Part shown: positions 1 through 64,000 of the stretch, piece after piece
Layout: every line of letters starts with the position of its first letter
Position numbering within the stretch: position 1 is the first letter of the stretch
NCBI GenBank assembly: GCA_002269645.1
Contig: NIVC01002509.1
Span: 1 to 64,000 of the forward strand
Direction of reading: 5' to 3'
Source: Macrostomum lignano
Taxonomy: Eukaryota
DNA: 64,000 bases
Made by a program: the position numbers and the translations under genes
The notes under the pieces: model-generated
What the model was told of the DNA's origin: nothing
The model's input: the letters and a program-made list of their open reading frames with translations, nothing else
The model's database searches: none

Positions 1-44
1 TCATTTGACTCCATGTCCTGTCATATGACTTCATATGATCTCCT

Positions 45-945
45 TAATCCCTGTCACTTCTCATCTCACTAATCCCTTACACTCTGATCTCCTTAATCCT
101 TGTCACTTTCATCTCACTAATCCCTGTCACTCTCATCTCACTAATCCCTGTCACACTCATCTCACTAATCCCTGTCACACTGATCTCACTAATCCCTGTC
201 ACTCTGATCTCACTAATTCCTGTCACTCTGATCTCCTTAATCCCTGTCACTCTGTTCTCACTAATCCCTGTCACTCTGATCTCACTAATCCCTGTCACTC
301 TGATCTCCCTAATCCCTGTCACTCTGATCTCACTAATCGCTGTCACACTGATCTCCTAATCCCTGTCACACTGATCTCCCTAATCCTGTCACTCTGATCT
401 CACTAATCCCTGTCACACTGATCTCCCTAATCCCTGTCACTCTGACTCCCTAATCCCTGTCACTCTGATCTCCCTAATCCCTATCACTCTGATCTCCCTA
501 ATCCCTGCCACTCTGATCTCACTAATCCCTGTCACTCTGATCTCCCTAATCCCTGTCACACTGATCTCCCTAATCCCTGTCACTCTGATCTCCCTAATCC
601 CTGTCACTCTGATCTCCCTAATCCCTGTCACTCTGACTCCCTAATCCCTGTCACTCACTGATCTCCCTAATCCCTGTCACTACTCTGACTCCCTAATCCC
701 TGTCACTCTGACTCCCTAATCCCTGTCACTCTGATCTCCTTAATCCCTGTCACTCTGATCTCACTAATCCCTGTCACTCTGATCTCCCTAATCCCTGTCA
801 CTCTGATCTCCCTAATCCCTGTCACTCTGATCTCACTAATCCCTGTCACTCTGATCTCACTAATCCCTGTCACTCTGATCTCCCTAATCCCTGTCACTCT
901 GACTCCCTAATCCCTGACAGTCTGACTCCCTAATCCCTGTCACTC
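45..945. repeat. 24-bp minisatellite (CTAATCCCTGTCACTCTGATCTCC), ~37 copies
   Basis: Period of 24 read directly; produces spurious 8-aa-repeat ORFs. Confidence 0.95.
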
Positions 946-1026
946 TGTACCTCTGTCCCTGTACCCGCCCTGTCACTCTGTCCCTGTACCCGCCCGAAAG
1001 ACAAGAGAAAGAAAGCAAGAACTCAC

Positions 1027-1111
1027 GAATTTCAGGTACAGAAACATTCTTTGACAGCCGTTTGTGACCTTGTCTGTAGGCTCTGTAATCTTCTGTAGGC
1101 GATTTGCCAAC
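1027..1111 (-). CDS. RIMBP2: RIMBP downstream internal exon (VGKSPTEDYRAYRQGHKRLSKNVSVPEI); gene continues beyond window start
   Basis: TTATTCCAG acceptor with a long T tract, GTGAGT donor, 85 nt, phase 0/1; phase-compatible with the donor at 4619. Confidence 0.7.
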
Positions 1112-1292
1112 CTGGAATAAAAAAAAACAATTTCATATAATATCAAATAAATGAAATGAAATGAAATAACTAAATTAAACAGGACAAGAAAAGTAAATCA
1201 CTGAACAACACCAAGTAGAAAAACGAATTATAAGAATAAAAATGACTACAAGCCAACCAACGCCACACTGAAGCCGTCACCATGATAGAAAA

Positions 1293-1298
1293 TTTATT
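1293..1298 (-). terminator. Candidate AATAAA polyadenylation signal for the alternative terminal exon
   Basis: AATAAA ~55 nt downstream of TGA 1351, followed by T-rich sequence on the minus strand. Confidence 0.5.
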
Positions 1299-1350
1299 TA
1301 TCAAGTGCCATAAAACAGGTTCCTTGCCACCTCAACACGAAAGCTCCACC

Positions 1351-3648
1351 TCAGCTGGAGCCTTCGCCTCCTCCGGCGAGGTTCTTCGGGTCCAGCTTCT
1401 TGAACATGCTCGCCGTGCCCTCGCCGAACGCTTCAAATCTCTTCTTGGTGTCCCCACACGAAGGCGTCGAACTTTTTCTTAGTATCCTCGTTGAACGCTG
1501 CGAATTTCTTTTTATTTTCCTCGTTGAAGGCTTCGAAATTTTTTCGATTCTCCTCGTTCGCTTCGCGGATCTTTTCGCCCGTCTCATCGGCGATTTCCTC
1601 CACTTTTTCTTGGAATTCGTGGAAGCCTTTCTTTAGCCGGCCTAAGAAGCTCGAGTCCTCGGGATCGTTGGGATCGCCTTCGCACCTTCAACACCTTCGG
1701 CACCTTCAGCACCTTCGGCACCTTCAGCGCCTTCAGCAGCCGCAGCTTCAGCAGCCGCAGCTTCAGCAGCCGCAGCTTCAGCAGCCGCAGCTTCAGCAGC
1801 CGCAGCTTCAGCAGCCGCAGCTTCAGCAGCCGCAGCTTCAGCAGCCGCAGCTTCAGCAGCCGCAGCTTCAGCGGCCGCAGCTTCAGCAGCCACAGCTTCA
1901 GCAGCCGCAGCTTCAGCGGCCGCAGCTTCAGCAGCCACGGCAGCCTCCTCTTCAGGCGTTGGCAGGGGTTCACCCCTAGGGCCCCGCTGCCTACCCTCGG
2001 CCGCTTCGTCGACTGTCCGACCAAACTCGTCCAACAGTTCCCCGCCGGGTCCTCGGACAACCTGTCCGGTGGATTTGTCTTCGAGCACGCCGAACTCGTT
2101 GACCCGCCAGCCGCACTCGGAGGCCAGCAGATGACCGCTCGCCGGGTCGCGAGGCGCGCCGCACACCGGGCGACACCGAGCGTCGAAGTAGCGACCCTGG
2201 GCGTCTCTCAACGGCGCCCCGGTTGAGGCGTCGACCAGCAGGCCGAATTCGTTCTCGCGTCTTTCTGCCGAGTCAATAACGGCTTGACTGTCGGCGTCAA
2301 CAAGCTGCTGCTCGTCGGCCAGACAGACTTTCCGGCAAGCCAGCGGCCGACCTCCGGCGTCGAGCAGCTCACCGTTTGGCCCAAGCACGGGCTGCCCGGT
2401 GTCCGAGCTGGTCAGCACTCCGAGCTCGTTCGGCTCGGCCGGCGACACCAGACTGCCGTCCGGGCGGCGGACTCCGTGCACCGGACGACAATCGGAGTCG
2501 AAAAACTCGCCGGACGGACCTCGGACTGGCCGGCCGGACTCGTCCAGCAGGACGCCATTGTCGTTGACGCCGCCAGTTGGCAGCGGCGTGCCAGTCGACG
2601 TGTTCAACAGTCGGCCAGTGGACGCATCAAGCCGGGCCCGGCGACAATCGATTGGCCGGCCGGACGGGTCGAGCAGCTGGCCGTCCGGCCCCGGCTCGCT
2701 CAGCACGCCGTAGTAGTTCGGCTGCTGGGCCTCGTCGTCGACCAGCTGGCCGTTCGGCAGCCGCCGGCCGTAAACGACGGCGCCGTCGGGAGGGCCATAA
2801 AATTCTCCGTTTAGTCCGCGAAGCGGCAGCCCGCGCGAGTCGGCCAGCACGTTGAACTCGTTGGCCACGGCGTCGGCCACTTCGTCCGGCGAGTCAACAC
2901 GACGACAGGCGATTTCGGCTGCCGTTGCGTCCAATAGTTCGCGTCCGGTCGGCCCGGACAGTGGCCGGTTGTCTGTCCCGGACACTAACACGCCGAAGTA
3001 GTTGAGCTTTGGAGGCGGGTCGTCTGGCTTGCACGCCAGCAGACGGCCATCGTCGGGATGTCGGAGGCCGCCGAGAGCGGGCCGGCCGTCGGCACCAAAG
3101 AACTCGCCGCGGCTGCCTCGCAGCGGCACGGAGCCGACAGTCAGGATGCCGTGTGAGTTCGCCGCGGCCTCGGGAAACGCGTCCAACGGAGCAGCACCGT
3201 CCGGGACTGGCCGGCAGGCGATCGGCCGACCGTCCGAGTCGATTAGAGTGCCGTCTGGTCGGGTGAGAGCCAGGCCGGTGTCCAGATTAGCCAGGACGCC
3301 GAACCAGTTGACGGCGGGCGGCGGGTCGCCCAGCAGCTCGCCGTCGGGGCCGCGCGGCCCGTAGACCGGCTGGCCGTTGGAGGAGAAAAACTCGCCAGAC
3401 TGGCCTCGGATCGGGACGCCGTTTTCGTCGATTAGCACGCCGTTAGCGTTGACGCTTGTAGCGTCGCCGAAGGTCGTAGAATTATTAAATCCGTTAGACT
3501 CCGGTACAAGACGGCCGTCCGGGGTTCGAGTCGCGATTCGACAAAGTATGGGAGCGCCGTCTGGCGGAGATCGGAATTCGCCGCTCGGAGTTCGCAGCGG
3601 CTGACCGGTTGAGGGATCAACCAGGATGCCGAATTCGTTGGTTTGGGC
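1351..3648 (-). CDS. Large putative alternative terminal exon: unrecognised G/P/D-rich repeat domain, (AAAAE)n spacer, 11-mer amphipathic repeats, stop
   Basis: Phase-0 acceptor CCCCTTGTGTCAG at 3649; no Met codon in the 671-aa ORF apart from the TTG pseudo-start; GC-rich coding bias. Frame continues across 1-nt shifts at ~1681 and ~1456 to TGA at 1351. Confidence 0.75.
1690..1945 (-). repeat. Coding tandem repeat: 15-bp (AAAAE)n followed by 9-bp (GAE)n
   Basis: GGCTGCTGAAGCTGC-type unit repeated ~13-14 times inside the large exon. Confidence 0.92.
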
Positions 3649-3789
3649 CTGACACAAGGGGCGCGCATGCGGTAGTGGTGGTGGTGGTGGAAGGGTGCTG
3701 GTTTAATAGTGCAAGCTGTGCTTTGATTGACAGGCACGGAATAACGATGCTTCGCATATTTTTATGTGCAAAGGAGGATAAAAAGTTTA

Positions 3790-4350
3790 CAGGGCAGGGA
3801 TATAGGACAGGGAAACTATGGGTAGGAGTTGGGGTGGGTGTTTTATACACCCAGAGGAGGCTATAGTGTACATTAGGGCAGGAAAACTAAGGGTAGGAGT
3901 TGGGGTGGGTGTTTTATTCACCCAGAGGAGGCTATAGTGTACATTAGGGCAGGAAAACTAAGGGTAGGAGTTGGGGTGGGTGTTTTATTCACCCAGAGGA
4001 GGCTATAGTGTACATTAGGGCAGGCAAACTAAGGGTAGGAGTTTGGGTGGGTGTTTTATTCACCCAGAGGAGGCTATAGTGTACATTAGGGCAGGCAAAC
4101 TAAAGGTAGGAGTTGGGGTGGGTGTTTTATACACCCAGAGGAGGCTACAGTGTATATTAGGGCAGGAACAGCGAAGCTAGGAGTTGGGGTGGGTGTTTAA
4201 TACACTCAGAGGGAGGCTACAGAGTAAATTGGGGCAGGAAAATTGAGGGTAGAAGTTGGGGTGGGTGTTTTTTACACCCAGAGGAGGCTACAGTGTACAT
4301 TAGGGCAGGAAAACTGAGGGTAGGAGTTGGCTGGGTGTCTTATAGAACCT
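3790..4350. repeat. 71-bp minisatellite, ~8 copies
   Basis: CCCAGAGGAGGCTATAGTG… recurs at 3850, 3921, 3992 and onward. Confidence 0.9.
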
Positions 4351-4619
4351 GAGGAAGTTTTACCTACATGTAATAAGTAACGATATTGGCTAAACTCTAA
4401 AGAGTTAGCAGGTTAGTATATATACATAAAATGTTACTTATAGAAAACGTTTAAATAGCACAATCTACAACAAAATAAACGAGAGTAAGTTGATATCTTT
4501 TGTAAAGTTAAGACACAATCTATACAACATCAAAAGGCTACCACAGACACGTGAGAAAGGAAAAATCACTACGGATTCTAAGAAAGCTAAAATTGCTGCC
4601 AAATTGGTCTAGGCGTTAC

Positions 4620-5213
4620 CCTCGGATTGCGCGACGCGGACAACAGGTGCTGCCTGCGCAATCGATGGAATTTCGATGGACTAACGCTGCGACTTCGAAT
4701 CATTCGGTGGTCCATCAGGGCTGAGGTGTTCGAGGCGGCGGCGGCGGCGGCAGCTCCTCGCCTACTGGAGCGATGATGCTGGGAATGAGGCTGGCGCAGG
4801 CTGCCATGCTGAGGCCAGTCATCCTGCTGCTGCACCAGCTGCTGATGATGAGGCGGCAGCTGCCAGTCATCAAAGGAGGCCTGCATCTGCAGCTGCCTGT
4901 AACCGCCGCCGCCGCCAACAGGGTTGGCATTGTCGTACATGGAGGCGGGACCTGCAACGCCGTCGTTGGGATGACGAAGCAGGCCGCCCTGCTGCTGCTG
5001 CTGATGGTGATAAGCTTGATTATAACCGGCATGAACACCTGTTGGCGACCCGGTTAGATGAGGCGGCATACCAGCGGTTCTACTGAACCTGGACGACGGG
5101 CCAAGATTCAAAGGCCTACCAGACGTGGAAAGTCTTTGTTGTTGCTGCTGCTGTTGTTGTTGCAGGAGCAGAAGTTGCTGCTGTTGCTGCTTTCCGAAAG
5201 CCAGATGACGCTG
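4620..5213 (-). CDS. RIMBP2: RIMBP Gln/His-rich low-complexity exon
   Basis: Open frame QRHLAFGKQQQ…SASRNPR; tandem CAGCAG acceptor (start 5213 or 5210); GTAACG donor; phase 0/0. Confidence 0.75.
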
Positions 5214-5749
5214 CTGTTTTTTTTGTTTAAAACAACGGCATTTGTTTGGCGTTGTAGGATTTGAGGTTTATGGGATTTGGGGATTTAAAGGGAACAGGGT
5301 GGGTGAGAAAAAGAATTATTTTTATCCCTTTTAGAAGCTCTTGTAAAATAAAAAGTAAAAGTAGTTTTAGTTCAAAGGAAGCAACGTCGCATATCGCCCA
5401 TAAACCATAGGAGACCTATAGTTGCAAGATTACGAGTATTAGGATTAAGAATCTCTGTGAATTCCAACATGCCGATAAAGTTACGAGTAATAAATAATTA
5501 TGAATTAGCCTAAAAAAGCAAATTTTCTAAAATAAACGATTTTTTATGTATGATGCGCAATTGCGGCACGATGGTTTTAAATAAAATTGACTTTCGATAC
5601 ATATCGGTACAACGAGAAAACTCTTTTTTTCGATGGTTAAGTTTTAAAAAATGCAATAATGACTTAGAATCGAGGCAATAGAAATTCTTTAATTTCGATA
5701 GAAATTAAGTCATTTATAAACAATCCTTTCTCCGATACATACCAGGAAG

Positions 5750-5925
5750 TTTGGCAATTCCTGAAAACTGTTCTTTCGATACATATCGGAAAGTGTGGGA
5801 AATTCTTAAAAACTGCTCTTTCGACACATATCGGAAAGTGTGGAAAGTCTTGAAAACTGCTTTTTCGATACATATTGGAAAGTGTGGGAAATTCTTGAAA
5901 ACTGCTGTTTCGATACATATCGGTA
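5750..5925. repeat. 45-bp repeat, ~4 copies, starting just inside the intron after the FN3-3 exon
   Basis: AAAACTGC…TTCGATACATATCGGAAAGTGTGG recurs. Confidence 0.85.
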
Positions 5926-5941
5926 GCAAAAATGAACTTAC

Positions 5942-6385
5942 ATCTTCTGGCCTAGGCAAATCGATAGACGAATTAGCGGCAGACAGAGTCAGCGAGCACG
6001 GCGGGTCCGAGTCTAAACTCTCCACAGTCTGACCATTGTGAGTACCGACTGTGCGCACGGTCAGGAAGGCGGTGTGAGGTGGCAGGGAGTTCTGGGCGAG
6101 CAGGCAGTGATCTGAGTACGCGTCCAAGCACTCCGTGACCCGGTGCCTGCCGTCAGCGTACACTGCGTAGCCGGTGACCCGAACACCGTTGGACACGCCG
6201 TCGGAGTTGGCAACGGTGACCGGTAGCCAGGTGACTAGCAGGGAATGGTCCTGAGGCCCGGGCTCGATTTGAACGTCCAGAGGAGCGTCGGGCAGGCCGC
6301 CGGGCGTGGTTCGAAACTCCAAGGTGGCGGTGAGGAGAGGCACGGAGGTGCCCGTAGTTTTCGGAGGCCTGGCCCGCACGCACAC
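5942..6385 (-). CDS. RIMBP2: RIMBP end of FN3-2 and FN3-3 (PDAPLDVQIEPGPQDHSLLVTWLPV…SNGVRVTGYAVYADG…ESLDS)
   Basis: Strong match to the RIMBP third FN3 pattern; (CT)n pyrimidine tract plus CAG acceptor; GTAAGT donor; 444 nt, phase 0/0. Confidence 0.95.
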
Positions 6386-6677
6386 CTGTCAGAGAGAGAG
6401 AGAGAGAGAGGCGCCTTTGTCGAGTCGTACATTTTAAGTTGCACCTTTTGACAAAAAACGCCTGTAAACTACTTATAGTAGAGTGCATTTGAACAAAATT
6501 ACATGTACGTAAATGAGTATAGGGATATTTCAAAATGGTCATATGATGTATGAGATGATGTCTGACACTGCCAATCAGATAAGATGTCAGGAAGGATGTC
6601 AGGATGTTAGATGAGATTGGGTAGAGTCAGGGGAGGTGAAAAAATACAAAGCATATTCATCATTAGAAGCCGCAAAC

Positions 6678-6836
6678 CTTGTAAAGAGTGTCGGCAGTGA
6701 GACCGCTAATGAGCAGCTTGTAGTTGCCAGGCGGGCACTGTTTGTACTCTTTGCCGTTGACCGTCACCACGTGTTGAAGGCTGGAAGCAGCCGGCAAGAA
6801 CATGAGCACCGCTGAGCCTGGGGTTACGTTTGATAC
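6678..6836 (-). CDS. RIMBP2: RIMBP FN3-2 (VSNVTPGSAVLMFLPAASSLQHVVTVNG…GLTADTLYK)
   Basis: FN3 strands with the GL-x-x-x-T-x-Y motif; CAG acceptor and GT donor; 159 nt, phase 0/0. Confidence 0.92.
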
Positions 6837-6939
6837 CTGGAGTTTTGTTAAAAATAACAGTGATATTATTAGTTTATAAAAGTTTGTCATGGATGAGTGT
6901 TAATAAAAGGTTGTCAAGTTCTGTGATCATGGTCTGGTC

Positions 6940-7625
6940 ATGGTCTCCAAGGGCTGACGGGGCTGTCAGTCTCCAAGGGCTAACGGGGCTGTCAGTCTCC
7001 AAGGGTTGTCAGTCTCCAAGGGCTGTCAGTCTCCAAGGGCTGTCAGAGTCTCCAAGGGCTGTCAGAGTCTCCAAGGGCTGTCAGAGTCTCCAAGGGCTGC
7101 CAGAGTCTCCAAGGGCTGTCAGAGTCTCCAAGGGCTGCCAGAGTCTCCAAGGGCTGCCAGAGTCTCCAAGGGCTGTCAGAGTCTCCAAGGGCTGCCAGAG
7201 TCTCCAAGGGCTGTCAGTGTCTCCCAAGGCTGACGGGCTGTCAGTGTCTCCCAAGGCTGACGGGCTGTCAGTGTCTCCCAAGGGCTGCCAGAGTCTCCAA
7301 GGGCTGTCAGTGTCTCCCAAGGCTGACGGGCTGTCAGAGTCTCCCAAGGCTGACGGGCTGTCAGAGTCTCCCAAGGCTGACGGGGCTGCCAGAGTCTCCC
7401 AAGGCTGACGGGCTGTCAGAGTCTCCGAAGGCTGACGGGCTGTCAGAGTCTCCCAAGGCTGACGGGCTGTCAGAGTCTCCCAAGGCTGACGGGCTGTCAG
7501 AGTCTCCCAAGGCTGACGGGCTGTCAGAGTCTCCCAAGGCTGACGGGCTGTCAGAGTCTCCCAAGGCTGACGGGCTGTCAGAGTCTCCCAAGGCTGATGG
7601 GGCTGCCAGAGTCTCCAAGGGCTGT
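6940..7625. repeat. Compound minisatellite of 19-bp and 27-bp units (AGAGTCTCCAAGGGCTGTC / GGCTGACGGGCTGTCAGAGTCTCCCAA)
   Basis: Direct inspection. Confidence 0.92.
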
Positions 7626-7850
7626 CAGTCACCAAGGGGTGTCGGGGTTTCCAAAAAGGTCTGCAGATGTGTGATGGGATCTGTAACAACAGACACGCTA
7701 TCTCTAGACGAGACGAATCGGGATACTGTAAGGTCGCTAAAGCCTCGAATGATTATTTCGTAGAATTTTCAAAGGTTGCTCTTTATTCTCTATAATTTTT
7801 CGATCTAAGCTTTGTTAGGACCAGATATTGGTCATAAAATTTAATCCAAC

Positions 7851-8319
7851 CTGTAGATAAGTAGGCGCCAGGTGCGAGTCGCGATCCTTGCCAGTCAGCA
7901 ATGTACAGGCCGGGTCTTTGGATGTCAGACCCCTGGTAGTAACTGATCGCACACAGATCCTGTGCCTCTCCTTCGGATTAATACCTTCAATAAGTGCTTT
8001 AGTCTTCTCGCCGGCACTAACCGAGCACTTGAATTTGCCATCAACGTAGACGTGATAAGCAGATAAAGGGTCGTGCATCAGCACGCTAGTCGGATCGTGA
8101 GCCGGGGGTCGCCAGCCAATCACAATCGAGCTAGCCAGTTGTCTTTCTAAAGCTAGAAATCTAGGCGGAGAAACAGTATCATCCGAGAGACCCTCGGCTC
8201 GAATGATTTCCTCTTCGTAGGAGTAGGTTCCGCCGTAGACAGCTGCTCAGCGGCTGGATAGGCCGAGGAGACCGGGTCGTAGCCGGAGAATCCAGTCTCA
8301 AATGCGGCAACATCGTCGT
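7851..8319 (-). CDS. RIMBP2: RIMBP linker plus FN3-1 (PPRFLALERQLASSIVIGWRPP…KDPACTLLTGKDRDSHLAPTYLQ)
   Basis: RIMBP-type FN3; donor GTTGGA at 7850. The 5' edge is either 8319 (needs a 1-nt correction near 8247) or 8242 (in frame, phase 1). Confidence 0.85.
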
Positions 8320-8369
8320 CTTGAGGAGGAGTGGTTGTTTTAGTGCGCGAATTTAAGAACTAAAAAAGC

Positions 8370-8830
8370 CAATAAAATGGAGATTGGGGAGATACAGGGA
8401 ATTGGGTGGGTGTGTGCAGATAGGCAAGGAATGGAGACGAAAATGTGGGGGAGACAGGGAATGGGGTGGGTGCGCGCATAGAGTGGCAAGAAATGGAGAT
8501 AAAAATGAGGGAGTGGGGAGACGGAATGGGGTGGGTGCGCGCATAGAGTGGCAAGGAATGGCGACGAAAATAATGGGGTGGGGGAGACAGGGAATGGGGT
8601 GGGTGCGCGCATAGAGTGGCAAGGAATGGCGACGAAAATAAGGGGGTGGGGAGACAGGGAATGGGGTTGGTGCGCGCATAGAGTGGTAAAGAATGGAGAC
8701 GAAAATAAGGGGGTCGGGGAGACAGGAAAGGGGGTGGGTGCGCGCATAGAGTGGCAAGAATTGGAAGTGAAATTGGGGTGGTAGGGAGACAGAGAGTGGG
8801 TGGATGCACGTATAGAGTGGTAAGGAATAT
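8370..8830. repeat. ~65-68-bp G-rich minisatellite, ~7 copies
   Basis: GGGTGCGCGCATAGAGTGG core recurs. Confidence 0.9.
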
Positions 8831-9089
8831 AACAAGGACGACTTAAGTAGGAAGGGAAACCTCGTTTCTTAGAAAATTTTAGAAGGCAGGTTTTCCCGAA
8901 AAAATACACTACGGAGATAGGAAGTTTGCATTTTTTCAGCACAAAAATTGTTATTGCTATTGATAGGAGGCAGATCCAGTGTTCATCTTTTGATATGTTG
9001 TGCCTTTCTTAGTGCTCTATCGATATTCATAGAGCTTTTCGTTCAGAAAATTAGGATTCTATGCTAATTTTTTATTCTACGTACATTTT

Positions 9090-9261
9090 CCTGTACCTAA
9101 AAATCATAAAAATGCATGACACAACTCGAATCTTTGGTTTTATGAATCTATTTTATCATCTATGTTACAAATATTTGTTACACAGTCAGCTGAGAATGAT
9201 AAAATAGACTCATAAAACCAAAGAGCCGAGCTGTGCCATTTCAATGGCTTTTAGGCACAAG
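9090..9261. repeat. Inverted repeat or hairpin (MITE-like)
   Basis: Arms 9117-9159 and 9196-9238 pair at 38 of 43 positions and extend more loosely outward. Confidence 0.85.
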
Positions 9262-10244
9262 ACACGTGCAAATGTAATTTTTTTTACATTTTACATTTTT
9301 TACATTTTTACATGTGGAGTGGCGGGCAGTCCAGCTAGGCTGATGGAGGGTATAAACAAGAGATAAAACAGAGGAAAGCACTAAAATCAATATTATTTAC
9401 TCGTATAAAAGCGTTTATCTGATCGTGTTTAGTTTTGAGCAATTAAACTTGCAAAACAGTTAAATTAAACCTAGAAATCAAACGGCTAGTATAGCATAAG
9501 TTGACCTCATCAAGTGTTTAAAGCTGCAATAATATTCCGATTTTACTACTAATGCAGGCTAAGTAGCCACCCGAGGCATTCCGCTGCTACTTTCTATAAA
9601 AAATTCATATTGACGACGAGAAAAAACTAGGGCCCCTTGGTTCTCCAGTAAGCTGAATAAACAAAAAATGATAAATATATTTGCATAACTGCTGTAGCAA
9701 AAATGCTGATTGGAAAAGCGTAATAAAAAACTAACAAGGTAATAAGTAGCTCATACTTGAAATAAACTAAATTATTATTGTTTATAATGCTTACTAGAAA
9801 ATCGCCTTCCACGGCTTCCGGTGTCTAAATATTCAACAAGAGAGACAAAATTATGACAGAGGAGAACAATTACCTGATGACAATAGCTAACCCAGTGCTC
9901 AATATGAACAGAGTAAAACAAATCAGTCATCCAGTGCTAGAATTAATTATTAATCCCCTAAACTCCCCAATTTGGTATCGAATCTGTGCGTTACCATTGA
10001 CAGGTTTTGCTTGTCAAATGAATTAGGAAAATTAAATTACAGCCCCCGTCCAGCTTATTCAATCAAATATCAATAACTGCAACTGGATTGGGAAATCTAG
10101 AAATTGAAGATGAATAGAATAAATTAAATTATAAATACATGGCTTGATAGTGTATAAAGCTAGTAAATGAGTCCTAGCGATAAGAGCACAATGCGCTAGT
10201 ATGGGTATTTATATACACAACTGTTATTCAATAATTCGACTCAC

Positions 10245-10320
10245 TAGGCAGTGGCTCGACGTAGTTGGAGGGCACATAGCCTCTCTTGCCGTCCATCATC
10301 TCGCCATAGTAATAGCCATC
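10245..10320 (-). CDS. RIMBP2: RIMBP SH3-1, C-terminal part (DGYYYGEMMDGKRGYVPSNYVEPLP)
   Basis: Canonical SH3 signature G-x-V-P-S-N-Y-V; CAG acceptor, GTGAGT donor, phase 0/1. Confidence 0.95.
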
Positions 10321-10462
10321 CTGCCGTGTAAATAGAAAGAGATTATATTTATAAGCATGATTTTAGATGTGTGCTAAACATTCGTTCCATTTGGATTTGG
10401 GGAGCTTATGTAAGCGTTTGGTTGATTTTAGGATAAACATAAGAGATCATTTAAGTCCTAAT

Positions 10463-11330
10463 TACCTCTGGGATCTGGGACTATTTGAGTCTTAAGTACC
10501 TCTGGGATCTGGGACTATTTGAGTCTTAAGTACCTCTGGGATCTGGAACTTTTTGAATCTTAATTACCTCTGGGATCTGGGACTATTTGAGTCTTAAGTA
10601 CCTCTGGGATCTGGGACTATTTGAGTCTTGAGTACCTCTGGGATCTGGGACTATTTGAGTCTTAAGTACCTCTGGGATCTGGGACTATTTGAGTCTTAAG
10701 TACCTCTGGGATCTGGAACTTTTTGAATCTTAATTACCTCTGGGATCTGGGACTATTTGAGTCTTGAGTACCTCTGGGATCTGGGACGATTTGAGTCTTA
10801 AGTACCTCTGGGATATGGAACTTTTTGAATCTTAATTACCTCTGGGATCTGGGACTATTTGAGTCTTAAGTATCTCTGGGATATGGAACTTTTTGAATCT
10901 TAATTACCTCTGGGATCTGGGACTATTTGAGTCTTGAGTACCTCTGGGATCTGGGACGATTTGAGTCTTAAGTACCTCTGGGATATGTGACTCTTTGAGT
11001 CTTAATTACCTCTGGGATGTGGGACTAGTTGAGTCTTAATTACCTCTGGGATATGGGACTCTTTGCGTCTTAAATACCTCTGGGATCTGAGACTATTTGA
11101 GTCTTAAATACCTCTGGGATCAGAGACTATTTGAGTCTTAATTAGCTCTGGGATCTGAGACTATTTGAGTCTTAATTACCTCTGGGATCTGAGACTATTT
11201 GAGTCTTAATTACCTCTGGGATCTGAGACTATTTGAGTCTTAATTACCTCTGGGATCTGAGACTATTTGAGTCTTAATTACCTCTGGGATCAGAGACTAT
11301 TTGAGTCTTAATTACCTCTGGGATCTGATA
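10463..11330. repeat. 34-bp minisatellite (ACCTCTGGGATCTGGGACTATTTGAGTCTTAAGT), ~25 copies
   Basis: Period of 34 read directly. Confidence 0.95.
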
Positions 11331-12011
11331 TGATGAAATCTGAAATGCTTTTAAAATCTTAAATAATTCGTTTGCAGTTTGTCAACTTTGGGAACTGTTA
11401 AATAGGATTTTAAACAGCTGACGTCATCCAGCCCATCCCTTATCAATAAATTTTAAATTTGTTGGAAGGTTGCAATATTTCAACAAAAAAGAGAAAAACT
11501 TTGCGTAAAAAATTCCGATAGCAAAGAGAACAAAACCAAAAGCAGTTTTAATGCGTTACAAAATTAGCTTCTTTTAGCTTGGCAACAAAATTTAACGACA
11601 ACATCTAACGCCAAAATTCACTGCAAATTGCCCAGTTATAAATTTTTTCAAAACCTTGTTATACAAAGCAAACTAAGAATAGAAATCTTGTTTGGTTTTT
11701 TACGGAGCGCTAAATTTTTAAGGATAAAAACTAGAAACTTTTTTCTCGATACTACTGCCGAACGATGACGTCATAGTAGCTAGCAGTTACGCATATTTCG
11801 CTAATTTTTACAATGTCAACTAAACTCTACGTCTAGGTCAATTTATACTACTCATACACTGTGTGTTTTCGGTAGTAGTTACGTGTGTTTTTTTTCAAGA
11901 TTTCTTATCTACTAATGCAATAAAAATAACCAACACACACCTCGAAATAGTTGCTAAATACCAAAAGGTAGCAATAAAAACTACGAAAAGGTTAAATAGA
12001 GTCTTGTCAAC

Positions 12012-12145
12012 CTGATCGCAGTCCCCGTGCACAAGGACATAGTCGCCCACGGAGAGCGTCAGCTCATCCTCGGTCGGTCGTTAGGAGAGCAAGAGTACGG
12101 ATCGTAGCTGTACTTGGCCACGAATGCCCGTTTACCTGGATCCGA
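12012..12145 (-). CDS. RIMBP2: RIMBP SH3-1, N-terminal part (FVAKYSYDPYSCSPNDRP/EDELTLSVGDYVLVHGDCDQ); 1-nt frameshift near 12072
   Basis: RIMBP-type SH3 motif (Y-x-Y-D-P…SPN…EL); exon is 134 nt, one short of a codon multiple; CTCAG acceptor, GTTGAC donor. Confidence 0.85.
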
Positions 12146-12469
12146 CTGAGTTCGTTTTTTGGTCCGCAGAAATTGCGTTTTAGTTTTAGTTTAGTTTGAT
12201 TGAAACAGTACAAGTGGTTTGTAATAATTATGATACCATTTTAAGGATAGTAAGTAGTCATCTGGTACATTGAAAATAATTTTATCAAAGCTAATAGTAC
12301 AAGCTATATTAAATAAACGCTGCACAGAATTTACAGCAAGAAATATAATTATTTGGTTACAGAGACAATCAAGGTATAATAGATATAAGAAAGAATAAAA
12401 ATGCGCACATGCACTCTCACACGAAAAAAGTAGGAAAACACGAGAGAATAGATACAAGAAGGAAGAAAG

Positions 12470-13150
12470 ACTAGACACCTAGACACTGTGAGGGAGATAG
12501 AGAGGAGAGAGACTAGACACTGTGAGGGAGATAGAGAGGAGAGAGACTAGACACTGTGAGGGAGATAGAGAGGAGAGAGACTAGACACTGAGGGAGATAG
12601 AGAGGAGAGACTAGACACTGTGAGGGAGATAGAGAGGAGAGAGACTAGACACTGTGAGGGAGATAGAGGGGAGAGAGACTAGACACTTTGAGGGGGAGAG
12701 AGGAGAGACTAGACACTGTGAGGGAGGAGAGAGGAGAGACTAGACACTGTGAGGGAGAAGAGAGGAGAGACTAGACACTGTGAGGGGGGGAGAAAGAAGA
12801 GACTAGACACTGTGAAAGAGATAGAGAGAAGAGATACTAGACACTGTGAGGGGGAGCGGAGAGAGACTAGACACTTTGAGGGGGAGAGAGGAGAGAGAGA
12901 CTAGACACTGTGAGGGGGAGAGGAGAGAGACACTGTGAGGGGAGAGAGAGGAGAGAGAGATTAGACACTGTGAGGGGGGAGAGGAGAGAGACTAGACACT
13001 TTGAGGGGGGGAGAGGAGAGAGAGACTAGACACTGTGAGGGGGGAGAGGAGAGAGACTAGACACTGTGAGGGGAGAGAGGAGAGAGACTAGACACTGTGA
13101 GGGGAGAGAGGAGAGAGACTAGACACTGTGAGGGGAGAGAGGAGAGAGAC
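12470..13150. repeat. ~30-34-bp GA-rich minisatellite (CTAGACACTGTGAGGG(GA)n)
   Basis: Direct inspection. Confidence 0.92.
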
Positions 13151-13586
13151 TAGATACAGACAGACTAAGACTCCAGTAGAGTAAGGTAATGAAAGTATAC
13201 AGGACGCAAGAGATGCAAGCAGATGCGAGAGCTATGGAGGGGAAATGCAATCCGTAATCCTAATTATCCCAGTGTCTCACCAGCCTATTAACACAGCGCT
13301 CCAGGCAAGCTGATAGTCATTCCCAGACTCCTGAGTTGATAAACTCATCCGGAAGCCTCTGGCTACGGGTAGAGGCACTTTTTTCATACAATCGTCTATC
13401 CAATAACCCAACCAACTGCGAGAGATTAAGATTTCCCACCGCTACTCAGCCTGAGAAGTGCTCATTCTAGTGAGCACACTCGAACAAATGGAACTAGCCT
13501 ATATACATATATGGGAATAGAATTACTTGGGCACAGCGAGTAACCTCTTAAAGAGAAAAAAAACAAGACAGAGTTTTTATTGCTAG

Positions 13587-13628
<42 letters not shown>

Positions 13629-14189
13629 CCCAAGCTTTGATTGACTGCCAACCCTCCCCACAACCCCCTACCAAACTCTCGCATGAGCTCGCTTCTGTCG
13701 GGCATTGCTCAACAAGGGGCTTTATATATCAACAGGATATCTGGGCAACCCCCGTCCCACTCTCTTCTCCCTTCTCATCCGCCTAGAGCCCTCCCGCACA
13801 CTACTGCTCTAATCTCTAAATCCAGATTGCTTCTCCAACGATTGCTTCTCCTAAGCTTATCCCTGATCCTTATTCTCTCCCACCCACCCCGCTGTGCCCG
13901 CCTAAACAGGCATCTGCCAGCACTGCGGAATAGCAGAGGGACACAGGGCCTTCGTCTCAGCCAATTATCTATAACTCAGAGGGGGGCGAGGAGGCGAAAG
14001 CCAGAATGAAAACTGTGCATGATTTGGAGGATTAGCTTGGGATGAAGGAAGCTGGAGAGGAACAGGCTGCGATTCTGGGTGGCCGCAGCACGCAAAGATG
14101 AAGGGGAAGGCAGAGTGGAAGGGAAAGCGTTCTGTGCCAGCTCGTATATAATATTTATAGATAATAAAGTCATCGGTAGAGCAAAGCTG

Positions 14190-14206
14190 CTTAAATAGAT
14201 AAATAA

Positions 14207-14239
<33 letters not shown>

Positions 14240-14405
14240 CTGACAGATAGATAGATGGATAGATGATAGGTAGATAGATGGATAGATAGATAGACTGACA
14301 GATAGATAGATAGATAGACTGACAGATAGATAGATGGATAGATAGATAGACTGACAGATAGACAGATAGATAGACTGACAGATAGATAGATGGATAGATG
14401 ATGGA
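14190..14405. repeat. (GATA)n microsatellite
   Basis: Direct inspection. Confidence 0.95.
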
Positions 14406-14701
14406 TAGCAGAAAATGCCTAGGCACTCTGATCTGAGTAACCAATACCCAGACTAAGAGCAGAGCTAATTGAGCTGATCGCATTAGTGGACACAATCAAT
14501 AGAAAAAATACAACACGGAACAAACTTAATACATTCAGTCTCATAAAGCTTAAATTGACCGACCACAGCAAGTACTGTAATAACTAATGCTAAATGCTAA
14601 GACTAAAGAACAGAGCGAGTTACCAATTGCTACACACAGAAGAAAAACAAATAAAATCAATTAATAAGTAAACGCTAATTTTATGTATCCCATTGACTCA
14701 C

Positions 14702-14949
14702 CTTGGGATAACTTTGCAAAGCCGCTTGCGATAAAGAATAGTGAGCACTGTTGCTATGCTGCATGGAGTGATGAGGCTGAGCCCGGGAGGCTGTCGGCCC
14801 ACCGTATCCCATCGAAGAATGATGTTGAACGGGCGGCGGAGGCTGGGGCGCTGAATGCAACTGAGGCGAAGTTCTTCTGTGATGGTAATCGGCGCCACCA
14901 CCACCGGAATGATGGCCAGGATTATGGGTTGAGCTTGGGAAATAATCCT
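14702..14949 (-). CDS. RIMBP2: RIMBP coding exon (His/Pro/Gln-rich linker, DYFPSSTHNPGHH…QSYPK)
   Basis: CTCTTTCCGCAG acceptor, GTGAGT donor, 248 nt, phase 1/0, matching both neighbours. Confidence 0.8.
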
Positions 14950-14979
14950 CTGCGGAAAGAGTTTTAAATTCAGGCGTGT

Positions 14980-15250
14980 GTACATTGTGTACAGGTTGTA
15001 GAGGTTGGTGGGGAGTGTATGTACATTGGGGTAGAAGTTGTAGAGGTTGGTGGGGCGTGTGTGTACATTGGGCAGAGGTTACAGAGGCTGGTGGGGAGTG
15101 TGTGTACATTGGGCAGAGGTTACAGAGGCTGGTGGGGAGTGTGTGTACATTGGGCAGAGGTTACAGAGGTTGGTGGGGAGTGTATGTACATTGGGGTAGA
15201 GGTTGGAGAGGTTAGTCGGGCGTGGATGTACAGAGGGGGTAGAGGCTGTA
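14980..15250. repeat. 41-bp minisatellite (GTGTACATTGGGCAGAGGTTACAGAGGCTGGTGGGGAGTGT)
   Basis: Period of 41; ends ~30 nt from the acceptor at 14950. Confidence 0.9.
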
Positions 15251-15809
15251 GGGATTCGGCTGTCGGTAGCGCGTGTACATTAGTGTTGAGGGCTGGTAGG
15301 AATATGCAGGTATGTACTTTAACAACCCCCAAACCCCTAGGATGTCATCAGAATAATCAGTGAAGTATAGATAAATTATTTAGGCTTTCTATTATAAAAC
15401 TGGGTAACCAAATTTCTAAGTACAAGCCCAAAACCGATACAAGGACTCAATCAGTAATTAAAAGTTCAGGAAAAAATCCACCAAACTAGGGGAACTGAAA
15501 ACCGCGAACAAAAATCAACAAATGACCATTTTCCAGCTAAACACTTCACCTGAAAAAACACGGGAAAGGGAAGGCGACAAACGGCACTATTGAAAAATCC
15601 TCACGCCACAAAACGATCCATCAACACAACAGGTCTACTGAAGATGAATAAAAACCGACGACACACCTGGACAAACACGAAAATCCGACAGACCAACAGA
15701 AAAGCAAGGCACGCCACTTGAAGTACACGAAGAAATAAATAACGAGTGATCCTCTCGACCAGGAAATTAAAATTTTACTGCCACCTTGTGCGGAGCAAAA
15801 TTTGTTTAC

Positions 15810-16004
15810 CAGAACGAAGCATCAAATCGGAAAACAGGTCGTCTACGAAAGAATAAGTGGCCCAGGGCAGGCCGCTGCCGCCGTTGCGTACGGGCGGCGG
15901 CTGCCCGGCGGGAACTGAGCCTGCGAGCAGGGGGTTGGGGACTGCGCTGTGCCTCCTGCGCTTCATTGTCTGGCTGTCATTGAGCTGTCATTGAGCCGAT
16001 CTGT
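15810..16004 (-). other. Candidate phase-1/phase-1 cassette exon of RIMBP containing one in-frame TGA
   Basis: TGTCAG acceptor to GTAAAC donor gives 195 nt (a multiple of 3), GC-rich and open except TGA at 15990-15988; both splice sites are weak. Confidence 0.35.
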
Positions 16005-16009
16005 CTGAC

Positions 16010-16385
16010 AGCTTGTCTGACCTGTCAGTCTGTGTGACCTGTCTGTCTGTCAGCCTGTGTGGTCTGTCTGTCTGTCTGTCTGTCAGCCTGTGTGGTCTGT
16101 CTGTCTGTCTGTCAGCCTGTGTGGTCTGTCTGTCTGTCAGCCTGTGTGGTCTGTCTGTCTGTCAGCCTGTGTGGTCTGCCTGTCTGTCAGCCTGTGTGGT
16201 CTGTCTGTCTGTCTGTCTGTCTGTCAGCCTGTGTGATCTGTCTGTCTGTCTGTCAGCCTGTGTGGTCTGTCTCTGTCAGCCTGTGTGGTCTGCCTGTCTG
16301 TCAGCCTGTGTGGTCTGTCTGTCTGTCAGACTGTGTGGTCTGCCTGCCTGCCTGCCTGTCTGTCTGTCTGTCTGTCTTACTGACT
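16010..16385. repeat. (TCTG)n with interspersed TCAGCCTGTGTGG units
   Basis: Direct inspection. Confidence 0.92.
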
Positions 16386-16513
16386 CGGTGCAAAACTGTC
16401 CGAGAATTCCCGTTCAAGAAACTTGCATCAATACAAATATCGAACACATCACGCACAGGGCAGTTGCAGAGCAACTGTGCGAATGAAAACTTCAGACCCA
16501 GCAAGCAGCTTAC

Positions 16514-16727
16514 GAGGCTGGAAGCCGTTAGAGCTGGCCATGTAGTCGGGCCCCACAACTGTCGGTGTTGAGTTGTGCTGCGGCGGCTGCTGCTGCATCG
16601 GCGCAACGCCGAGGCCTCGAAGTTCGTCATATTTCTGCTTTTTCTTGGCCGCCTCAAGCTCCAGCATCAGCTCCTCGTGGCGCAGCGACTGCAGCTCGGC
16701 GCGCTTCTCCAATTCGCGCAGTTGCGT
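16514..16727 (-). CDS. RIMBP2: RIMBP coding exon (TQLRELEKRAELQSLRHEELMLELEAAKKK…)
   Basis: CTCATCAG acceptor, GTAAGC donor, 214 nt, phase 0/1. LRELEKRxELQxxRHEELxLELE resembles the RIMBP-family coiled coil that precedes SH3-1. Confidence 0.85.
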
Positions 16728-16729
16728 CT

Positions 16730-17430
16730 GATGAGATTAGATATCATGGAGAGATGAGATAAGTGTGAGATTAGATACCATGGAGAGATGAGGTAAGTGT
16801 GAGCTTAGATAGAATGCGGAGATGAGATAGATTAGATATTATGGAGAGATAAGATAAATGAGATTAGATTTCAAGGAGAGATGAGGTAAGTATGAAATTA
16901 GATATCATAGAGAGATGAAGTAAGTACGAGATTAGATATTATGGAAAGATGAGGTAAGTATGAGATTAGATACGCGCTCGTATCATGGAGAGATGAGAGG
17001 TCATGGAAAGGTGGGATAGTATTAGATTAGATTCCATGGAGAGATGAGATAAATATGAGATTAGATACCATTGAGAGATGAGGTAAATATGAGATTAGAT
17101 ACCATGGAGAGATGAGATAAATATGAGATTAGATACCATGGAGAGATGAGATAAATATGAGATTAGATACCATGGAGAGATGAGATAAATATGAGATTAG
17201 ATACCATGGAGAGATGAGATAAATATGAGATTAGATATCATGAAGAGATGAGGTAAATGTGAGATTAGATATCACATGGAGAGACGAGGTAAGTGTGAGA
17301 TTAGATATCATGGAGAGACGAGGTAAGTGTGAGATTAGATATCATGGAGAGACGAGGTAAGTGTGAGATTAGATATCACATGGAGAGACGAGGTAAGTGT
17401 GAGATTAGATATCATGGAGAGATGAGAGGT
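16730..17430. repeat. 34-bp minisatellite (GAGATTAGATATCATGGAGAGATGAGGTAAGTGT-type)
   Basis: Period ~34; abuts the acceptor at 16728. Confidence 0.92.
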
Positions 17431-18254
17431 CAAAAAGAGGTGGGAAAGTAAGAGATTACATACTACGTAGAGATGATATTGTTAGATAATATACTCGTAG
17501 AATAGAGGTGGGATAATATGCGACTAGTTGAAGTCGATTACGAGACAAGATCTCTGTTTTAGTAAGAGACTGGATCGACTAATAATGGTATATCAGAGTG
17601 ATACTCGGACAGACTGGCCACACTAATAGCATATCCCAAATGCACTATTGACAGCCTCACGGCACACTGACACCGGATACCATGTATGACGGGAAATCCG
17701 TGCCTCAATCCATCTCACTCTCAGCTAGCAGCTGAACTCAAGCGAGCCAATCTTTTCAAACTAAACTCACCTTCAGCGAGTCCACAGTCTCTTCATTGGC
17801 CCTGGCCGCGTAATTATCCGGCCCCTATGGACAGATTGGCGATAATTATTATTAGTAGCATTATATATAGTAATACGAGCCTAGCAATAGTTTGCTAGTA
17901 TTAGAATAATCATGATAATGGTGTTTATCTAAACTATGTACACACACTAATACATAATTAATCAAACAGCAGGCCTGGCCTCCAATTCAAATCAACCCTT
18001 CGACTCTACACAGCAGCCGAAATCATAGCAGCTCTATTGAAACAGAACGGGCAGGGTCGCCACCGCCAGTTGTCACAAGCACAAAGAGAATGGAGCGACC
18101 GACGAGTCAATATTAGTTGTGGGGATTCGAGCTGAGGACGGATAAGTTGAGAACCAGGCGCTGCCTGCGGAGATAACAGAGATGCAGGCGAGGGAGCTGC
18201 AGGAAGTATGGAGAGAGATCGGGTAGAGTGGGGTGAGAATAACTAAAGAGCTTA

Positions 18255-18281
18255 GAGACAGACAGAAAAACAGACAGACAA

Positions 18282-18332
<51 letters not shown>

Positions 18333-18335
18333 CTA

Positions 18336-18368
<33 letters not shown>

Positions 18369-18371
18369 CTA

Positions 18372-18408
<37 letters not shown>

Positions 18409-18435
18409 CTAAGACAGACACTAAGAAAGACACTA

Positions 18436-18480
<45 letters not shown>

Positions 18481-18487
18481 GTCAGGC

Positions 18488-18562
<75 letters not shown>

Positions 18563-18575
18563 AAGACAGACACTA

Positions 18576-18632
<57 letters not shown>

Positions 18633-18635
18633 GCA
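18255..18635. repeat. (CAGA)n microsatellite
   Basis: Direct inspection. Confidence 0.95.
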
Positions 18636-19879
18636 GATGCAGTGAAGCAGTGTATGGAACAAAATAAGGTCATCGTGAACGGGGCAGCGAAATGAGCCGC
18701 GAGCAAGCAGAAGCCCCAGTTTACTCAGATGAGAAGCGGGCACGTGCGCAGATACAGCAGGCAGGCGCCCAGATCAAGTATGATGATACACAGCGCCCGC
18801 AAAAACCTACTCAAGCATCGATAGCTCCGTCTGACCAATTTTTTTTCTCTCTCTCTCTCGCCCCCCCCCACCCACACCCATTGCAGCCTCCCGGGACTGA
18901 AACTACATCAAGGACATTCGTTGTCGCATTCTAAATTATGCATAGAGAATCAACATCCAGTGGTGGCGGGGGGGGGGGTTGCTGGGCTAGCAACAGTGGC
19001 CGGCAAGGCCTGACAGCCAGACGGTTTAAACAGCCGATAGCTTAAGCCCAGGGAAACGAATGACCAGGAAGCACCGGGCGTAGAGAAAATTGAAAGATAA
19101 ATCTTCCAACAGCTAGGCGCAATGTCATGTGAGAACGAGAGGGATCGCGCGGCTCGCAGGGGACACAAGTCGGCATGGGGATCGAGGGAGTAAAGAGGGA
19201 AGAAAGCTGTGCAGAAATCGAATATCAGCCTCTAGCAAAGCGACATCTTGTCTTAGTGTTTCTGCATCTGTCCTTCCGTCTCCGGGAGGATATTTGGAAA
19301 AACTACAGTCACATGAATCTCCAGCTCTGAAGACTGGCCGACAGATTGCTTGGCTTACAACATTGGAGATGGCATATCTAGCATTGTGATCCGTCAGAAC
19401 TGGGAACCAGAGGGGTGACAGTCGGACAGAACTGGACAAGAAGAGCATTCATGTAGTTGATGGGGCATGATGGAGAAAGAGGATCTGATTTACAGACCTG
19501 AGCTTCTGAAAGACTCAAGGTGAGGGAGTGAGACAGACGAGAAGGGAAGAGAGCAGCTGAGAGCAGTGTTTACTGCCTGGCCTGAGCTCAGAGACTGCGC
19601 ACGCTGCTCAGATGGCCAAAAAGGAAGGCAGCGTGACAGGTGACTCGGGGTCAGTGTGGCATTCTAAATAGCAAGGCCAGACATTTTGACTTTCTGAGTT
19701 CCGACAGTCAGATCTAATTGTAAGACAGTTCAGCTTTTCAGAAAATATTATTATCATAAATTTTAAAACTACTTTCTCACAATCAGAAGATAGAAGCTCT
19801 AAAAAACTATGTAGCCGTAGCTGTGGGAAATATATTCGGAAACGGCATGCCCAACAACTAAGGAAATACTTCATCCTTT

Positions 19880-20280
19880 GCCTCTCCTCCCTCCTGCCCT
19901 TCCCTGCCTCTCCTCCTGCCCCTCCCTGCCTCTCCCTGCCCCTCCCTGCCTCTCCCTGCCTCCCCTCCTGCCCCTCCCTGCCTCTCCCTGCCTCTCCCTG
20001 CCCCTCCCTGCCTCCCCTCCTGCCCCTCCTCCTGCCCCTCCCTGCCTCCCCTCCTGCCCCTCCCTGCCCCTCCCTGCCTCTCCCTGCCTCCCCTCCTTGC
20101 CTCCCCTCCTGCCCCTCCCTGCCCCTCCCTGCCTCCCCTCCTGCCCCTCCCTGCCCCTCCCTGCCTCCCCTCCTGCCCCTCCCTGCCTCCCCTCCTGCCC
20201 CTCCCTGCCCCTCCCTGCCTCCCCCTCCTGCCCCTCCCTGCCCCTCCCTGCCTCCCCCTCCTGCCCCTCTCTCCCTACCT
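19880..20280. repeat. C-rich 12-16-bp repeat (CCCCTCCCTGCCT); G-rich on the minus strand
   Basis: Direct inspection. Confidence 0.92.
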
Positions 20281-21090
20281 TCCTCTCTGCTCTTCCCGCT
20301 TTTTCTGTCCCCCATTCGTCCATGCCTGCTGTATATTGTACATAAATCTCACCCTTCATCTCCTCCTATGCCTCTTCTCACCCCTTTCTCCTCTCCTTCC
20401 TCAATCATTCCTTTATCCTCACCACCACCTGTCCTCTTAGCCTTTGTTTGCTCTCCTGTCTCTATCCACACCAGGCGCGACCTCCCGCAGAGCCCAATTA
20501 GCATAATGATGAAGGGTGGCTCTCAGCTGCCGCAGTAGCCGTAAAAAAGCAACTGTCTTTTTAAAAAATTAAAAGAAAAGTTTTTGCTCCCTGGAGTGTG
20601 AAAATTTGGGCGATAGTGAAAAACGTTAAAGCACTTTCCGTTTCCCCAGGGTCTCAGCTCAGGCTAAGTAAAGCAACTTAAACTTATTATATAAAAAGAA
20701 TCGCACATTCATTTTCGTAATGGCAGTTCACCATCTCTCACTAACAGACCTTCAGCCAATTTGAAATCAAAGCCGTATGTAAAAAGCATGAGGAGTTCAT
20801 AATAAATTAGGAAATAGCCATCACCCAAACTTAACAGCAAAAGGCTTAAGAAAATCTTTTGGCTATAATAATTATTTCTAACCTCTCTTTACTCTTTGCG
20901 AACCTGCTAGTCATGCCTTAATCGTGATACTGATCGACATAATTACCAAAATTTTAGGGGCTTAGAATCGAAATCTCAAACTGCAAAGAAGATTTTAATT
21001 TAGAATTTTTCTCTTTTCAATATCTAATGAGACAGAAATTTCTTTCTGTTCCTCTAGAAGAAGCGCGTCTTGAGCAGAAACGGCGGCTAC

Positions 21091-21195
21091 CTTCTTCATA
21101 TAGAATGACTCGCGAGATTTCTCGTCAATCAGGTGTTTTAAACGCGCGTGCTCGGACTCCAGCTCGCGTTTCTTCTCGAGCGACTCGCGCATGTG
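21091..21195 (-). CDS. RIMBP2: RIMBP coding exon (HMRESLEKKRELESEHARLKHLIDEKSRESFYMKK)
   Basis: TTTTTAG acceptor, which is also the edge of the 43 bp array; 105 nt, phase 0/0; donor GTAGCC is weak. Confidence 0.7.
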
Positions 21196-21975
21196 CTAAA
21201 AATATAATTTTAAATGGTGACTCATTATATAATGGTAGCTAAAAATAGAATTTTAAATGGTGACTCATCATATAATGGTAGCTAAAAATAGAATTTTAAA
21301 TGGTGACTCATTATATAATGGTAGCTAAAAATATAATTTTAAATGGTGACTATTATATAATGGTAGCTAAAAATAGAATTTTAAATGGTGACTCATTATA
21401 TAATGGTAGCTAAAAATAGAATTTTAAATGGTGACTCATCATATAATGGTAGCTAAAAAAAGAATTTTAAATGGTGACTATTATATAATGGTAGCTAAAA
21501 ATATAATTTTAAATGGTGACTCATTATATAATGGTAGCTAAAAATATAATTTTAAATGGTGACTCATTATATAATGGTAGCTAAAAATAGAATTTTAAAT
21601 GGTGACTCATTATATAATGGTAGCTAAAAATAGAATTTTAAATGGTGACTATTATATAATGGTAGCTAAAAATAGAATTTTAAATGGTGACTCATTATAT
21701 AATGGTAGCTAAAAATAGAATTTTAAATGGTGACTCATCATATAATGGTAGCTAAAAATAGAATTTTAAATGGTGACTATTATATAATGGTAGCTAAAAA
21801 TATAATTTTAAATGGTGACTCATTATATAATGGTAGCTAAAAATATAATTTTAAATGGTGACTATTATATAATGGTGGCTAAAAATAGAATTTTAAATGG
21901 TGACTCATTATATAATGGTAGCTAAAAATAGAATTTTAAATGGTGACTCATAATATAATGGTAGCTAAAAATAGA
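21196..21975. repeat. 43-bp AT-rich minisatellite (CTAAAAATAGAATTTTAAATGGTGACTCATTATATAATGGTAG), 18 copies
   Basis: Period of 43 (42 in the TGACTATT variant). Confidence 0.95.
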
Positions 21976-22345
21976 ACGGCGGGTGATTAGTCACCGCGAA
22001 ATGATCTAAAAGTCAGCAACTGTTTATAATGGACGTCGCTAAAGGAAGGAAAGCGATTTTTAGGATAATTTAGCAACTATCACCTTGTCGATGTTCTAAT
22101 TTTCATCATATTGAAGAAAATTTTGGCGCTAAAATCTTATATTAGAAATAACTAAGAGATAACAACTTTGGGGACGATTTTAGGGTCATAACTTCGGGGA
22201 TAACTTACGATCACGGCTTAGGGAATAATTTATGGATCATAACTTTGAGGATAACTTAGGGGTCACGACTTTGGGAATAATTTAGGGTTCACAGCTTTGG
22301 AATAAGGAAGAGGGCTGCAACAAACTAAGCAACCAGCCGACTCAC

Positions 22346-22468
22346 CTTCATAATGAGCTCCATTTCCGCCATTTGCAAGCGCAGAAAGTCAGCCTCCTGC
22401 CGGCTGACAGCCAAGTCTGTACCAACTTCTTGCAGGCTGAGGGTCAGTTCCTGATTGATCTGCTTCAC
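22346..22468 (-). CDS. RIMBP2: RIMBP coding exon (VKQINQELTLSLQEVGTDLAVSRQEADFLRLQMAEMELIMK)
   Basis: CAG acceptor, GTGAGT donor, 123 nt, phase 0/0. Confidence 0.8.
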
Positions 22469-22611
22469 CTGACCGTTCGCAGTAGGTAAGTAAGAAATCG
22501 GATAAGGAAAACCAACAATCCTCAAAAGCGCCAATAATTTTAAGCGATTTAAAAAGTAAAACCCAAATGCCAAAATGAAAATCGGAAAAAAAATATTTCG
22601 CAGCGAAATAC

Positions 22612-22701
22612 CTGCTCGGCATCCTGCAGCTGAGTCTGCAAATCGGAATTTTTAACGCTTAATTCAGTGTTGAGCTCTCGCAATTCTGACAAATTGTTCT
22701 C
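22612..22701 (-). CDS. RIMBP2: RIMBP coding exon (ENNLSELRELNTELSVKNSDLQTQLQDAEQ)
   Basis: TTTTCAG acceptor, GTATTT donor, 90 nt, phase 0/0. Confidence 0.8.
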
Positions 22702-22869
22702 CTGAAAATTAACGGTTTGTCAGATTGAGAATTGAAACACTCGGGTGTGTAGGCCTAGGCATAGTAAACGTTCCTCGAATATTTAAAAGGTTTGGGATAA
22801 ATAAATGGCAAAGAACCGAAGGTCATTTTAGGATAATTCACGAATAACCAGGTTCGGGATAGCTGAAGG

Positions 22870-23900
22870 AGATAAAATCCCAGAGAATCTTTTTTGGGGA
22901 TAACTGAAGGGGATAATATCCCAGGAATCATTTTTAGAGATAACTGAAGGGGATAAAATCCCAGGAATCATTTTTAGAGATAACTGAAGGGGATAAAATC
23001 CCAGGAATCATTTTTAGAGATAACTGAAGGGGATAAAATCTCAGGAATCTTTTTTAGGGTGACTGGAGGGGATAAAATTCCATGAATCATTTTTGGGGAT
23101 AACTGAAGGGGATAATATACCATCAATCAGTTTTGGGGATAACTGAAGGGGATGATATCCCATGAATCATTTTTGGGGATAACTGAAGGGGATAATATAC
23201 CATCAATCAGTTTTGGGGGTAACTGAAGGGGATAATATCCCATGAATCATTTTTGGGGATAACTGAAGGGGATAATATACCATCAATCAGTTTTGGGGAT
23301 AACTGAAGGGGATGATATCCCATGAATCATTTTTGGGGATAACTGAAGGGGATAATATACCATCAATCAGTTTTGGGGTAACTGAAGGGGATAATATCCC
23401 ATGAATCATTTTTGGGGATAACTGAAGGGGATAATATACCATCAATCAGTTTTGGGGATAACTGAAGGGGATGATATCCCATGAATCATTTTTGGGGATA
23501 ACTGAAGGGGATAATATACCATCAATCAGTTTTGGGGATAACTGAAGGGGATGATATCCCATGAATCATTTTTGGGGATAACTGAAGGGGATAATATACC
23601 ATCAATCAGTTTTGGGGGTAACTGAAGGGGATAATATCCCATGAATCATTTTTGGGGATAACTGAAGGGGATAATATCCCATGAATCATTTTTGGGGATA
23701 ACTGAAGGGGATAATATCCCATGAATCATTTTTGGGGATAACTGAAGGGGATAATATCCCATGAATCATTTCTGGGGATAACTGAAGGGGATAATATACC
23801 ATCAATCAGTTTTGGGGATAACTGAAGGGGATAATATCCCATGAATCATTTTTGGGGATAACTGAAGGGGATGATATCCCATGAATCATTTTTGGGGTAA
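22870..23900. repeat. 40-bp minisatellite with alternating variants (80-bp higher-order unit)
   Basis: GGGGATAACTGAAGGGGAT core with alternating ATACCATCAATCAG and ATCCCATGAATCAT. Confidence 0.93.
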
Positions 23901-24194
23901 CATGCGGGGATAATTAAAGCGGATTCCTTCAGAAGTCAAGATTATGGGAAAAAATATTAAAGAAAATGTACAAAAAACAGCAAATCAATAGAGAAGACAA
24001 ACCAAATCAGTCTGGGCGGTGTGCTCTTCTTGAAGCTGAGATTTTAGCTGCTCATTCTCGCCAGACAAAGCCGCGAGACTGCTTTCCTGAAGAAGAGAAG
24101 GGAAGCGAGGGGAGCACTGGTTACACAAGGACATTTAATGTCTGCAGAGTGCAGATGGATGTAATAAACAGCATGGGATGATGGGGCCGCGCAG

Positions 24195-24196
24195 AA

Positions 24197-24237
<41 letters not shown>

Positions 24238-24308
24238 CAAAGACAGACAGACAGACAGACAGACACTAAGACAGACAGTCAGACAGACAGACAGACAGAC
24301 AGACACTA

Positions 24309-24352
<44 letters not shown>

Positions 24353-24355
24353 GAA
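24195..24355. repeat. (CAGA)n microsatellite
   Basis: Direct inspection. Confidence 0.95.
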
Positions 24356-24669
24356 CAGACGCGGAGAGCCAGGCAGAGACAGTGAGCTCTCAAAAGCCAC
24401 CGTCTCGAGTTTAAAGAACCCGGCGCTCTGCTGCCCTGCAGCTGCGGTTGAGCTGAGGAAATCGCATTAACCCACTAGCAAACAGGCTGTCTCTTCCCCA
24501 CTTCCTCTGCTTTTGTAGCTCCCACAGTGCACTTAGTTTAATAGAACAGAAGTTATATGATAGTTTAGTCTGATAGATAAAGTACGCAGTAATATTTCTC
24601 TGATAAATGCAATAAATGATATAACTAGTGTGGTATATAAAAGCCAATATACAGTAGTACATGTTATCT

Positions 24670-25620
24670 TCTCTATATTAGATCTCAATCCTATATATCC
24701 AAGATGTCTATCCTAGATGTCGATCCTCTCTATCCTAGATATCTATTCTCTCTATCCTAGATATCTATCCTCTCTATCCTAGATATCTATTCTCTCTATC
24801 CTAGATATCTATCCTCTCTATCCTAGATATCTATCCTCTCTATCCTAGATATCTATCCTCTCTATCCTAGATATCTATCCTCTCTATCTTAGATATCTAT
24901 CGTCTCTATCCTAGATATCTATCCTCTCGATTCTATATGTCTTTTCCTTTCCATCCTAGATGTATATTCTCTCCACCATAGATGTATATTCTCTCCATCC
25001 TAGATGTATATTCTCTCCATCCTAGATATATATTCTCTCCATCCTAGATGTATATTCTCTCCATCCTAGATATATATTCTCTCCATCCTAGATATATATT
25101 CTCTCCATCTTAGATATATATTCTCTCCATCCTAGATATATATTCTATCCATCCTAGATATATATTCTCTCCATCCTAGATATATATTCTCTCCATCCTA
25201 GATATACATTCTCTCCATCCTAGATATATATTCTCTCCATCCTAGATATACATTCTCTCCATCCTAGATATACATTCTCTCCATCCTAGATATATATTCT
25301 CTCCATCCTAGATATATATTCTCTCCATCCTAGATATATATTCTCTCCATCCTAGATATATATTCTCTCCATCCTAGATATATATTCTCTCCATCCTAGA
25401 TATATATTCTCTCCATCCTAGATATACATTCTCTCCATCCTAGATATATATTCTCTCCATCCTAGATATACATTCTCTCCATCCTAGATATATATTCTCT
25501 CCATCCTAGATATATATTCTCTCCATCCTAGATATATATTCTCTCCATCCTAGATATATATTCTCTCCATCCTAGATGCATTTTCTCTCCATCCTAGATG
25601 TATATTTTCTGCATTACCGA
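24670..25620. repeat. 22-bp minisatellite (TCCTAGATATATATTCTCTCCA), ~40 copies
   Basis: Direct inspection. Confidence 0.95.
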
Positions 25621-25821
25621 TGTCTATCCTCTATCCTATAATGTCTATCGTATTTATCCTAGATGTCTGTTATATCTATTCTTAACAGTCTTTTTTAGTT
25701 ATATTCTTAAAAGTCTATTCTCACTCATCTATGTGTCCATACGTGCAATTCTCTCTATTTAACGCTTGTAGATGTCTAATCTGTTAAAAAAGCAACTAAA
25801 AACCAATGGAGCACTACTCAC

Positions 25822-25962
25822 CAGATAGTTCGCCTGTCTGGCCTCCTCTCTGAGCTGCTCAAGTTCGGCTTCTAAATCGCGTTTCGACTGTTCAACCTGA
25901 GCAGCCTCCTCTGTGAGCAGTTTCAAACGCTCGGAGGCTGGGACTTCGTCTGATAGCAGGTC
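25822..25962 (-). CDS. RIMBP2: RIMBP coding exon (DLLSDEVPASERLKLLTEEAAQVEQSKRDLEAELEQLREEARQANYL)
   Basis: GTGAGT donor at 25821 and a coiled-coil reading frame. The only phase-0 acceptor after the upstream in-frame TAA is a weak AAG, so the 5' edge is uncertain. Confidence 0.7.
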
Positions 25963-27089
25963 CTTATGAGTTTTTTAGGGCAACAGAGAATAGCGCTTTG
26001 ATAACAGAATGAAACAGTTAAACTACAATTGTTTCCTGTTGTTAGGACGCAAATTCTATACTGGATTAAATAATAAAATGCACACGCACTAAGCTCAGAG
26101 CAGCTAAGAGCTCAGAGGGGGTGGGTACTTGGATTGGGAGTAAATTGGATAGGGAAAGAATGGGAAGAGAGGAATGATGGGGTTGCTGCTCTGCGATGGG
26201 GAGACTGAGAATACGCAGCAAGCCAAGCCTCCTTTCGCGTACGCAAGCAACTGTACTGCAAGGTGGCTCAAAAGCAGGCTGCTCTCTCAGTTGCAGACTC
26301 AGGCCGACTGTACATTCATTCTCCGCACCCACCTCAGCGAGAGGGGAAGAGAGGGGGGAGAGGAGCAGGGAAGGGAGAGTCTGGAGAGCCCGATCAATCA
26401 ATACATTTGGTATAGAAAGTGGGGGAGAGAGGAGAGGATAGGGCAAGGCGATTTGAGAAGGCGGTTCTAGAATACTCGTAGAACTCTGAGCTCACTCCCT
26501 CCCTCCCTGCTTGGCCCCTAGCCAAAAGGCTCAGCCAAGCGGTTAGTGGCTTCCCAACCGGCAGCAGCAGCAGGCCGTGTGGAGTCTCAAGGCGAGCTTT
26601 TCTTGGCCGGGGTAAAAGTTGGGAATTAGCACGGGGGGGGCTGTAGGAGGATGGGGTGAAGAAAGTTCACACTACAGGAGGCGCACGAGCATCTCGGAGA
26701 CTAGGATGGGGAGGCCGGAGAGGCTGAGGGGAGAGAAAAAAGGGGGGAGGCCGAAAACGGTGGCAGACAGAGATATTCCCTAACCATAATCCCCAATGCG
26801 GAGCGCTCTCCCTATTCCCCCTGGGAGCAGAGTTGTGTATAGAAATGAATGGGAAGGCGATTCCAAGCCTTTGCAGATGCCCAGATTAGCTTTAACCCGG
26901 CCTGAAATCCCTCTTCAAACACATCTCGAAATCCCCTTAGATAGCGCCACAGAGAAGGGTATTGGTTTCCAAATTTTCAAATCATTTAAATAGAAATTAA
27001 AACAAATATAAAATCCGATTACGCGTGTACATATTTAGCAGACTTAAGCTAATGACTGTTTGAGTTTGAGATCAACAAATAAAAAGCAA

Positions 27090-28260
27090 ATGAATCTCAA
27101 AATGAAAATGGCACTCCCCAATATCTAGTGGCAAATTTATCTCAAAATGAAAATGGCACTCGCCAATATCTAGTGGCAAATGTACCTCAAAATGAAAATG
27201 GCACTCGCCAATATCTAGTAGCAAATGTACCTCAAAATGAAAATGGCACTCGCCATTATCTAGTGGCAAATGTATTTCAAAATGAAAATGGCACTCGCCA
27301 ATATCTAGTGGCAAATGTATCTCAAAATGAAAATGGCACTGCCAGTGTCTGCCACTATCTAGTGACAAATCTATCTCAAAATGAAAATGGCACTGCCAGT
27401 GTCTGCCACTATTTAGTGGCAAATGTATTTCAAAATGAAAATGGCACTCGCCAATATCTAGTGGCAAATGTATCTCAAAATGAAAATGGCACTGCCAGTG
27501 TCTGCCACTATCTAGTGACAAATCTATCTTAAAATGAAAATGGCACTGCCAGTGTCTGCCACTATCTAGTGGCAAATGTATCTCAAAATGAAAATGGCAC
27601 TCGCCAATATCTAGTGGCAAATGTATCTCAAAATGAAAATGGCACTGCCAGTGTCTGCCACTATCTAGTGGCAAATGTATCTCAAAATGAAAATGGCACT
27701 CGCCAATATCTAGTGGCAAATTTATCTCAAAACGAAAATGGCACTCGCCAGTATCTAGTGGCAAATGTATCTCAAAATGAAAATGGCACTCGCCCATATC
27801 TAGTGGCAAATTTATCTCAAAATGAAAATGGCACTCGCCAATATCTAGTGGCAAATTTATCTCAAAACGAAAATGGCACTCGCCAGTATCTAGTGGCAAA
27901 TGTATCTCAAAATGAAAATGGCACTCGCCAATAGCTAGTGGCAAATGTATCTCAAAATGAAAATGGCACTCGCCAATATCTAGTGGCAAATGTATCTCAA
28001 AATGAAAATGGCACTCGCCATTATCTAGTGGCAAATGTATCTCAAAATGAAAATGGCACTCGCCATTATCTAGTGGCAAATGTATCTCAAAATGAAAATG
28101 GCACTCGCCAATATCTAGTGGCAAATGTATCTCAAAATGAAAATGGCACTCGCCAATATCTAGTGGCAAATGTATCTTAAAATGAAAATGGCACTGCCAG
28201 TGTCTGCCACTATCTAGTGGCAAATGAGTCTCAAATGGCACTGCCACTATCTAGTGACAA
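27090..28260. repeat. 45/54-bp minisatellite (TATCTAGTGGCAAATGTATCTCAAAATGAAAATGGCACTCGCCAA)
   Basis: 15-aa periodic ORFs on both strands; the 54-bp variant carries GCCAGTGTCT. Confidence 0.95.
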
Positions 28261-28342
28261 ATGAGTCCAAACAAAAATGGCGCTGATTGTATTTAGTGAC
28301 AAAGTAACTACATAAAAGGTAACCCGCAAAAAGTGCACTCAC

Positions 28343-28456
28343 CTGATTCCAGGTGAGCTGTCGCTCAAGCAACAATCTTTCGCGTTGAGCAGTTTTGAGC
28401 ATGCCCTCCAGAGCCTCGGAGTTGGGATTGTTTCTGGTCTGAAATGCCGCATAGAG
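28343..28456 (-). CDS. RIMBP2: RIMBP coding exon (LYAAFQTRNNPNSEALEGMLKTAQRERLLLERQLTWNQ)
   Basis: TTTTTAG acceptor, GTGAGT donor, 114 nt, phase 0/0. Confidence 0.8.
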
Positions 28457-29194
28457 CTAAAAAGTCAGAGGGGCCTCAGTGGGTGAGCAACTCCAACATG
28501 GCTCTGCTGTTGGAGGGAGAAATTAGTTAGTCAGGAATTTCTCACTAATGTTGAGAGAATTGCCTAACTGATGAGGGGAAAAATCTGTCAATCGATGAAA
28601 GAGGAATTTCTGACTTCAAAAAGAGAATCTCACACTTTAAAATAAAGAAATACCCCACTTAAAGAAATATCACACTTAAAATAGAGAAATCTCTCCGTTC
28701 AAGGGGTATTTCTCTCCCTTCAAGGGGCATTTCTTTCTTTTCAAGAGGGACTTGAAAGATTTCCCTCTTGAAAGATAAGGACCAAACTTAAAATAGAGAA
28801 ATACCCCACCTAAAATAGAGAAATACTCCACTTAAAATAGAGAAATTCCCTCTTGAAAAGAAATAAATACCCCTAAAGGGAGAGAAATACCCCTTAAAGG
28901 GAGAGAAATACCCCTTAAAGGGAGAGAAATACCCCTTTCGAAAAAAATATTCTCCTTGAGAGGAAAACCACAATAAAAAAGATATAAATAGCCTGCTACA
29001 AAATAGAAAAGAAAGTTCTTAATTTAATAAAGAAAAAATTCTTCGTTTAATAAGAGGGGAAAACCTAAGTAAATAAAATAATTCCTCGCGATTTATCAGG
29101 GAATCATCTCTTAAATAAAGGGTAATTACGTACTTTAGTCGGATAATAAATTAATTTACTAATCCAAATAAATCTCTGAGCACAGTCTCCTTAC

Positions 29195-29329
29195 CTTATA
29201 GTTAAGCTGGTCAACTCTGTGCCTGAGCCCGGCCAGCTCATTGTCCTTCTCGGACAGCAGCTTGGCATTCTCGGCCAGGTCCCTCATCCGGCGCCGCTCG
29301 TAGTCGCGTCGGATTTCGTCCAGCGACGG
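29195..29329 (-). CDS. RIMBP2: RIMBP coding exon (PSLDEIRRDYERRRMRDLAENAKLLSEKDNELAGLRHRVDQLNYK)
   Basis: TTTTCAG acceptor, GTAAG donor, 135 nt, phase 0/0. Confidence 0.85.
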
Positions 29330-29712
29330 CTGAAAATTTTTATCGGTAAAAACGCAAAATACAGAAAAGTGGCTACTGACTACTTGCAGTACCTAAAGTC
29401 AGAAAAACCAATATTGAAAATATCGACTATAATAACGACTCTAAATTTTCTCTTAAAAAGTGCTGGATTCTGGGAAAATTGCATAAATAGTGTCAAAAAT
29501 TCTTGAAAATATTACGCCGAAAATTGGAATATTTTAAGAAGTATCACCCTAAATAAAGCAAGATTCTTAGAAATCTTAGAAAGATTCTTGAAATCTCACC
29601 CTAAATAAAGCAAGATGCTTAGAAATCTCACCCTAAACAAAGCAAGATGCTTAGAAATCTCACCTGAAAGAGTGTCAGATTCCTAGAAAAGCCGCCCAAT
29701 CCCGCCACTCAC

Positions 29713-29835
29713 CTGCTGGGCAGACCTGGCCTTCTCCTCCAACCGTCTGGCAATGGCCGCCAGCTCTGCGTTGCGCTTCTTTAAACTTTTCACTCGCTCC
29801 TCGGCGGCCTGGCTGGCCTGATCGCTGCGCTCGGA
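29713..29835 (-). CDS. RIMBP2: RIMBP coding exon (…LKKRNAELAAIARRLEEKARSAQQ)
   Basis: TAG acceptor, GTGAGT donor, 123 nt, phase 0/0. NAELAAIARRLEEKAR resembles the N-terminal coiled-coil motif I recall from RIMBP1/TSPOAP1 and RIMBP3. Confidence 0.85.
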
Positions 29836-29959
29836 CTAGTGGGGATTCGGGATCAGGAAGCGGTTCGGTTCGGGACAGATTTTACTTTGAATTGTATTTT
29901 GGGAAGACTGGGATGAGATTAGGAGGGTTAAAATGTGGCTTTTGATGGAACTGTAGGAT

Positions 29960-31255
29960 GCGACTGAGATGGGATTCGGTTAGGATTGAGATAGAATTCA
30001 AAGTAGACTGAGATGGGATTCTGACGGGACTGCGACAGGACTATAGGATGTGACTAAAATAGGGCTGAGATTAGACTGAGATAGGATTATGATGGGATTG
30101 AGAAGTGACTATAGAATGTGACTGAGATGGGACCGAAGTGGGGTTGAGATGGGATTGAGAAGTGACTATAGAATGTGACTGAGATGGGACCGAAGTGGGA
30201 TTAAGATGGGACTATAGAATGTGACTGAGATAGGACTGAGATGGTACTGAGATAAGATTGAGATGGGACTATAGAATGTAACTGAGATGGTACTGAGATG
30301 GGATTGAGATGGGACTATAGAATGTGACTGAGATAGGACTGAGATGGGACTGAGATGGGATTGAGATGGGACTATAGAATGTGACTGAGATAGGACTGAG
30401 ATGGGATTGAGATGGGATTGAGATGGGACTATAGAATGTGACTGAGATAAGACCATAAGATGAGACTAGATAGGATATAAGATGAGACTAGATGGGACTA
30501 TAAGATGCGACTGGGATGGGACTATAAGATGAGACTAGATGGAACTATAAGATGAGACTGAGATGGAACTATAAGATGAGACTAGATGGGACTATAAGAT
30601 GGAACAGAGATGGGACTATGAGATGAGACTTAGACAGGACTATAAGATGGAACAGAGATGGGACTATGAGATGAGACTTAGACAGGACTATAAGATGGAA
30701 CAGAGATGGGACTATGAGATGAGACTAGACAGAACTATAAGATGAGACTAGATGGAACCATAAGATGAGACTAGATGGAACCATACGATGAGACTAGATG
30801 GGACTACATGTATAAGATGAGACTAGATGGGACCCTACGATGAGACTAGATGGGACTCTAAGATGAGACTAGATGGGACTCTAAGATGAGACTAGATGGG
30901 ACTCTAAGATGAGACTAGATGGGACTAAAAGATGAGACTAGATGGAACTATAAGATGAGACTAGATGCGACTATAAGATGGAACTGAGATGGGACCATGA
31001 GATGAGACTAGATGGAACCATAAGATGAGACTAGATGGAACCATACGATGAGACTAGATGGGACTACATGTATAAGATGAGACTAGATGGGAATCTAAGA
31101 TGAGACTAGATGGGACTCTAAGATGAGACTAGATGGGACTAAAAGATGAGACTAGATGGAACTATAAGATGAGACTAGATGCGACTATAAGATGGAACTG
31201 AGATGGGACCATGAGATGAGACTAGACAGGACTATAAGATGAGACTGAGATGGTC
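29960..31255. repeat. GA-rich minisatellite field, ~10-23-bp units (GATGAGACTAGATGGGACTATAA)
   Basis: Direct inspection; unit type changes gradually along the array. Confidence 0.92.
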
Positions 31256-31374
31256 CGGGATTTAAAAAGTTTATGCAGGATTATCAAGAGATTACGATGA
31301 TAACACGATTAAAATTAGTGGGTCACCGTGGGATTGGGATCATGGGAACCTATTTCACAAATAAAATCCCTCAC

Positions 31375-31482
31375 CAGATTGGCATAGTCAGTTTTCAATC
31401 GGTCAAGTTCAGTCTGCAGTTCGTGGACAAGCTGATCCCGTTCCAGCCAGCGCTTGTTGACAAACTTTTCGATTGCCTTCGT
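31375..31482 (-). CDS. RIMBP2: RIMBP coding exon (TKAIEKFVNKRWLERDQLVHELQTELDRLKTDYANL)
   Basis: TTATTCAG acceptor, GTGAGG donor, 108 nt, phase 0/0, coiled-coil heptads. Confidence 0.8.
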
Positions 31483-31929
31483 CTGAATAACCGGGGGGGG
31501 GACATGCAAATACATGTAAATTCAGCGATTATATTGAGGCACTAAATTAAAATAAAGAGTGCTTTCGCTACACTCTACTTTAATAAGTAGTGCGATAAGG
31601 AAGAACAGAAGGAAACAAAAAAATAATAATATACAGATTTACACTCCGCTTTCACTCAATAGTAAAGAAAAAAATAGGTTGAACACAGACAATTTTTTCA
31701 TTTCAAAATATTTGAGCACAATATTAACGCATTTGTGCTGTGTGCGAAATTTTTTAGGGTAAGTGTAATATAGACAGATAATACTAATTCAGACAGTAAG
31801 TGGCTGTGCTTAACGAGTAAATACGTTACGATTAAGAAGTAAATTGTGACTAAGTCCTGACTCGTAAATTCAATAAGTAAGACTAGATTAGCTATCCATT
31901 ACTATTCCTGAGTTGAAAAGATGATTTCT

Positions 31930-32110
31930 GAGATGTCAAGGCTTAATGTGGAATTGCTGAGATGTCAAGGCTGACGGGGGAATTGCTGCGATGTCAAGGC
32001 TGACGGGGGGAATTGCTGAGATGTCAAGGCTGACGGGGGGAATTGCTGAGATGTCAAGGCTGACGGGGGAATTGCTGAGATGTCAAGGCTGACGGGGGGA
32101 ATTGCTAAGA
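31930..32110. repeat. 29-30-bp repeat (GAGATGTCAAGGCTGACGGGGGAATTGCT), ~5-6 copies
   Basis: Direct inspection. Confidence 0.9.
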
Positions 32111-32864
32111 TACTAAGGCGGAGGTCAGAAGCTACATGTAGTTTTTTTCAATGTTACATTCTTTGATTTCTCCCCAACGGGGGGCGTAGCTTGCTAGTCC
32201 ATTACTATTCCTGTGTTGAAGAGATCATTCATGAGGCCAGACTAGCAATCCATTACTATTGCCATGCAAAATAAACCATTAGAAGCCACAACTTCAACTC
32301 GGGTATTGGCACGCAGCACAATATGAGTAAAAAATTTCGAAAGGTAATATAAAATGATAAAATAAAGTTTTATTGTAAACTGAATCGAGCATAAAGAAAC
32401 ACGTTGGCAACCTGTGCCGCTTTTACCTGACCAACACGGCTGATGCCACCTTGAATTGAATTGTCAAAAAGTTGGCTCACGTATAAAAGACACAAAGCTT
32501 ACAGACCCACAATCGTCAATTATTAAATTGGCTAATTCTGTTCCTCTACAGTTACTTGTTTGCCGACTTGCAAAGTTGAAAGAGCAAGAGATTAAGCCCT
32601 GGCTGGTAACACCCCCCTCTAACAGCCTGACTACCAATGAGAGAGGATTCTACAACCCAGTGCCCATGCACAACCGTCTGCTAAGTAGAATTGAAGAATA
32701 TAAAATCGATAATCTCGGAGCGCAATGTCAGGCCAAGACAATTCGACTCTCACACTTAACCAAGGCGATCTAAAACTGAGATTCTGGAGAACATTTTAAC
32801 CGTTGGCACAAAGGCCCAATTATAAACAAAGCATTACGTCTACTTTGTACAATGTTAAGCAAAC

Positions 32865-33600
32865 CGACTGCAACTGACATAAGCGCCTACCTTTCAGCTG
32901 ACTGCAACTGACATAAGCGTCTACCTGTCAGCTGACTGCAACTGACATAAGCGCCTACCTTTCAGCTGACTGCAACTGATATAAGCGCCTACCTTTCAGC
33001 TGACTGCAACTGACATAAGCGTCTACCTGTCAGCTGACTGCAACTGACATAAGCGCCTATCCTTCAGCTGACTGCAACTGACATAAGCGCCCATCCTTCA
33101 GCTGACTGCATCTGACATAAGCGCCTATCCTTCAGCTGACTGCATCTGACATAAGCGCCTATCCTTCAGCTGACTGCAACTGACATAAGCGCCTATCCTT
33201 CAGCTGACTGCAACTGACATAAGCGCCTATCCTTCAGCTGACTGCATCTGACATAAGCGCCTATCCTTCAGCTTACTGCAACTGACATAAGCGCCTATCC
33301 TTCAGCTGACTGCAACTGACATAAGCGCCCATCCTTCAGCTGACTGCATCTGACATAAGCGCCTATCCTTCAGCTGACTGCATCTGACATAAGCGCCTAT
33401 CCTTCAGCTTACTGCAACTGACATAAGCGCCTATCCTTCAGCTGACTGCAACTGACATAAGCGCCTATCCTTCAGCTTACTGCAACTGACATAAGCGCCT
33501 ATCCTTCAGCTGACTGCAACTGACATAAGCGCCTATCCTTCAGCTGACTGCAACTGACATAAGCGCCTATCCTTCAGCTTACTGCAACTGACATAAGCGC
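32865..33600. repeat. 34-bp minisatellite (CTGACTGCAACTGACATAAGCGCCTATCCTTCAG), ~21 copies
   Basis: Period of 34; head-to-tail with no spacers. Confidence 0.95.
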
Positions 33601-35159
33601 GTACTATTAAAAATATAGAGATAGGCGCGCTAATGTCAAGCCATGGTTTGTCTGGGTATGTAGAGCCCAGGGTCCGAATTTAGGATGCCAAAGTGAAAAC
33701 CAGGATGCCAGCTGGTATTAGTGAAAAGGTTGAAAATCAAATAAAATACCTTGAGATCTCTTCCCTACCCTTTTGCACTGCTGAGCTTCTCTGATCCACA
33801 CAAGTTGCAGAAGTTTGCAGACTTTATATTTAATTAATTTACAGATTACTCAAACTGTACAGATGATTGAAGTCTTTAAGTCTGCGAAACTATTCTTACT
33901 TTAGATAAAATAGAATTTGCAGAAAATATGAAACTCAAATTGACTGGTATCCGAGGGTCCAAATTCTTTAAACCACAACTTTTATTCAGCTGTAAGACAA
34001 AATAGAAGTCTTAGGGAGTGTCCGGAACACAGCTTGCATTCCATACTGCCACTTGAAGTTCGCCTTGGCCCCTAACCCACAGCCCCCGCCTCGGTCGCGC
34101 CTCTGTCTCTCCCTGGCTTATAGAAATATTTTTGGGCGTTGCTTGACGCAAATCTTACTCATAAAGTACATGGCACAGTTACCCAGCTATACAGCTAAGG
34201 ATAGAAGATATCATCTGTAGGAAATAAGTATTGAATTTAAAAAAAAAGCAAAACTAATTATTAAAGAATGGCAGTAAGCAATACCTTTTTAAATAGCATT
34301 TTAGCTACCGCTGTTGAGTGAACGTCTAATTTTTTGAAGAGTGCGTGTACATATTCATGGAAAAAGCAATTTAAAAGAATTCGGTATTTATCGATAATGG
34401 CTGACCTCAAATAATTCTGCAGCTCATTTAGATACATTAGTAAAAAATATAACTGACTGCATCCCCGCACTCTGAAATACAAAATAAATCAATAAATAAA
34501 ATCGTACTTTTCGTGTCCGCACTACCCTACTGATAAAGTAGTTAGTAGTGTTGATGACATTTTACTGCCTATTTTATATTCTCTTATTTGTGAGAAAGCA
34601 ATATAAAGCAATGGAAAGGTACTTGAAAATCAATAAAAGTTGGTCAAATACTTTTATTCTGACCAAGCTTAATTTTATTCTTTTGTCTTAAATAAAGTTG
34701 ACCCACAGATTTGGAGCACAGCTCTTGAGTAAAGTTTTCTAATTAATTGGAGTCTACTAGAGAGAGCAGAGCGCATATCTAGACAAGAATAACAGCAAAG
34801 CCACCTGCTTCTAGAGTCGCTTCAGTTCATTTTTATAGAAGCTCTGCCCTCTCACCAGCGTTTCTATATAGAAAATAAGAGAATGCAATAGAGTAGAATG
34901 GCAAAGATGTAACAGAGCTAGCACTGCTCTGAATAAGGACAGTCCTGGCGCATAGCGGGACAGAGCTGTAAAAAGTTCAAACTTATTAACTGCAGGTTGA
35001 ACAAAGTCCTATGCGTGAGAAAATCGTTTTCAGATTGAGATTCAATAAGCGTATTAGTGGGGGCTGACCGAGTGCTTACTGACCCGCTTTGCCTTCATTT
35101 GCGTTATAAAAAATTTTAAGATAAAATATAAGCTTTAATTTGACCTATAAACTTCGACT

Positions 35160-35785
35160 AAGATTGTATCTATTCCTTCAAAACCCTACATCTATCCCTT
35201 CACCAACCCAACATCTATACTTTCACCAACCCTACATCTGTCCCTTCACCAACCCTACATCTATCCCTTTAACAACCCTACATCCATCCCTAGACCAAGC
35301 CTACATCTATCCCTTCACCAATCCTACACATCTATTCCTAGACCAACCCTACATCTATCCCTTCATCAACCCTACATCTATCCCTTCATATATCCCTTCA
35401 CCAACCCTACATCTGTCCCTTCATCAACCCTACATCAAGCCCTTTTAACAACCGTAAATCTATCCCTTCACCAACCCTAAATCTATCCCTTCACCAACCC
35501 TAAATCTATCCCTTCACCAACCCTACATCTATCCCTTCACCAACCCTAAATCTATCCCTTCACCAACCCTACATCTATCCCTTCACCAACCCTACATCTA
35601 TCCCTTCACCAACCCTACATCTGTCCCTTCACCAACCCTACATCTATCCCTTCACCAACCCTACATCTATCCCTTCACCAACCCTACATCTATCCCTTCA
35701 CCAACCCTACATCTATCCCTTCACCAACCCTACATCTATCCCTTCACAAACCCTACATCTTCACCAACCCTACATCTATCCCTCC
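35160..35785. repeat. 23-bp minisatellite (CCTTCACCAACCCTACATCTATC)
   Basis: Begins ~18 nt from the donor at 35803. Confidence 0.93.
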
Positions 35786-35803
35786 ATCCCCAGAATCTCT
35801 CAC

Positions 35804-36505
35804 CAGCGCGTTCAGCGTCCTCTGCGCCGATTCCCATTCGCCGTCGCCATCTTCGTCGGCAGCGTCCACCGCGGCAGCGAGATGCCGACGCAGGGCACCC
35901 AGCTCGCCGGCCAGCGCCGCCTCGCGACCCTCCAGGCTCTGCCCGGCGCCCAGCCGGTCTCTCAGCTCGCGATTGGCGTACCTGGCCACTTTCAGCTCTT
36001 TCTGCAGCCGGTTGACCAGCTCGGCGTTGCTGCCGGCCTTCTGCAGCAGCTGCTGCTGCTGGCGGAGCTCAGCCGACTCGGCCTGGGCAGCCCGCCTGAG
36101 CGCCCGCTCGGAGTCCAGCCGGGCCATCAGGCGGTCCAGAACTCGGCGCACCTCGGCCGGATTCGCAACCCGATCCGGCGAAGCTCGCACCGCCGCCGCT
36201 GCGGCTGCCGTTGTGGTCGAAGACGCCGCCGAATAGGCCGACCGTTGGCTTCGCTCCGACGGCGAGCGTCGCTGCTGCTGCTGCTGATTTTGGCTTCGCC
36301 GACGCGCCGACGAAGCCGATGGGCGTCTTCGCGAGTCCTTCTCGGAGTCGGCGTCTTCGTCTTCGACATCGTCTGCGTTGTCGACATCCTCGAGTTCAGT
36401 GTCGCTGTCTCGGTGGTCTGTGCGATCATTCGACCGGCTGGATGGGCGGCCGGCTCGCCGATGCGGCTGCTGCTGCAGAGGCTGGCGATAAGCTCCGAGC
36501 TCCAT
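35804..36505 (-). CDS. RIMBP2: RIM-binding protein, first recognisable coding exon (low-complexity N-terminus plus coiled coil)
   Basis: ATG at 36505 opens MELGAYRQ...QRTLNAL; donor GTGAGA at 35803; 702 nt, phase 0, matching the downstream exon chain. A further upstream exon cannot be excluded. Confidence 0.75.
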
Positions 36506-38639
36506 CGTGCTGAGTCTGCAGCTGAGGTTTGTTTTAAATATAAATATACATATACATGCATATATGATTGGCCCCTATAATTAATATGAATGAATATGAT
36601 TAAAACAAAAAAATTATTCCTTAGATGACAAGTAGAGTAGAGTAGAGTAGAGTAGAGTTCCGCAATAACCAAAATTTTTGCATATCTATATCCATATCTG
36701 TATCTCGGATGCTTGAGTCCCCAGCCCAAAAAGGGACTTTCTTTAGAGCTCCCAATGGCTCCCATCGCATTGACAATAAAATTATTCAACTTAACTTCAG
36801 TCTCCACCATCCCTATCATACGACGTGCACATGGTGTCAAAAATCTTGTTTGCTTGAGTCTACAACCCTAGGGACTTAAATTCATTCATTTCCACTGCTG
36901 TCTACCACCCCTATAAAGTCAAGGGCTCCAATGGTCTTCCTAAAAACCTCTATATCTGTAATTTTATGTTAGCTATAGAGGAACTCAAAGTGATAACCTA
37001 ATTAACTATTAAATGGAGAACTTAAAGGATCTCTGTAAATTAACTGTCAACTTTCAAAAAATACAAAAATAAATTTAAAATATTTGAGAGAAGCTTTAAA
37101 GAGTAATATATTTCCCAGTACTATGAAAACTAACTATAATATATATTGATATTTATAAAAATAAAAAATTAGTATTACAATATTTACAACTTACTAGCTA
37201 GTTAATTATATGAAGGCTCCAATATATTGCCATACAATAGGACAAATTTTTCATAAAATTATCATTGGTAGAATAATGTTGGCACTTTTTAAGTTGTTCA
37301 GTATAGCTATCTAGTATATAGCAATGAAAAAAAACAGACTAAAAGTAAGCATGTCACAAGCGTCCAAACAAGCACTTGATTTAATTTGAAATCAGTCAAA
37401 TAGGTAAGGAGATTATAAATATAAAATTATCCTTCCCATCTTACCCATCTATAATTTGATATTCATTTAGAAATGCAAACTTAATGTCATAGGGGTATTC
37501 CCGTACGGTACAAAATCCTACCGCTGTAACCAAAGTTGTCGCAGGGCTTACTTCTGTCCTCCAACTATCCCACTATTGCCACCAAGTTGTTACAGGGGTG
37601 ATTCTTCCTGTTTGCCAACTAAAGTTATCCTGATTATACTTGTTTCTACTCCCTAACTATTTCTTAGAATTTCATTTAAATATTTCTGGGTAGCGTTCTT
37701 AGTATCGTTTCTGGTAGCTTATGGCCAGCTTTCTGGTAGCGTTCTGGTAGCTTATGGCCTGAGCGGTCTAGTACTGGTATATATGTATTAGTGAATAGTC
37801 CTAATCGGGCGTTCACCGAGACTAGAGGGTCACGGCGCCTCTCTTAGTATATCTCCAGGAATTAGTCCCAATTCCCTTCTCTTAGCAAATTTCTTAGAAT
37901 CGTTTCACAGGTTTTGCAAATGAATAAGTCGCTATTTAGCTCAAAGACTTTGAAATGGTTTAGATTGAACTGCTTATTCTGTTCGCAATTATTTGCTCAC
38001 AGGTAAAAGACAGTTGGAGTATATTTGTCGCAAAACCGCTCCTATATATAGTGATTTCCCCCCCCATACGATTAAAACAAAAAAAATAATTCTCCAATTT
38101 ATTTCGCGCATTAAAACAAACTATTATTTGGCGTTAGATTCGAATATACCGTTATTACATTGAAAGAACATTCGAGTATACTATTATAAAGGCATAGCAC
38201 TAGTACATTAAAATTTAGTACATGGAAGGCAAATCTAAGAAATCAATCCCAAATGATAGAACATACTATTCGGCTATACTATAATGGTGTGGAAGGGATG
38301 GTAGGGATTGATTGGAAGATGAATGTTTTCACTTTCAATGTGAGGGAGCTCTTAAGTCCCTAGGGTTGGGGACTAAAGCAACAGAGATATTTGATACCAC
38401 ATACACATTGTGGTTGGCATAATAGGGGACAAAGTTAAAATGAATAAGAATGAAACAAATGAAAAAGCCACAGCCACCTAGCATTTGCCACATTCAAAGA
38501 AGGTTAGACTAAAAACAATTGAGGCTTTTGCTGCCTGATCTTCTTAAGGAACCAACTGACAAGCAGGCTATTGATCTCATAGAAGATCTTAGTAAGCATT
38601 GAAGATTTTGTTATATTAGCTACTTAAACAATACAAAAA

Positions 38640-38920
38640 GAGATACAAGAAAGGAGAGGGGAGAGAGAAGAGAAGAAAGGCAAGAGGAGAGGAGAGAGAG
38701 AGAGAGAGAGAGAGAGAAGAGAAGGGAGAGAGGGGAGAGGAAAGAAGAGACAGGGGAGAGAAGGGAGAGTAGATAGGAGAGGAAAGAGGGGAGGAGAGAG
38801 GGTAGAGAAAAGAGAGAGGAGAAGAGAAGAGAGAAGGGAGAGAGGAGAGAGAGGAAAGGGGAGAGAGGAGAGAGAAGAAAAGGGAGAGGGGAGAGAGGAG
38901 AGAAGGAAAAAAGGAGAGAA
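38640..38920. repeat. GA-rich low-complexity tract
   Basis: Direct inspection. Confidence 0.9.
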
Positions 38921-40257
38921 AATGGTTTGTTTTAACCACATCAGTTATATCTGTAAATTTGTTTTGTCCATTCTATAAAAAATGAAATTGCTCCACTTAC
39001 TGTAGATGAACTAATGGATTCAATCTCTACATGTAAAAATTATATATTGTATAAATAATTATTAGGATAAGAATCTGGATTGACAGGATGCACCTTAGTG
39101 GGGGTAAGGGATGGTTGCCCTCCTTTGGTTGAGACTTAAAAAGAAATAAATGGGAAGACCAATGAATTTTGGCCAAATTAAAGGGCTATCCCCTGGCCCT
39201 TTGCTGCTGCGTAGAGCCTAGGTCTATTACGACCTAAGAATTAAAACATATCAACTAGGCCTATTGCAATTATATCTTCTAATCTTCCTTGACCCCTGAC
39301 CTTGAGTCCTTGACAAGACAAGCTGCATATAATATTAAATTGAAATATATCAGCAAGTAAAGCCTTGTTTACCACAATCCAAAACTACAGTAAAACGTCA
39401 GAAACAGAAAGTCATCAAAAGAAGTAAATAAGAAAGAGTTCGACTGTAGTAGTGAGACCAAATGAGTGAAACCATGAGCTCACACGCGCATTGTCTTCAT
39501 TGCTAAAAAGAAAAAGTTAAATTAATTGCCAGTGTAATCATTTTTATAATGTCTATTGCTAGTAAAAACGCTTTTTTAATACTTTCAGTAACCTATATTT
39601 CACATTTAAGCTTGTTTGACTAAAATTTGTATTGCTTCAAAAGGAAAACTAATATTACTTTTGTTAATAAACATTCACGGCAAGTAAATTATATTATTAC
39701 AATGTTCACAGATAGGCTCGTTCTTATGCATCGAGTGTTCCTTGACCTTGAGCTTCAGTTTATGTTTGTAAATTCAAAAGTAATGTTTATATATCTTGCT
39801 ATAACTTCTAGAAAGCTGATGATACAAGTAAATTAACTTTCATCTGCAATTTCCGTAGCAAAATATTTCAAATATGTTAATCAATCTACACGCATGTAAA
39901 CGTACACATAATATTGCATGTACATGTAAGGACCACTGTATATAGCTATATAAACGAGACATACGTAGACAAACGAGACATTTATTATACTACACTTATG
40001 TAGCTTATCGAGTTTGATGCAATTAACGTCTCTTGGTATAGACCATGAATTAGAACTTTCTATACTAGTCTCTCTAGCGTTTTAGAGCGTTCTAGAGCTG
40101 AGGTATGTAACTGTAAAGCTTAGTAATTGTACAGGAAATAAAAAATTGCTTTGCTTCTGATCCTTGCCGTATTACGAGGTGAAAGACAGGCCATAGCTAT
40201 TTTTATCATATCAATTACACCGCCCTTTTTTTAGGTAGCAATAGCATGCGCAAAAAT

Positions 40258-40844
40258 TCACTTGCCATGATGCCTGACAGCTGATCGTCTTCGTTCTGAG
40301 ATTCTTCGTCCCGCTTCCGCTGCTGCACAAGACCGGCCTATTTCTTGCACTTCTTGGCTTGGCTGCGAACGAGACGGGGGCGGCGGGAGTGGACAGGGCA
40401 CAGCCCGATTGGCCAGACGGTCGGCATGCTCGTTGCCTGGGATGCCGCAGTGGCCGGGCAACAACTAGACGATGATGCCCGCATTAGGGGTTAGGCGACT
40501 CTCGGCTGGCGAGATCCCGGCTGGCACTAGCGTGCACCAGTTCCAGGGCGGCGACTTCCTCGTCGAAACTGGATATGATGGGCCTCGGTATGAATAACCA
40601 GGTTGGCTGGGTCGCCCTCCGTGACCACGAAGGCGTGGCGCATTGGCGATCGTGCCCCGGGTCACGGAACCGTCGGTGTGGACTGTCCAGGCTTGTGGGG
40701 ACAGCGAGGCAACGAGCTCCTGGATTCGGTCAGTGGCGGCGCTACGGATGAGGTCCAGTTCGATGTGGGGGACGTCGATATGTTGAGGCAAAATCTGCGT
40801 AGCCTCCCGGGAGGCTGGGAGGAGGGTAGGTTCGCTTGGCGGAA
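40258..40844 (-). mobile_element. Second non-LTR RNase H fragment
   Basis: AWTVHTDGSV and LPGHCGIPGNEHADRLAN motifs in adjacent broken ORFs. Confidence 0.75.
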
Positions 40845-41380
40845 ACAACAACGACAACAGAATACGCGATTAGCGACACTAGGCGCGCTTCAAGGCCAGG
40901 TCGCAAATGAACGCCACGCTATCGGCCGGATCCGGGGCGCCGGCGTCAGCCAGCAGGCAGTCGACGAAACGCCGAGTGCGCGCCTGCCCCCGCCTGTAGG
41001 GTACCTGCATTGTTAGCAGCAGCACCTCCTGCACCGGCTCTGGGCAGTACGACTCGGCGTGAATGATGTGGCCTGCCAGCTGGAGTCGCCGACGGCGCAA
41101 CAGCTCGCTTGGATGGACCAGGCCGGCGCGGTGATACAAAGCTGCGTTGGTCACTCGCTCGTAGCCGATTTTGAAGGCGGCGCGCAGCAAGCCAGCGTGC
41201 GCCGCATTAACTTGTTACTCAAGCGACTCCGTCAGCGTCCAGGTCTCGGTGTTGTGCAGCGCGCAGGACGGTCTCGATCACCGCCTGGAAAAACGCCGCC
41301 CTCTGGCGGTCAGGTAAGGCCTCGGACTGCAGGACTGCCCTCACAGAACGAAAGGCAGACCAGGCAAGCCCGTGGCGACG
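40845..41380 (-). mobile_element. RTE-clade LINE 3' fragment (RT thumb and C-terminus)
   Basis: AWSAF…FFQAVIETVL…TETWTLT…LLRAAFKI…RRRRLQLAGHI; internal stop and frameshift; short (GTT)-like tail near 40860-40845. Confidence 0.8.
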
Positions 41381-41879
41381 CAGTTCTTCCAATTCACCAG
41401 CCTGAGGTCAGTGGCAGGTCACTGTCAGTTTCTTGCAATCTGCTTCTGTGCCTCTGCATTTACCAGCTGCAAAAACTGGCGATTATCCCATCGATGCGCA
41501 AAATCACAAAGAAGTCAACGGCCTCAGAATCCTCTGAAATTTCAATCCACGGGTTGACACCAGGAGTTGTCGTGAGATGCCGGCGCAGAAAGTCAGACAT
41601 CGCGGCCACTGTTGACTTCTTTCCACTCTTCCACTTTTGTTTGTTCTTCCTGTACTTCGGCTTGTAGGTCTTCTTCTGCGTTCAACGCGTCAGCGGTGAC
41701 AAATGATTCATTGCCATCATCATTGCACTGTCAGCTGTCTTGGATAGCTCACTCTCCGACTCGCTTATGTCCAATCCAAGACGATGGAGAGCTTCAGCAG
41801 CAGCTGTACGCCGTCGGACTTGCTGCTGAGCCATGGTCAGTTGCTACGGCTCCTTATTGCTACGGCTCCTGCTTCGGCT

Positions 41880-43395
41880 GCTGCTGCTGCTGCGGCTGCT
41901 GCTGTTGTTGTTGTTGATGCCAACCATGCCTTTCATCAGCGGCTAGGGGCCTCTTCCCTGGCCCCCACGGCGGGTGTCCTCTCCACCACTCCCAGTACTT
42001 CAGAGCTTCTTCCGGTTGTTCACAAACCGCCCGAAAGCCACTGCAACACCACGCCCTCCTCCTTCCATCTGTCGCCGGGCAGTCCCAGACATGCTGCATT
42101 GTTTCGTCTACCATGCCGCAACACCGGCATAAGCTTTTGTCCTGGAGCCCTATCCTCTTCCTGTAGGCCGCCAATTCGATCGAGTGGCCTGTGCGCATCC
42201 TTCTGAAGCTCACTTCCTCCCTCCTGCTACTGAACCACAGGTCCCTATTCTTTCTTACCACACGTGCTCTCGTACACCCTCATCATTCTCTCGTGCCTCC
42301 AGCCACTTATCCGCGTACCGTACCGCCTCGCTCTTTTCGCCACCGTGCTAGCCAGCACTCTAGCTCCGTCATGCTCAACCTCTCTTACCGCTTCGCCAGC
42401 CATCTCCTCCGCCTCCTCATTTCCTCCGATTCCGCAGTGACTAGGGATCCAGAGCAGGATCAACAGCTTACCCGCCTGGTCCAGCTTGCCGAACTCTTAC
42501 CTGGCCAGCTTGGCCAGCGGGTTTCTGCCAACCTTGCTGACCACCTGGAGGCCACTCTTGCGATCTGTACATAGCACTGCTTTCATCCAACTAATGCCGC
42601 GTTTCTGTCAGCCATCTCGTCGCAACCCATATAGCGTGAGCTCCGCTTGCGTCGACGATGCGATCCTGCCTCCCGACACTCTACTAGACGCGTCTCCAGG
42701 TTCCGCTCTCCATGTCGCCACTCATGACAACCATTCTGCCACCTCCGGCTCCAATAGTTGTTTACTGAACCGTCCGTAAAAAGGACATCCGGACCTTCGC
42801 TGGCTTCCTCGCTACAAGCGGTGGCTAGTTTTCTGCAATCCTCTTCCTCGCGGCCGGTGGGAACCTTCTGCTTGGATGGACACACCCCTCCACGTCGTTC
42901 CTGGTCTTTCTTTTTCACGTCCTCGAACCTTGGTATATCCAGCTGCCACTGATCCTCAGCAGCCCCCAAAGCCCTCCCGGTTCCAGCACGTGCCTATTCT
43001 GCAGTCTTCCTTTCCCCTCTGTCTTCCGCCAATCTTCTGATCGAGCCATCTCTCACCTGAGCATTCTATCCAGCCTCTGGACAGCTCTCCAGCTCGCCAA
43101 CCCACAGAGCTCCTCGGTGCCGCGCTCTCTTCCCTGACTCCCTCGATCAATCGGTATCGTGCCATCAGGCCTCCATACTCTCGTAGCTTTTCTATGGAGC
43201 ACTTCCAGCTTAGCTCAGCTCTTCTCTCCAAGCCACGGCATCCAGGCAGTCGATCCATACATAATTTTACTTTCGACAATCGTCTCTCACGTTTGCCTAA
43301 GAAGCTTGTTTTGCCAGCCCGTCGCTGCCCGACAGATTCCTGAGCAGCTGGACGCGTCCCCTTACAGGCCTTGCAGATCTCTTGCACGTGCTTAA
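41880..43395 (-). mobile_element. 5'-truncated, degenerate non-LTR retrotransposon with RNase H and C-terminal Cys-His zinc finger
   Basis: RNase H motifs VLFTDGSV and LWIPSHCGIGGNEEAE; RTGH…CRCCG…ETMQHVWDCP; ends in a (CAA/CAG)n tail; several frameshifts. Confidence 0.85.
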
Positions 43396-43984
43396 CGAAA
43401 CTCAGCTTGCTATCTCAGCCTAGGCTCAGCCTTGCCATTCCCTATCAATTCCCATATGTGAGCCCTTTGATCGACATATCTCAGCAATTCCCAATGATAT
43501 GATAACCTTGACATCTCAGCAATTCCCCCGTCAGCCTTGACATCTCATAAATTCCCATGTAAGCTTTGAAATCATATGCATATAAGTGCATATATATATA
43601 AGTGCATAACGAATAATGACAAGTAATTTGAGTTACATGTATGTTGATTTCGTGTACAGCATTGTTATAACAAAAAAATGTCATATTTTTATTTATGATA
43701 CTGAAAACTAATGTTTACATTTGTGACTTCGTTGAATCAAAGTTTTAGAAAAATGTTTTGCTTGATGCTTTAATTTCGTTTTGTCTTAATTTTTGTGACT
43801 CAACTCAGTTATTAATTTGCAATTTGCCGAGCTAGGCTTTTGTAACCTGAGAGATTTCTCTTTAATAGACTACTACCTAAATTTAAAACTCATCTTTTAT
43901 TTGCACCGACTTTGCATTAAACAGTCAAAAGAGCAAAATAAAAGGTTAACGCTTCAAGCACTTTCTGTGAACTCTTATTTAAAA

Positions 43985-44187
43985 ATGGCTAGCTATCTTG
44001 CTATTCCTGTTAAAAAGGCAGGCGAGGTCGACTTCCGAAAACCTTTTAAAACATTTATTGAACAGACATATTCGAGCCAACAATATGAGGCATTAAAATC
44101 TTCTATCGAGGATTTTCAAAACCTGCGTTCTAAGGTGGTCGCTAAACTTAGTGATCGGCATGAGTCTACACTGGATGTACTGCTCAA
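43985..44187 (+). CDS. PDCD6IP: ALIX/PDCD6IP exon 1 (MASYLAIPVKKAGEVDFRKPFKTFIEQTY…HESTLDVLL)
   Basis: BRO1 N-terminus closely resembling the ALIX start; AAAATGG start context; GTAAGT donor, phase 2. Confidence 0.93.
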
Positions 44188-45132
44188 GTAAGTTATTTTA
44201 TTCATTGTAATTAAAACAATTTTGATTAGGTCTAAAGTCTTCTAACCTTGTAGATGCTTTTCATTTGTTTTCTTTTGACTTAAGGGGAGGATGCTACAAA
44301 CAAATTTTATAGGGCCTAAGTATATATATCCAGTATATAATGAAATACAAGTTTCATGATTTTAGGCCTATTGCATGCTTTTGTTAGTTAAAATGTTAAA
44401 TTGTTAAATTGTTAGTTAAATTGTTAGTTTGTTAATTTGTTTTTGTGGTTTGTTTTAGGCCTGGGCCTAGGGGCCTATTCTATATATAAAACAAAGCCAG
44501 ATAAGGTTCCATAGTGTAGAACAGTTCAAGGACAGGTATATGACAAATATTTTCATGTATACCCCATAGTCCAGATCATGTTAGGTGCATGCCCAAACAA
44601 AAATTGGATAGGCCCTAATCACAAATACACACTAAAAAAATTGCAAAGTACTTATAGGCATGGTGGTTGTGTCTATAATATTTGAGCTAATAGGCACAGC
44701 TATAATCATCAATATAAAATGTGTGTTCTGTAGAAATGCAAAAATATAAATGCATTCTCACAATCAAATGGTGGCCTAATAGATAAGACAATTGCCTTGA
44801 GATTGCAAGCAAGGTTCAAATCCCAAGTGGTCAGAGTTTTTTTAATTTGAATTTTTTAGCAAACAGGAATTTTTGTTTTGAACTTTTAAAGTTTTTTAAA
44901 TAAAATAAAATAATTAATTAATTAAATTAAATTGAAATTTTTAATAAGATTAACATTGAACTTAAAGTGTGGCCAATATGTATTAAAATTTTTTTTCAGT
45001 AGCTACATATATATTATATATAATTGCAGCCACAATCTAAAATGATTTCGTGTTATTCTTAAAAATTAAAAGTCAAATAAAAAACTCCAACTTTTCAATT
45101 GATCAATCTTTTCATCTGATCAATGATTATAT

Positions 45133-47976
45133 GGTCCCTGGACATTTCGGTGACAAGACATTTCGGTGACAACCTTTTCGGTGACACTTTAGGACGTTTC
45201 GGTGACAAATTTAGACAATTCGGTGACACGTTTTAAAAATTAAAGTTTATTAGTCTGTAAGACAATATACTCATGAACAAGAGTTTAATAGTTTAAACTC
45301 GTCATATTTTATTGTTGTGCGTTGATTCTCGTCACTGACTTACTGACTTTGTTATATCTATACACTTAAATAAAGGGTCATTCTGCACCTGTTCAGATAA
45401 AAGAGGTTGGCCGAGACTACACATGTATATCAGTAATTACCTCCTGAATTATTGCAAATGTTATTTAATGTAATGTTTCGATGCACACCGCAAACTTCAA
45501 TAATTTTATGGCAGCTACATGTATAATGGCAGCCTTCTGAATCGATCAACATCAGTTTCACAGATTGCATGTATACATGTACATGTACATATGAACCATG
45601 CAAGAAATGACTTCAAGTTTTGACTTTTGGAAAGATCAGTTACACTTGGTGGAAAAAACTATTTAAAAAGTTAAGGCCCTCGACTATTTCGCGGGGGACA
45701 GGCCGGGGGGTTTGGTATGACGATCTATGACTATGATCACTATGACTTCATGACATGACTACGAGTATGATGATATGATGCTATGATCATGACTATATGG
45801 CTATGATCACGTTATGACGACGGCAGGTTTACATGTATATGGCATGAGCTTTGAAAGCAAAGCAGCGGCTTTTCCACATACGATTGTGTCCCCCGGGGCG
45901 GCGGCCTCCTGTCGGCCCCCAGCTGGTGGTATATATGGCACTCGCCATGCAAGGGATCGAGTTAATTGCCACCAATGGCGGCAAGTCTCGCCAGTGGCCC
46001 CAATCAGCTATTTTCCTCCGGCCGTGGGATGTAGCTGCTCCAATTTTACTCTTTTTTGGTTTGTGCAAGAATCAATGCAAGTTGCTTAATACTGTACACG
46101 TGTGAATAACATGCAGCACACATGGGTACAAGGCGATAGGAAGGAAATAAGTGTATATGGCGCGATGTTAAAATTTGCGAAACACGTGTCTAATGGGAAA
46201 GGTAAAGTTCGGAAAGGGTCACGTTAGAGCTTAGAGAGAAATGAGAGACTAACAGTAATTTCATATACATTCGCTCCGCACTTTGGTTAACCGATAATTG
46301 CCTGATTGCTGACCAGAGTGACTAGGAAAGTCAAAAGAAAGACGAGGGAAGGGACGCGAGGCCACATTAAGCTAAAGATAAGTAGATAAGTAGCAAAGAT
46401 AAGTAGCAAATTGTATAATTTGCTTTTCAGAACTTGCTTACGCATGGACAACTTATCCCTGCTTAAACATTTGTTGCTACATGTACATGCAAATTGGCAA
46501 GTCCAGTATTTAATCTTTCTTCATTGTTCAATCAATATTAGCACCTTTGATGGTTCCATGTTGCAGAACAGTAAAGCTTGTTAAGTGAACCAATTATGCT
46601 TACTTGAATTTCAATATCTACATTGCATTTACTAACAATGCTAATTCTAATGGCAAGCAGCAATGATTTGGTTTCGCGTTTGCTACCATTCTCAAGCAAA
46701 ATCATTGCTAGCAAAGAAGCATCACTCGTACGGTGATATAATGTTTGTTTTTGCCATGCCATTCAAAGTAGAACAACTGATTGCGTATGAAATATGAATG
46801 CGCATGCAGACTTTAAGGACTCGGTATCCGAGGCGCTAATACGAGTATATAACTTCTAGCAAACTCGAGCGCTAGTTCTTCGAATTCTAGACGCATATTC
46901 ACAGCGCTGCTGGATGAGGAGGTTGTAGCTGATGATGGCGGGATGATTCACGATCTCTATGAATCAGTTAGTGACCCAGAACCCAGGCCAATAGTTGAGG
47001 GAGGTCGAGAGTTAGAGACTTTTGAAGTCATGCAAGACAGAGGCAGCTGACGGAACGTTCTTGTAATATCGTCGAATGGGTACTCCTATGGGCTTCATCG
47101 TCAGCGTGGTGCTCGTGAACACTATCGTTGCACTCAACGCAGTCATCATACCCCTTGTTGCGCACTCTAATTTGCAGTGCCGGTGAAGAGTTTAAGCATG
47201 GGAAAAGCGGGCACAGCCATGCACGTCGTCTCGTCTCGTCTTTGGTGCTTCTGCTACTCGGAAGATTTATTGAGATGTAAAATTTGCTGCCTCAACAGAT
47301 GTTTTTAAATCTGCGGCACAGCTTACAGATGATGATAGACTACTGCGCGAACTCACTTCCTCCATGGCAGCAAACTTGCCGAATCCAACAAATCTAATTA
47401 GAGCTGCAAACCGGTTTTGCTAAAAAGGATGGCCAGAGGAGCCTATAGGGATTTAAACTTCCAACTGCAGTTGGAAAGCCTTGCCCAATGGATTTCTCAG
47501 AAGTGATGTCCAGGTTGGAGGAAGATGGCACTTAGTATTTGCTACTAATAATCAATTGACACTACTGATCAGTAGTGCCCACGAGTTGTTCATGGACAGT
47601 ATGTTTTCAATTGTCCGACGGCCATTTGTGCAACTTTACTCGATTCATGGCTTTCTCCGTGATCAAGGACATCTGAAACAGGTCAAGTATGCAATAGGTC
47701 AATACGATCTTACTCAGCTCTAATACTTTCATAAAAAAATGAAATAAATTTCAGTATAGAGATATAACAAAGTCAGTGATGAAATCACCGCAAAACAATA
47801 AAATATGACGAGTTTTAAGTATTAACTGTTGTTCATGAGTATATTCTCTTTCAGACTAATAAACTTTCATTTTTAAAACGTGTCACAGAATTGTCCAAAT
47901 TTGTCACCGAAACGTCCTGAAGTATCACCGAAAAGGTTGTCACTGAAATGTCTTGTCACCGAAATGTCCAGGGACC
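45133..47976 (+). mobile_element. Mutator-like (MULE) DNA transposon, defective, in ALIX intron 1
   Basis: TIRs at 45133-45340 and 47771-47976 (GGTCCCTGGACATTTCGGTGAC…GTCACCGAAATGTCCAGGGACC); identical 8-bp flanks GATTATAT; internal MULE transposase remnant (HLVFATNNQLTLL…FMDSMFSIVRRPFVQLYSIHG) and a FLYWCH-like GYSY…YRC remnant near 47.07-47.15 kb. Confidence 0.88.
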
Positions 47977-50446
47977 GATTATATACATGGCATGGCAGCT
48001 GTGCCTATAAGCTCCAATATTAGGCCTAGAGACATAGCCACATACTGTGTCTCTAAGTGTAAACCCATTCAATATTAATGACACAGCTACCATGCAAGTT
48101 TCATTGACATGGTGGCCATGTCTTTAATAGTGACTAGGTCTATACTTATAGACAGGTAGCTGTGTCTATAATGCAAAGTGGCAAAAAATTGAGTGCATGC
48201 CCATTCTTAAAACTACACTAGTATTGCAACAATAAATAACCTTTTTATATTAGGATAGCAATAAATAACTTTTTTGAATTGTTTCTATTTCACAATAACT
48301 CTTCTGCATAATTCTATAAAGTGTACACTAGGTGCATGCATACTATTTTCTTAGGAGTCCTGCATGCCACTGTGTATGCTTGGTTCTGGCTTGCAAGGCC
48401 AATGCATGCCCAAATTTTTGGGTATATACTATATGATCTGGAGTATGGCATATACCAAGGCTAGCCATTGTACACATTGTACATCATTAATTTTTGCCAT
48501 GGCCCTTTGTTGTACATGTTGTACCATTATAAATTAAATGGATTTACAAGTTCACAACAGGACTTTGATTTATTTAGTGGTTACATTATAACCATTTACA
48601 TTAATTGTAGATTTTTAAATATTTTCTATGGTATGCTATATGGTACATTAGAATGCTCATTAAAAGCAAAGTTTACAATAGTTTAGGTGCAATCTCATAA
48701 ATTATTTTTCATTTTAAGTCCTATTTGCATTGCTTTAAAATAAGAAAAAGAGACATTACATTCAGCCTTAAAATTACAAATTGAAATTGGACATTAGGTT
48801 CAATTTTGCACTTTGTCTCTAGTAAAAAATATCAAACATAGGTTATAATATATCTATTGTGCATATACCAATGGACTTAGGATGGGAAATTGTTGATATT
48901 TATTTTATAGTAGGTCCAAAAGAAATACCATGTGTATTTTAATACCATTACAATATTTTCACTTCAAAAATAAAAAATATCATCATGAAACTTTACATTT
49001 TTGCCAATTTAGGCATTTTAGGCCTAGAAAAATTCCTATATAATATAATGCATAGCTTTGATAATGGTGACATGCCAAAAAAATTAGTAAAAAACTTTGC
49101 CAACTCCTTGATACATGTGTAATAGGCCTTATTTTTATGCTGTTAGTTTCTAGGAAATGTGTATTTCAAAAGTACTATTATTGTTATACTGTAAAAATAT
49201 TATAAATATTTTCTATATGCAATATATTCTGTATATTTTAAATATTATCATTTGTTAAATTGTATCAAAAAACTTTAATATAAAAGGGAGCCCGCTGGAG
49301 GCCAAGAAAAATAAATGTTTTTGTTTACCTTGTTCTGTCTCCTCACTCTAAGCTTGAACTCCTTCAACTATAGAAATGAAATCAGTCAAGCTCAAGAGTT
49401 GTTCTAGTGTTACTCATTTATAAGTAGTAGATAGTGACTTGGGAATAACCCCAAGATTGGGAGAGTTCAAACCATTCTCAGAAGAACAAGATATCCAGAT
49501 TCAGAATCTGAGAATTTGCCTTGTAAAGGCAGAAATCCCTACCACAGGGTAGAGAAATCCAGACTCAGAGTCTAAGAAACCCACCTCAGGGCCAAATACC
49601 CAGCAAGAAAGCTGTGACCCTCTGATGCCAGTAAGGCCTGGACTGAGAGAAACCCTCCTAGAGGAGAAAACTTTAAGATATATAGAATTAGAAATATAGT
49701 GCCATTAGACTGCTCAGGCTAAAAGTACATACACTACCAGTAAAAGTACATACACTACCAGTAAAAGTACATACACTATCAGTAAATTTACAAGTATAGG
49801 AAATAACCAATAAAATCAAGTAGTAAGAAATAACCCCTGTTACAACTTTGGTGGCTAACCAGTAAGATTTCATATTGTACAGGAACACTGCTAGCACAAC
49901 TTTGGGGGCATTAGTGGATATCTTCAAGGCTATAACATATTAATATTTTAATTTTAATTTAAAGAAATTATCAAATATACAAATAGTAAGTATCTTAAAG
50001 CCTTTGTTTAGTAATTTTTTTGTTATATTAAGGCCTAAGTTTCCTTAGTTTAAATGTCTTGATTTTTTATAAATCTTATAAATCTGATTTTTTATAAATC
50101 TTATAAATCTTATAAATCCTTCTAATGAAATTAGACTAACAATAATATTATTATTTTGTAAATCCAATTTACAGTATAGGCAACATATTCTAAGTTTCAT
50201 TTTTTATATAATACAACATTAAAAGCCTATTTATTGCATAGGAAGATTCTGCATTGATGAGCTTTAGATAATCAGCCATATGCAGAAAGCTTAGTCCAGA
50301 CTAGCTAGTCTAGCTAGACTGGACTTGGGTAGTTCAGTCTATAGTAGACTGGTCTAACTTTGTGTTTCTGCATACCAAATCCAAGTCCAAAAAATCCAAG
50401 AATTTTCAAATAGCTTTATTGATTTTTCCACAAATCTGAATTTCAG

Positions 50447-50501
50447 ATACCATGATCAACTTTGTGCTATTGAAAGCAAGTTGCCAATTTCTGAGAATTC
50501 A
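50447..50501 (+). CDS. PDCD6IP: ALIX exon 2 (YHDQLCAIESKLPISENS)
   Basis: TTTCAG acceptor, GTAAGT donor, phase 2/0; BRO1 motif Y-x-DQL. Confidence 0.92.
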
Positions 50502-50579
50502 GTAAGTTTTGCACTTATTGCTTGAAATTGGCCTGTTCTGTGTGATATATTTATATTGTTCCTTTTTTAAATATTGCAG

Positions 50580-50649
50580 ATCCGCATTGACTTCAAGTAT
50601 CATGATGCGTTTGAGAAAGAGAGCCTCTTCAGTGGAAAAAATGCTTTAA
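50580..50649 (+). CDS. PDCD6IP: ALIX exon 3 (IRIDFKYHDAFEKESLFSGKNAL)
   Basis: TTGCAG acceptor, GTAAGT donor, phase 0/1; BRO1 F-x-(W/Y)-x-DAF motif. Confidence 0.92.
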
Positions 50650-50719
50650 GTAAGTGCTCAAGTCTAGACTTCTAATTAGCTGGCGAGGCTATAAATTTAC
50701 TCGTGCCGTTTACCCGCAG

Positions 50720-51138
50720 AGATCAGCTCTGGCGCATTCGAGAAGATGTGCGTCCTATTCAACATAGCTGCACTGCAGACTCAGGTGGCCGGTCAGCAGA
50801 ACTCGGACGATGCCGGTCTGCAAGCCTGCGCAAAATTTTTTCGCCAAGCCGCTGGCGCATTGGGCTACGTCAAGGACAATGCAACAGTTCTGTGCGGCCG
50901 AGAACTCAGCTCGGACATGAGCTCGGACGCCCTGTCCGCAATGATATCGCTGTGCTTGGCCCAGGCGCAGGAGACTGTGTACAGGAAGGCGGCTAAGGAT
51001 CGAATGAAATCGGCTATGGTGGCCAAGATTGCTATGTACGCTGCCGATCTGTACTCGGATACGCTGCGCTGTATGCAATTGTCAAGCGTGAAGTCTATGT
51101 GGCCGAAGGATTGGCTCAATGTTGTCGCCGCTAAACAG
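50720..51138 (+). CDS. PDCD6IP: ALIX exon 4 (FEKMCVLFNIAAL…KDWLNVVAAKQ)
   Basis: BRO1 core (EKxCVLFN, LAQAQE, AKIA); CCCGCAG acceptor, GTTGGT donor; phase 1/0. Confidence 0.95.
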
Positions 51139-51292
51139 GTTGGTTGCTTTTGTAGAAATCGTAAAAAGTTTTTTTAAATGATTTTTTTTACTTTTTTCAT
51201 AAATTCGTTTGATATTCGGCTGCAAGGCATTCTTGAAAAAATTATCTCAACTATACTACATTTTTTAAGAAGCAGATTACAAGAATCACTCC

Positions 51293-54200
51293 TGAACAGA
51301 CTATTTGAGAATGGCCCCTGAACAGACTATTTGAGAATGGTCCCTGAACAGACTATTTGAGAATGGCCCCTGAACAGACTATTTGAGAATGGCCCCTGAA
51401 CAGACTATTTGAGAATGGCCCCTGAAACGACTATTTGAGAATGGTCCCTGAACAGACTATTTGAGAATGGTCCCTGAACAGACTATTTGAGAATGGCCCC
51501 TGAACAGACTATTTGAGAATGGCCCCTGAACAGACTATTTGAGAATGGTCCCTGAACAGACTATTTGAGAATGGCCCCTGAACAGACTTTTTGACAATGG
51601 TCCCTGAACAGACTTTTTGAGAATGGCCCCTGAACAGACTATTTGAGAATGGCCCCTGAACAGACTATTTGAGAATGGTCCCTGAACAGACTATTTGAGA
51701 ATGGCCCCTGAACAGACTATTTGAGAATGGTCCCTGAACAGACTATTTGAGAATGGTCCCTGAACAGACTATTTGAGAATGGCCCCTGAACAGACTGTTT
51801 GAGAATGGCCCCTGAACAGACTGTTTGAGAATGGCCCCTGAACAGACTATTTGAGAATGGTCCCTGAACAGACTATTTGAGAATGGCCCCTGAACAGACT
51901 ATTTGAGAATGGCCCCTGAACAGACTATTTGAGAATGGCCCCTGAACAGACTATTTGAGAATGGCCCCTGAACAGACTATTTGAGAATGGCCCCTGAACA
52001 GACTATTTGAGAATGGTCCCTGAACAGACTATTTGAGAATGGTCCCTGAACAGACTATTTGAGAATGGCCCCTGAACAGACTGTTTGAGAATGGTCCCTG
52101 AACAGACTATTTGAGAATGGTCCCTGAACAGACTATTTGAGAATGGCCCCTGAACAGACTATTTGAGAATGGCCCCTGAACAGACTATTTGAGAATGGTC
52201 CCTGAACAGACTATTTGAGAATGGCCCCTGAACAGACTATTTGAGAATGGCCCCTGAACAGACTATTTGAGAATGGTCCCTGAACAGACTATCTGAGAAT
52301 GGTCCCTGAACAGACTATTTGAGAATGGTCCCTGAACAGACTATTTGAGAATGGTCCCTGAACAGACTATTTGAGAATGGTCCCTGAACAGACTATTTGA
52401 GAATCGACCCTGAACAGACTATTTGAGAATGGCCCCTGAACAGACTATTTGAGAATGGTCCCTGAACAGACTATTTGAGAATGGTCCCTGAACAGACTAT
52501 TTGAGAATGGTCCCTGAACAGACTATTTGAGAATGGTCCCTGAACAGACTATTTGAGAATGGCCCCTGAACAGACTGTTTGAGAATGGTCCCTGAACAGA
52601 CTATTTGAGAATGGTCCCTGAACAGACTATTTGAGAATGGCCCCTGAACAGACTATTTGAGAATGGCCCCTGAACAGACTATTTGAGAATGGTCCCTGAA
52701 CAGACTATTTGAGAATGGTCCCTGAACAGACTATTTGAGAATGGCCCCTGAACAGACTATTTGAGAATGGCCCCTGAACAGACTATTTGAGAATGGCCCT
52801 GAAAGACTATTTGAGAATGGTCCCTGAACAGACTATTTGAGAATGGCCCCTGAACAGACTATTTGAGAATGGCCCCTGAACAGACTATTTGAGAATGGCC
52901 CCTGAACAGACTATTTGAGAATGGTCCCTGAACAGACTATTTGAGAATGGCCCCTGAACAGACTATTTGAGAATGGCCCCTGAACAGACTATTTGAGAAT
53001 GGCCCCTGAACAGACTATTTGAGAATGGCCCCTGAACAGACTATTTGAGAATGGCCCTGAACAGACTATTTGAGAATGGTCCCTGAACAGACTATTTGAG
53101 AATGGTCCCTGAACAGACTATTTGAGAATGGCCCCTGAACAGACTATTTGAGAATGGCCCTGAACAGACTATTTGAGAATGGTCCCTGAACAGACTATTT
53201 GAGAATGGCCCCTGAACAGACTATTTGAGAATGGCCCCTGAACAGACTATTTGAGAATGGCCCCTGAACAGACTATTTGAGAATGGTCCCTGAACAGACT
53301 ATTTGAGAATGGCCCCTGAACAGACTATTTGAGAATGGCCCCTGAACAGACTGTTTGAGAATGGCCCCTGAACAGACTATTTGAGAATGGTCCCTGAACA
53401 GACTATTTGAGAATGGCCCCTGAACAGACTATTTGAGAATGGCCCCTGAACAGACTATTTGAGAATGGCCCTGAACAGACTATTTGAGAATGGCCCCTGA
53501 ACAGACTATTTGAGAATGGCCCCTGAACAGACTATTTGAGAATGGCCCTGAACAGACTATTTGAGAATGGTCCCTGAACAGACTATTTGAGAATGGCCCC
53601 TGAACAGACTATTTGAGAATGGCCCCTGAACAGACTATTTGAGAATGGCCCCTGAACAGACTATTTGAGAATGGTCCCTGAACAGACTATTTGAGAATGG
53701 CCCCTGAACAGACTATTTGAGAATGGCCCCTGAACAGACTATTTGAGAATGGCCCCTGAACAGACTATTTGAGAATGGTCCCTGAACAGACTATTTGAGA
53801 ATGGCCCCTGAACAGACTATTTGAGAATGGCCCCTGAACAGACTATTTGAGAATGGCCCCTGAACAGACTATTTGAGAATGGCCCCTGAACAGACTATTT
53901 GAGAATGGCCCCTGAACAGACTATTTGAGAATGGTCCCTGAACAGACTATTTGAGAATGGTCCCTGAACAGACTATTTGAGAATGGCCCCTGAACAGACT
54001 ATTTGAGAATGGCCCTGAACAGACTATTTGAGAATGGTCCCTGAACAGACTATTTGAGAATGGCCCCTGAACAGACTATTTGAGAATGGCCCCTGAACAG
54101 ACTATTTGAGAATGGCCCCTGAACAGACTATTTGAGAATGGTCCCTGAACAGACTATTTGAGAATGGCCCCTGAACAGACTATTTGAGAATGGCCCCTGA

Positions 54201-57200
54201 ACAGACTATTTGAGAATGGCCCTGAACAGACTATTTGAGAATGGTCCCTGAACAGACTATTTGAGAATGGTCCCTGAACAGACTATTTGAGAATGGTCCC
54301 TGAACAGACTATTTGAGAATGGTCCCTGAACAGACTATTTGAGAATGGTCCCTGAACAGACTATTTGAGAATGGCCCTGAACAGACTATTTGAGAATGGC
54401 CCTGAACAGACTATTTGAGAATGGTCCCTGAACAGACTATTTGAGAATGGTCCCTGAACAGACTATTTGAGAATGGTCCCTGAACAGACTATTTGAGAAT
54501 GGTCCCTGAACAGACTATTTGAGAATGGCCCCTGAACAGACTATTTGAGAATGGTCCCTGAACAGACTATTTGAGAATGGTCCCTGAACAGACTATTTGA
54601 GAATGGCCCCTGAACAGACTATTTGAGAATGGCCCCTGAACAGACTATTTGAGAATGGCCCTGAACAGACTATTTGAGAATGGTCCCTGAACAGACTATT
54701 TGAGAATGGCCCCTGAACAGACTATTTGAGAATGGCCCCTGAACAGACTATTTGAGAATGGCCCCTGAACAGACTATTTGAGAATGGTCCCTGAACAGAC
54801 TATTTGAGAATGGCCCCTGAACAGACTATTTGAGAATGGCCCCTGAACAGACTATTTGAGAATGGCCCCTGAACAGACTATTTGAGAATGGTCCCTGAAC
54901 AGACTATTTGAGAATGGCCCTGAACAGACTATTTGAGAATGGCCCCTGAACAGACTATTTGAGAATGGCCCCTGAACAGACTATTTGAGAATGGTCCCTG
55001 AACAGACTATTTGAGAATGGCCCTGAACAGACTATTTGAGAATGGTCCCTGAACAGACTATTTGAGAATGGCCCTGAACAGACTATTTGAGAATGGCCCT
55101 GAACAGACTATTTGAGAATGGTCCCTGAACAGACTATTTGAGAATGGCCCTGAACAGACTATTTGAGAATGGCCCCTGAACAGACTATTTGAGAATGGCC
55201 CCTGAACAGACTATTTGAGAATGGCCCCTGAACAGACTATTTGAGAATGGCCCTGAACAGACTATTTGAGAATGGCCCCTGAACAGACTATTTGAGAATG
55301 GCCCCTGAACAGACTATTTGAGAATGGCCCCTGAACAGACTATTTGAGAATGGCCCTGAACAGACTATTTGAGAATGGCCCCTGAACAGACTATTTGAGA
55401 ATGGCCCTGAACAGACTATTTGAGAATGGCCCTGAACAGACTATTTGAGAATGGCCCCTGAACAGACTATTTGAGAATGGCCCCTGAACAGACTATTTGA
55501 GAATGGCCCTGAACAGACTATTTGAGAATGGCCCTGAACAGACTATTTGAGAATGGCCCCTGAACAGACTATTTGAGAATGGCCCCTGAACAGACTATTT
55601 GAGAATGGCCCCTGAACAGACTATTTGAGAATGGTCCCTGAACAGACTATTTGAGAATGGCCCCTGAACAGACTATTTGAGAATGGCCCCTGAACAGACT
55701 ATTTGAGAATGGCCCCTGAACAGACTATTTGAGAATGGCCCTGAACAGACTATTTGAGAATGGCCCCTGAACAGACTATTTGAGAATGGCCCCTGAACAG
55801 ACTATTTGAGAATGGCCCCTGAACAGACTATTTGAGAATGGCCCTGAACAGACTATTTGAGAATGGCCCTGAACAGACTATTTGAGAATGGCCCTGAACA
55901 GACTATTTGAGAATGGCCCTGAACAGACTATTTGAGAATGGCCCCTGAACAGACTATTTGAGAATGGCCCTGAACAGACTATTTGAGAATGGTGAACAGA
56001 CTATTTGAGAATGGCCCCTGAACAGACTATTTGAGAATGGCCCCTGAACAGACTATTTGAGAATGGCCCCTGAACAGACTATTTGAGAATGGCCCTGAAC
56101 AGACTATTTGAGAATGGCCCCTGAACAGACTATTTGAGAATGGCCCCTGAACAGACTATTTGAGAATGGCCCTGAACAGACTATTTGAGAATGGTCCCTG
56201 AACAGACTATTTGAGAATGGCCCCTGAACAGACTATTTGAGAATGGCCCCTGAACAGACTATTTGAGAATGGCCCCTGAACAGACTATTTGAGAATGGCC
56301 CCTGAACAGACTATTTGAGAATGGCCCTGAACAGACTATTTGAGAATGGCCCTGAACAGACTATTTGAGAATGGCCCTGAACAGACTATTTGAGAATGGC
56401 CCCTGAACAGACTATTTGAGAATGGCCCTGAACAGACTATTTGAGAATGGCCCTGAACAGACTATTTGAGAATGGCCCCTGAACAGACTATTTGAGAATG
56501 GCCCCTGAACAGACTATTTGAGAATGGCCCTGAACAGACTATTTGAGAATGGCCCTGAACAGACTATTTGAGAATGGCCCTGAACAGACTATTTGAGAAT
56601 GGCCCCTGAACAGACTATTTGAGAATGGCCCTGAACAGACTATTTGAGAATGGCCCTGAACAGACTATTTGAGAATGGCCCTGAACAGACTATTTGAGAA
56701 TGGTCCCTGAACAGACTATTTGAGAATGGCCCTGAACAGACTATTTGAGAATGGCCCTGAACAGACTATTTGAGAATGGCCCCTGAACAGACTATTTGAG
56801 AATGGCCCTGAACAGACTATTTGAGAATGGCCCTGAACAGACTATTTGAGAATGGTCCCTGAACAGACTATTTGAGAATGGCCCCTGAACAGACTATTTG
56901 AGAATGGCCCTGAACAGACTATTTGAGAATGGCCCTGAACAGACTATTTGAGAATGGCCCCTGAACAGACTATTTGAGAATGGCCCCTGAACAGACTATT
57001 TGAGAATGGCCCTGAACAGACTATTTGAGAATGGCCCTGAACAGACTATTTGAGAATGGCCCCTGAACAGACTATTTGAGAATGGCCCCTGAACAGACTA
57101 TTTGAGAATGGCCCTGAACAGACTATTTGAGAATGGCCCCTGAACAGACTATTTGAGAATGGCCCTGAACAGACTATTTGAGAATGGCCCCTGAACAGAC

Positions 57201-60200
57201 TATTTGAGAATGGCCCTGAACAGACTATTTGAGAATGGCCCCTGAACAGACTATTTGAGAATGGCCCCTGAACAGACTATTTGAGAATGGCCCCTGAACA
57301 GACTATTTGAGAATGGCCCTGAACAGACTATTTGAGAATGGCCCTGAACAGACTATTTGAGAATGGTCCCTGAACAGACTATTTGAGAATGGCCCTGAAC
57401 AGACTATTTGAGAATGGCCCTGAACAGACTATTTGAGAATGGCCCTGAACAGACTATTTGAGAATGGCCCTGAACAGACTATTTGAGAATGGCCCCTGAA
57501 CAGACTATTTGAGAATGGCCCCTGAACAGACTATTTGAGAATGGCCCTGAACAGACTATTTGAGAATGGCCCTGAACAGACTATTTGAGAATGGCCCCTG
57601 AACAGACTATTTGAGAATGGCCCTGAACAGACTATTTGAGAATGGCCCTGAACAGACTATTTGAGAATGGCCCCTGAACAGACTATTTGAGAATGGCCCC
57701 TGAACAGACTATTTGAGAATGGCCCTGAACAGACTATTTGAGAATGGCCCTGAACAGACTATTTGAGAATGGCCCCTGAACAGACTATTTGAGAATGGCC
57801 CTGAACAGACTATTTGAGAATGGCCCCTGAACAGACTATTTGAGAATGGCCCCTGAACAGACTATTTGAGAATGGCCCTGAACAGACTATTTGAGAATGG
57901 CCCTGAACAGACTATTTGAGAATGGCCCTGAACAGACTATTTGAGAATGGCCCTGAACAGACTATTTGAGAATGGCCCCTGAACAGACTATTTGAGAATG
58001 GCCCTGAACAGACTATTTGAGAATGGCCCTGAACAGACTATTTGAGAATGGCCCTGAACAGACTATTTGAGAATGGCCCCTGAACAGACTATTTGAGAAT
58101 GGCCCCTGAACAGACTATTTGAGAATGGCCCCTGAACAGACTATTTGAGAATGGCCCTGAACAGACTATTTGAGAATGGCCCCTGAACAGACTATTTGAG
58201 AATGGCCCCTGAACAGACTATTTGAGAATGGCCCTGAACAGACTATTTGAGAATGGCCCTGAACAGACTATTTGAGAATGGCCCCTGAACAGACTATTTG
58301 AGAATGGCCCCTGAACAGACTATTTGAGAATGGCCCTGAACAGACTATTTGAGAATGGCCCTGAACAGACTATTTGAGAATGGCCCCTGAACAGACTATT
58401 TGAGAATGGCCCTGAACAGACTATTTGAGAATGGCCCCTGAACAGACTATTTGAGAATGGCCCTGAACAGACTATTTGAGAATGGCCCTGAACAGACTAT
58501 TTGAGAATGGCCCTGAACAGACTATTTGAGAATGGCCCCTGAACAGACTATTTGAGAATGGCCCCTGAACAGACTATTTGAGAATGGCCCCTGAACAGAC
58601 TATTTGAGAATGGTCCCTGAACAGACTATTTGAGAATGGTCCCTGAACAGACTATTTGAGAATGGCCCTGAACAGACTATTTGAGAATGGCCCCTGAACA
58701 GACTATTTGAGAATGGCCCCTGAACAGACTATTTGAGAATGGCCCTGAACAGACTATTTGAGAATGGCCCCTGAACAGACTATTTGAGAATGGCCCCTGA
58801 ACAGACTATTTGAGAATGGCCCCTGAACAGACTATTTGAGAATGGCCCCTGAACAGACTATTTGAGAATGGCCCTGAACAGACTATTTGAGAATGGCCCC
58901 TGAACAGACTATTTGAGAATGGCCCTGAACAGACTATTTGAGAATGGCCCCTGAACAGACTATTTGAGAATGGCCCTGAACAGACTATTTGAGAATGGCC
59001 CTGAACAGACTATTTGAGAATGGCCCTGAACAGACTATTTGAGAATGGCCCTGAACAGACTATTTGAGAATGGCCCTGAACAGACTATTTGAGAATGGCC
59101 CCTGAACAGACTATTTGAGAATGGTCCCTGAACAGACTATTTGAGAATGGCCCTGAACAGACTATTTGAGAATGGCCCTGAACAGACTATTTGAGAATGG
59201 CCCTGAACAGACTATTTGAGAATGGTCCCTGAACAGACTATTTGAGAATGGCCCTGAACAGACTATTTGAGAATGGCCCTGAACAGACTATTTGAGAATG
59301 GCCCTGAACAGACTATTTGAGAATGGCCCTGAACAGACTATTTGAGAATGGCCCTGAACAGACTATTTGAGAATGGCCCTGAACAGACTATTTGAGAATG
59401 GCCCTGAACAGACTATTTGAGAATGGCCCTGAACAGACTATTTGAGAATGGTCCCTGAACAGACTATTTGAGAATGGCCCTGAACAGACTATTTGAGAAT
59501 GGCCCTGAACAGACTATTTGAGAATGGCCCTGAACAGACTATTTGAGAATGGTCCCTGAACAGACTATTTGAGAATGGCCCCTGAACAGACTATTTGAGA
59601 ATGGCCCTGAACAGACTATTTGAGAATGGCCCTGAACAGACTATTTGAGAATGGCCCTGAACAGACTATTTGAGAATGGCCCTGAACAGACTATTTGAGA
59701 ATGGTCCCTGAACAGACTATTTGAGAATGGTCCCTGAACAGACTATTTGAGAATGGCCCTGAACAGACTATTTGAGAATGGCCCTGAACAGACTATTTGA
59801 GAATGGCCCTGAACAGACTATTTGAGAATGGCCCCTGAACAGACTATTTGAGAATGGCCCTGAACAGACTATTTGAGAATGGCCCTGAACAGACTATTTG
59901 AGAATGGCCCTGAACAGACTATTTGAGAATGGCCCCTGAACAGACTATTTGAGAATGGCCCCTGAACAGACTATTTGAGAATGGCCCCTGAACAGACTAT
60001 TTGAGAATGGCCCCTGAACAGACTATTTGAGAATGGCCCCTGAACAGACTATTTGAGAATGGCCCCTGAACAGACTATTTGAGAATGGCCCCTGAACAGA
60101 CTATTTGAGAATGGCCCCTGAACAGACTATTTGAGAATGGCCCCTGAACAGACTATTTGAGAATGGCCCCTGAACAGACTATTTGAGAATGGCCCTGAAC

Positions 60201-62004
60201 AGACTATTTGAGAATGGCCCTGAACAGACTATTTGAGAATGGCCCCTGAACAGACTATTTGAGAATGGCCCTGAACAGACTATTTGAGAATGGTCCCTGA
60301 ACAGACTATTTGAGAATGGTCCCTGAACAGACTATTTGAGAATGGCCCTGAACAGACTATTTGAGAATGGTCCCTGAACAGACTATTTGAGAATGGCCCT
60401 GAACAGACTATTTGAGAATGGCCCTGAACAGACTATTTGAGAATGGCCCTGAACAGACTATTTGAGAATGGCCCTGAACAGACTATTTGAGAATGGCCCT
60501 GAACAGACTATTTGAGAATGGTCCCTGAACAGACTATTTGAGAATGGCCCTGAACAGACTATTTGAGAATGGCCCTGAACAGACTATTTGAGAATGGCCC
60601 TGAACAGACTATTTGAGAATGGCCCTGAACAGACTATTTGAGAATGGCCCTGAACAGACTATTTGAGAATGGCCCCTGAACAGACTATTTGAGAATGGCC
60701 CCTGAACAGACTATTTGAGAATGGCCCTGAACAGACTATTTGAGAATGGTCCCTGAACAGACTATTTGAGAATGGCCCTGAACAGACTATTTGAGAATGG
60801 CCCTGAACAGACTATTTGAGAATGGTCCCTGAACAGACTATTTGAGAATGGTCCCTGAACAGACTATTTGAGAATGGCCCTGAACAGACTATTTGAGAAT
60901 GGTCCCTGAACAGACTATTTGAGAATGGTCCCTGAACAGACTATTTGAGAATGGTCCCTGAACAGACTATTTGAGAATGGTCCCTGAACAGACTATTTGA
61001 GAATGGCCCTGAACAGACTATTTGAGAATGGTCCCTGAACAGACTATTTGAGAATGGTCCCTGAACAGACTATTTGAGAATGGTCCCTGAACAGACTATT
61101 TGAGAATGGTCCCTGAACAGACTATTTGAGAATGGTCCCTGAACAGACTATTTGAGAATGGCCCTGAACAGACTATTTGAGAATGGCCCTGAACAGACTA
61201 TTTGAGAATGGCCCCTGAACAGACTATTTGAGAATGGCCCTGAACAGACTATTTGAGAATGGCCCTGAACAGACTATTTGAGAATGGTCCCTGAACAGAC
61301 TATTTGAGAATGGTCCCTGAACAGACTATTTGAGAATGGTCCCTGAACAGACTATTTGAGAATGGCCCTGAACAGACTATTTGAGAATGGTCCCTGAACA
61401 GACTATTTGAGAATGGTCCCTGAACAGACTATTTGAGAATGGTCCCTGAACAGACTATTTGAGAATGGCCCTGAACAGACTATTTGAGAATGGCCCTGAA
61501 CAGACTATTTGAGAATGGCCCCTGAACAGACTATTTGAGAATGGCCCTGAACAGACTATTTGAGAATGGCCCTGAACAGACTATTTGAGAATGGTCCCTG
61601 AACAGACTATTTGAGAATGGCCCTGAACAGACTATTTGAGAATGGCCCTGAACAGACTATTTGAGAATGGCCCCTGAACAGACTATTTGAGAATGGCCCT
61701 GAACAGACTATTTGAGAATGGCCCTGAACAGACTATTTGAGAATGGCCCCTGAACAGACTATTTGAGAATGGCCCCTGAACAGACTATTTGAGAATGGTC
61801 CCTGAACAGACTATTTGAGAATGGCCCCTGAACAGACTATTTGAGAATGGCCCCTGAACAGACTATTTGAGAATGGTCCCTGAACAGACTATTTGAGAAT
61901 GGCCCTGAACAGACTATTTGAGAATGGCCCCTGAACAGACTATTTGAGAATGGCCCCTGAACAGACTATTTGAGAATGGTCCCTGAACAGACTATTTGAG
62001 AATT
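51293..62004. repeat. Giant 25/26-bp tandem array (TGAACAGACTATTTGAGAATGG + CCCC/TCCC/CCC), roughly 415-420 copies, filling ALIX intron 4
   Basis: Period 26 (51293 to 51319) with a 25-bp variant; ~10.7 kb of the 10.94-kb intron. Copy number estimated from length. Confidence 0.97.
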
Positions 62005-62080
62005 TTGAGAATCATCCCTGAACTGCGATAAAAGTTTTCTAATACCTTAAGCTGCATCTGTTAATCTCTCGTCCCCTTAG

Positions 62081-62305
62081 GCTGGCTTCCACGCGGTGGC
62101 CGAATTCTACCAAGCCGAGACCTGCGGCGAGGCCAGGAAATTCGGCGAGCAAATTGCCCGTCTGCAGCACTCTGACCAGCTGTTCAAAGAGTCGGACAAG
62201 CGGTCCGGCAGCTCCACCCAGATGCCGTTCAAAGCCGAGTGGACTAAGGCTAAGAAAGTTTTGGAGACTGTTGAGAAAGATAATAATACTATCTATCACG
62301 AGCAG
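62081..62305 (+). CDS. PDCD6IP: ALIX exon 5 (AGFHAVAEFYQA…EKDNNTIYHEQ)
   Basis: BRO1 C-terminal KDN-x-x-IYH motif; CCCCTTAG acceptor, GTAAGC donor; 225 nt, phase 0/0. Confidence 0.95.
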
Positions 62306-62354
62306 GTAAGCCCTCGAATGCTTCATAACCTCACGTAAAATCTAGAATAGGACG

Positions 62355-62630
62355 CTGACCCTCCCAGATCCTGAGTTGCTGGGCCAGCCTCCCAGATCCT
62401 CAGCTGCTGGGCCAGCCTCCCACATCCTCAGCCAGCCTCCCAGATCCTCAGTTGCTGGGCCAGCCTCCCAGATCCTCAGTTGCTGGGCCAGCCTCCCAGA
62501 TCCTCAGCTGCTGGGCCAGCCTCCCAAATCCGTAGTTGCTGGGCCAGCCTCCCAGATCCTCAGTTGCTGGGCCAGCCTCCCAGATCCTCAGTTGCTGGGC
62601 CAGCCTCCCAGATCCTCAGTTGCTAGGCTA
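62355..62630. repeat. 28-bp minisatellite (GCTGGGCCAGCCTCCCAGATCCTCAGTT) filling most of ALIX intron 5
   Basis: Direct inspection. Confidence 0.93.
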
Positions 62631-62641
62631 ACCTGCTCCAG

Positions 62642-63162
62642 GTGCCACCGGTGAACTCGCTCTCGGCCATAGACAAGGCCGCCATCGCCAAGGCCATCCC
62701 CATGGCCTACCCAATGTCCGAAGGCTTCCGCGACAGCTTCGACAGGCTGGTGCCCATGCACATCCATCAGTCCTTGCTGAACTTCGAAGCCTGCCGTAAT
62801 GACGCCTGCCAGAAGGAGCTGGGCCGCCTGCGCGAGGCCACCAGTCTGATGCAGGGCGTGCTAACCTCGCTGAACCTGCCGATGTCGCTAGAAGACTCTG
62901 GCTCGGCCAGCGTGCCGCCTTCGCTGCTTGACAAGGCCCGCGATCTGGTTGACAAAGGCGGCTACGAGAAGTTGCGCGAATTGTCCTCTGAGAATCCCGA
63001 GCTGCACAAGCGCAATCGCGAAATACTGGACGAAGCCCTGCGCTTGCTAGACGAGGAGCAGGAGGCCGATAATAAGCTGCGGGAACAGTTCAAGGAGAAA
63101 TGGCAGCGAACTCCGTCTGAACGGCTTAACGATAAACTGCGCAGCGAGGCTATGAACTTCAA
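62642..63162 (+). CDS. PDCD6IP: ALIX exon 6 (end of BRO1 and start of V domain; LNLPMSLED…KEKWQRTPSERLN)
   Basis: ALIX V-domain motifs (LNLP-x-x-LED, W-x-R-T-P-S); CTCCAG acceptor, GTGAGA donor; phase 0/2. Confidence 0.95.
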
Positions 63163-63259
63163 GTGAGAATTTTGTCTGTTGTGAGATTCCTGCGATGCTT
63201 TTTTAGTAAAGACTCGTAACTTTTTTCGTCTGATGCTTTTCCGTCAGAGGTGTGAGATT

Positions 63260-63730
63260 TCCTAAGAGCTACTATCAATTATGAGATTTCCTATGATATG
63301 CTATCAATTGTGAGATTTCCAATGATATGCTATCAATTGTGAGATTTCCAATGATATGCTATCAATTGTGAGATTTCCATGATGCTATTCAGTCTGAGGC
63401 GTGAGATTTCCCATGAGATGCTATTCAGTCTGAGACGTGAGATTTCCCATGAGATGCTATTCAGTCTGAGGCGTGAGATTTCCCATGAGATGCTATTCAG
63501 TCTGAGGCATGAGTTTTCCTATGAGATGCTATTCAGTCTGAGGCATGAGGTTTCCCATGCGATGCAACTCAGTCTGAGAGCGTGAGATTTCCCATGAGCT
63601 GCAACTCAGTCTGAGAGCGTGAGATTTCCCATGAGCTGCAACTCAGTCTGAGAGCGTGAGATTTCCCATGAGCTGCAACTCAGTCTGAGAGCGTGAGATT
63701 TCCCATGAGCTGCAACTCAGTCTGAGGAGT
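63260..63730. repeat. Adjacent 29-bp and 36-bp related minisatellites in ALIX intron 6 (shared GTGAGATTTCC core)
   Basis: Direct inspection. Confidence 0.9.
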
Positions 63731-63849
63731 TGTATGCCTAAAACTGTCTAAATTTAAAAATACCAATTTTGTTGCTGCAATGCTACTAATATAGTAAACT
63801 AGGACAGTAGCTTAAAAGCGCATGTCCCGCTAAAAAACACACCCGCCAG

Positions 63850-64000
63850 GCAAATGCTGGAGAACGCGTCAAGCGCCGATCGCACTGTGCAACAGAAAAT
63901 CGCCGACAATTCCGAGGGTCTCACCGTACTGAGCGGCGGCGAATCCAAGATCAAAGCCGCCCTACCGACAGCCGGCGGCCAAGCTGCCAGCGGCGGCTCC
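63850..64000 (+). CDS. PDCD6IP: ALIX exon 7, partial (QMLENASSADRTVQQKI…ALPTAGG)
   Basis: CGCCAG acceptor, phase 2, open to the window end; V-domain-like. Confidence 0.88.

What the first reader, a model, noticed from the sequence alone, without database searches (positions are those of the whole stretch)
1027..4620. Alternative last-exon switch that would swap RIMBP's C-terminal SH3 pair for a novel tail
Seen: the phase-0 donor at 4619 has two phase-0 acceptors downstream. One, at 3649, opens the giant exon ending in TGA (1351) plus AATAAA (1298-1293). The other, at 1112, opens an ordinary 85-nt exon with a GTGAGT donor, so the gene continues. The giant ORF has no ATG, so it is unlikely to be a standalone gene. 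Established: RIMBP SH3-2/3 bind the PxxP motifs of RIM and Ca2+ channels. Inference: intronic polyadenylation yields an isoform that lacks these SH3s and carries a different anchoring tail.
Basis: partly seen in the sequence, partly recalled or inferred. Interest (0 to 1): 0.72.

Follow-up and report, generated by a model that had tools for sequence, protein, structure and literature searches.

The report
ATG-less orphan gene inside RIM-BP intron
A 2-kb protein-coding block with no start codon of its own sits inside an intron of a flatworm-like RIM-binding-protein gene; it may be an alternative end of that synaptic protein, but in flatworms it can equally be a separate nested gene that gets its start codon from the trans-spliced leader, and DNA alone cannot tell which.

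Summary
On the minus strand there is a phase-0 donor after 4620, phase-0 acceptors at 3650-3649 and 1113-1112, an 85-nt exon (1111-1027) with a GTGAGT donor, AATAAA at 1298-1293, and no ATG in the big ORF. One detail is wrong. As assembled, the ORF stops at TAG 1644-1642, and TGA 1353-1351 is reached only across two compensating 1-nt frame breaks.

The ORF is genuinely coding:
- It has 686 open codons; the longest run in 500 shuffles was 370.
- It shows the same GC-by-codon-position signature as the host exons.
- It holds 11 diverged ~50-aa repeats whose conserved residues use varied synonymous codons.

It has no real homologue among about 15 billion proteins. The host gene is RIM-BP, and its FN3 exons are closest to Macrostomum lignano. 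Flatworm spliced leaders end in AUG, and their acceptors are often shared with cis-splicing. So "no ATG, hence not a standalone gene" does not hold: SL…AUG|GCC CAA would read M-A-Q-T-N-E-F-G.

My estimates are nested SL-trans-spliced gene about 0.45, alternative last exon of RIM-BP about 0.30, and hidden start or decaying relic about 0.2. RNA reads would settle it. Interest is modest.

The parts
5942..6385 (-). RIM-BP exon encoding the third FN3/Ig domain (host gene)
   Evidence: Pfam PF25523 Ig_RIMBP2, E=3.7e-30. tblastn with M. lignano P0001 gives 60% identity over 143 aa.
4620..5213 (-). RIM-BP Gln/His-rich linker exon. It is phase 0 at both ends and its donor is the weak AGG|GTAACG (GT 4619-4618).
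   Evidence: Read from the sequence and by anchored translation. It has no homology support. Its composition resembles the FN3-to-SH3-2 linkers of other RIM-BPs.
3649..4619 (-). 971-nt interval between the RIM-BP donor and the big exon's acceptor: an intron if cis-spliced, or promoter plus outron if trans-spliced.
   Evidence: It holds a 71-nt tandem repeat at 3803-4355, 7.8 copies. No ATG-initiated first exon with a usable phase-0 donor is present. A TATA-like CATAAAAATA lies about 110 nt upstream of the acceptor. AATAAA occurs on the gene strand at 4060, 3989 and 3918.
3649..3650 (-). Acceptor AG (gcgccccttgtgtcAG|GCC), phase 0
   Evidence: It is the only in-phase AG in the 18 open codons before the exon. 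TGTCAG does not fit the M. lignano trans-acceptor motif [T/C]TNCAG.
1975..3648 (-). Repeat region of the big ORF. It holds 11 units of 42-63 aa in alternating types A and B, which pair into five ~100-aa super-repeats plus one unpaired A unit at the C-terminal end.
   Evidence: Conserved residues use varied synonymous codons. The GC-by-codon-position signature matches the host exons. AF2 on one super-repeat gives pLDDT 75.7 and a mostly beta model.
1645..1974 (-). Ala/Glu low-complexity region, (AAEAA)n then (GAE)n, which ends the ORF as assembled
   Evidence: Tandem repeats of 15 nt (1731-1936) and 9 nt (1677-1738); translation.
1642..1644 (-). First in-frame stop codon, TAG, of the ORF as assembled
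1351..1681 (-). Coding-looking tail of 11-residue amphipathic repeats, broken by two 1-nt indels (about 1682/1681 and the GGGG run 1455-1452). It ends at TGA 1353-1351.
   Evidence: Three-frame translation. Weak Pfam match to the Apolipoprotein A1/A4/E domain: E=0.0022, 18 bits, against a cutoff of 90.
1293..1298 (-). AATAAA poly(A) signal candidate. A second one lies at 1516-1511, inside the tail.
1027..1111 (-). 85-nt candidate next RIM-BP exon, with a strong U-rich acceptor and a GTGAGT donor
   Evidence: It is AT-rich, with GC3 0.32 against 0.6-0.78 in the other exons, and has no homology support.

Best explanation
The block 3648-~1275 (minus strand) is a real, intronless, protein-coding terminal exon lying in the intron between the RIM-BP linker exon and the next RIM-BP exon.

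It encodes an orphan protein in three parts:
- about 560 aa of beta-rich ~50-aa repeats with the pattern N-x-F-G-V-L-x-D-x-x-T-G-x-P-x-R-G-x-x-G-E-F-F-x-x-x-G-R-P-V;
- an Ala/Glu low-complexity stretch;
- an apolipoprotein-like amphipathic tail, which is out of frame in this assembly.

Most likely it is a separate nested gene. Its pre-mRNA comes either from a promoter in the 971-nt upstream interval or from the host transcript. That pre-mRNA is trans-spliced at AG 3650-3649 to the flatworm spliced leader. The leader's 3'-terminal AUG lands in frame (…UUGCAUG|GCC CAA ACC, reading M-A-Q-T-N-E-F-G) and supplies the missing start codon. The 3' end forms after AATAAA 1298-1293, or after 1516-1511.

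RIM-BP pre-mRNA mostly splices over the block, from 4620 to the much stronger acceptor at 1112. Some cis-splicing of 4620 to 3648 is expected as a by-product or minor isoform, because flatworm acceptors are often shared between cis- and trans-splicing.

Shown here: coding status, anatomy, orphan status and host gene identity. Inferred: flatworm origin, SL usage and which junction dominates.
For: Coding status:
- 686 open codons, against a shuffle maximum of 370.
- GC by codon position is [.735.534.74], matching RIM-BP exons at [.635.527.723] and [.768.516.74].
- Identity between repeat units is 0.58 at codon positions 1+2 and 0.44 at position 3, and conserved Gly/Pro/Arg use several synonymous codons.

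No cis source of a start codon:
- 0 Met in 668 codons.
- No ATG-initiated exon with a phase-0 GTRAG donor in 4619-3650.

Standalone look:
- A single 2.0-2.3-kb intronless ORF with its own acceptor and poly(A) hexamer.
- No relative among 1.84 billion representatives apart from motif-level bacterial repeat proteins.
- No such repeats in the M. lignano RIM-BP model, which runs from FN3-3 through a linker into SH3-2.

Taxon: the FN3 exons are closest to M. lignano.

Literature:
- The Macrostomum SL ends in ATG (PMC8629364; PMC10468722).
- All reported flatworm SLs end in ATG (PMC12582326).
- The SL AUG is in frame in 28% of S. mansoni trans-spliced mRNAs and is required by more than 40 cDNAs (PMC9851317).
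- 20-30% of Macrostomum genes are trans-spliced.
Against: - No RNA evidence was reachable.
- No SL RNA gene lies in the window.
- The species is not in the protein collections, and its ALIX is only 33-44% identical to anything found. Flatworm origin therefore rests on one gene.
- The acceptor TGTCAG does not fit the M. lignano trans-acceptor motif [T/C]TNCAG, which is found at 44% of sites. Its pyrimidine tract is C-rich rather than U-rich.
- The upstream RIM-BP donor is phase-compatible, which the cis-splice reading requires and this reading treats as coincidence (about 1 in 3).
- A same-strand acceptor inside a host intron should also be used in cis.
- In M. lignano, genes without conservation to human, a class this orphan would fall into, are less often trans-spliced than conserved ones.
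Confidence: 0.45

Rival explanations
1. One reading: the block is an alternative last exon of RIM-BP. Cis-splicing 4620->3648 plus intronic polyadenylation would give an isoform that keeps SH3-1 and the three FN3 domains, lacks SH3-2/3, and ends in the orphan repeat domain.
For: - The donor (4619) and the acceptor (3649) are both phase 0, so the fusion is in frame.
- The ORF has no start codon of its own and no internal Met.
- There is no alternative first exon in the interval.
- The proximal acceptor is weaker than the distal one at 1112, the usual layout for a regulated terminal exon.
- Codon signature is the same as in the RIM-BP exons.
- SH3-2/3 are indeed absent from the window.
- Cis use of a functional acceptor downstream of a donor is expected in any case (PMC5832876).
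Against: - The 'no ATG' argument is neutralised by the SL AUG in flatworms.
- The donor GTAACG is weak.
- A 668-codon orphan repeat ORF with its own 3' end looks like an inserted intronless gene rather than a grown exon.
- The M. lignano RIM-BP model shows no such domain.
- The 'anchoring tail' is out of frame as assembled.
- There are no junction reads.
Confidence: 0.3
2. The block is a standalone gene whose start is hidden, or a recently disabled relic. Either ATG 3757 is the true start and a 1-nt assembly or haplotype indel in 3757-3649 breaks the frame, or an unseen upstream exon exists, or the gene is decaying, having lost its start and having a frameshifted tail.
For: - ATG 3757-3755 opens a 36-codon ORF that ends just inside the big ORF, one base out of frame.
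- The tail shows two 1-nt frame breaks within 230 nt, so indels, real or artefactual, do occur at this locus.
- The gene is an orphan.
Against: - The 2-kb repeat region has no frameshift or stop, while both breaks lie in the last 300 nt. If indels were spread evenly, that would have P of about 0.02.
- ALIX and RIM-BP exons show no frameshifts.
- The stretch 3757-3650 has weaker coding composition, with GC3 0.58.
- The repeats show purifying selection.
Confidence: 0.18
3. The ORF is not a gene at all: a GC-rich diverged minisatellite that happens to stay open.
For: - The region is internally repetitive, and GC-rich sequence has few stops.
- The opposite strand also carries ORFs of up to 176 aa.
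- There is no homologue.
Against: - 686 open codons exceed all 500 shuffles.
- The frame-specific GC1/GC2/GC3 signature equals that of known exons.
- The units are too diverged for TRF to detect, yet they keep amino-acid motifs through synonymous changes.
- AF2 gives a confident small beta domain for a super-repeat.
Confidence: 0.05

Closest known systems
Flatworm mRNAs that take their initiator Met from the 3'-terminal AUG of the spliced leader (Cheng et al. 2006 JBC 281:733; 'slORFs', PMC9851317)
   Same: An ORF with no AUG of its own begins directly at a splice acceptor in phase 0, so SL…AUG|GCC is in frame. The host lineage appears to be a flatworm close to Macrostomum, whose SL ends in ATG.
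   Different: No SL-bearing read or SL gene was seen. The acceptor lies inside another gene's intron, downstream of a compatible cis donor. It does not fit the commonest M. lignano trans-acceptor motif.
Alternative last exons produced by intronic polyadenylation (skipped terminal exons), which swap C-terminal domains
   Same: A proximal acceptor, a long ORF and a poly(A) hexamer lie inside an intron, with a stronger distal acceptor for the canonical exon. The junction is in frame.
   Different: The exon is unusually long (668-765 codons) and encodes a self-contained orphan repeat protein. No isoform evidence exists, and no RIM-BP isoform of this kind turned up among the homologues retrieved here.
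Same-strand nested genes in introns, and internal SL acceptor sites shared with cis-splicing in Schistosoma mansoni (PMC5832876) and other parasitic flatworms (PMC12582326)
   Same: An acceptor inside a host intron could serve both the host donor and the SL. An intronic promoter is possible.
   Different: In the described cases the downstream exons usually belong to the same gene. Here the exon encodes an unrelated protein and terminates the transcript.
RIM-binding protein (RIM-BP/RIMBP2/Drosophila Rbp), the host gene
   Same: The window holds a coiled-coil N-terminal region, SH3-1, three FN3/Ig_RIMBP2 domains and a Gln-rich linker in the canonical order. In Drosophila RIM-BP, SH3-II/III bind PxxP motifs of Cac, RIM, Unc13A and Aplip1 (PMC7337501).
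   Different: SH3-2/3 are not in the window, and the orphan ORF has no counterpart in the other RIM-BPs retrieved.
Bacterial repeat proteins with G-x-L-[LV]-D-x-x-G-x-P-L motifs (TrbI/VirB10-type DotG/IcmE-like proteins P0009 and P0010; actinobacterial-looking P0011)
   Same: These are the only database matches (E 1e-8 to 7e-6). They share a roughly 15-residue Gly/Asp/Pro hairpin-like motif.
   Different: The similarity is at motif level only, inflated by repetition. There is no shared domain or architecture, and the codon signature here is that of the host genome.

Membership tests
RIM-binding protein gene (host) | Three central FN3 / Ig_RIMBP2 domains | tested here: met
   PF25523 scores E=3.7e-30 at 6385-5942 and E=3.9e-5 at 8123-7815. 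M. lignano P0001 aligns to 8216-7848, 6857-6672 and 6388-5990.
RIM-binding protein gene (host) | SH3-1 upstream of the FN3 domains | tested here: met
   Weak tblastn hits of SH3 segments at 12139-12053 and 10323-10240, E 0.001-0.01. The P0001 SH3-1 end aligns to 10323-10252.
RIM-binding protein gene (host) | C-terminal SH3-2/SH3-3 tandem | not testable with these tools
   No SH3 lies downstream of FN3-3 in the window. The remaining 1026 nt are mostly a 24-nt tandem repeat. The domains must lie beyond the window start.
Alternative last exon of RIM-BP | Acceptor in phase with the upstream donor, and an ORF open from the acceptor | tested here: met
   Donor 4619 and acceptor 3649 are both phase 0. 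The ORF is open from 3648 to TAG 1644-1642.
Alternative last exon of RIM-BP | Poly(A) signal downstream of the stop and upstream of the next exon | tested here: inconclusive
   AATAAA is present at 1516-1511 and 1298-1293, but the hexamer is common (94 in the window) and also occurs in the upstream intron repeats.
Alternative last exon of RIM-BP | Transcripts joining 4620 to 3648 | not testable with these tools
   No transcript data for this species. No protein like the ORF was found among about 15 billion proteins, including those from Logan assemblies.
SL trans-spliced gene using the SL 3' AUG (flatworm) | The organism has a spliced leader ending in AUG | tested here: inconclusive
   The window groups with M. 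lignano on RIM-BP FN3-3. The Macrostomum SL ends in ATG. However, there is no SL gene in the window, and ALIX gives no close relative.
SL trans-spliced gene using the SL 3' AUG (flatworm) | An AG acceptor directly before the ORF in phase 0, with no AUG of its own in frame | tested here: met
   tgtgtcAG|GCC CAA gives AUG-GCC-CAA in frame. There are 0 in-frame ATGs in 668 codons.
SL trans-spliced gene using the SL 3' AUG (flatworm) | Trans-acceptor motif [T/C]TNCAG (M. lignano) | tested here: not met
   The site reads TGTCAG. The motif is present at only 9551 of 21754 M. lignano sites, so it is not obligatory.
SL trans-spliced gene using the SL 3' AUG (flatworm) | SL-bearing reads at the acceptor | not testable with these tools
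   No RNA data were reachable.
Apolipoprotein A1/A4/E domain (tail) | A Pfam PF01442 match above the gathering score | tested here: not met
   E=0.0022 and 18.2 bits, against a cutoff of 90. The match is a resemblance of 11-mer amphipathic repeats only.
Any described protein family or fold (repeat region) | A significant sequence or structure match | tested here: not met
   Pfam found nothing. Sequence search of PDB chains gave a best E of 0.0041, judged spurious. The HMMER search of 1.84 billion representatives gave a best E of 1.3e-8, to bacterial repeat proteins. Foldseek against the PDB gave a best E of 1.2 and TM no higher than 0.32.

The most novel reading that the evidence does not exclude
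The exon is dual-use. The same acceptor (3649) would be cis-spliced to the RIM-BP donor in some transcripts, giving an SH3-2/3-less RIM-BP fused to the repeat domain. In others it would be trans-spliced to the SL, whose AUG starts the free-standing repeat protein. One intronic cassette would then couple the isoform choice of an active-zone scaffold to the expression of a lineage-specific protein. This could work as an operon-like unit, with a short RIM-BP isoform that ends in the retained intron (stop at 4587, AATAAA in the 71-nt repeats) about 250 nt upstream of the trans-splice site.
Probability: 0.15. Interest if true: 0.6.

Novelty: new member of a known kind. Interest (0 to 1): 0.3.

Why it matters
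If the cis-splice reading holds, this flatworm would make a RIM-BP that cannot bind RIM or Ca2+ channels through SH3-2/3 and instead carries a new beta-repeat domain. That would be a natural dominant-negative or re-targeted active-zone scaffold.

If the trans-splice reading holds, the locus is an ordinary nested orphan gene. It would still be a clear example of why ATG-less ORFs in flatworm genomes must not be assumed to be exons of the surrounding gene, because the spliced leader supplies the AUG. Gene predictors that ignore this will fuse or drop such genes.

In either case the roughly 100-aa beta-rich super-repeat has no detectable relative or known fold.

Tried and rejected
- **Homology of the big ORF.** The word-indexed search found nothing, but the Ala/Glu tail probably swamped its candidate list. 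The full HMMER scan of the repeat region gave only four weak bacterial repeat proteins, which I read as motif-level resemblance rather than homology or gene transfer. Pfam, PDB sequence search and Foldseek were all negative.
- **Structure.** Single-sequence AF2 on 558 aa was unusable, with pLDDT 43. Using the five internal super-repeats as the alignment gave pLDDT 75.7 but no fold match.
- **A cis first exon inside 4619-3650.** None is credible.
- **A 44-nt mini-intron to repair the first tail frameshift.** A GTGCGA…TTAG intron would restore the frame. I rejected it because the donor is poor, the removed piece looks coding, and the second break cannot be explained the same way.
- **SL RNA gene, Rfam families and tRNAs in the window.** None found.
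- **Species identification.** ALIX gave only 33-44% identity to molluscs, vertebrates and a cestode. The M. lignano genomic locus is not on record, so the orthologous intron could not be inspected.
- **Paralogues of the ORF in the window.** None.
- **Phase statistics to separate the cis and trans readings.** The two likelihood ratios cancel. A phase-0 donor is needed for cis, and a phase-0 acceptor is needed for the SL AUG.


Full report
**What is in the sequence**

The gene runs on the minus strand. The exon at 5213-4620 ends …CGC AAT CCG AGG|GTAACG, so its last base is 4620, the GT is 4619-4618, and the phase is 0.

Downstream, tgtgtcAG|GCC CAA ACC has its AG at 3650-3649 and opens a long ORF in phase 0. 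Further on, ttttttttttattccAG|GTT GGC has its AG at 1113-1112 and opens an 85-nt exon (1111-1027) that ends in a consensus GTGAGT donor. AATAAA lies at 1298-1293.

One point does not match. In the assembly the ORF that starts at 3648 stops at TAG 1644-1642, with TAA following at 1635-1633. It does not run to TGA 1353-1351. Coding-looking sequence does continue past the TAG, but in another frame:
- The shifted frame reads …EGDPNDPEDSSFLGRLKKGFHEFQEKVEEIADETGEKIREANEENRKNFEAFNEENKKKFAAFNEDTKKKFDAFV.
- The sequence returns to frame 0 (DTKKRFEAFGEGTASMFKKLDPKNLAGGGEGSS*) only after the GGGG run at 1455-1452.

There are therefore two compensating 1-nt breaks. One base is missing at about 1682/1681, at the end of the 9-nt GAAGGTGCN array. 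One base is extra in the G-run. The ALIX and RIM-BP exons in the same window show no frameshifts. These breaks are therefore either errors specific to a repetitive stretch or real mutations that truncate the protein before its tail.

**Is it more than chance?**

- The open run of 686 codons exceeds every one of 500 dinucleotide-preserving shuffles, which had a mean of 184 and a maximum of 370.
- GC by codon position is [0.735, 0.534, 0.74]. RIM-BP exons give [0.635, 0.527, 0.723] and [0.768, 0.516, 0.74], and ALIX shows the same pattern.
- The ORF consists of 11 units of 42-63 aa that alternate between two types:
  - Type A: …G-x-L-L-D-x-x-G-R-P-I-x-C-R
  - Type B: …R-G-x-x-G-E-F-F-x-x-x-G-R-P-V-x-G-x-R-x-P-D-G-x-L
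- The units pair into five ~100-aa super-repeats that are 39-45% identical, leaving the last A unit unpaired.
- Conserved Gly, Pro, Arg and Leu positions use several synonymous codons. Identity between units is 0.58 at codon positions 1+2 but 0.44 at position 3. This is the signature of selection on the protein.

The ORF is therefore a genuine coding sequence.

- It has no Met in 668 residues. Composition predicts 4.7 (P = 0.009), and the other exons would predict 16.
- The 85-nt exon has rare, strong signals. Only 12 pairs of a strong acceptor with a GTRAGT donor occur in 128 kb, and only 3 are open. However, it is AT-rich (GC3 0.32) and has no homology support.
- Two features are not beyond chance. 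One is the single in-phase AG within 18 open codons. The other is the AATAAA hexamer, which has 94 copies in the window, including three in the intron repeats at 4060, 3989 and 3918 and one inside the tail at 1516-1511.

**The host gene and the organism**

The upstream exons are RIM-BP.
- Pfam Ig_RIMBP2 scores E=3.7e-30 at 6385-5942.
- The M. lignano protein P0001 aligns to FN3-1 (8216-7848), FN3-2 (6857-6672), FN3-3 (6388-5990) and the end of SH3-1 (10323-10252).
- Only one SH3 domain is detectable in the window, at 12139-12053 plus 10323-10240. None lies downstream of FN3-3.
- This fits SH3-2/3 lying beyond position 1. Positions 36-947 are a 24-nt tandem repeat.
- In Drosophila RIM-BP, the C-terminal SH3-II/III domains bind PxxP ligands in Cac, RIM, Unc13A and Aplip1 (PMC7337501).

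Over 107 FN3-3 columns shared by all hits, the window is 65-68% identical to M. lignano and 44-53% identical to the crustacean, beetle and unnamed sequences. The window and M. lignano also share exclusive motifs, such as RHRVTECLDAxSDHCLLAxxSLPP.

The species itself is absent from the protein collections. Its ALIX/PDCD6IP gene, on the plus strand from 43985 to beyond 64000, is only 33-44% identical to anything found. I take a Macrostomum-like flatworm as probable, not proven.

The 35-nt M. lignano spliced leader is CGGTCTCTTACTGCGAAGACTCAATTTATTGCATG, and it ends in ATG (PMC8629364). Further points from the literature:
- All reported flatworm SLs end in ATG (PMC12582326).
- The SL AUG is in frame in 28% of S. 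mansoni trans-spliced mRNAs, and more than 40 cDNAs need it to start translation (Cheng et al. 2006, as cited in PMC9851317).
- 20-30% of Macrostomum genes are trans-spliced.

Trans-splicing at 3649 would give …AUG|GCC CAA ACC AAC GAA UUC GGC, which reads M-A-Q-T-N-E-F-G. An ATG-less ORF that begins exactly at a phase-0 acceptor is what such a gene looks like in genomic DNA.

The interval 4619-3650 holds no credible ATG-bearing first exon. The start codon must therefore come either from RIM-BP by cis-splicing or from the SL by trans-splicing. The phase evidence cancels. Cis-splicing requires a phase-0 donor, which is a coincidence under the trans reading. The SL AUG requires a phase-0 acceptor, which is one of three options under the cis reading.

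In S. mansoni, 43% of SL acceptor sites coincide with cis acceptors, mostly with the cis donor still present (PMC5832876). Parasitic flatworms as a group show 'extensive sharing' of acceptors between trans- and cis-splicing. Both products may therefore exist at this locus.

**What tips the balance**

I favour a separate nested gene (about 0.45) over an alternative last exon (about 0.30) for four reasons:
- The block is a self-contained, intronless ORF of 2.0-2.3 kb with its own 3' signals. In the related Macrostomum genomes, mean exon length is 0.7-0.9 kb.
- It is an orphan with no relation to RIM-BP.
- The M. lignano RIM-BP model passes from FN3-3 through a linker into SH3-2 with no such domain.
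- The proximal acceptor has a C-rich tract with 12 of 18 pyrimidines. It is clearly weaker than the U-rich acceptor at 1112, so most host transcripts should skip it.

Several points count against this view:
- TGTCAG does not fit the commonest M. lignano trans-acceptor motif, [T/C]TNCAG, although only 44% of sites carry that motif.
- In M. lignano, genes without conservation to human, a class this orphan would fall into, are less often trans-spliced than conserved ones.
- A cis donor sits 971 nt upstream.
- Flatworm origin rests on one gene.

A TATA-like CATAAAAATA about 110 nt upstream of the acceptor would suit a short outron. This is only a resemblance.

A third possibility (about 0.18) is a hidden or lost start. 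ATG 3757 opens a 36-codon frame that is one base out of register with the ORF, and this locus already shows two 1-nt breaks.

**The protein**

The repeat region has no Pfam family and no credible PDB sequence match. Scored against 1.84 billion representatives, it produced four hits, with a best E of 1.3e-8.
- Two hits are TrbI/VirB10-type (DotG/IcmE-like) bacterial repeat proteins.
- One has an actinobacterial look, with GPNGELLGPDGQPL repeats.
- I read these as resemblance in a roughly 15-residue hairpin motif, not as homology.

AF2 on the whole region failed, with pLDDT 43. With the five internal super-repeats used as an alignment, one 102-aa super-repeat gave pLDDT 75.7 and pTM 0.64, and the model is mostly beta. 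Foldseek found nothing significant in the PDB (best E 1.2).

The tail consists of 11-residue amphipathic repeats with a sub-threshold resemblance to the apolipoprotein A1/A4/E domain (18 bits against a cutoff of 90).

**Verdict**

The interpretation cannot be decided from DNA. The finding is a new member of known kinds: either a nested gene initiated from the SL AUG, or an alternative terminal exon. Interest is modest, at 0.3. SL-aware read mapping or a two-primer RT-PCR would settle the question.

Noticed in passing
window 1351-1700 (-): Two compensating 1-nt frame breaks lie 230 nt apart in the tail of the big ORF: a missing base at about 1682/1681 in the 9-nt repeat array and an extra G in the GGGG run at 1455-1452. 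They could be assembly errors or a recent truncation. Other exons in the window are clean.
   Followed up: partly
window 3803-4355 and 36-947: Large minisatellites sit in the RIM-BP introns on either side of the locus: 71 nt x 7.8 copies, and 24 nt x 38 copies. Three copies of the 71-nt unit carry AATAAA on the gene strand.
   Followed up: partly
window 4587-4619 (-): The linker-exon ORF reads through its weak GTAACG donor for 11 more codons to TAG 4587. Intron retention would therefore give a short RIM-BP ending …RNPRVTPRPIWQQF.
   Followed up: no
window 43985-64000 (+): An ALIX/PDCD6IP (BRO1 plus V domain) gene lies head-to-head with RIM-BP, with introns of 68-80 nt around 50.5 kb. It is only 33-44% identical to any database protein.
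   Followed up: partly
window 40465-43387 (-): Broken ORFs of a non-LTR retrotransposon lie between the two gene starts. They give a weak zf-RVT match (E=0.008) and contain RNase-H-like and C-terminal zinc-knuckle-like motifs.
   Followed up: partly
window 36505-36530 (-): The RIM-BP start codon (ATG 36505) is preceded by ctgcag|actcagcacgATG. CTGCAG fits the M. lignano trans-splice acceptor motif [T/C]TNCAG, so RIM-BP itself may be SL trans-spliced.
   Followed up: no
window 27072-28247, 19608-20359, 16013-16571, 18073-18706, 24121-24393: Further long tandem arrays in RIM-BP introns create spurious ORFs of up to 391 aa. They include a ~45-nt unit giving an HFHFEIHLPLDIGEC repeat, a GA-rich array and (GTCT)n arrays.
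   Followed up: no
window 1027-1111 (-): The 85-nt exon has excellent splice signals but intron-like composition (GC 43%, GC3 0.32) and an internal CCTACAGA repeat. Its status as a coding RIM-BP exon is unverified.
   Followed up: partly

What the first reader, a model, noticed from the sequence alone, without database searches (positions are those of the whole stretch)
1960..3648. Unrecognised ~560-aa Gly/Pro/Asp-rich repeat domain spliced onto a RIM-binding protein
Seen: eleven degenerate units start N-(E/x)-(F/x)-G-(V/I/L)-L and continue with G-x-P-(L/V/I)-x-G-P-x-G-E-(F/L)-x-D-x-x-G-R-P. They alternate between a type ending (A)CR and a type ending GxRxPDGxL(L/V), giving an A-B dimer period. 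The DNA is diverged while the protein motif is kept, which points to an old, selected coding repeat rather than a fresh minisatellite. Established: RIMBPs are SH3/FN3 active-zone scaffolds, and I know of no such domain in them. Inference: a lineage-specific beta-hairpin-type repeat module recruited to a presynaptic scaffold. This is the best candidate for a novel system in the window.
Basis: partly seen in the sequence, partly recalled or inferred. Interest (0 to 1): 0.82.

Follow-up and report, generated by a model that had tools for sequence, protein, structure and literature searches.

The report
Orphan repeat domain in RIMBP gene
A 2-kb exon just downstream of an animal RIM-binding-protein (synaptic scaffold) gene encodes eleven old, selectively preserved ~50-residue repeats that match no known protein family; it is real and new, but its link to the scaffold and its function are inferred, not shown.

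Summary
Window 3648..1960 (- strand) is one stop-free, Met-free frame. It carries 11 units that start N-x-x-[G/N]-[V/I/L]-L (0.08 expected by chance) and alternate between two types. The DNA copies are randomised at synonymous sites while the peptide motif is kept, and all length differences keep the frame, so this is an old coding repeat under selection.

No known family matches: Pfam, PDB sequences, 5.8 billion and 1.84 billion protein collections, JGI metagenome DNA and Foldseek gave nothing significant. The only weak hits are unrelated low-complexity "D-x-x-G-x-[P/L]-h" repeat proteins.

A five-row internal pseudo-alignment gives an AlphaFold model (pLDDT 76) made of short, tight beta-hairpins. 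Glycine recurs every 8 residues.

Upstream on the same strand lie SH3-I and RIMBP-type FN3 exons. A phase-0 donor (4620) and acceptor (3648) and matching GC3 fit splicing onto RIMBP, but no transcript evidence exists. The exon carries its own (AAAAE)n helix, an 11-residue-periodic amphipathic tail, a stop and AATAAA. It therefore looks like a 3'-terminal, probably alternative, exon that lacks SH3-II/III.

Three RIMBP relatives lack the repeat. The function (elongated spacer or binding platform, possible membrane-binding tail) is inference. Moderate interest.

The parts
1960..3648 (-). Repeat domain: 563 aa in 11 units. Window coordinates: u1 3639-3451, u2 3450-3310, u3 3309-3160, u4 3159-3004, u5 3003-2863, u6 2862-2719, u7 2718-2566, u8 2565-2431, u9 2430-2254, u10 2253-2101, u11 2100-1960. 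Even units are type B, odd units 3-11 type A, and u1 is a hybrid.
3649..3661 (-). Splice acceptor CCCCTTGTGTCAG| in front of the repeat exon (AG at 3650-3649). The exon starts in phase 0 at 3648.
4620..5213 (-). Gln-rich low-complexity exon, 198 aa. Acceptor AAAAACAG|CAGCGT, donor CCGAGG|GTAACG (GT at 4619-4618), both in phase 0. It is the presumed exon before the repeat exon.
   Evidence: no Pfam hit
5942..6385 (-). RIMBP FN3-III exon (Ig_RIMBP2 PF25523, E 3.7e-30). Donor GAAGAT|GTAAGT in phase 0.
1686..1959 (-). Helix-prone low-complexity segment TPEEEAAV(AAEAA)n(GAE)n. It is encoded by a young 15-bp minisatellite (1731-1936, 13.7 copies, 96% matches) and a 9-bp array (1677-1738).
1642..1685 (-). 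Frame break 1. The main ORF stops at TAG 1644-1642. Either this 44-nt GT..AG stretch is a mini-intron (GAAG|GTGCGA...CTTCTTAG|GC), or one G is missing in GCGAAGG (~1681). Either fix joins the frame to the tail.
1351..1641 (-). C-terminal tail with a perfect 11-residue period (..NRKNFEAFNEE NKKKFAAFNED TKKKFDAFVWD TKKRFEAFGEG TASMFKK..). It is strongly amphipathic as a helix. It needs one G fewer in GGGG 1455-1452 (frame break 2). Stop TGA at 1353-1351.
1293..1298 (-). AATAAA polyadenylation-type signal 53 nt after the tail's stop.
1027..1111 (-). Exon-like 85-nt piece (VGKSPTEDYRAYRQGHKRLSKNVSVPEI) with acceptor TTTTTTTTATTCCAG| and donor |GTGAGT. It is open in phase 0, so it is in frame with the Q-rich exon if the repeat exon is skipped. 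It is a possible continuation of RIMBP toward SH3-II/III outside the window.
   Evidence: no counterpart found in L001-L003

Best explanation
Window 3648..1960 (-) encodes a lineage-restricted, structured tandem-repeat domain with a three-level hierarchy. A ~8-residue Gly-periodic micro-repeat (G-h-h-h-D-x-x-G / x-P-h-x-G) builds a ~48-residue unit, and units pair into a ~97-residue B-A dimer, about five and a half times over. Each micro-repeat most likely forms a tight beta-hairpin or turn, so the domain would be a long string or stack of hairpins, net acidic.

The exon is most likely spliced in phase 0 to the Gln-rich linker exon of the RIMBP gene, after SH3-I and three FN3 domains. It is most likely a 3'-terminal, probably alternative, exon. 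It runs on into an (AAAAE)n helix-prone spacer and an 11-residue-periodic amphipathic helix, then a stop and AATAAA.

The predicted product is a RIMBP isoform in which the Ca-channel/RIM-binding SH3-II/III pair is replaced. In its place sit an elongated repeat module (spacer or multivalent binding platform) and an apolipoprotein/synuclein-style membrane-surface-binding tail.

Shown:
- the coding repeat and its selection
- the absence of known relatives
- the RIMBP neighbourhood
- compatible splice sites
- the amphipathic periodicity of the tail

Inferred:
- the splicing itself
- the hairpin fold
- any spacer, tether or membrane-binding role
For: Coding and selection:
- The frame is 686 codons open; the other frames hold 9-17 stops.
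- The motif occurs 11 times against 0.08 expected.
- pS is 0.64 and pN 0.42. By my Jukes-Cantor arithmetic on those means, dS is about 1.4, dN about 0.6, and the ratio about 0.4.
- Codon identity at conserved residues is at the random level, 0.49 against 0.45.

Hierarchy:
- The Gly autocorrelation peaks at lag 8 (z 5.6) and again at lag 16.
- Same-type units are 45% identical, cross-type units 37%.

Fold:
- The AlphaFold2 model of units 8-9 with the five B-A dimers as alignment has mean pLDDT 75.8. Residues 1-78 score 80-89, and the model consists only of short beta bridges.
- The best, non-significant Foldseek neighbours are hairpin-repeat proteins: alternansucrase 6t1p (E 0.24), teneurin-3 8r54, and dextransucrases DSR-M and DSR-E.

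Gene context:
- SH3-I and Ig_RIMBP2 domains lie upstream on the same strand.
- The FN3-III, Q-rich and repeat exons all have phase-0 junctions with consensus sites.
- The ORF has no Met.
- GC3 is 0.74, against 0.76 and 0.74 in RIMBP exons.

Terminal exon:
- There is a stop, and AATAAA lies at 1298-1293.

Tail:
- The helical hydrophobic moment at 98.2 degrees is 1.09, against 0.30 +/- 0.16 in 2000 shuffles, none of which reached it.
- There is a sub-threshold Apolipoprotein PF01442 match (E 0.0015) and a PhaP match (E 0.011).

Lineage restriction:
- Nothing was found in the 5.8 billion or 1.84 billion protein sets or in metagenome DNA.
- Three RIMBP loci or transcripts from other animals lack the repeat. 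L001 instead has SH3-II about 4 kb after FN3-III.
Against: - There is no transcript, EST or orthologue evidence for the 4620->3648 junction or for expression.
- The organism is unidentified and its genome is absent from the collections searched. 'No homologue' therefore rests on whichever relatives happen to be sampled.
- The protein collections hold animal genes only as exon-sized fragments.
- The confident AlphaFold model rests on a pseudo-alignment of only five internal repeats. The whole domain folded alone scores pLDDT 40.5.
- Foldseek matches are all non-significant.
- The tail needs two frame corrections within 230 nt, while the 2 kb upstream needs none. The tail may be decaying, or the model of it may be wrong.
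- Canonical RIMBPs carry SH3-II/III (PMC7337501, PMC7456537) and none is visible here. The exon-like piece at 1111..1027 suggests that the main RIMBP transcript may skip the repeat exon.
Confidence: 0.5

Rival explanations
1. It is a separate gene nested in, or abutting, the RIMBP gene on the same strand. The repeat exon, possibly together with the Gln-rich exon (which contains Met codons), would belong to an independent transcript that ends at AATAAA 1298-1293. RIMBP itself would splice past it to the exon at 1111..1027 and on to SH3-II/III outside the window.
For: - The exon has its own stop and poly(A) signal.
- The exon-like piece at 1111..1027 has strong splice sites and is in frame with the Q-rich exon when the repeat exon is skipped.
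- The tail and repeats are unlike anything in known RIMBPs (PMC7337501).
- The Q-rich exon has no RIMBP-specific signature.
Against: - The repeat ORF has no ATG.
- No candidate first exon lies in 3657-4587, which is mostly a 71-bp tandem repeat.
- The FN3-III donor and the Q-rich acceptor are phase-compatible.
- GC3 is the same as in the RIMBP exons.
- An alternative last exon explains the same facts without a second promoter.
Confidence: 0.2
2. The exon is part of RIMBP, but it is not a folded domain. It would be an intrinsically disordered Gly/Pro/Asp-rich linker whose repeated short motifs (N-E-F-G-V-L, G-R-P, P-D-G) act as multivalent linear binding sites or drive condensate formation at the active zone.
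For: - The composition is low-complexity: G+P+D+S make up 39%, and there are few large hydrophobic residues.
- The single-sequence AlphaFold model scores pLDDT 40.5.
- The region sits where RIMBPs have a long non-conserved linker. In Drosophila isoform F, FN-III(3) ends near residue 1042 and SH3-II starts at 1318 (PMC7337501).
- RIM/RBP condensates are documented (PMC12874637, title and abstract).
Against: - Conserved positions cover about 40 of about 48 residues per unit with regular Gly spacing. That is more than linear motifs usually need.
- The pseudo-alignment model scores pLDDT 80-89 over 78 residues.
- Unit lengths are tightly kept at 45-52 aa for most units.
Confidence: 0.22
3. It is a decaying or non-functional exon: a former coding repeat that is now an untranslated or pseudogenic remnant downstream of the functional RIMBP exons.
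For: - There are two frame breaks in the 3' tail within 230 nt.
- No homologues were found anywhere.
Against: - A stop-free run of 686 codons at 67% GC has a chance probability of about 1e-7, by my estimate from base composition.
- No frameshift occurs among the 11 units, and the motifs are intact.
- Both tail breaks sit in G runs next to minisatellites, where assembly errors are common.
- One break is equally well explained by a 44-nt GT..AG intron.
Confidence: 0.06
4. The domain was acquired horizontally from bacteria, for example from actinobacterial proteins with (GPNGELLGPDGQPLR)n tails.
For: The most similar stretch by identity is to P0004, with 49% identity over 53 residues. BLASTP finds 34-40% identity over 105-187 residues.
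Against: - The library-wide E-value is only 7e-6, and the match comes from a 15-residue low-complexity period.
- P0004 has no N-x-F-G-V-L motif, no A/B units and no Cys-Arg motif.
- GC3 and the splice structure are native to the locus.
Confidence: 0.02

Closest known systems
Canonical RIM-binding proteins (Drosophila RIM-BP/Rbp, vertebrate RIMBP1/2, C. elegans RIMB-1)
   Same: The same gene neighbourhood and order are present here: an N-terminal coiled-coil-like region, SH3-I, three FN3/Ig_RIMBP2 domains, then a long low-complexity linker. This architecture is described in PMC7337501 and PMC7456537.
   Different: Known RIM-BPs continue with SH3-II and SH3-III, and none is described with a Gly/Pro/Asp repeat domain. 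Here no SH3-II/III is visible. In their place are a 563-aa repeat, an (AAAAE)n segment and an 11-mer amphipathic tail. Three other animal RIMBP loci lack the repeat.
Short 'h-h-D-x-x-G-x-[P/L]-h' repeat proteins: DUF3659 (PF12396)-type repeats in a talin/Sla2-like protein (P0001), TrbI-family giant bacterial proteins (P0002, P0003), and the actinobacterial (GPNGELLGPDGQPLR)n protein (P0004)
   Same: They share the micro-motif (a hydrophobic pair, Asp/Asn, two residues, Gly, then Arg/x, then Pro/Leu and a hydrophobic residue) and a 7-8-residue period. These were the only hits in 1.84 billion representatives, with E 1.5e-9 to 7.4e-6.
   Different: The window protein itself has no DUF3659 hit at E <= 10. 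These proteins lack the 48-residue unit, the N-x-F-G-V-L start, the A/B alternation and the (A/D)-C-R motif. The similarity is periodic and compositional and is not evidence of common descent.
Beta-hairpin repeat solenoids: the glucan- or cell-wall-binding repeats of glucansucrases (6t1p, 5ngy, 4tvd) and the YD-repeat shell of teneurins (8r54)
   Same: These were the top Foldseek neighbours of the dimer model. From general knowledge, they have the same kind of building block: a short hairpin with a hydrophobic pair before a D/N-x-x-G turn.
   Different: The matches are not significant (E 0.24-6, TM 0.15-0.21). There was no Pfam hit to CW_binding or RHS repeats. The periods differ, about 20 and about 38 residues in those families against 8 and 48 here; those family periods are from my own knowledge and were not tested.
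11-residue-periodic amphipathic helices (apolipoprotein A1/A4/E, phasin PhaP; from general knowledge also alpha-synuclein, perilipins and LEA proteins). This applies to the tail only.
   Same: The tail has an exact 11-residue period, Phe/Ala on one face and Lys/Glu/Asn on the other. Its helical moment is 1.09 against 0.30 in shuffles. It has weak PF01442 and PF09602 matches.
   Different: The scores are far below the family cut-offs (18.7 against 90 bits). The reading frame needs two corrections. Lipid binding is untested.

Membership tests
RIM-binding protein (for the gene that the exon would join) | First SH3 domain, N-terminal of the FN3 array | tested here: met
   The joined exon pieces at ~12080 and ~10278 (-) match SH3_9 at E 3.9e-12 and SH3_2 at E 1.1e-10.
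RIM-binding protein (for the gene that the exon would join) | Array of three FN3 / Ig_RIMBP2 (PF25523) domains | tested here: met
   FN3-III scores 104.5 bits and FN3-I 30.5 bits against a cut-off of 27. The middle exon 6899..6666 looks FN3-like but has no Pfam hit.
RIM-binding protein (for the gene that the exon would join) | C-terminal SH3-II and SH3-III pair | tested here: inconclusive
   No SH3 signature lies downstream of FN3-III within the window. Only 1.6 kb of sequence follows the repeat ORF. The exon-like piece at 1111..1027 may lead on to SH3-II/III outside the window.
RIM-binding protein (for the gene that the exon would join) | The repeat exon is physically part of the RIMBP mRNA | not testable with these tools
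   Only the compatibility of splice sites, phases, GC3 and the lack of Met could be checked. No transcript data are available.
DUF3659 (PF12396) | Significant match to the family profile | tested here: not met
   hmmscan of the 671-aa ORF and of a B-A dimer at E <= 10 lists only Dioxygenase_C below its cut-off. The family appears only in the weak hits P0001 and P0002.
YD/RHS repeats and cell-wall/glucan-binding (CW_binding) hairpin repeats | Profile match, or a significant structural match to a solved member | tested here: not met
   There was no Pfam hit and no PDB sequence hit. Foldseek's best matches were 6t1p at E 0.24, TM 0.15, and 8r54 at E 2.2.
RTX / beta-roll Ca-binding nonapeptide repeats | GGxGxDxUx nonapeptide with a 9-residue period | tested here: not met
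   The Gly period is 8, not 9. The consensus contains no GGxGxD, and there was no Pfam hit.
Apolipoprotein A1/A4/E (PF01442) (tail only) | Profile score above the gathering threshold | tested here: not met
   The score is 18.7 bits against a cut-off of 90, E 0.0015. The 11-mer amphipathic periodicity, which bears on 'works like', is met.

The most novel reading that the evidence does not exclude
A previously unseen beta-hairpin repeat fold (8-residue Gly period, 48-residue unit, A/B dimer), followed by a rigid (AAAAE)n helix and a synuclein/apolipoprotein-like 11-mer amphipathic helix, forms an alternative C-terminus of RIM-BP. It would convert the Ca-channel coupler into a long vesicle- or membrane-tethering isoform in one animal lineage. 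The acidic D-x-x-G turns might make it Ca2+-responsive.
Probability: 0.1. Interest if true: 0.7.

Novelty: new variant of a known kind. Interest (0 to 1): 0.4.

Why it matters
If the exon is expressed as modelled, one animal lineage has an active-zone scaffold isoform in which the canonical Ca-channel/RIM-binding SH3 pair is replaced. The replacement is a long new repeat module with a candidate membrane-binding helix. That would be a natural experiment on how RIM-BP links vesicles, channels and the scaffold.

Independently of RIMBP, the domain is a clean example of an orphan protein repeat. It is ancient, selected and hierarchically organised, and it has no detectable relative among about 15 billion predicted proteins. 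It is therefore a candidate new repeat family or fold for structural study. If it turns out to be a nested orphan gene or a disordered linker, it is of ordinary interest.

Tried and rejected
Searches with the repeat domain itself:
- Pfam on the ORF and on a dimer gave nothing.
- PDB sequence searches with the protein and with a profile of the 11 units gave only chance hits with E >= 0.004.
- The 5.8-billion protein search gave no hit, with the protein or with the unit profile.
- Exhaustive HMMER on 1.84 billion representatives gave five low-complexity hits and none at E <= 1e-10.
- In the JGI metagenome DNA scan, 96 stretches matched a peptide pattern but none was confirmed.

Structure:
- AlphaFold on the whole domain alone scored pLDDT 40.5 and was not usable.
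- Foldseek of the dimer model against PDB and BFVD gave nothing at E <= 0.001.

Relatives and context:
- A search for the repeat in three RIMBP loci from other animals (L001-L003) with a unit HMM found none.
- The mini-exon, Q-rich exon and tail have no counterpart in those loci.
- An Rfam scan of the window, run to help place the organism, found nothing.
- A literature search for RIM-BP in flatworms found nothing useful.

Rejected ideas:
- A fresh minisatellite. The DNA copies are saturated at synonymous sites.
- A cassette exon that uses the internal donor GAGG|GTAGGC at ~1995. Joined in that phase, the 1111 exon runs into a TGA (my reading of the sequence).
- A start codon or signal peptide just upstream. 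The ATG at ~3757 is in another frame, and no GT..AG pair restores the frame.
- Bacterial origin.

The organism could not be identified. The window's own proteins are absent from the collections.
Full report
1. What is there

The minus strand of window 3648..1960 translates into 563 residues without a stop. This lies inside an open frame of 686 codons, 3702..1645. The mechanical ORF is 3657..1642, 671 aa. The other five frames of the region carry 9-17 stops. The region is 67% G+C. From base composition I estimate the chance of such an open frame at about 1e-7.

Eleven units begin with N-x-x-[G/N]-[V/I/L]-L, 45-63 residues apart. The same motif appears 0.08 times on average in 20,000 shuffles of the protein, and never more than twice. 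The unit alignment gives the consensus NxFGVLxDxxxGxPLRGPxGExxDxxGRPxxxRxxRxPDGxLL.

The A/B alternation is real. Units 2, 4, 6, 8 and 10 have GEF[F/Y]...G.R.P(D/N)G.L[L/V]. Units 3, 5, 7 and 9 end in (A/D)CR. Same-type pairs are 45% identical and cross-type pairs 37%.

Below the unit level there is a finer period. Glycine recurs every 8 residues (autocorrelation z = 5.6 at lag 8, 3.4 at lag 16). Each unit is therefore about six micro-repeats of the type G-h-h-h-D-x-x-G / x-P-h-x-G.

2. It is an old, selected coding repeat, not a minisatellite

- Tandem Repeats Finder sees nothing of note inside the domain.
- Direct DNA repeats are only 14-48 nt long at 60-93% identity.
- Between units the proportion of synonymous differences is 0.64, close to saturation. 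The non-synonymous proportion is 0.42. With a Jukes-Cantor correction (my arithmetic) that is roughly dS 1.4 and dN 0.6.
- Where two units share a residue they use the same codon in 49% of cases. Codons drawn independently from the exon's usage would agree in 45%.
- All insertions and deletions between units keep the frame.

By contrast, the (AAAAE)n stretch that follows the domain is a young 15-bp minisatellite with 13.7 copies at 96% matches.

3. No known family

- Pfam gives nothing for the ORF or for a B-A dimer.
- PDB sequences give nothing, with either the protein or a profile of the units.
- The 5.8-billion-protein collection gives no hit, with either the protein or the unit profile.
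- The JGI metagenome DNA scan gives none.
- An exhaustive HMMER pass over 1.84 billion cluster representatives gives five hits, the best at E 1.5e-9 and none at 1e-10.

All five hits are repeat proteins. Four of them (P0001-P0004) have the micro-motif h-h-D/N-x-x-G-x-[P/L]-h:
- a talin/Sla2-like protein with (IDEQGRL)n that Pfam calls DUF3659
- two giant TrbI-family bacterial proteins
- an actinobacterial protein ending in (GPNGELLGPDGQPLR)n

These are described. They share the 7-8-residue period. They do not share the 48-residue unit, the N-x-F-G-V-L start, the A/B alternation or the Cys-Arg motif. I read this as convergence of a common hairpin micro-motif, not as homology.

One caveat applies. 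The collections hold animal genes only as exon-sized fragments, and they do not contain the window's own genome. The absence of relatives therefore speaks only for the animals that happen to be sampled. Those do include 66 fragments of RIMBP FN3-III at 41-73% identity.

4. Structure

AlphaFold2 on the whole domain without an alignment is uninformative (pLDDT 40.5). With the five B-A dimers aligned to each other as a pseudo-alignment (A2), the model of units 8-9 reaches a mean pLDDT of 75.8. Residues 1-78 score 80-89. The model consists only of one- to three-residue beta bridges every 6-8 residues, that is, a chain of tight hairpins.

Foldseek finds no significant neighbour in PDB or BFVD. How the hairpins pack (solenoid, propeller or open string) is unknown.

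5. Gene context

Upstream on the same strand lies a RIM-binding-protein gene:
- a Met-initiated, coiled-coil-like ORF at 36505..35753
- SH3-I, with SH3_9 at E 3.9e-12
- FN3-I, PF25523 at 30.5 bits
- an FN3-like exon at 6899..6666
- FN3-III at 6385..5942, PF25523 at E 3.7e-30

This is the N-terminal two-thirds of the canonical architecture. In Drosophila isoform F, SH3-I spans 606-681, FN-III(1-3) spans 745-1042, SH3-II spans 1318-1382 and SH3-III spans 1445-1509 (PMC7337501). RIM-BP 'bears three SH3 domains' (PMC7456537).

FN3-III ends at GAAGAT|GTAAGT in phase 0. A Gln-rich exon, 5213..4620, begins after AAAAACAG| in phase 0 and ends at CCGAGG|GTAACG in phase 0. The repeat exon begins after CCCCTTGTGTCAG| in phase 0 at 3648.

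The repeat ORF contains no Met at all, so it cannot be a stand-alone first exon. Its GC3 (0.74) equals that of FN3-III (0.76) and of the N-terminal exon (0.74).

After unit 11 come TPEEEAAV(AAEAA)n(GAE)n and a TAG at 1644-1642. Coding-looking sequence continues in two other frames. The first shift can be bridged in either of two ways:
- a 44-nt GT..AG mini-intron at 1685..1642, or
- one extra G in GCGAAGG, which also prolongs the 9-bp gcN-gaa-ggN array.

The second shift is bridged by dropping one G from GGGG 1455-1452.

The corrected tail reads GFHEFQEKVEE IADETGEKIRE ANEENRKNFEA FNEENKKKFAA FNEDTKKKFDA FVWDTKKRFEA FGEGTASMFKK, a perfect 11-residue period that runs across the second break. 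Its helical hydrophobic moment at 98.2 degrees is 1.09, against 0.30 +/- 0.16 in shuffles, with 0 of 2000 reaching it. It has sub-threshold matches to Apolipoprotein A1/A4/E and to phasin. A TGA follows at 1353-1351 and an AATAAA at 1298-1293.

The exon thus looks like a 3'-terminal exon. No SH3-II/III is visible downstream, but only 1.6 kb remains. That stretch contains an 85-nt exon-like piece (1111..1027) with very good splice sites. The piece is in frame with the Q-rich exon if the repeat exon is skipped.

The simplest reading is an alternative last exon. A nested gene is the main rival. Why two frame breaks sit in the tail while the 2 kb upstream has none is unexplained. Assembly errors next to minisatellites, recent decay, or a real mini-intron plus a real early stop are all possible.

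7. Relatives

Three RIMBP loci or transcripts from other, unidentified animals were fetched: L001 (12 kb), L002 (1.4 kb, transcript-like) and L003 (15 kb). None contains the repeat when searched with an HMM of the units. L001 shows the ordinary arrangement, with an SH3 domain (RIFIALFDYDP...) about 4 kb after FN3-III. The repeat is therefore not a general RIMBP feature.

8. How it most likely works (inference)

I propose an elongated, net-acidic chain of hairpins, 11 units long, acting as a spacer or multivalent binding surface. It would be followed by a helix-prone (AAAAE)n rod and an amphipathic 11-mer helix of the kind that lies on lipid surfaces.

Attached to the SH3-I/FN3 part of RIM-BP, in place of the channel- and RIM-binding SH3 pair, this would suit a tether between the scaffold and a membrane such as a vesicle. 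The D-x-x-G turns might bind Ca2+. None of this has been tested.

I put about 0.9 on 'real selected coding repeat without known family'. I put about 0.6 on 'part of a RIMBP transcript', about 0.55 on 'folded hairpin repeat', and about 0.1-0.15 on the tether idea.

9. Verdict

This is a new family of short hairpin-type tandem repeat in an unusual host gene. Interest is moderate (0.4). Orphan repeats inserted in scaffold linkers are not rare, and nothing functional is shown. Still, the domain is unusually clean and old, and the predicted isoform is testable with a single RNA data set.

Noticed in passing
window 1351-1689 (- strand): The coding-looking C-terminal tail has a perfect 11-residue amphipathic period. 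Two frame breaks interrupt it, one at ~1681 or the 44-nt GT..AG stretch 1685..1642, and one at GGGG 1455-1452. The cause could be assembly error, a mini-intron or recent decay.
   Followed up: partly
window 1731-1936: A young 15-bp minisatellite (13.7 copies, 96% matches) encodes (AAAAE)n directly after the old repeat domain. A 9-bp (GAE)n array follows at 1677-1738. Its length probably varies between individuals.
   Followed up: partly
window 1027-1111 (- strand): An 85-nt exon-like piece with acceptor TTTTTTTTATTCCAG| and donor |GTGAGT lies downstream of the AATAAA. It is in frame with the Q-rich exon if the repeat exon is skipped, which hints that RIMBP continues beyond the window start.
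   Followed up: partly
window 51291-62003: A 10.7-kb satellite of a 26-bp unit (CCTGAACAGACTATTTGAGAATGGCC, 418 copies, 97% matches) sits inside an intron of the plus-strand BRO1/ALIX gene.
   Followed up: no
window 43817-63166 (+ strand): This is an ALIX/PDCD6IP-like gene. BRO1 domain pieces lie at 43817-44191, 50746-51177 and 62642-63166, and the ALIX V-domain starts in the last piece (Pfam).
   Followed up: partly
window 36-947, 3803-4355, 6943-7643, 8385-8828, 10449-11327, 21195-21976, 22856-23914, 24710-25614, 27086-28199, 32866-33600: Almost every intron of the RIMBP gene carries its own long minisatellite (units of 22-71 bp, 8-41 copies, 84-97% matches). This density of unrelated arrays is unusual.
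   Followed up: no
window 40465-43387 (- strand): This is retroelement debris between the two genes. The ORFs have a weak zf-RVT match, and their sequences look like reverse transcriptase or RNase H, though that was not verified beyond one weak Pfam hit.
   Followed up: partly
L002 (Logan SRR31578648, 1415 nt): This intron-less contig carries two adjacent Ig_RIMBP2 ORFs. It looks like an assembled RIMBP transcript from another animal. It is 47% identical to the window's FN3-III over 94 aa.
   Followed up: no

What the first reader, a model, noticed from the sequence alone, without database searches (positions are those of the whole stretch)
1351..1680. Hidden C-terminal 11-residue amphipathic repeat (synuclein/apolipoprotein/LEA-like periodicity)
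Seen, but missing from the ORF track because of two frameshifts: EGDPNDPEDSSFLGRLKKGFHEFQEKVEEIADETGEKIREA, then NEENRKNFEAF / NEENKKKFAAF / NEDTKKKFDAF / VGDTKKRFEAF / GEGTASMFKKL, then DPKNLAGGGEGSS-stop. Correcting the +1 at ~1456 restores exact 11-residue spacing of the F-x-x-F motif. Established: 11-mer (11/3) amphipathic helices with Lys at the interface bind curved or anionic membranes in alpha-synuclein, apolipoproteins, perilipins and group-3 LEA proteins. Inference: a vesicle- or lipid-binding tail on an active-zone protein in an animal lineage not known to have synucleins.
Basis: partly seen in the sequence, partly recalled or inferred. Interest (0 to 1): 0.72.

Follow-up and report, generated by a model that had tools for sequence, protein, structure and literature searches.

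The report
Amphipathic 11-residue repeat tail, frame-broken
The last exon attached to an invertebrate RIM-binding-protein gene ends in a real, roughly 88-residue helix with a greasy stripe repeating every 11 residues, but two single-base frame breaks and the absence of relatives or transcripts leave it unproven that the tail is made or binds membranes.

Summary
This gives eight 11-residue rows with hydrophobic residues at positions 8 and 11, a hydrophobic-moment peak at 98 degrees, and one predicted helix (residues 12-95, pLDDT above 90 in the core).

Codon-position GC, TTC usage and mostly third-position variation between the 33-nt units all fit a protein-coding history in the corrected frames. 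Three upstream rows that are not repeat copies keep the same hydrophobic direction (p = 2e-4), so the stripe is more than a by-product of a minisatellite.

The host gene is RIM-BP: the FN3 exons hit Ig_RIMBP2 at 3.7e-30, and the splice phases fit. The tail sits on an orphan 2-kb exon of 11 'NEFGVL' repeats. No SH3-II/III exons follow in the window, so this is probably an alternative last exon.

The resemblance to apolipoproteins is a matter of pattern, not descent, because the reversed sequence scores higher. About 5 kb of other coding sequence in the window shows no frameshift, so the two indels may be real.

Lipid or vesicle binding is inference only. I score interest as modest.

The parts
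1457..1681 (-). Tail segment A (75 codons): EGDPNDPEDSSFLG linker, three non-repeat amphipathic rows, then 11-mer units NEENRKNFEAF / NEENKKKFAAF / NEDTKKKFDAF and the first codon (GTG, Val) of the next unit. It is shifted by one base from the frame of the upstream ORF.
   Evidence: no stop in 75 codons; GC by codon position 0.55/0.25/0.64 in this frame. One search gives the unit sequences.
1681..1682 (-). Frameshift 1: one base missing at the junction GGTGC|GAAGG. The last unit of the 9-nt GAAGGTGCY array is 8 nt long.
1450..1459 (-). Frameshift 2: one extra base in GTGTGGGGAC (T1456 or one G of 1452-1455). It breaks an otherwise exact 33-nt lattice.
1354..1455 (-). Tail segment B (34 codons): GDTKKRFEAF / GEGTASMFKKL / DPKNLAGGGEGSS, back in the frame of the upstream ORF.
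   Evidence: GC3 0.82; moment direction kept across the shift.
1393..1657 (-). The amphipathic helix proper: eight 11-residue rows (88 residues after removing the extra base), from DSSFLGRLKKG to GEGTASMFKKL. Hydrophobic residues are mainly at positions 8 and 11, in places also 1 and 4, with Lys/Arg mainly at 5-7.
   Evidence: AF2 single helix over residues 12-95, mean pLDDT 84.
1351..1353 (-). TGA stop of the corrected reading frame.
1642..1644 (-). TAG stop reached if frameshift 1 is real. The protein would then end ...EGVEGAKAIPTIPRTRAS.
1433..1435 (-). TGA stop reached if only frameshift 2 is real. The protein would then end ...KKKFDAFVWGHQEEI.
1293..1298 (-). AATAAA polyadenylation-type hexamer, starting 55 nt after the start of the final TGA.
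1677..1936 (-). Simple coding repeats just upstream of the tail: (EAAAA)n from a near-perfect (96% matches) 15-nt array (1731-1936), and (EGA)n from a 9-nt array (1677-1738).
1960..3648 (-). Body of the large terminal exon: 11 tandem repeats of about 45-63 residues ('N-x-F-G-V-L ... R-G-x-x-G-E-F-F ... D-G-R-P-x-x-C-R'). It has no Met and no known domain. The acceptor is tgtcag|GCC at 3648, phase 0.
4620..5213 (-). Q-rich linker exon, phase 0 at both ends (acag|CAG ... AGG|gtaacg).
5942..6385 (-). RIM-BP FN3-III exon (Ig_RIMBP2 domain), phase 0 at both ends.
   Evidence: (E = 3.7e-30)

Best explanation
Window 1354-1681 (minus strand) is the 3' end of a large, lineage-specific last exon. That exon is spliced, in phase, onto the FN3-III and Q-rich linker exons of a RIM-binding-protein (RIM-BP) gene.

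The region encodes, or until very recently encoded, three parts: an acidic Asp/Pro linker, one continuous amphipathic alpha-helix of about 88 residues in 11/3 register, and a short Gly-rich end. The helix has a narrow Phe-(Thr/Asn)-Phe face flanked by Lys, with Glu/Asp opposite. Its last five turns-of-eleven arose from an old 33-nt coding tandem repeat, in a genome that is full of minisatellites.

The assembly carries two single-base indels that break the frame. Whether these are consensus errors or real mutations cannot be decided from the sequence. I put the chance that the tail is intact in the animal at roughly even.

The most likely activity of an intact tail is reversible, helix-inducing binding to a lipid surface, in the manner of class-A amphipathic helices. 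For an active-zone scaffold isoform that surface would be synaptic or transport vesicles.

Shown: the sequence pattern, the coding signature, the helix propensity and the gene context. Inferred: translation, membership of RIM-BP transcripts, and any lipid binding.
For: - Exact peptides and indel positions.
- 11-residue periodicity and a 98-degree moment peak, z = 4.5.
- Class-A-like wheel order F11-T/N4-F8-N1 | K5 ... E9 E2 K6 A10 E3 ... K7.
- The moment direction is conserved in the three rows that are not repeat copies (p = 2e-4) and across frameshift 2.
- Coding signature in the corrected frames: GC3 of 0.64 and 0.82 against GC2 of 0.25 and 0.50, matching the gene's GC3 of 0.74, with 11 of 12 Phe codons TTC.
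- The 33-nt units are only 64-79% identical, with 2-5 synonymous codon differences in most pairs.
- Variable sites among units 4-7 number 2/6/9 of 11 at codon positions 1/2/3.
- AATAAA lies 55 nt after the stop.
- AF2 gives one helix over residues 12-95, pLDDT above 90 through the core.
- The only weak sequence matches are lipid-surface helical proteins: PF01442 Apolipoprotein E = 4e-4, phasin, YtxH; ApoA-I/A-IV/E in the PDB from E = 0.01.
- Composition shuffles and column-permuted controls lose the apolipoprotein hit.
- Gene context: Ig_RIMBP2 at E = 3.7e-30 (FN3-III exon) and 5.1e-07 (FN3-I exon); SH3-I upstream; all three junctions phase 0 with GT/AG sites; no Met in the 686-codon ORF, so it must be spliced to upstream exons.
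Against: - Two frame-breaking indels lie within 225 nt. In contrast, about 5 kb of other coding sequence in the window shows none: the 2-kb NEFGVL ORF, the Q-rich exon, the FN3 exons and the BRO1/ALIX exons. The A5-A6 runs inside the tail are also in frame. This pattern fits real mutations at least as well as assembly error.
- No homologue of the tail or of its exon was found in 5.8e9 protein clusters, in 1.84e9 representatives searched exhaustively (NEFGVL body only), or in JGI metagenomes.
- Related RIM-BP loci have SH3-II/III and no such exon.
- Given an 11-residue unit, the moment is only modestly unusual (p = 0.03-0.13).
- The helix has net charge about 0 and mean hydrophobicity about 0, and its N-terminal third is strongly acidic (z of -4 to -6 in 18-residue windows). 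That is not favourable for binding anionic membranes.
- No transcript, read or experimental data are available.
Confidence: 0.35

Rival explanations
1. The tail is a recently disabled relic. At least one indel is real, so in this genome the protein stops at TAG 1644-1642 (...EGVEGAKAIPTIPRTRAS) and the 11-mer array is now untranslated 3' sequence that has not yet decayed.
For: - Two indels lie in 225 nt, with none in about 5 kb of other coding sequence in the window.
- Neither indel sits in the long A-runs where long-read consensus errors concentrate.
- Two 1-nt indels with no premature stop in the corrected frames is still compatible with recent neutral decay. My own estimate: about 0.7 stops expected for about 16 substitutions, so P(0) is about 0.5.
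- No homologue is known, so there is no evidence of long-term retention.
Against: - The coding signature is still sharp: GC3, TTC bias and third-position variation.
- The amphipathic phase is preserved across the second shift.
- Repeat-rich regions like this are hard to polish, and errors cluster in them.
- The stop and AATAAA follow the corrected frame neatly.
Confidence: 0.35
2. The helix is translated but is a protein-protein module or a self-associating helix. Candidates are a hendecad coiled coil, an apolipoprotein-style helical hairpin, or an ER/K-like single alpha-helix spacer. It would not be a lipid binder, and the Phe-x-x-Phe array would dock onto another scaffold protein.
For: - AF2 predicts a stable long helix even without any partner.
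- Net charge is about 0 with an acidic N-terminal third.
- It follows a roughly 70-residue (EAAAA)n stretch that should itself be helical, which suggests a rod.
- RIM-BP is a multivalent scaffold whose N-terminal region binds BRP (PMC7337501).
Against: - Only 2 of 11 positions are strongly hydrophobic, and the hendecad e/h positions are Asn/Thr, which is poor for a coiled-coil core.
- The arrangement of Lys at the interface and acid at the centre is the class-A lipid-surface pattern.
- The weak database matches are all lipid-surface proteins.
Confidence: 0.15
3. The periodicity is a neutral by-product. A 33-nt minisatellite expanded inside a disordered, low-complexity C-terminus, next to 15-nt and 9-nt coding arrays, in a genome saturated with minisatellites. 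Any 11-residue unit gives a 98-degree Fourier peak, so no specific function is implied.
For: - The window holds more than 20 minisatellite arrays of period 19-71 nt, and the 15-nt and 9-nt coding arrays lie directly upstream.
- The column-permutation control gives p = 0.03-0.13 for eight rows and 0.11-0.29 for the five repeat rows.
- There are no homologues.
Against: - The three rows that are not copies of the unit keep the same moment direction (p = 2e-4).
- The units have diverged to 64-79% identity, mainly at third codon positions, while keeping K-K-K-F-x-A-F.
Confidence: 0.12
4. Frameshift 1 is not an indel but a 44-nt micro-intron (AAG|GTGCGA...TTCTTAG|G, 1685-1642). Splicing it joins ...EGVEG to RLKKGFHEF in frame. 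Only frameshift 2 then needs explaining, and the protein would end ...FDAFVWGHQEEI if that shift is real.
For: GT and AG sit at exactly the positions that restore the frame. The exon side of the donor is AAG, and the acceptor is preceded by TTCTT.
Against: - At 44 nt it is far shorter than every intron I could delimit in this window, all of which are at least about 270 nt.
- It is GC-rich, unlike the local introns.
- It reads as good coding sequence (EGDPNDPEDSSFLG, GC3 about 0.7).
- The same AAG|GTGC motif recurs by construction in every unit of the 9-nt repeat.
Confidence: 0.05

Closest known systems
Exchangeable apolipoproteins (ApoA-I/A-IV/E; Pfam PF01442), class-A amphipathic helices
   Same: Both have tandem 11-residue periodicity, basic residues at the polar/non-polar interface and acidic residues at the centre of the polar face, and a long helix. 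This is the only family the tail matches at all (PF01442 E = 4e-4; ApoA-I chains E = 0.01).
   Different: - The score is 20 bits against a cut-off of 90, and the reversed tail scores higher (26.6 bits). The match is therefore pattern, not descent.
- There are no Pro punctuations between 22-mers.
- The hydrophobic face is much narrower (Phe-Thr-Phe).
- There is no signal peptide, and the tail is fused to a cytosolic scaffold.
Alpha-synuclein N-terminal 11-mer repeats (vertebrates)
   Same: Both are 11/3 helices with a narrow, Thr-containing non-polar face flanked by Lys, have about seven repeats, and sit in a presynaptic setting. The synuclein features are from my own knowledge.
   Different: - There is no sequence similarity: no PF01387 hit at E <= 1.
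- The consensus is NE[ED][NT]KKKF[EDA]AF, not KTKEGV.
- The face is aromatic rather than Val/Ala.
- The net charge is about 0 rather than positive.
- It is a tail on a large scaffold, not a small free protein.
Perilipin 11-mer / Plin4 33-mer amphipathic repeats
   Same: Both are very long, repetitive, weakly hydrophobic amphipathic helices built from 11/33-residue units encoded by tandem DNA repeats (PMC5889406).
   Different: There is no Pfam perilipin hit. The tail is Phe- and Lys/Glu-rich rather than Thr/Val/Gly-rich, it is much shorter, and no link to lipid droplets is known.
Complexin C-terminal amphipathic helix (worm, fly, mouse)
   Same: Both involve a presynaptic protein whose C-terminal amphipathic motif is used to reach synaptic-vesicle membranes in invertebrates (PMC5442187). 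It is the nearest functional precedent for a vesicle-binding helix at an invertebrate active zone.
   Different: The complexin helix is short (about 20-30 residues), non-repetitive and unrelated in sequence.
RIM-binding protein (RIM-BP / Rbp / RIMB-1)
   Same: The upstream exons encode SH3-I and three FN3/Ig_RIMBP2 domains in the canonical order.
   Different: Canonical RIM-BPs, and the related loci L001 and L004, continue with SH3-II and SH3-III. Here the next coding exons are a Q-rich linker and an orphan 2-kb repeat exon with this tail, and no SH3-II/III lies in the remaining 5.7 kb.

Membership tests
Apolipoprotein A1/A4/E (PF01442) | Sequence match at or above the Pfam gathering score | tested here: not met
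   20.4 bits against a cut-off of 90. The reversed sequence gives 26.6 bits, while shuffles give none.
Apolipoprotein A1/A4/E (PF01442) | 11/22-residue amphipathic repeats with class-A charge distribution | tested here: met
   Lag-11 identity is 0.41 and the moment peaks at 98 degrees. Lys sits at wheel positions flanking the Phe face, with Glu/Asp opposite.
Apolipoprotein A1/A4/E (PF01442) | Proline-punctuated 22-mers; secreted protein with a signal peptide | tested here: not met
   There is no Pro between tail residues 8 and 96. The exon has no Met or signal peptide and is spliced to a cytosolic scaffold gene.
Synuclein (PF01387) | Pfam match / KTKEGV-type 11-mer consensus | tested here: not met
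   No hit at E <= 1. The unit consensus is NE[ED][NT]KKKF[EDA]AF.
Synuclein (PF01387) | Disordered in solution, with a helix induced on small anionic vesicles | not testable with these tools
   Only an in-silico helix prediction is available.
Group 3 LEA (PF02987 LEA_4) | Pfam match; Ala/Lys/Thr/Glu-rich 11-mers without aromatic residues | tested here: not met
   No hit at E <= 1. Each canonical unit (rows 4-7) carries two Phe.
Perilipin (PF03036) | PAT domain / Pfam match with 11-mer region | tested here: not met
   No hit at E <= 1.
RIM-binding protein | Three central FN3 (Ig_RIMBP2) domains preceded by SH3-I | tested here: met
   PF25523 at E = 3.7e-30 and 5.1e-07. tblastn with L001 domains places FN3-I, FN3-II and FN3-III in order at 8174-7848, 6848-6702 and 6322-6128. 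SH3-like pieces lie at 12130-12080 (E = 0.17) and 10320-10246 (E = 0.002).
RIM-binding protein | Two C-terminal SH3 domains (SH3-II, SH3-III) after the FN3 domains | tested here: inconclusive
   None were found in 1-5700 by tblastn or by reading all three frames. The window ends 1350 nt after the stop, so they may lie further downstream. This exon would then be an alternative last exon.
RIM-binding protein | The tail exon is part of the same transcript | not testable with these tools
   Only splice-phase compatibility (all phase 0) and the lack of any Met in the exon support this. No cDNA is available.

The most novel reading that the evidence does not exclude
In this invertebrate lineage a RIM-BP isoform drops the channel- and RIM-binding SH3-II/III pair. 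In their place it carries an orphan beta-rich repeat domain, an (EAAAA)n helical stalk and an 88-residue synuclein/apolipoprotein-like amphipathic helix. The active-zone scaffold would then hold synaptic vesicles by direct lipid binding. This would be an independent, convergent invention of a presynaptic 11-mer vesicle-binding helix outside vertebrates.
Probability: 0.1. Interest if true: 0.7.

Novelty: new member of a known kind. Interest (0 to 1): 0.35.

Why it matters
If the tail is expressed and binds vesicles, it would be a convergent, non-homologous counterpart of synuclein-type 11-mer helices, physically attached to an active-zone scaffold. That would give a direct protein-lipid tether between release sites and vesicles, and a natural experiment on how RIM-BP recruits vesicles. 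If the indels are real, the region is simply a freshly broken, lineage-specific C-terminus. It would then mainly illustrate how coding minisatellites create and lose periodic helices. At present nothing shows expression or function.

Tried and rejected
**Searches for relatives**
- Word-indexed protein search with the corrected tail and with the NEFGVL exon: no hits.
- Exhaustive HMMER search of 1.84e9 representatives with the NEFGVL exon: only six weak hits, best 2.5e-09. All are unrelated proteins with 'DxxGRLID' or 'GPNGELLGPDGQPL' short repeats, so they are not orthologues.
- JGI metagenome scans for the tail and for the exon: nothing. One search failed because I gave a wrong frame.
- Exact look-up of the 671-aa ORF: not on record, so the source species appears to be absent from the collections.
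- tblastn of the tail, exon and Q-rich linker against related RIM-BP loci L001-L004: nothing.

**Other database searches**
- Rfam on the whole window: no hits.
- PDB sequence search of the NEFGVL body: only chance-level hits.

**Structure**
- AF2 of the NEFGVL body: mean pLDDT 40, unusable, so I did not run a fold search on it.
- Foldseek of the tail helix against the PDB: no matches, as expected for a single helix.

**Readings considered and rejected**
- Homology to apolipoproteins: rejected because the reversed sequence scores higher.
- AP-2/EH/VAP short linear motifs (FxDxF, DPF, NPF, FFAT; motifs recalled from my own knowledge, compared by eye with the tail peptide): none is present in register.
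- An intron that would repair frameshift 2: the only GT..AG option is 16 nt long, which is impossible.
Full report
**What is in the sequence.** The feature lies on the minus strand. Three-frame translation of 1760-1300 shows a long ORF (stop-to-stop 3702-1645, 686 codons). It ends ...AEGAEGVEGAKAIPTIPRTRAS-TAG at 1644-1642. A second frame reads EGDPNDPEDSSFLGRLKKGFHEFQEKVEEIADETGEKIREANEENRKNFEAFNEENKKKFAAFNEDTKKKFDAFVWGHQEEI-TGA (1435-1433). The first frame then resumes with GDTKKRFEAFGEGTASMFKKLDPKNLAGGGEGSS-TGA (1353-1351).

The first shift is a missing base between 1682 and 1681. The 9-nt array GAAGGTGCY (TRF, 1677-1738) ends in an 8-nt unit, GAAGGTGC. The second shift is one extra base in GTGTGGGGAC (1459-1450). 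Removing one G of the GGGG run gives VWDTKK. Both repairs restore an exact 33-nt lattice.

**Is the periodicity more than chance?** Written in rows of 11, the corrected tail reads:
- DSSFLGRLKKG
- FHEFQEKVEEI
- ADETGEKIREA
- NEENRKNFEAF
- NEENKKKFAAF
- NEDTKKKFDAF
- VGDTKKRFEAF
- GEGTASMFKKL

Residue identity at lag 11 is 0.41, against roughly 0.01-0.19 at the other lags tested up to 24 (0.29 at lag 22). The hydrophobic moment of the 84-residue core peaks sharply at 98 degrees (0.34-0.35). That is the 11/3 angle. It gives z = 4.5 against 5000 composition shuffles, none of which reached it.

On an 11/3 wheel the order is F11, T/N4, F8, N1 | K5, E/D9, E2, K6, A10, E/D3, K7. This is a narrow Phe-Thr/Asn-Phe face flanked by Lys, with acids opposite: the class-A arrangement.

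Once an 11-residue unit is repeated, some Fourier power at 98 degrees is automatic. Random re-ordering of the eleven columns reaches the observed moment in 3% (Fauchere-Pliska scale) to 13% (Eisenberg scale) of trials. For the five repeat rows alone the figures are 11-29%. So the repeat units alone are weak evidence of design.

The three upstream rows tip the balance. They are not DNA copies of the unit, yet their moments are 0.42-0.61 and point within about 30-40 degrees of the repeat rows (p = 2e-4 by shuffling). Rows 7 and 8, beyond the second frameshift, also stay in phase. There is therefore one continuous amphipathic stripe over about 88 residues.

AlphaFold2 without an alignment gives a single helix over residues 12-95. 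Mean pLDDT is 84, above 90 through the core.

**Is it coding?** Several lines fit a protein-coding history in the corrected frames:
- GC by codon position is 0.55/0.25/0.64 in segment A and 0.53/0.50/0.82 in segment B. This matches the GC3-rich habit of the gene (0.74 in the upstream exon). The other frames of segment A carry 2-3 stops, and 11 of 12 Phe codons are TTC.
- The 33-nt units are only 64-79% identical. Most pairs differ by 2-5 synonymous codons while keeping K-K-K-F-x-A-F.
- Among units 4-7, the variable sites number 2, 6 and 9 of 11 at codon positions 1, 2 and 3.
- An AATAAA hexamer lies 55 nt after the final TGA.

Everything else that is clearly coding in the window is free of frameshifts: the 2-kb repeat exon, the 594-nt Q-rich exon, the FN3 exons and the BRO1/ALIX exons, about 5 kb in all. 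The A5-A6 runs inside the tail, where long-read consensus errors usually fall, are in frame. Under a uniform error rate, two errors in 225 nt would be surprising.

On the other side, errors do cluster in repeat-dense regions that are hard to polish. The coding signature is also still crisp, and no stop has yet appeared in the corrected frames.

A 44-nt GT..AG interval (1685-1642, AAG|GTGCGA...TTCTTAG|G) would also repair the first shift by splicing. However, it is GC-rich, it reads as good coding sequence, and it is far shorter than any intron I could delimit here (at least about 270 nt). I give it about 5%. No splice can repair the second shift.

My estimate is roughly even odds that the full tail is intact in the animal.

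**What gene is it on?** Upstream on the same strand:
- 5942-6385 hits Ig_RIMBP2 at E = 3.7e-30, and 7818-8246 hits it at 5.1e-07.
- The closest named protein is a Schistocerca 'RIMS-binding protein 2-like', at 50% identity.
- tblastn with the domains of a related metagenome locus places FN3-I, FN3-II and FN3-III in order. SH3-like pieces lie upstream at about 12130-12080 (E = 0.17) and 10320-10246 (E = 0.002).

The junctions are all phase 0 with GT/AG sites...LPRPED|gtaagt at 5942, then acag|QRHLAFGKQQQ at 5213...RNPR|gtaacg at 4620, then tgtcag|AQTNEFGIL at 3648. The 686-codon ORF contains no Met at all, so it must be an internal or terminal exon of a spliced transcript.

So 'active-zone protein' is supported at the level of gene structure. 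But the canonical SH3-II/III pair is missing from the 5.7 kb downstream of FN3-III. The two related loci I could fetch (L001, L004) have FN3, SH3-II and SH3-III within 3 kb, and tblastn found neither this exon nor the tail in any of the four fetched loci, L001-L004. The simplest reading is an alternative last exon, with SH3-II/III beyond the start of the window, which lies only 1350 nt past the stop.

**The exon that carries the tail.** Its body (1960-3648) is 11 tandem repeats of about 45-63 residues. The motif is N-x-F-G-V-L ... R-G-x-x-G-E-F-F ... D-G-R-P-x-x-C-R. After it come about 70 residues of (EAAAA)n, then (EGA)n, then the acidic DP linker and the helix.

The body has no Pfam domain, no PDB relative and no orthologue in an exhaustive HMMER search of 1.84e9 representatives. 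The six weak hits there are unrelated short-repeat proteins. AF2 gave pLDDT 40.

**Comparison with known families.** The tail's best Pfam hit is Apolipoprotein PF01442 (E = 4e-4, 20 bits against a cut-off of 90). The next are a phasin, V-ATPase G and YtxH. The best PDB sequence hits are ApoA-I, ApoA-IV and ApoE, from E = 0.01.

As a control I scanned five composition shuffles and three column-permuted versions; all lose the apolipoprotein hit. The reversed sequence, however, hits it better (5.8e-06, 26.6 bits). The match therefore reports the amphipathic pattern, not common descent.

There is no synuclein, LEA_4 or perilipin hit at E <= 1. The tail is thus not a member of any of these families, but it belongs to the same structural kind. 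Functional precedents exist for amphipathic C-terminal motifs that reach synaptic vesicles in invertebrates (complexin, PMC5442187). Precedents also exist for very long repetitive 11/33-mer helices that coat lipid surfaces (Plin4, PMC5889406).

**Mechanism and confidence.** I consider it most likely that the tail is, or recently was, a lipid-surface-binding amphipathic helix at the tip of a helical stalk on a RIM-BP isoform. Overall confidence is about 0.35.

Points against strong membrane affinity are a net charge near zero, a mean hydrophobicity near zero and a strongly acidic first third. The rivals are:
- a recently broken relic (0.35);
- a protein-protein or self-association helix (0.15);
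- a neutral by-product of a minisatellite (0.12);
- the micro-intron variant (0.05).

**Verdict.** It is a new, non-homologous example of a known structural kind. It sits in an interesting gene, but without evidence of expression, conservation or function, and with a real chance that the tail is dead in this genome. Interest is 0.35.

Noticed in passing
window 1960-3648 (-): An orphan domain: 11 tandem repeats of about 45-63 residues (N-x-F-G-V-L ... R-G-x-x-G-E-F-F ... D-G-R-P-x-x-C-R), about one Cys per repeat, in a 686-codon ORF with no Met. It has no Pfam or PDB match and no orthologue in 1.84e9 representatives. AF2 gave pLDDT 40.
   Followed up: partly
window 1-5700 (-), compared with L001:12209-13416 and L004:7301-8152: The RIM-BP gene in the window has no SH3-II/SH3-III exons downstream of FN3-III, whereas related metagenome loci have both within 3 kb. 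Either they lie beyond the window start or this lineage/isoform lacks them.
   Followed up: partly
window 1731-1936 and 1677-1738 (-): A near-perfect (96% matches) 15-nt coding array giving (EAAAA)n of about 70 residues, followed by a 9-nt array giving (EGA)n. Together with the 33-nt array, that makes three in-frame coding tandem repeats in 600 nt.
   Followed up: partly
window 36-947; 3803-4355; 10449-11327; 21195-21976; 22856-23914; 24710-25614; 27086-28199; 30006-31253; 32866-33600: An exceptional density of minisatellites (period 22-71 nt, 80-96% identity) in the introns and 3' flank of the RIM-BP gene. A 24-nt array starts about 400 nt after the gene's poly(A) signal.
   Followed up: no
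window 50746-51177, ~62100-62360, 62642-63166 (+); array 51291-62003: A plus-strand gene with a BRO1 domain (E = 6.9e-36) and an ALIX V-domain (E = 4.8e-22), so an ALIX/HD-PTP-like protein. One of its introns holds a 10.7-kb array of about 418 copies of a 26-nt unit at 97% identity.
   Followed up: partly
window 19611-20348 (-): A 246-codon open frame of Gly/Arg/Glu/Gln-rich repeats (GREGQGGAGGEAGRGR...) coincides with a 22/42/86-nt C/T-rich tandem array. It is probably non-coding repeat DNA rather than an exon.
   Followed up: no
window 1400-1636 (+): The antisense strand of the tail carries a 78-codon Leu/Phe-rich ORF (MNMLAVPSPN...FLEFVEAFL). It is a mirror artefact of the periodic sense strand, not a gene.
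   Followed up: no
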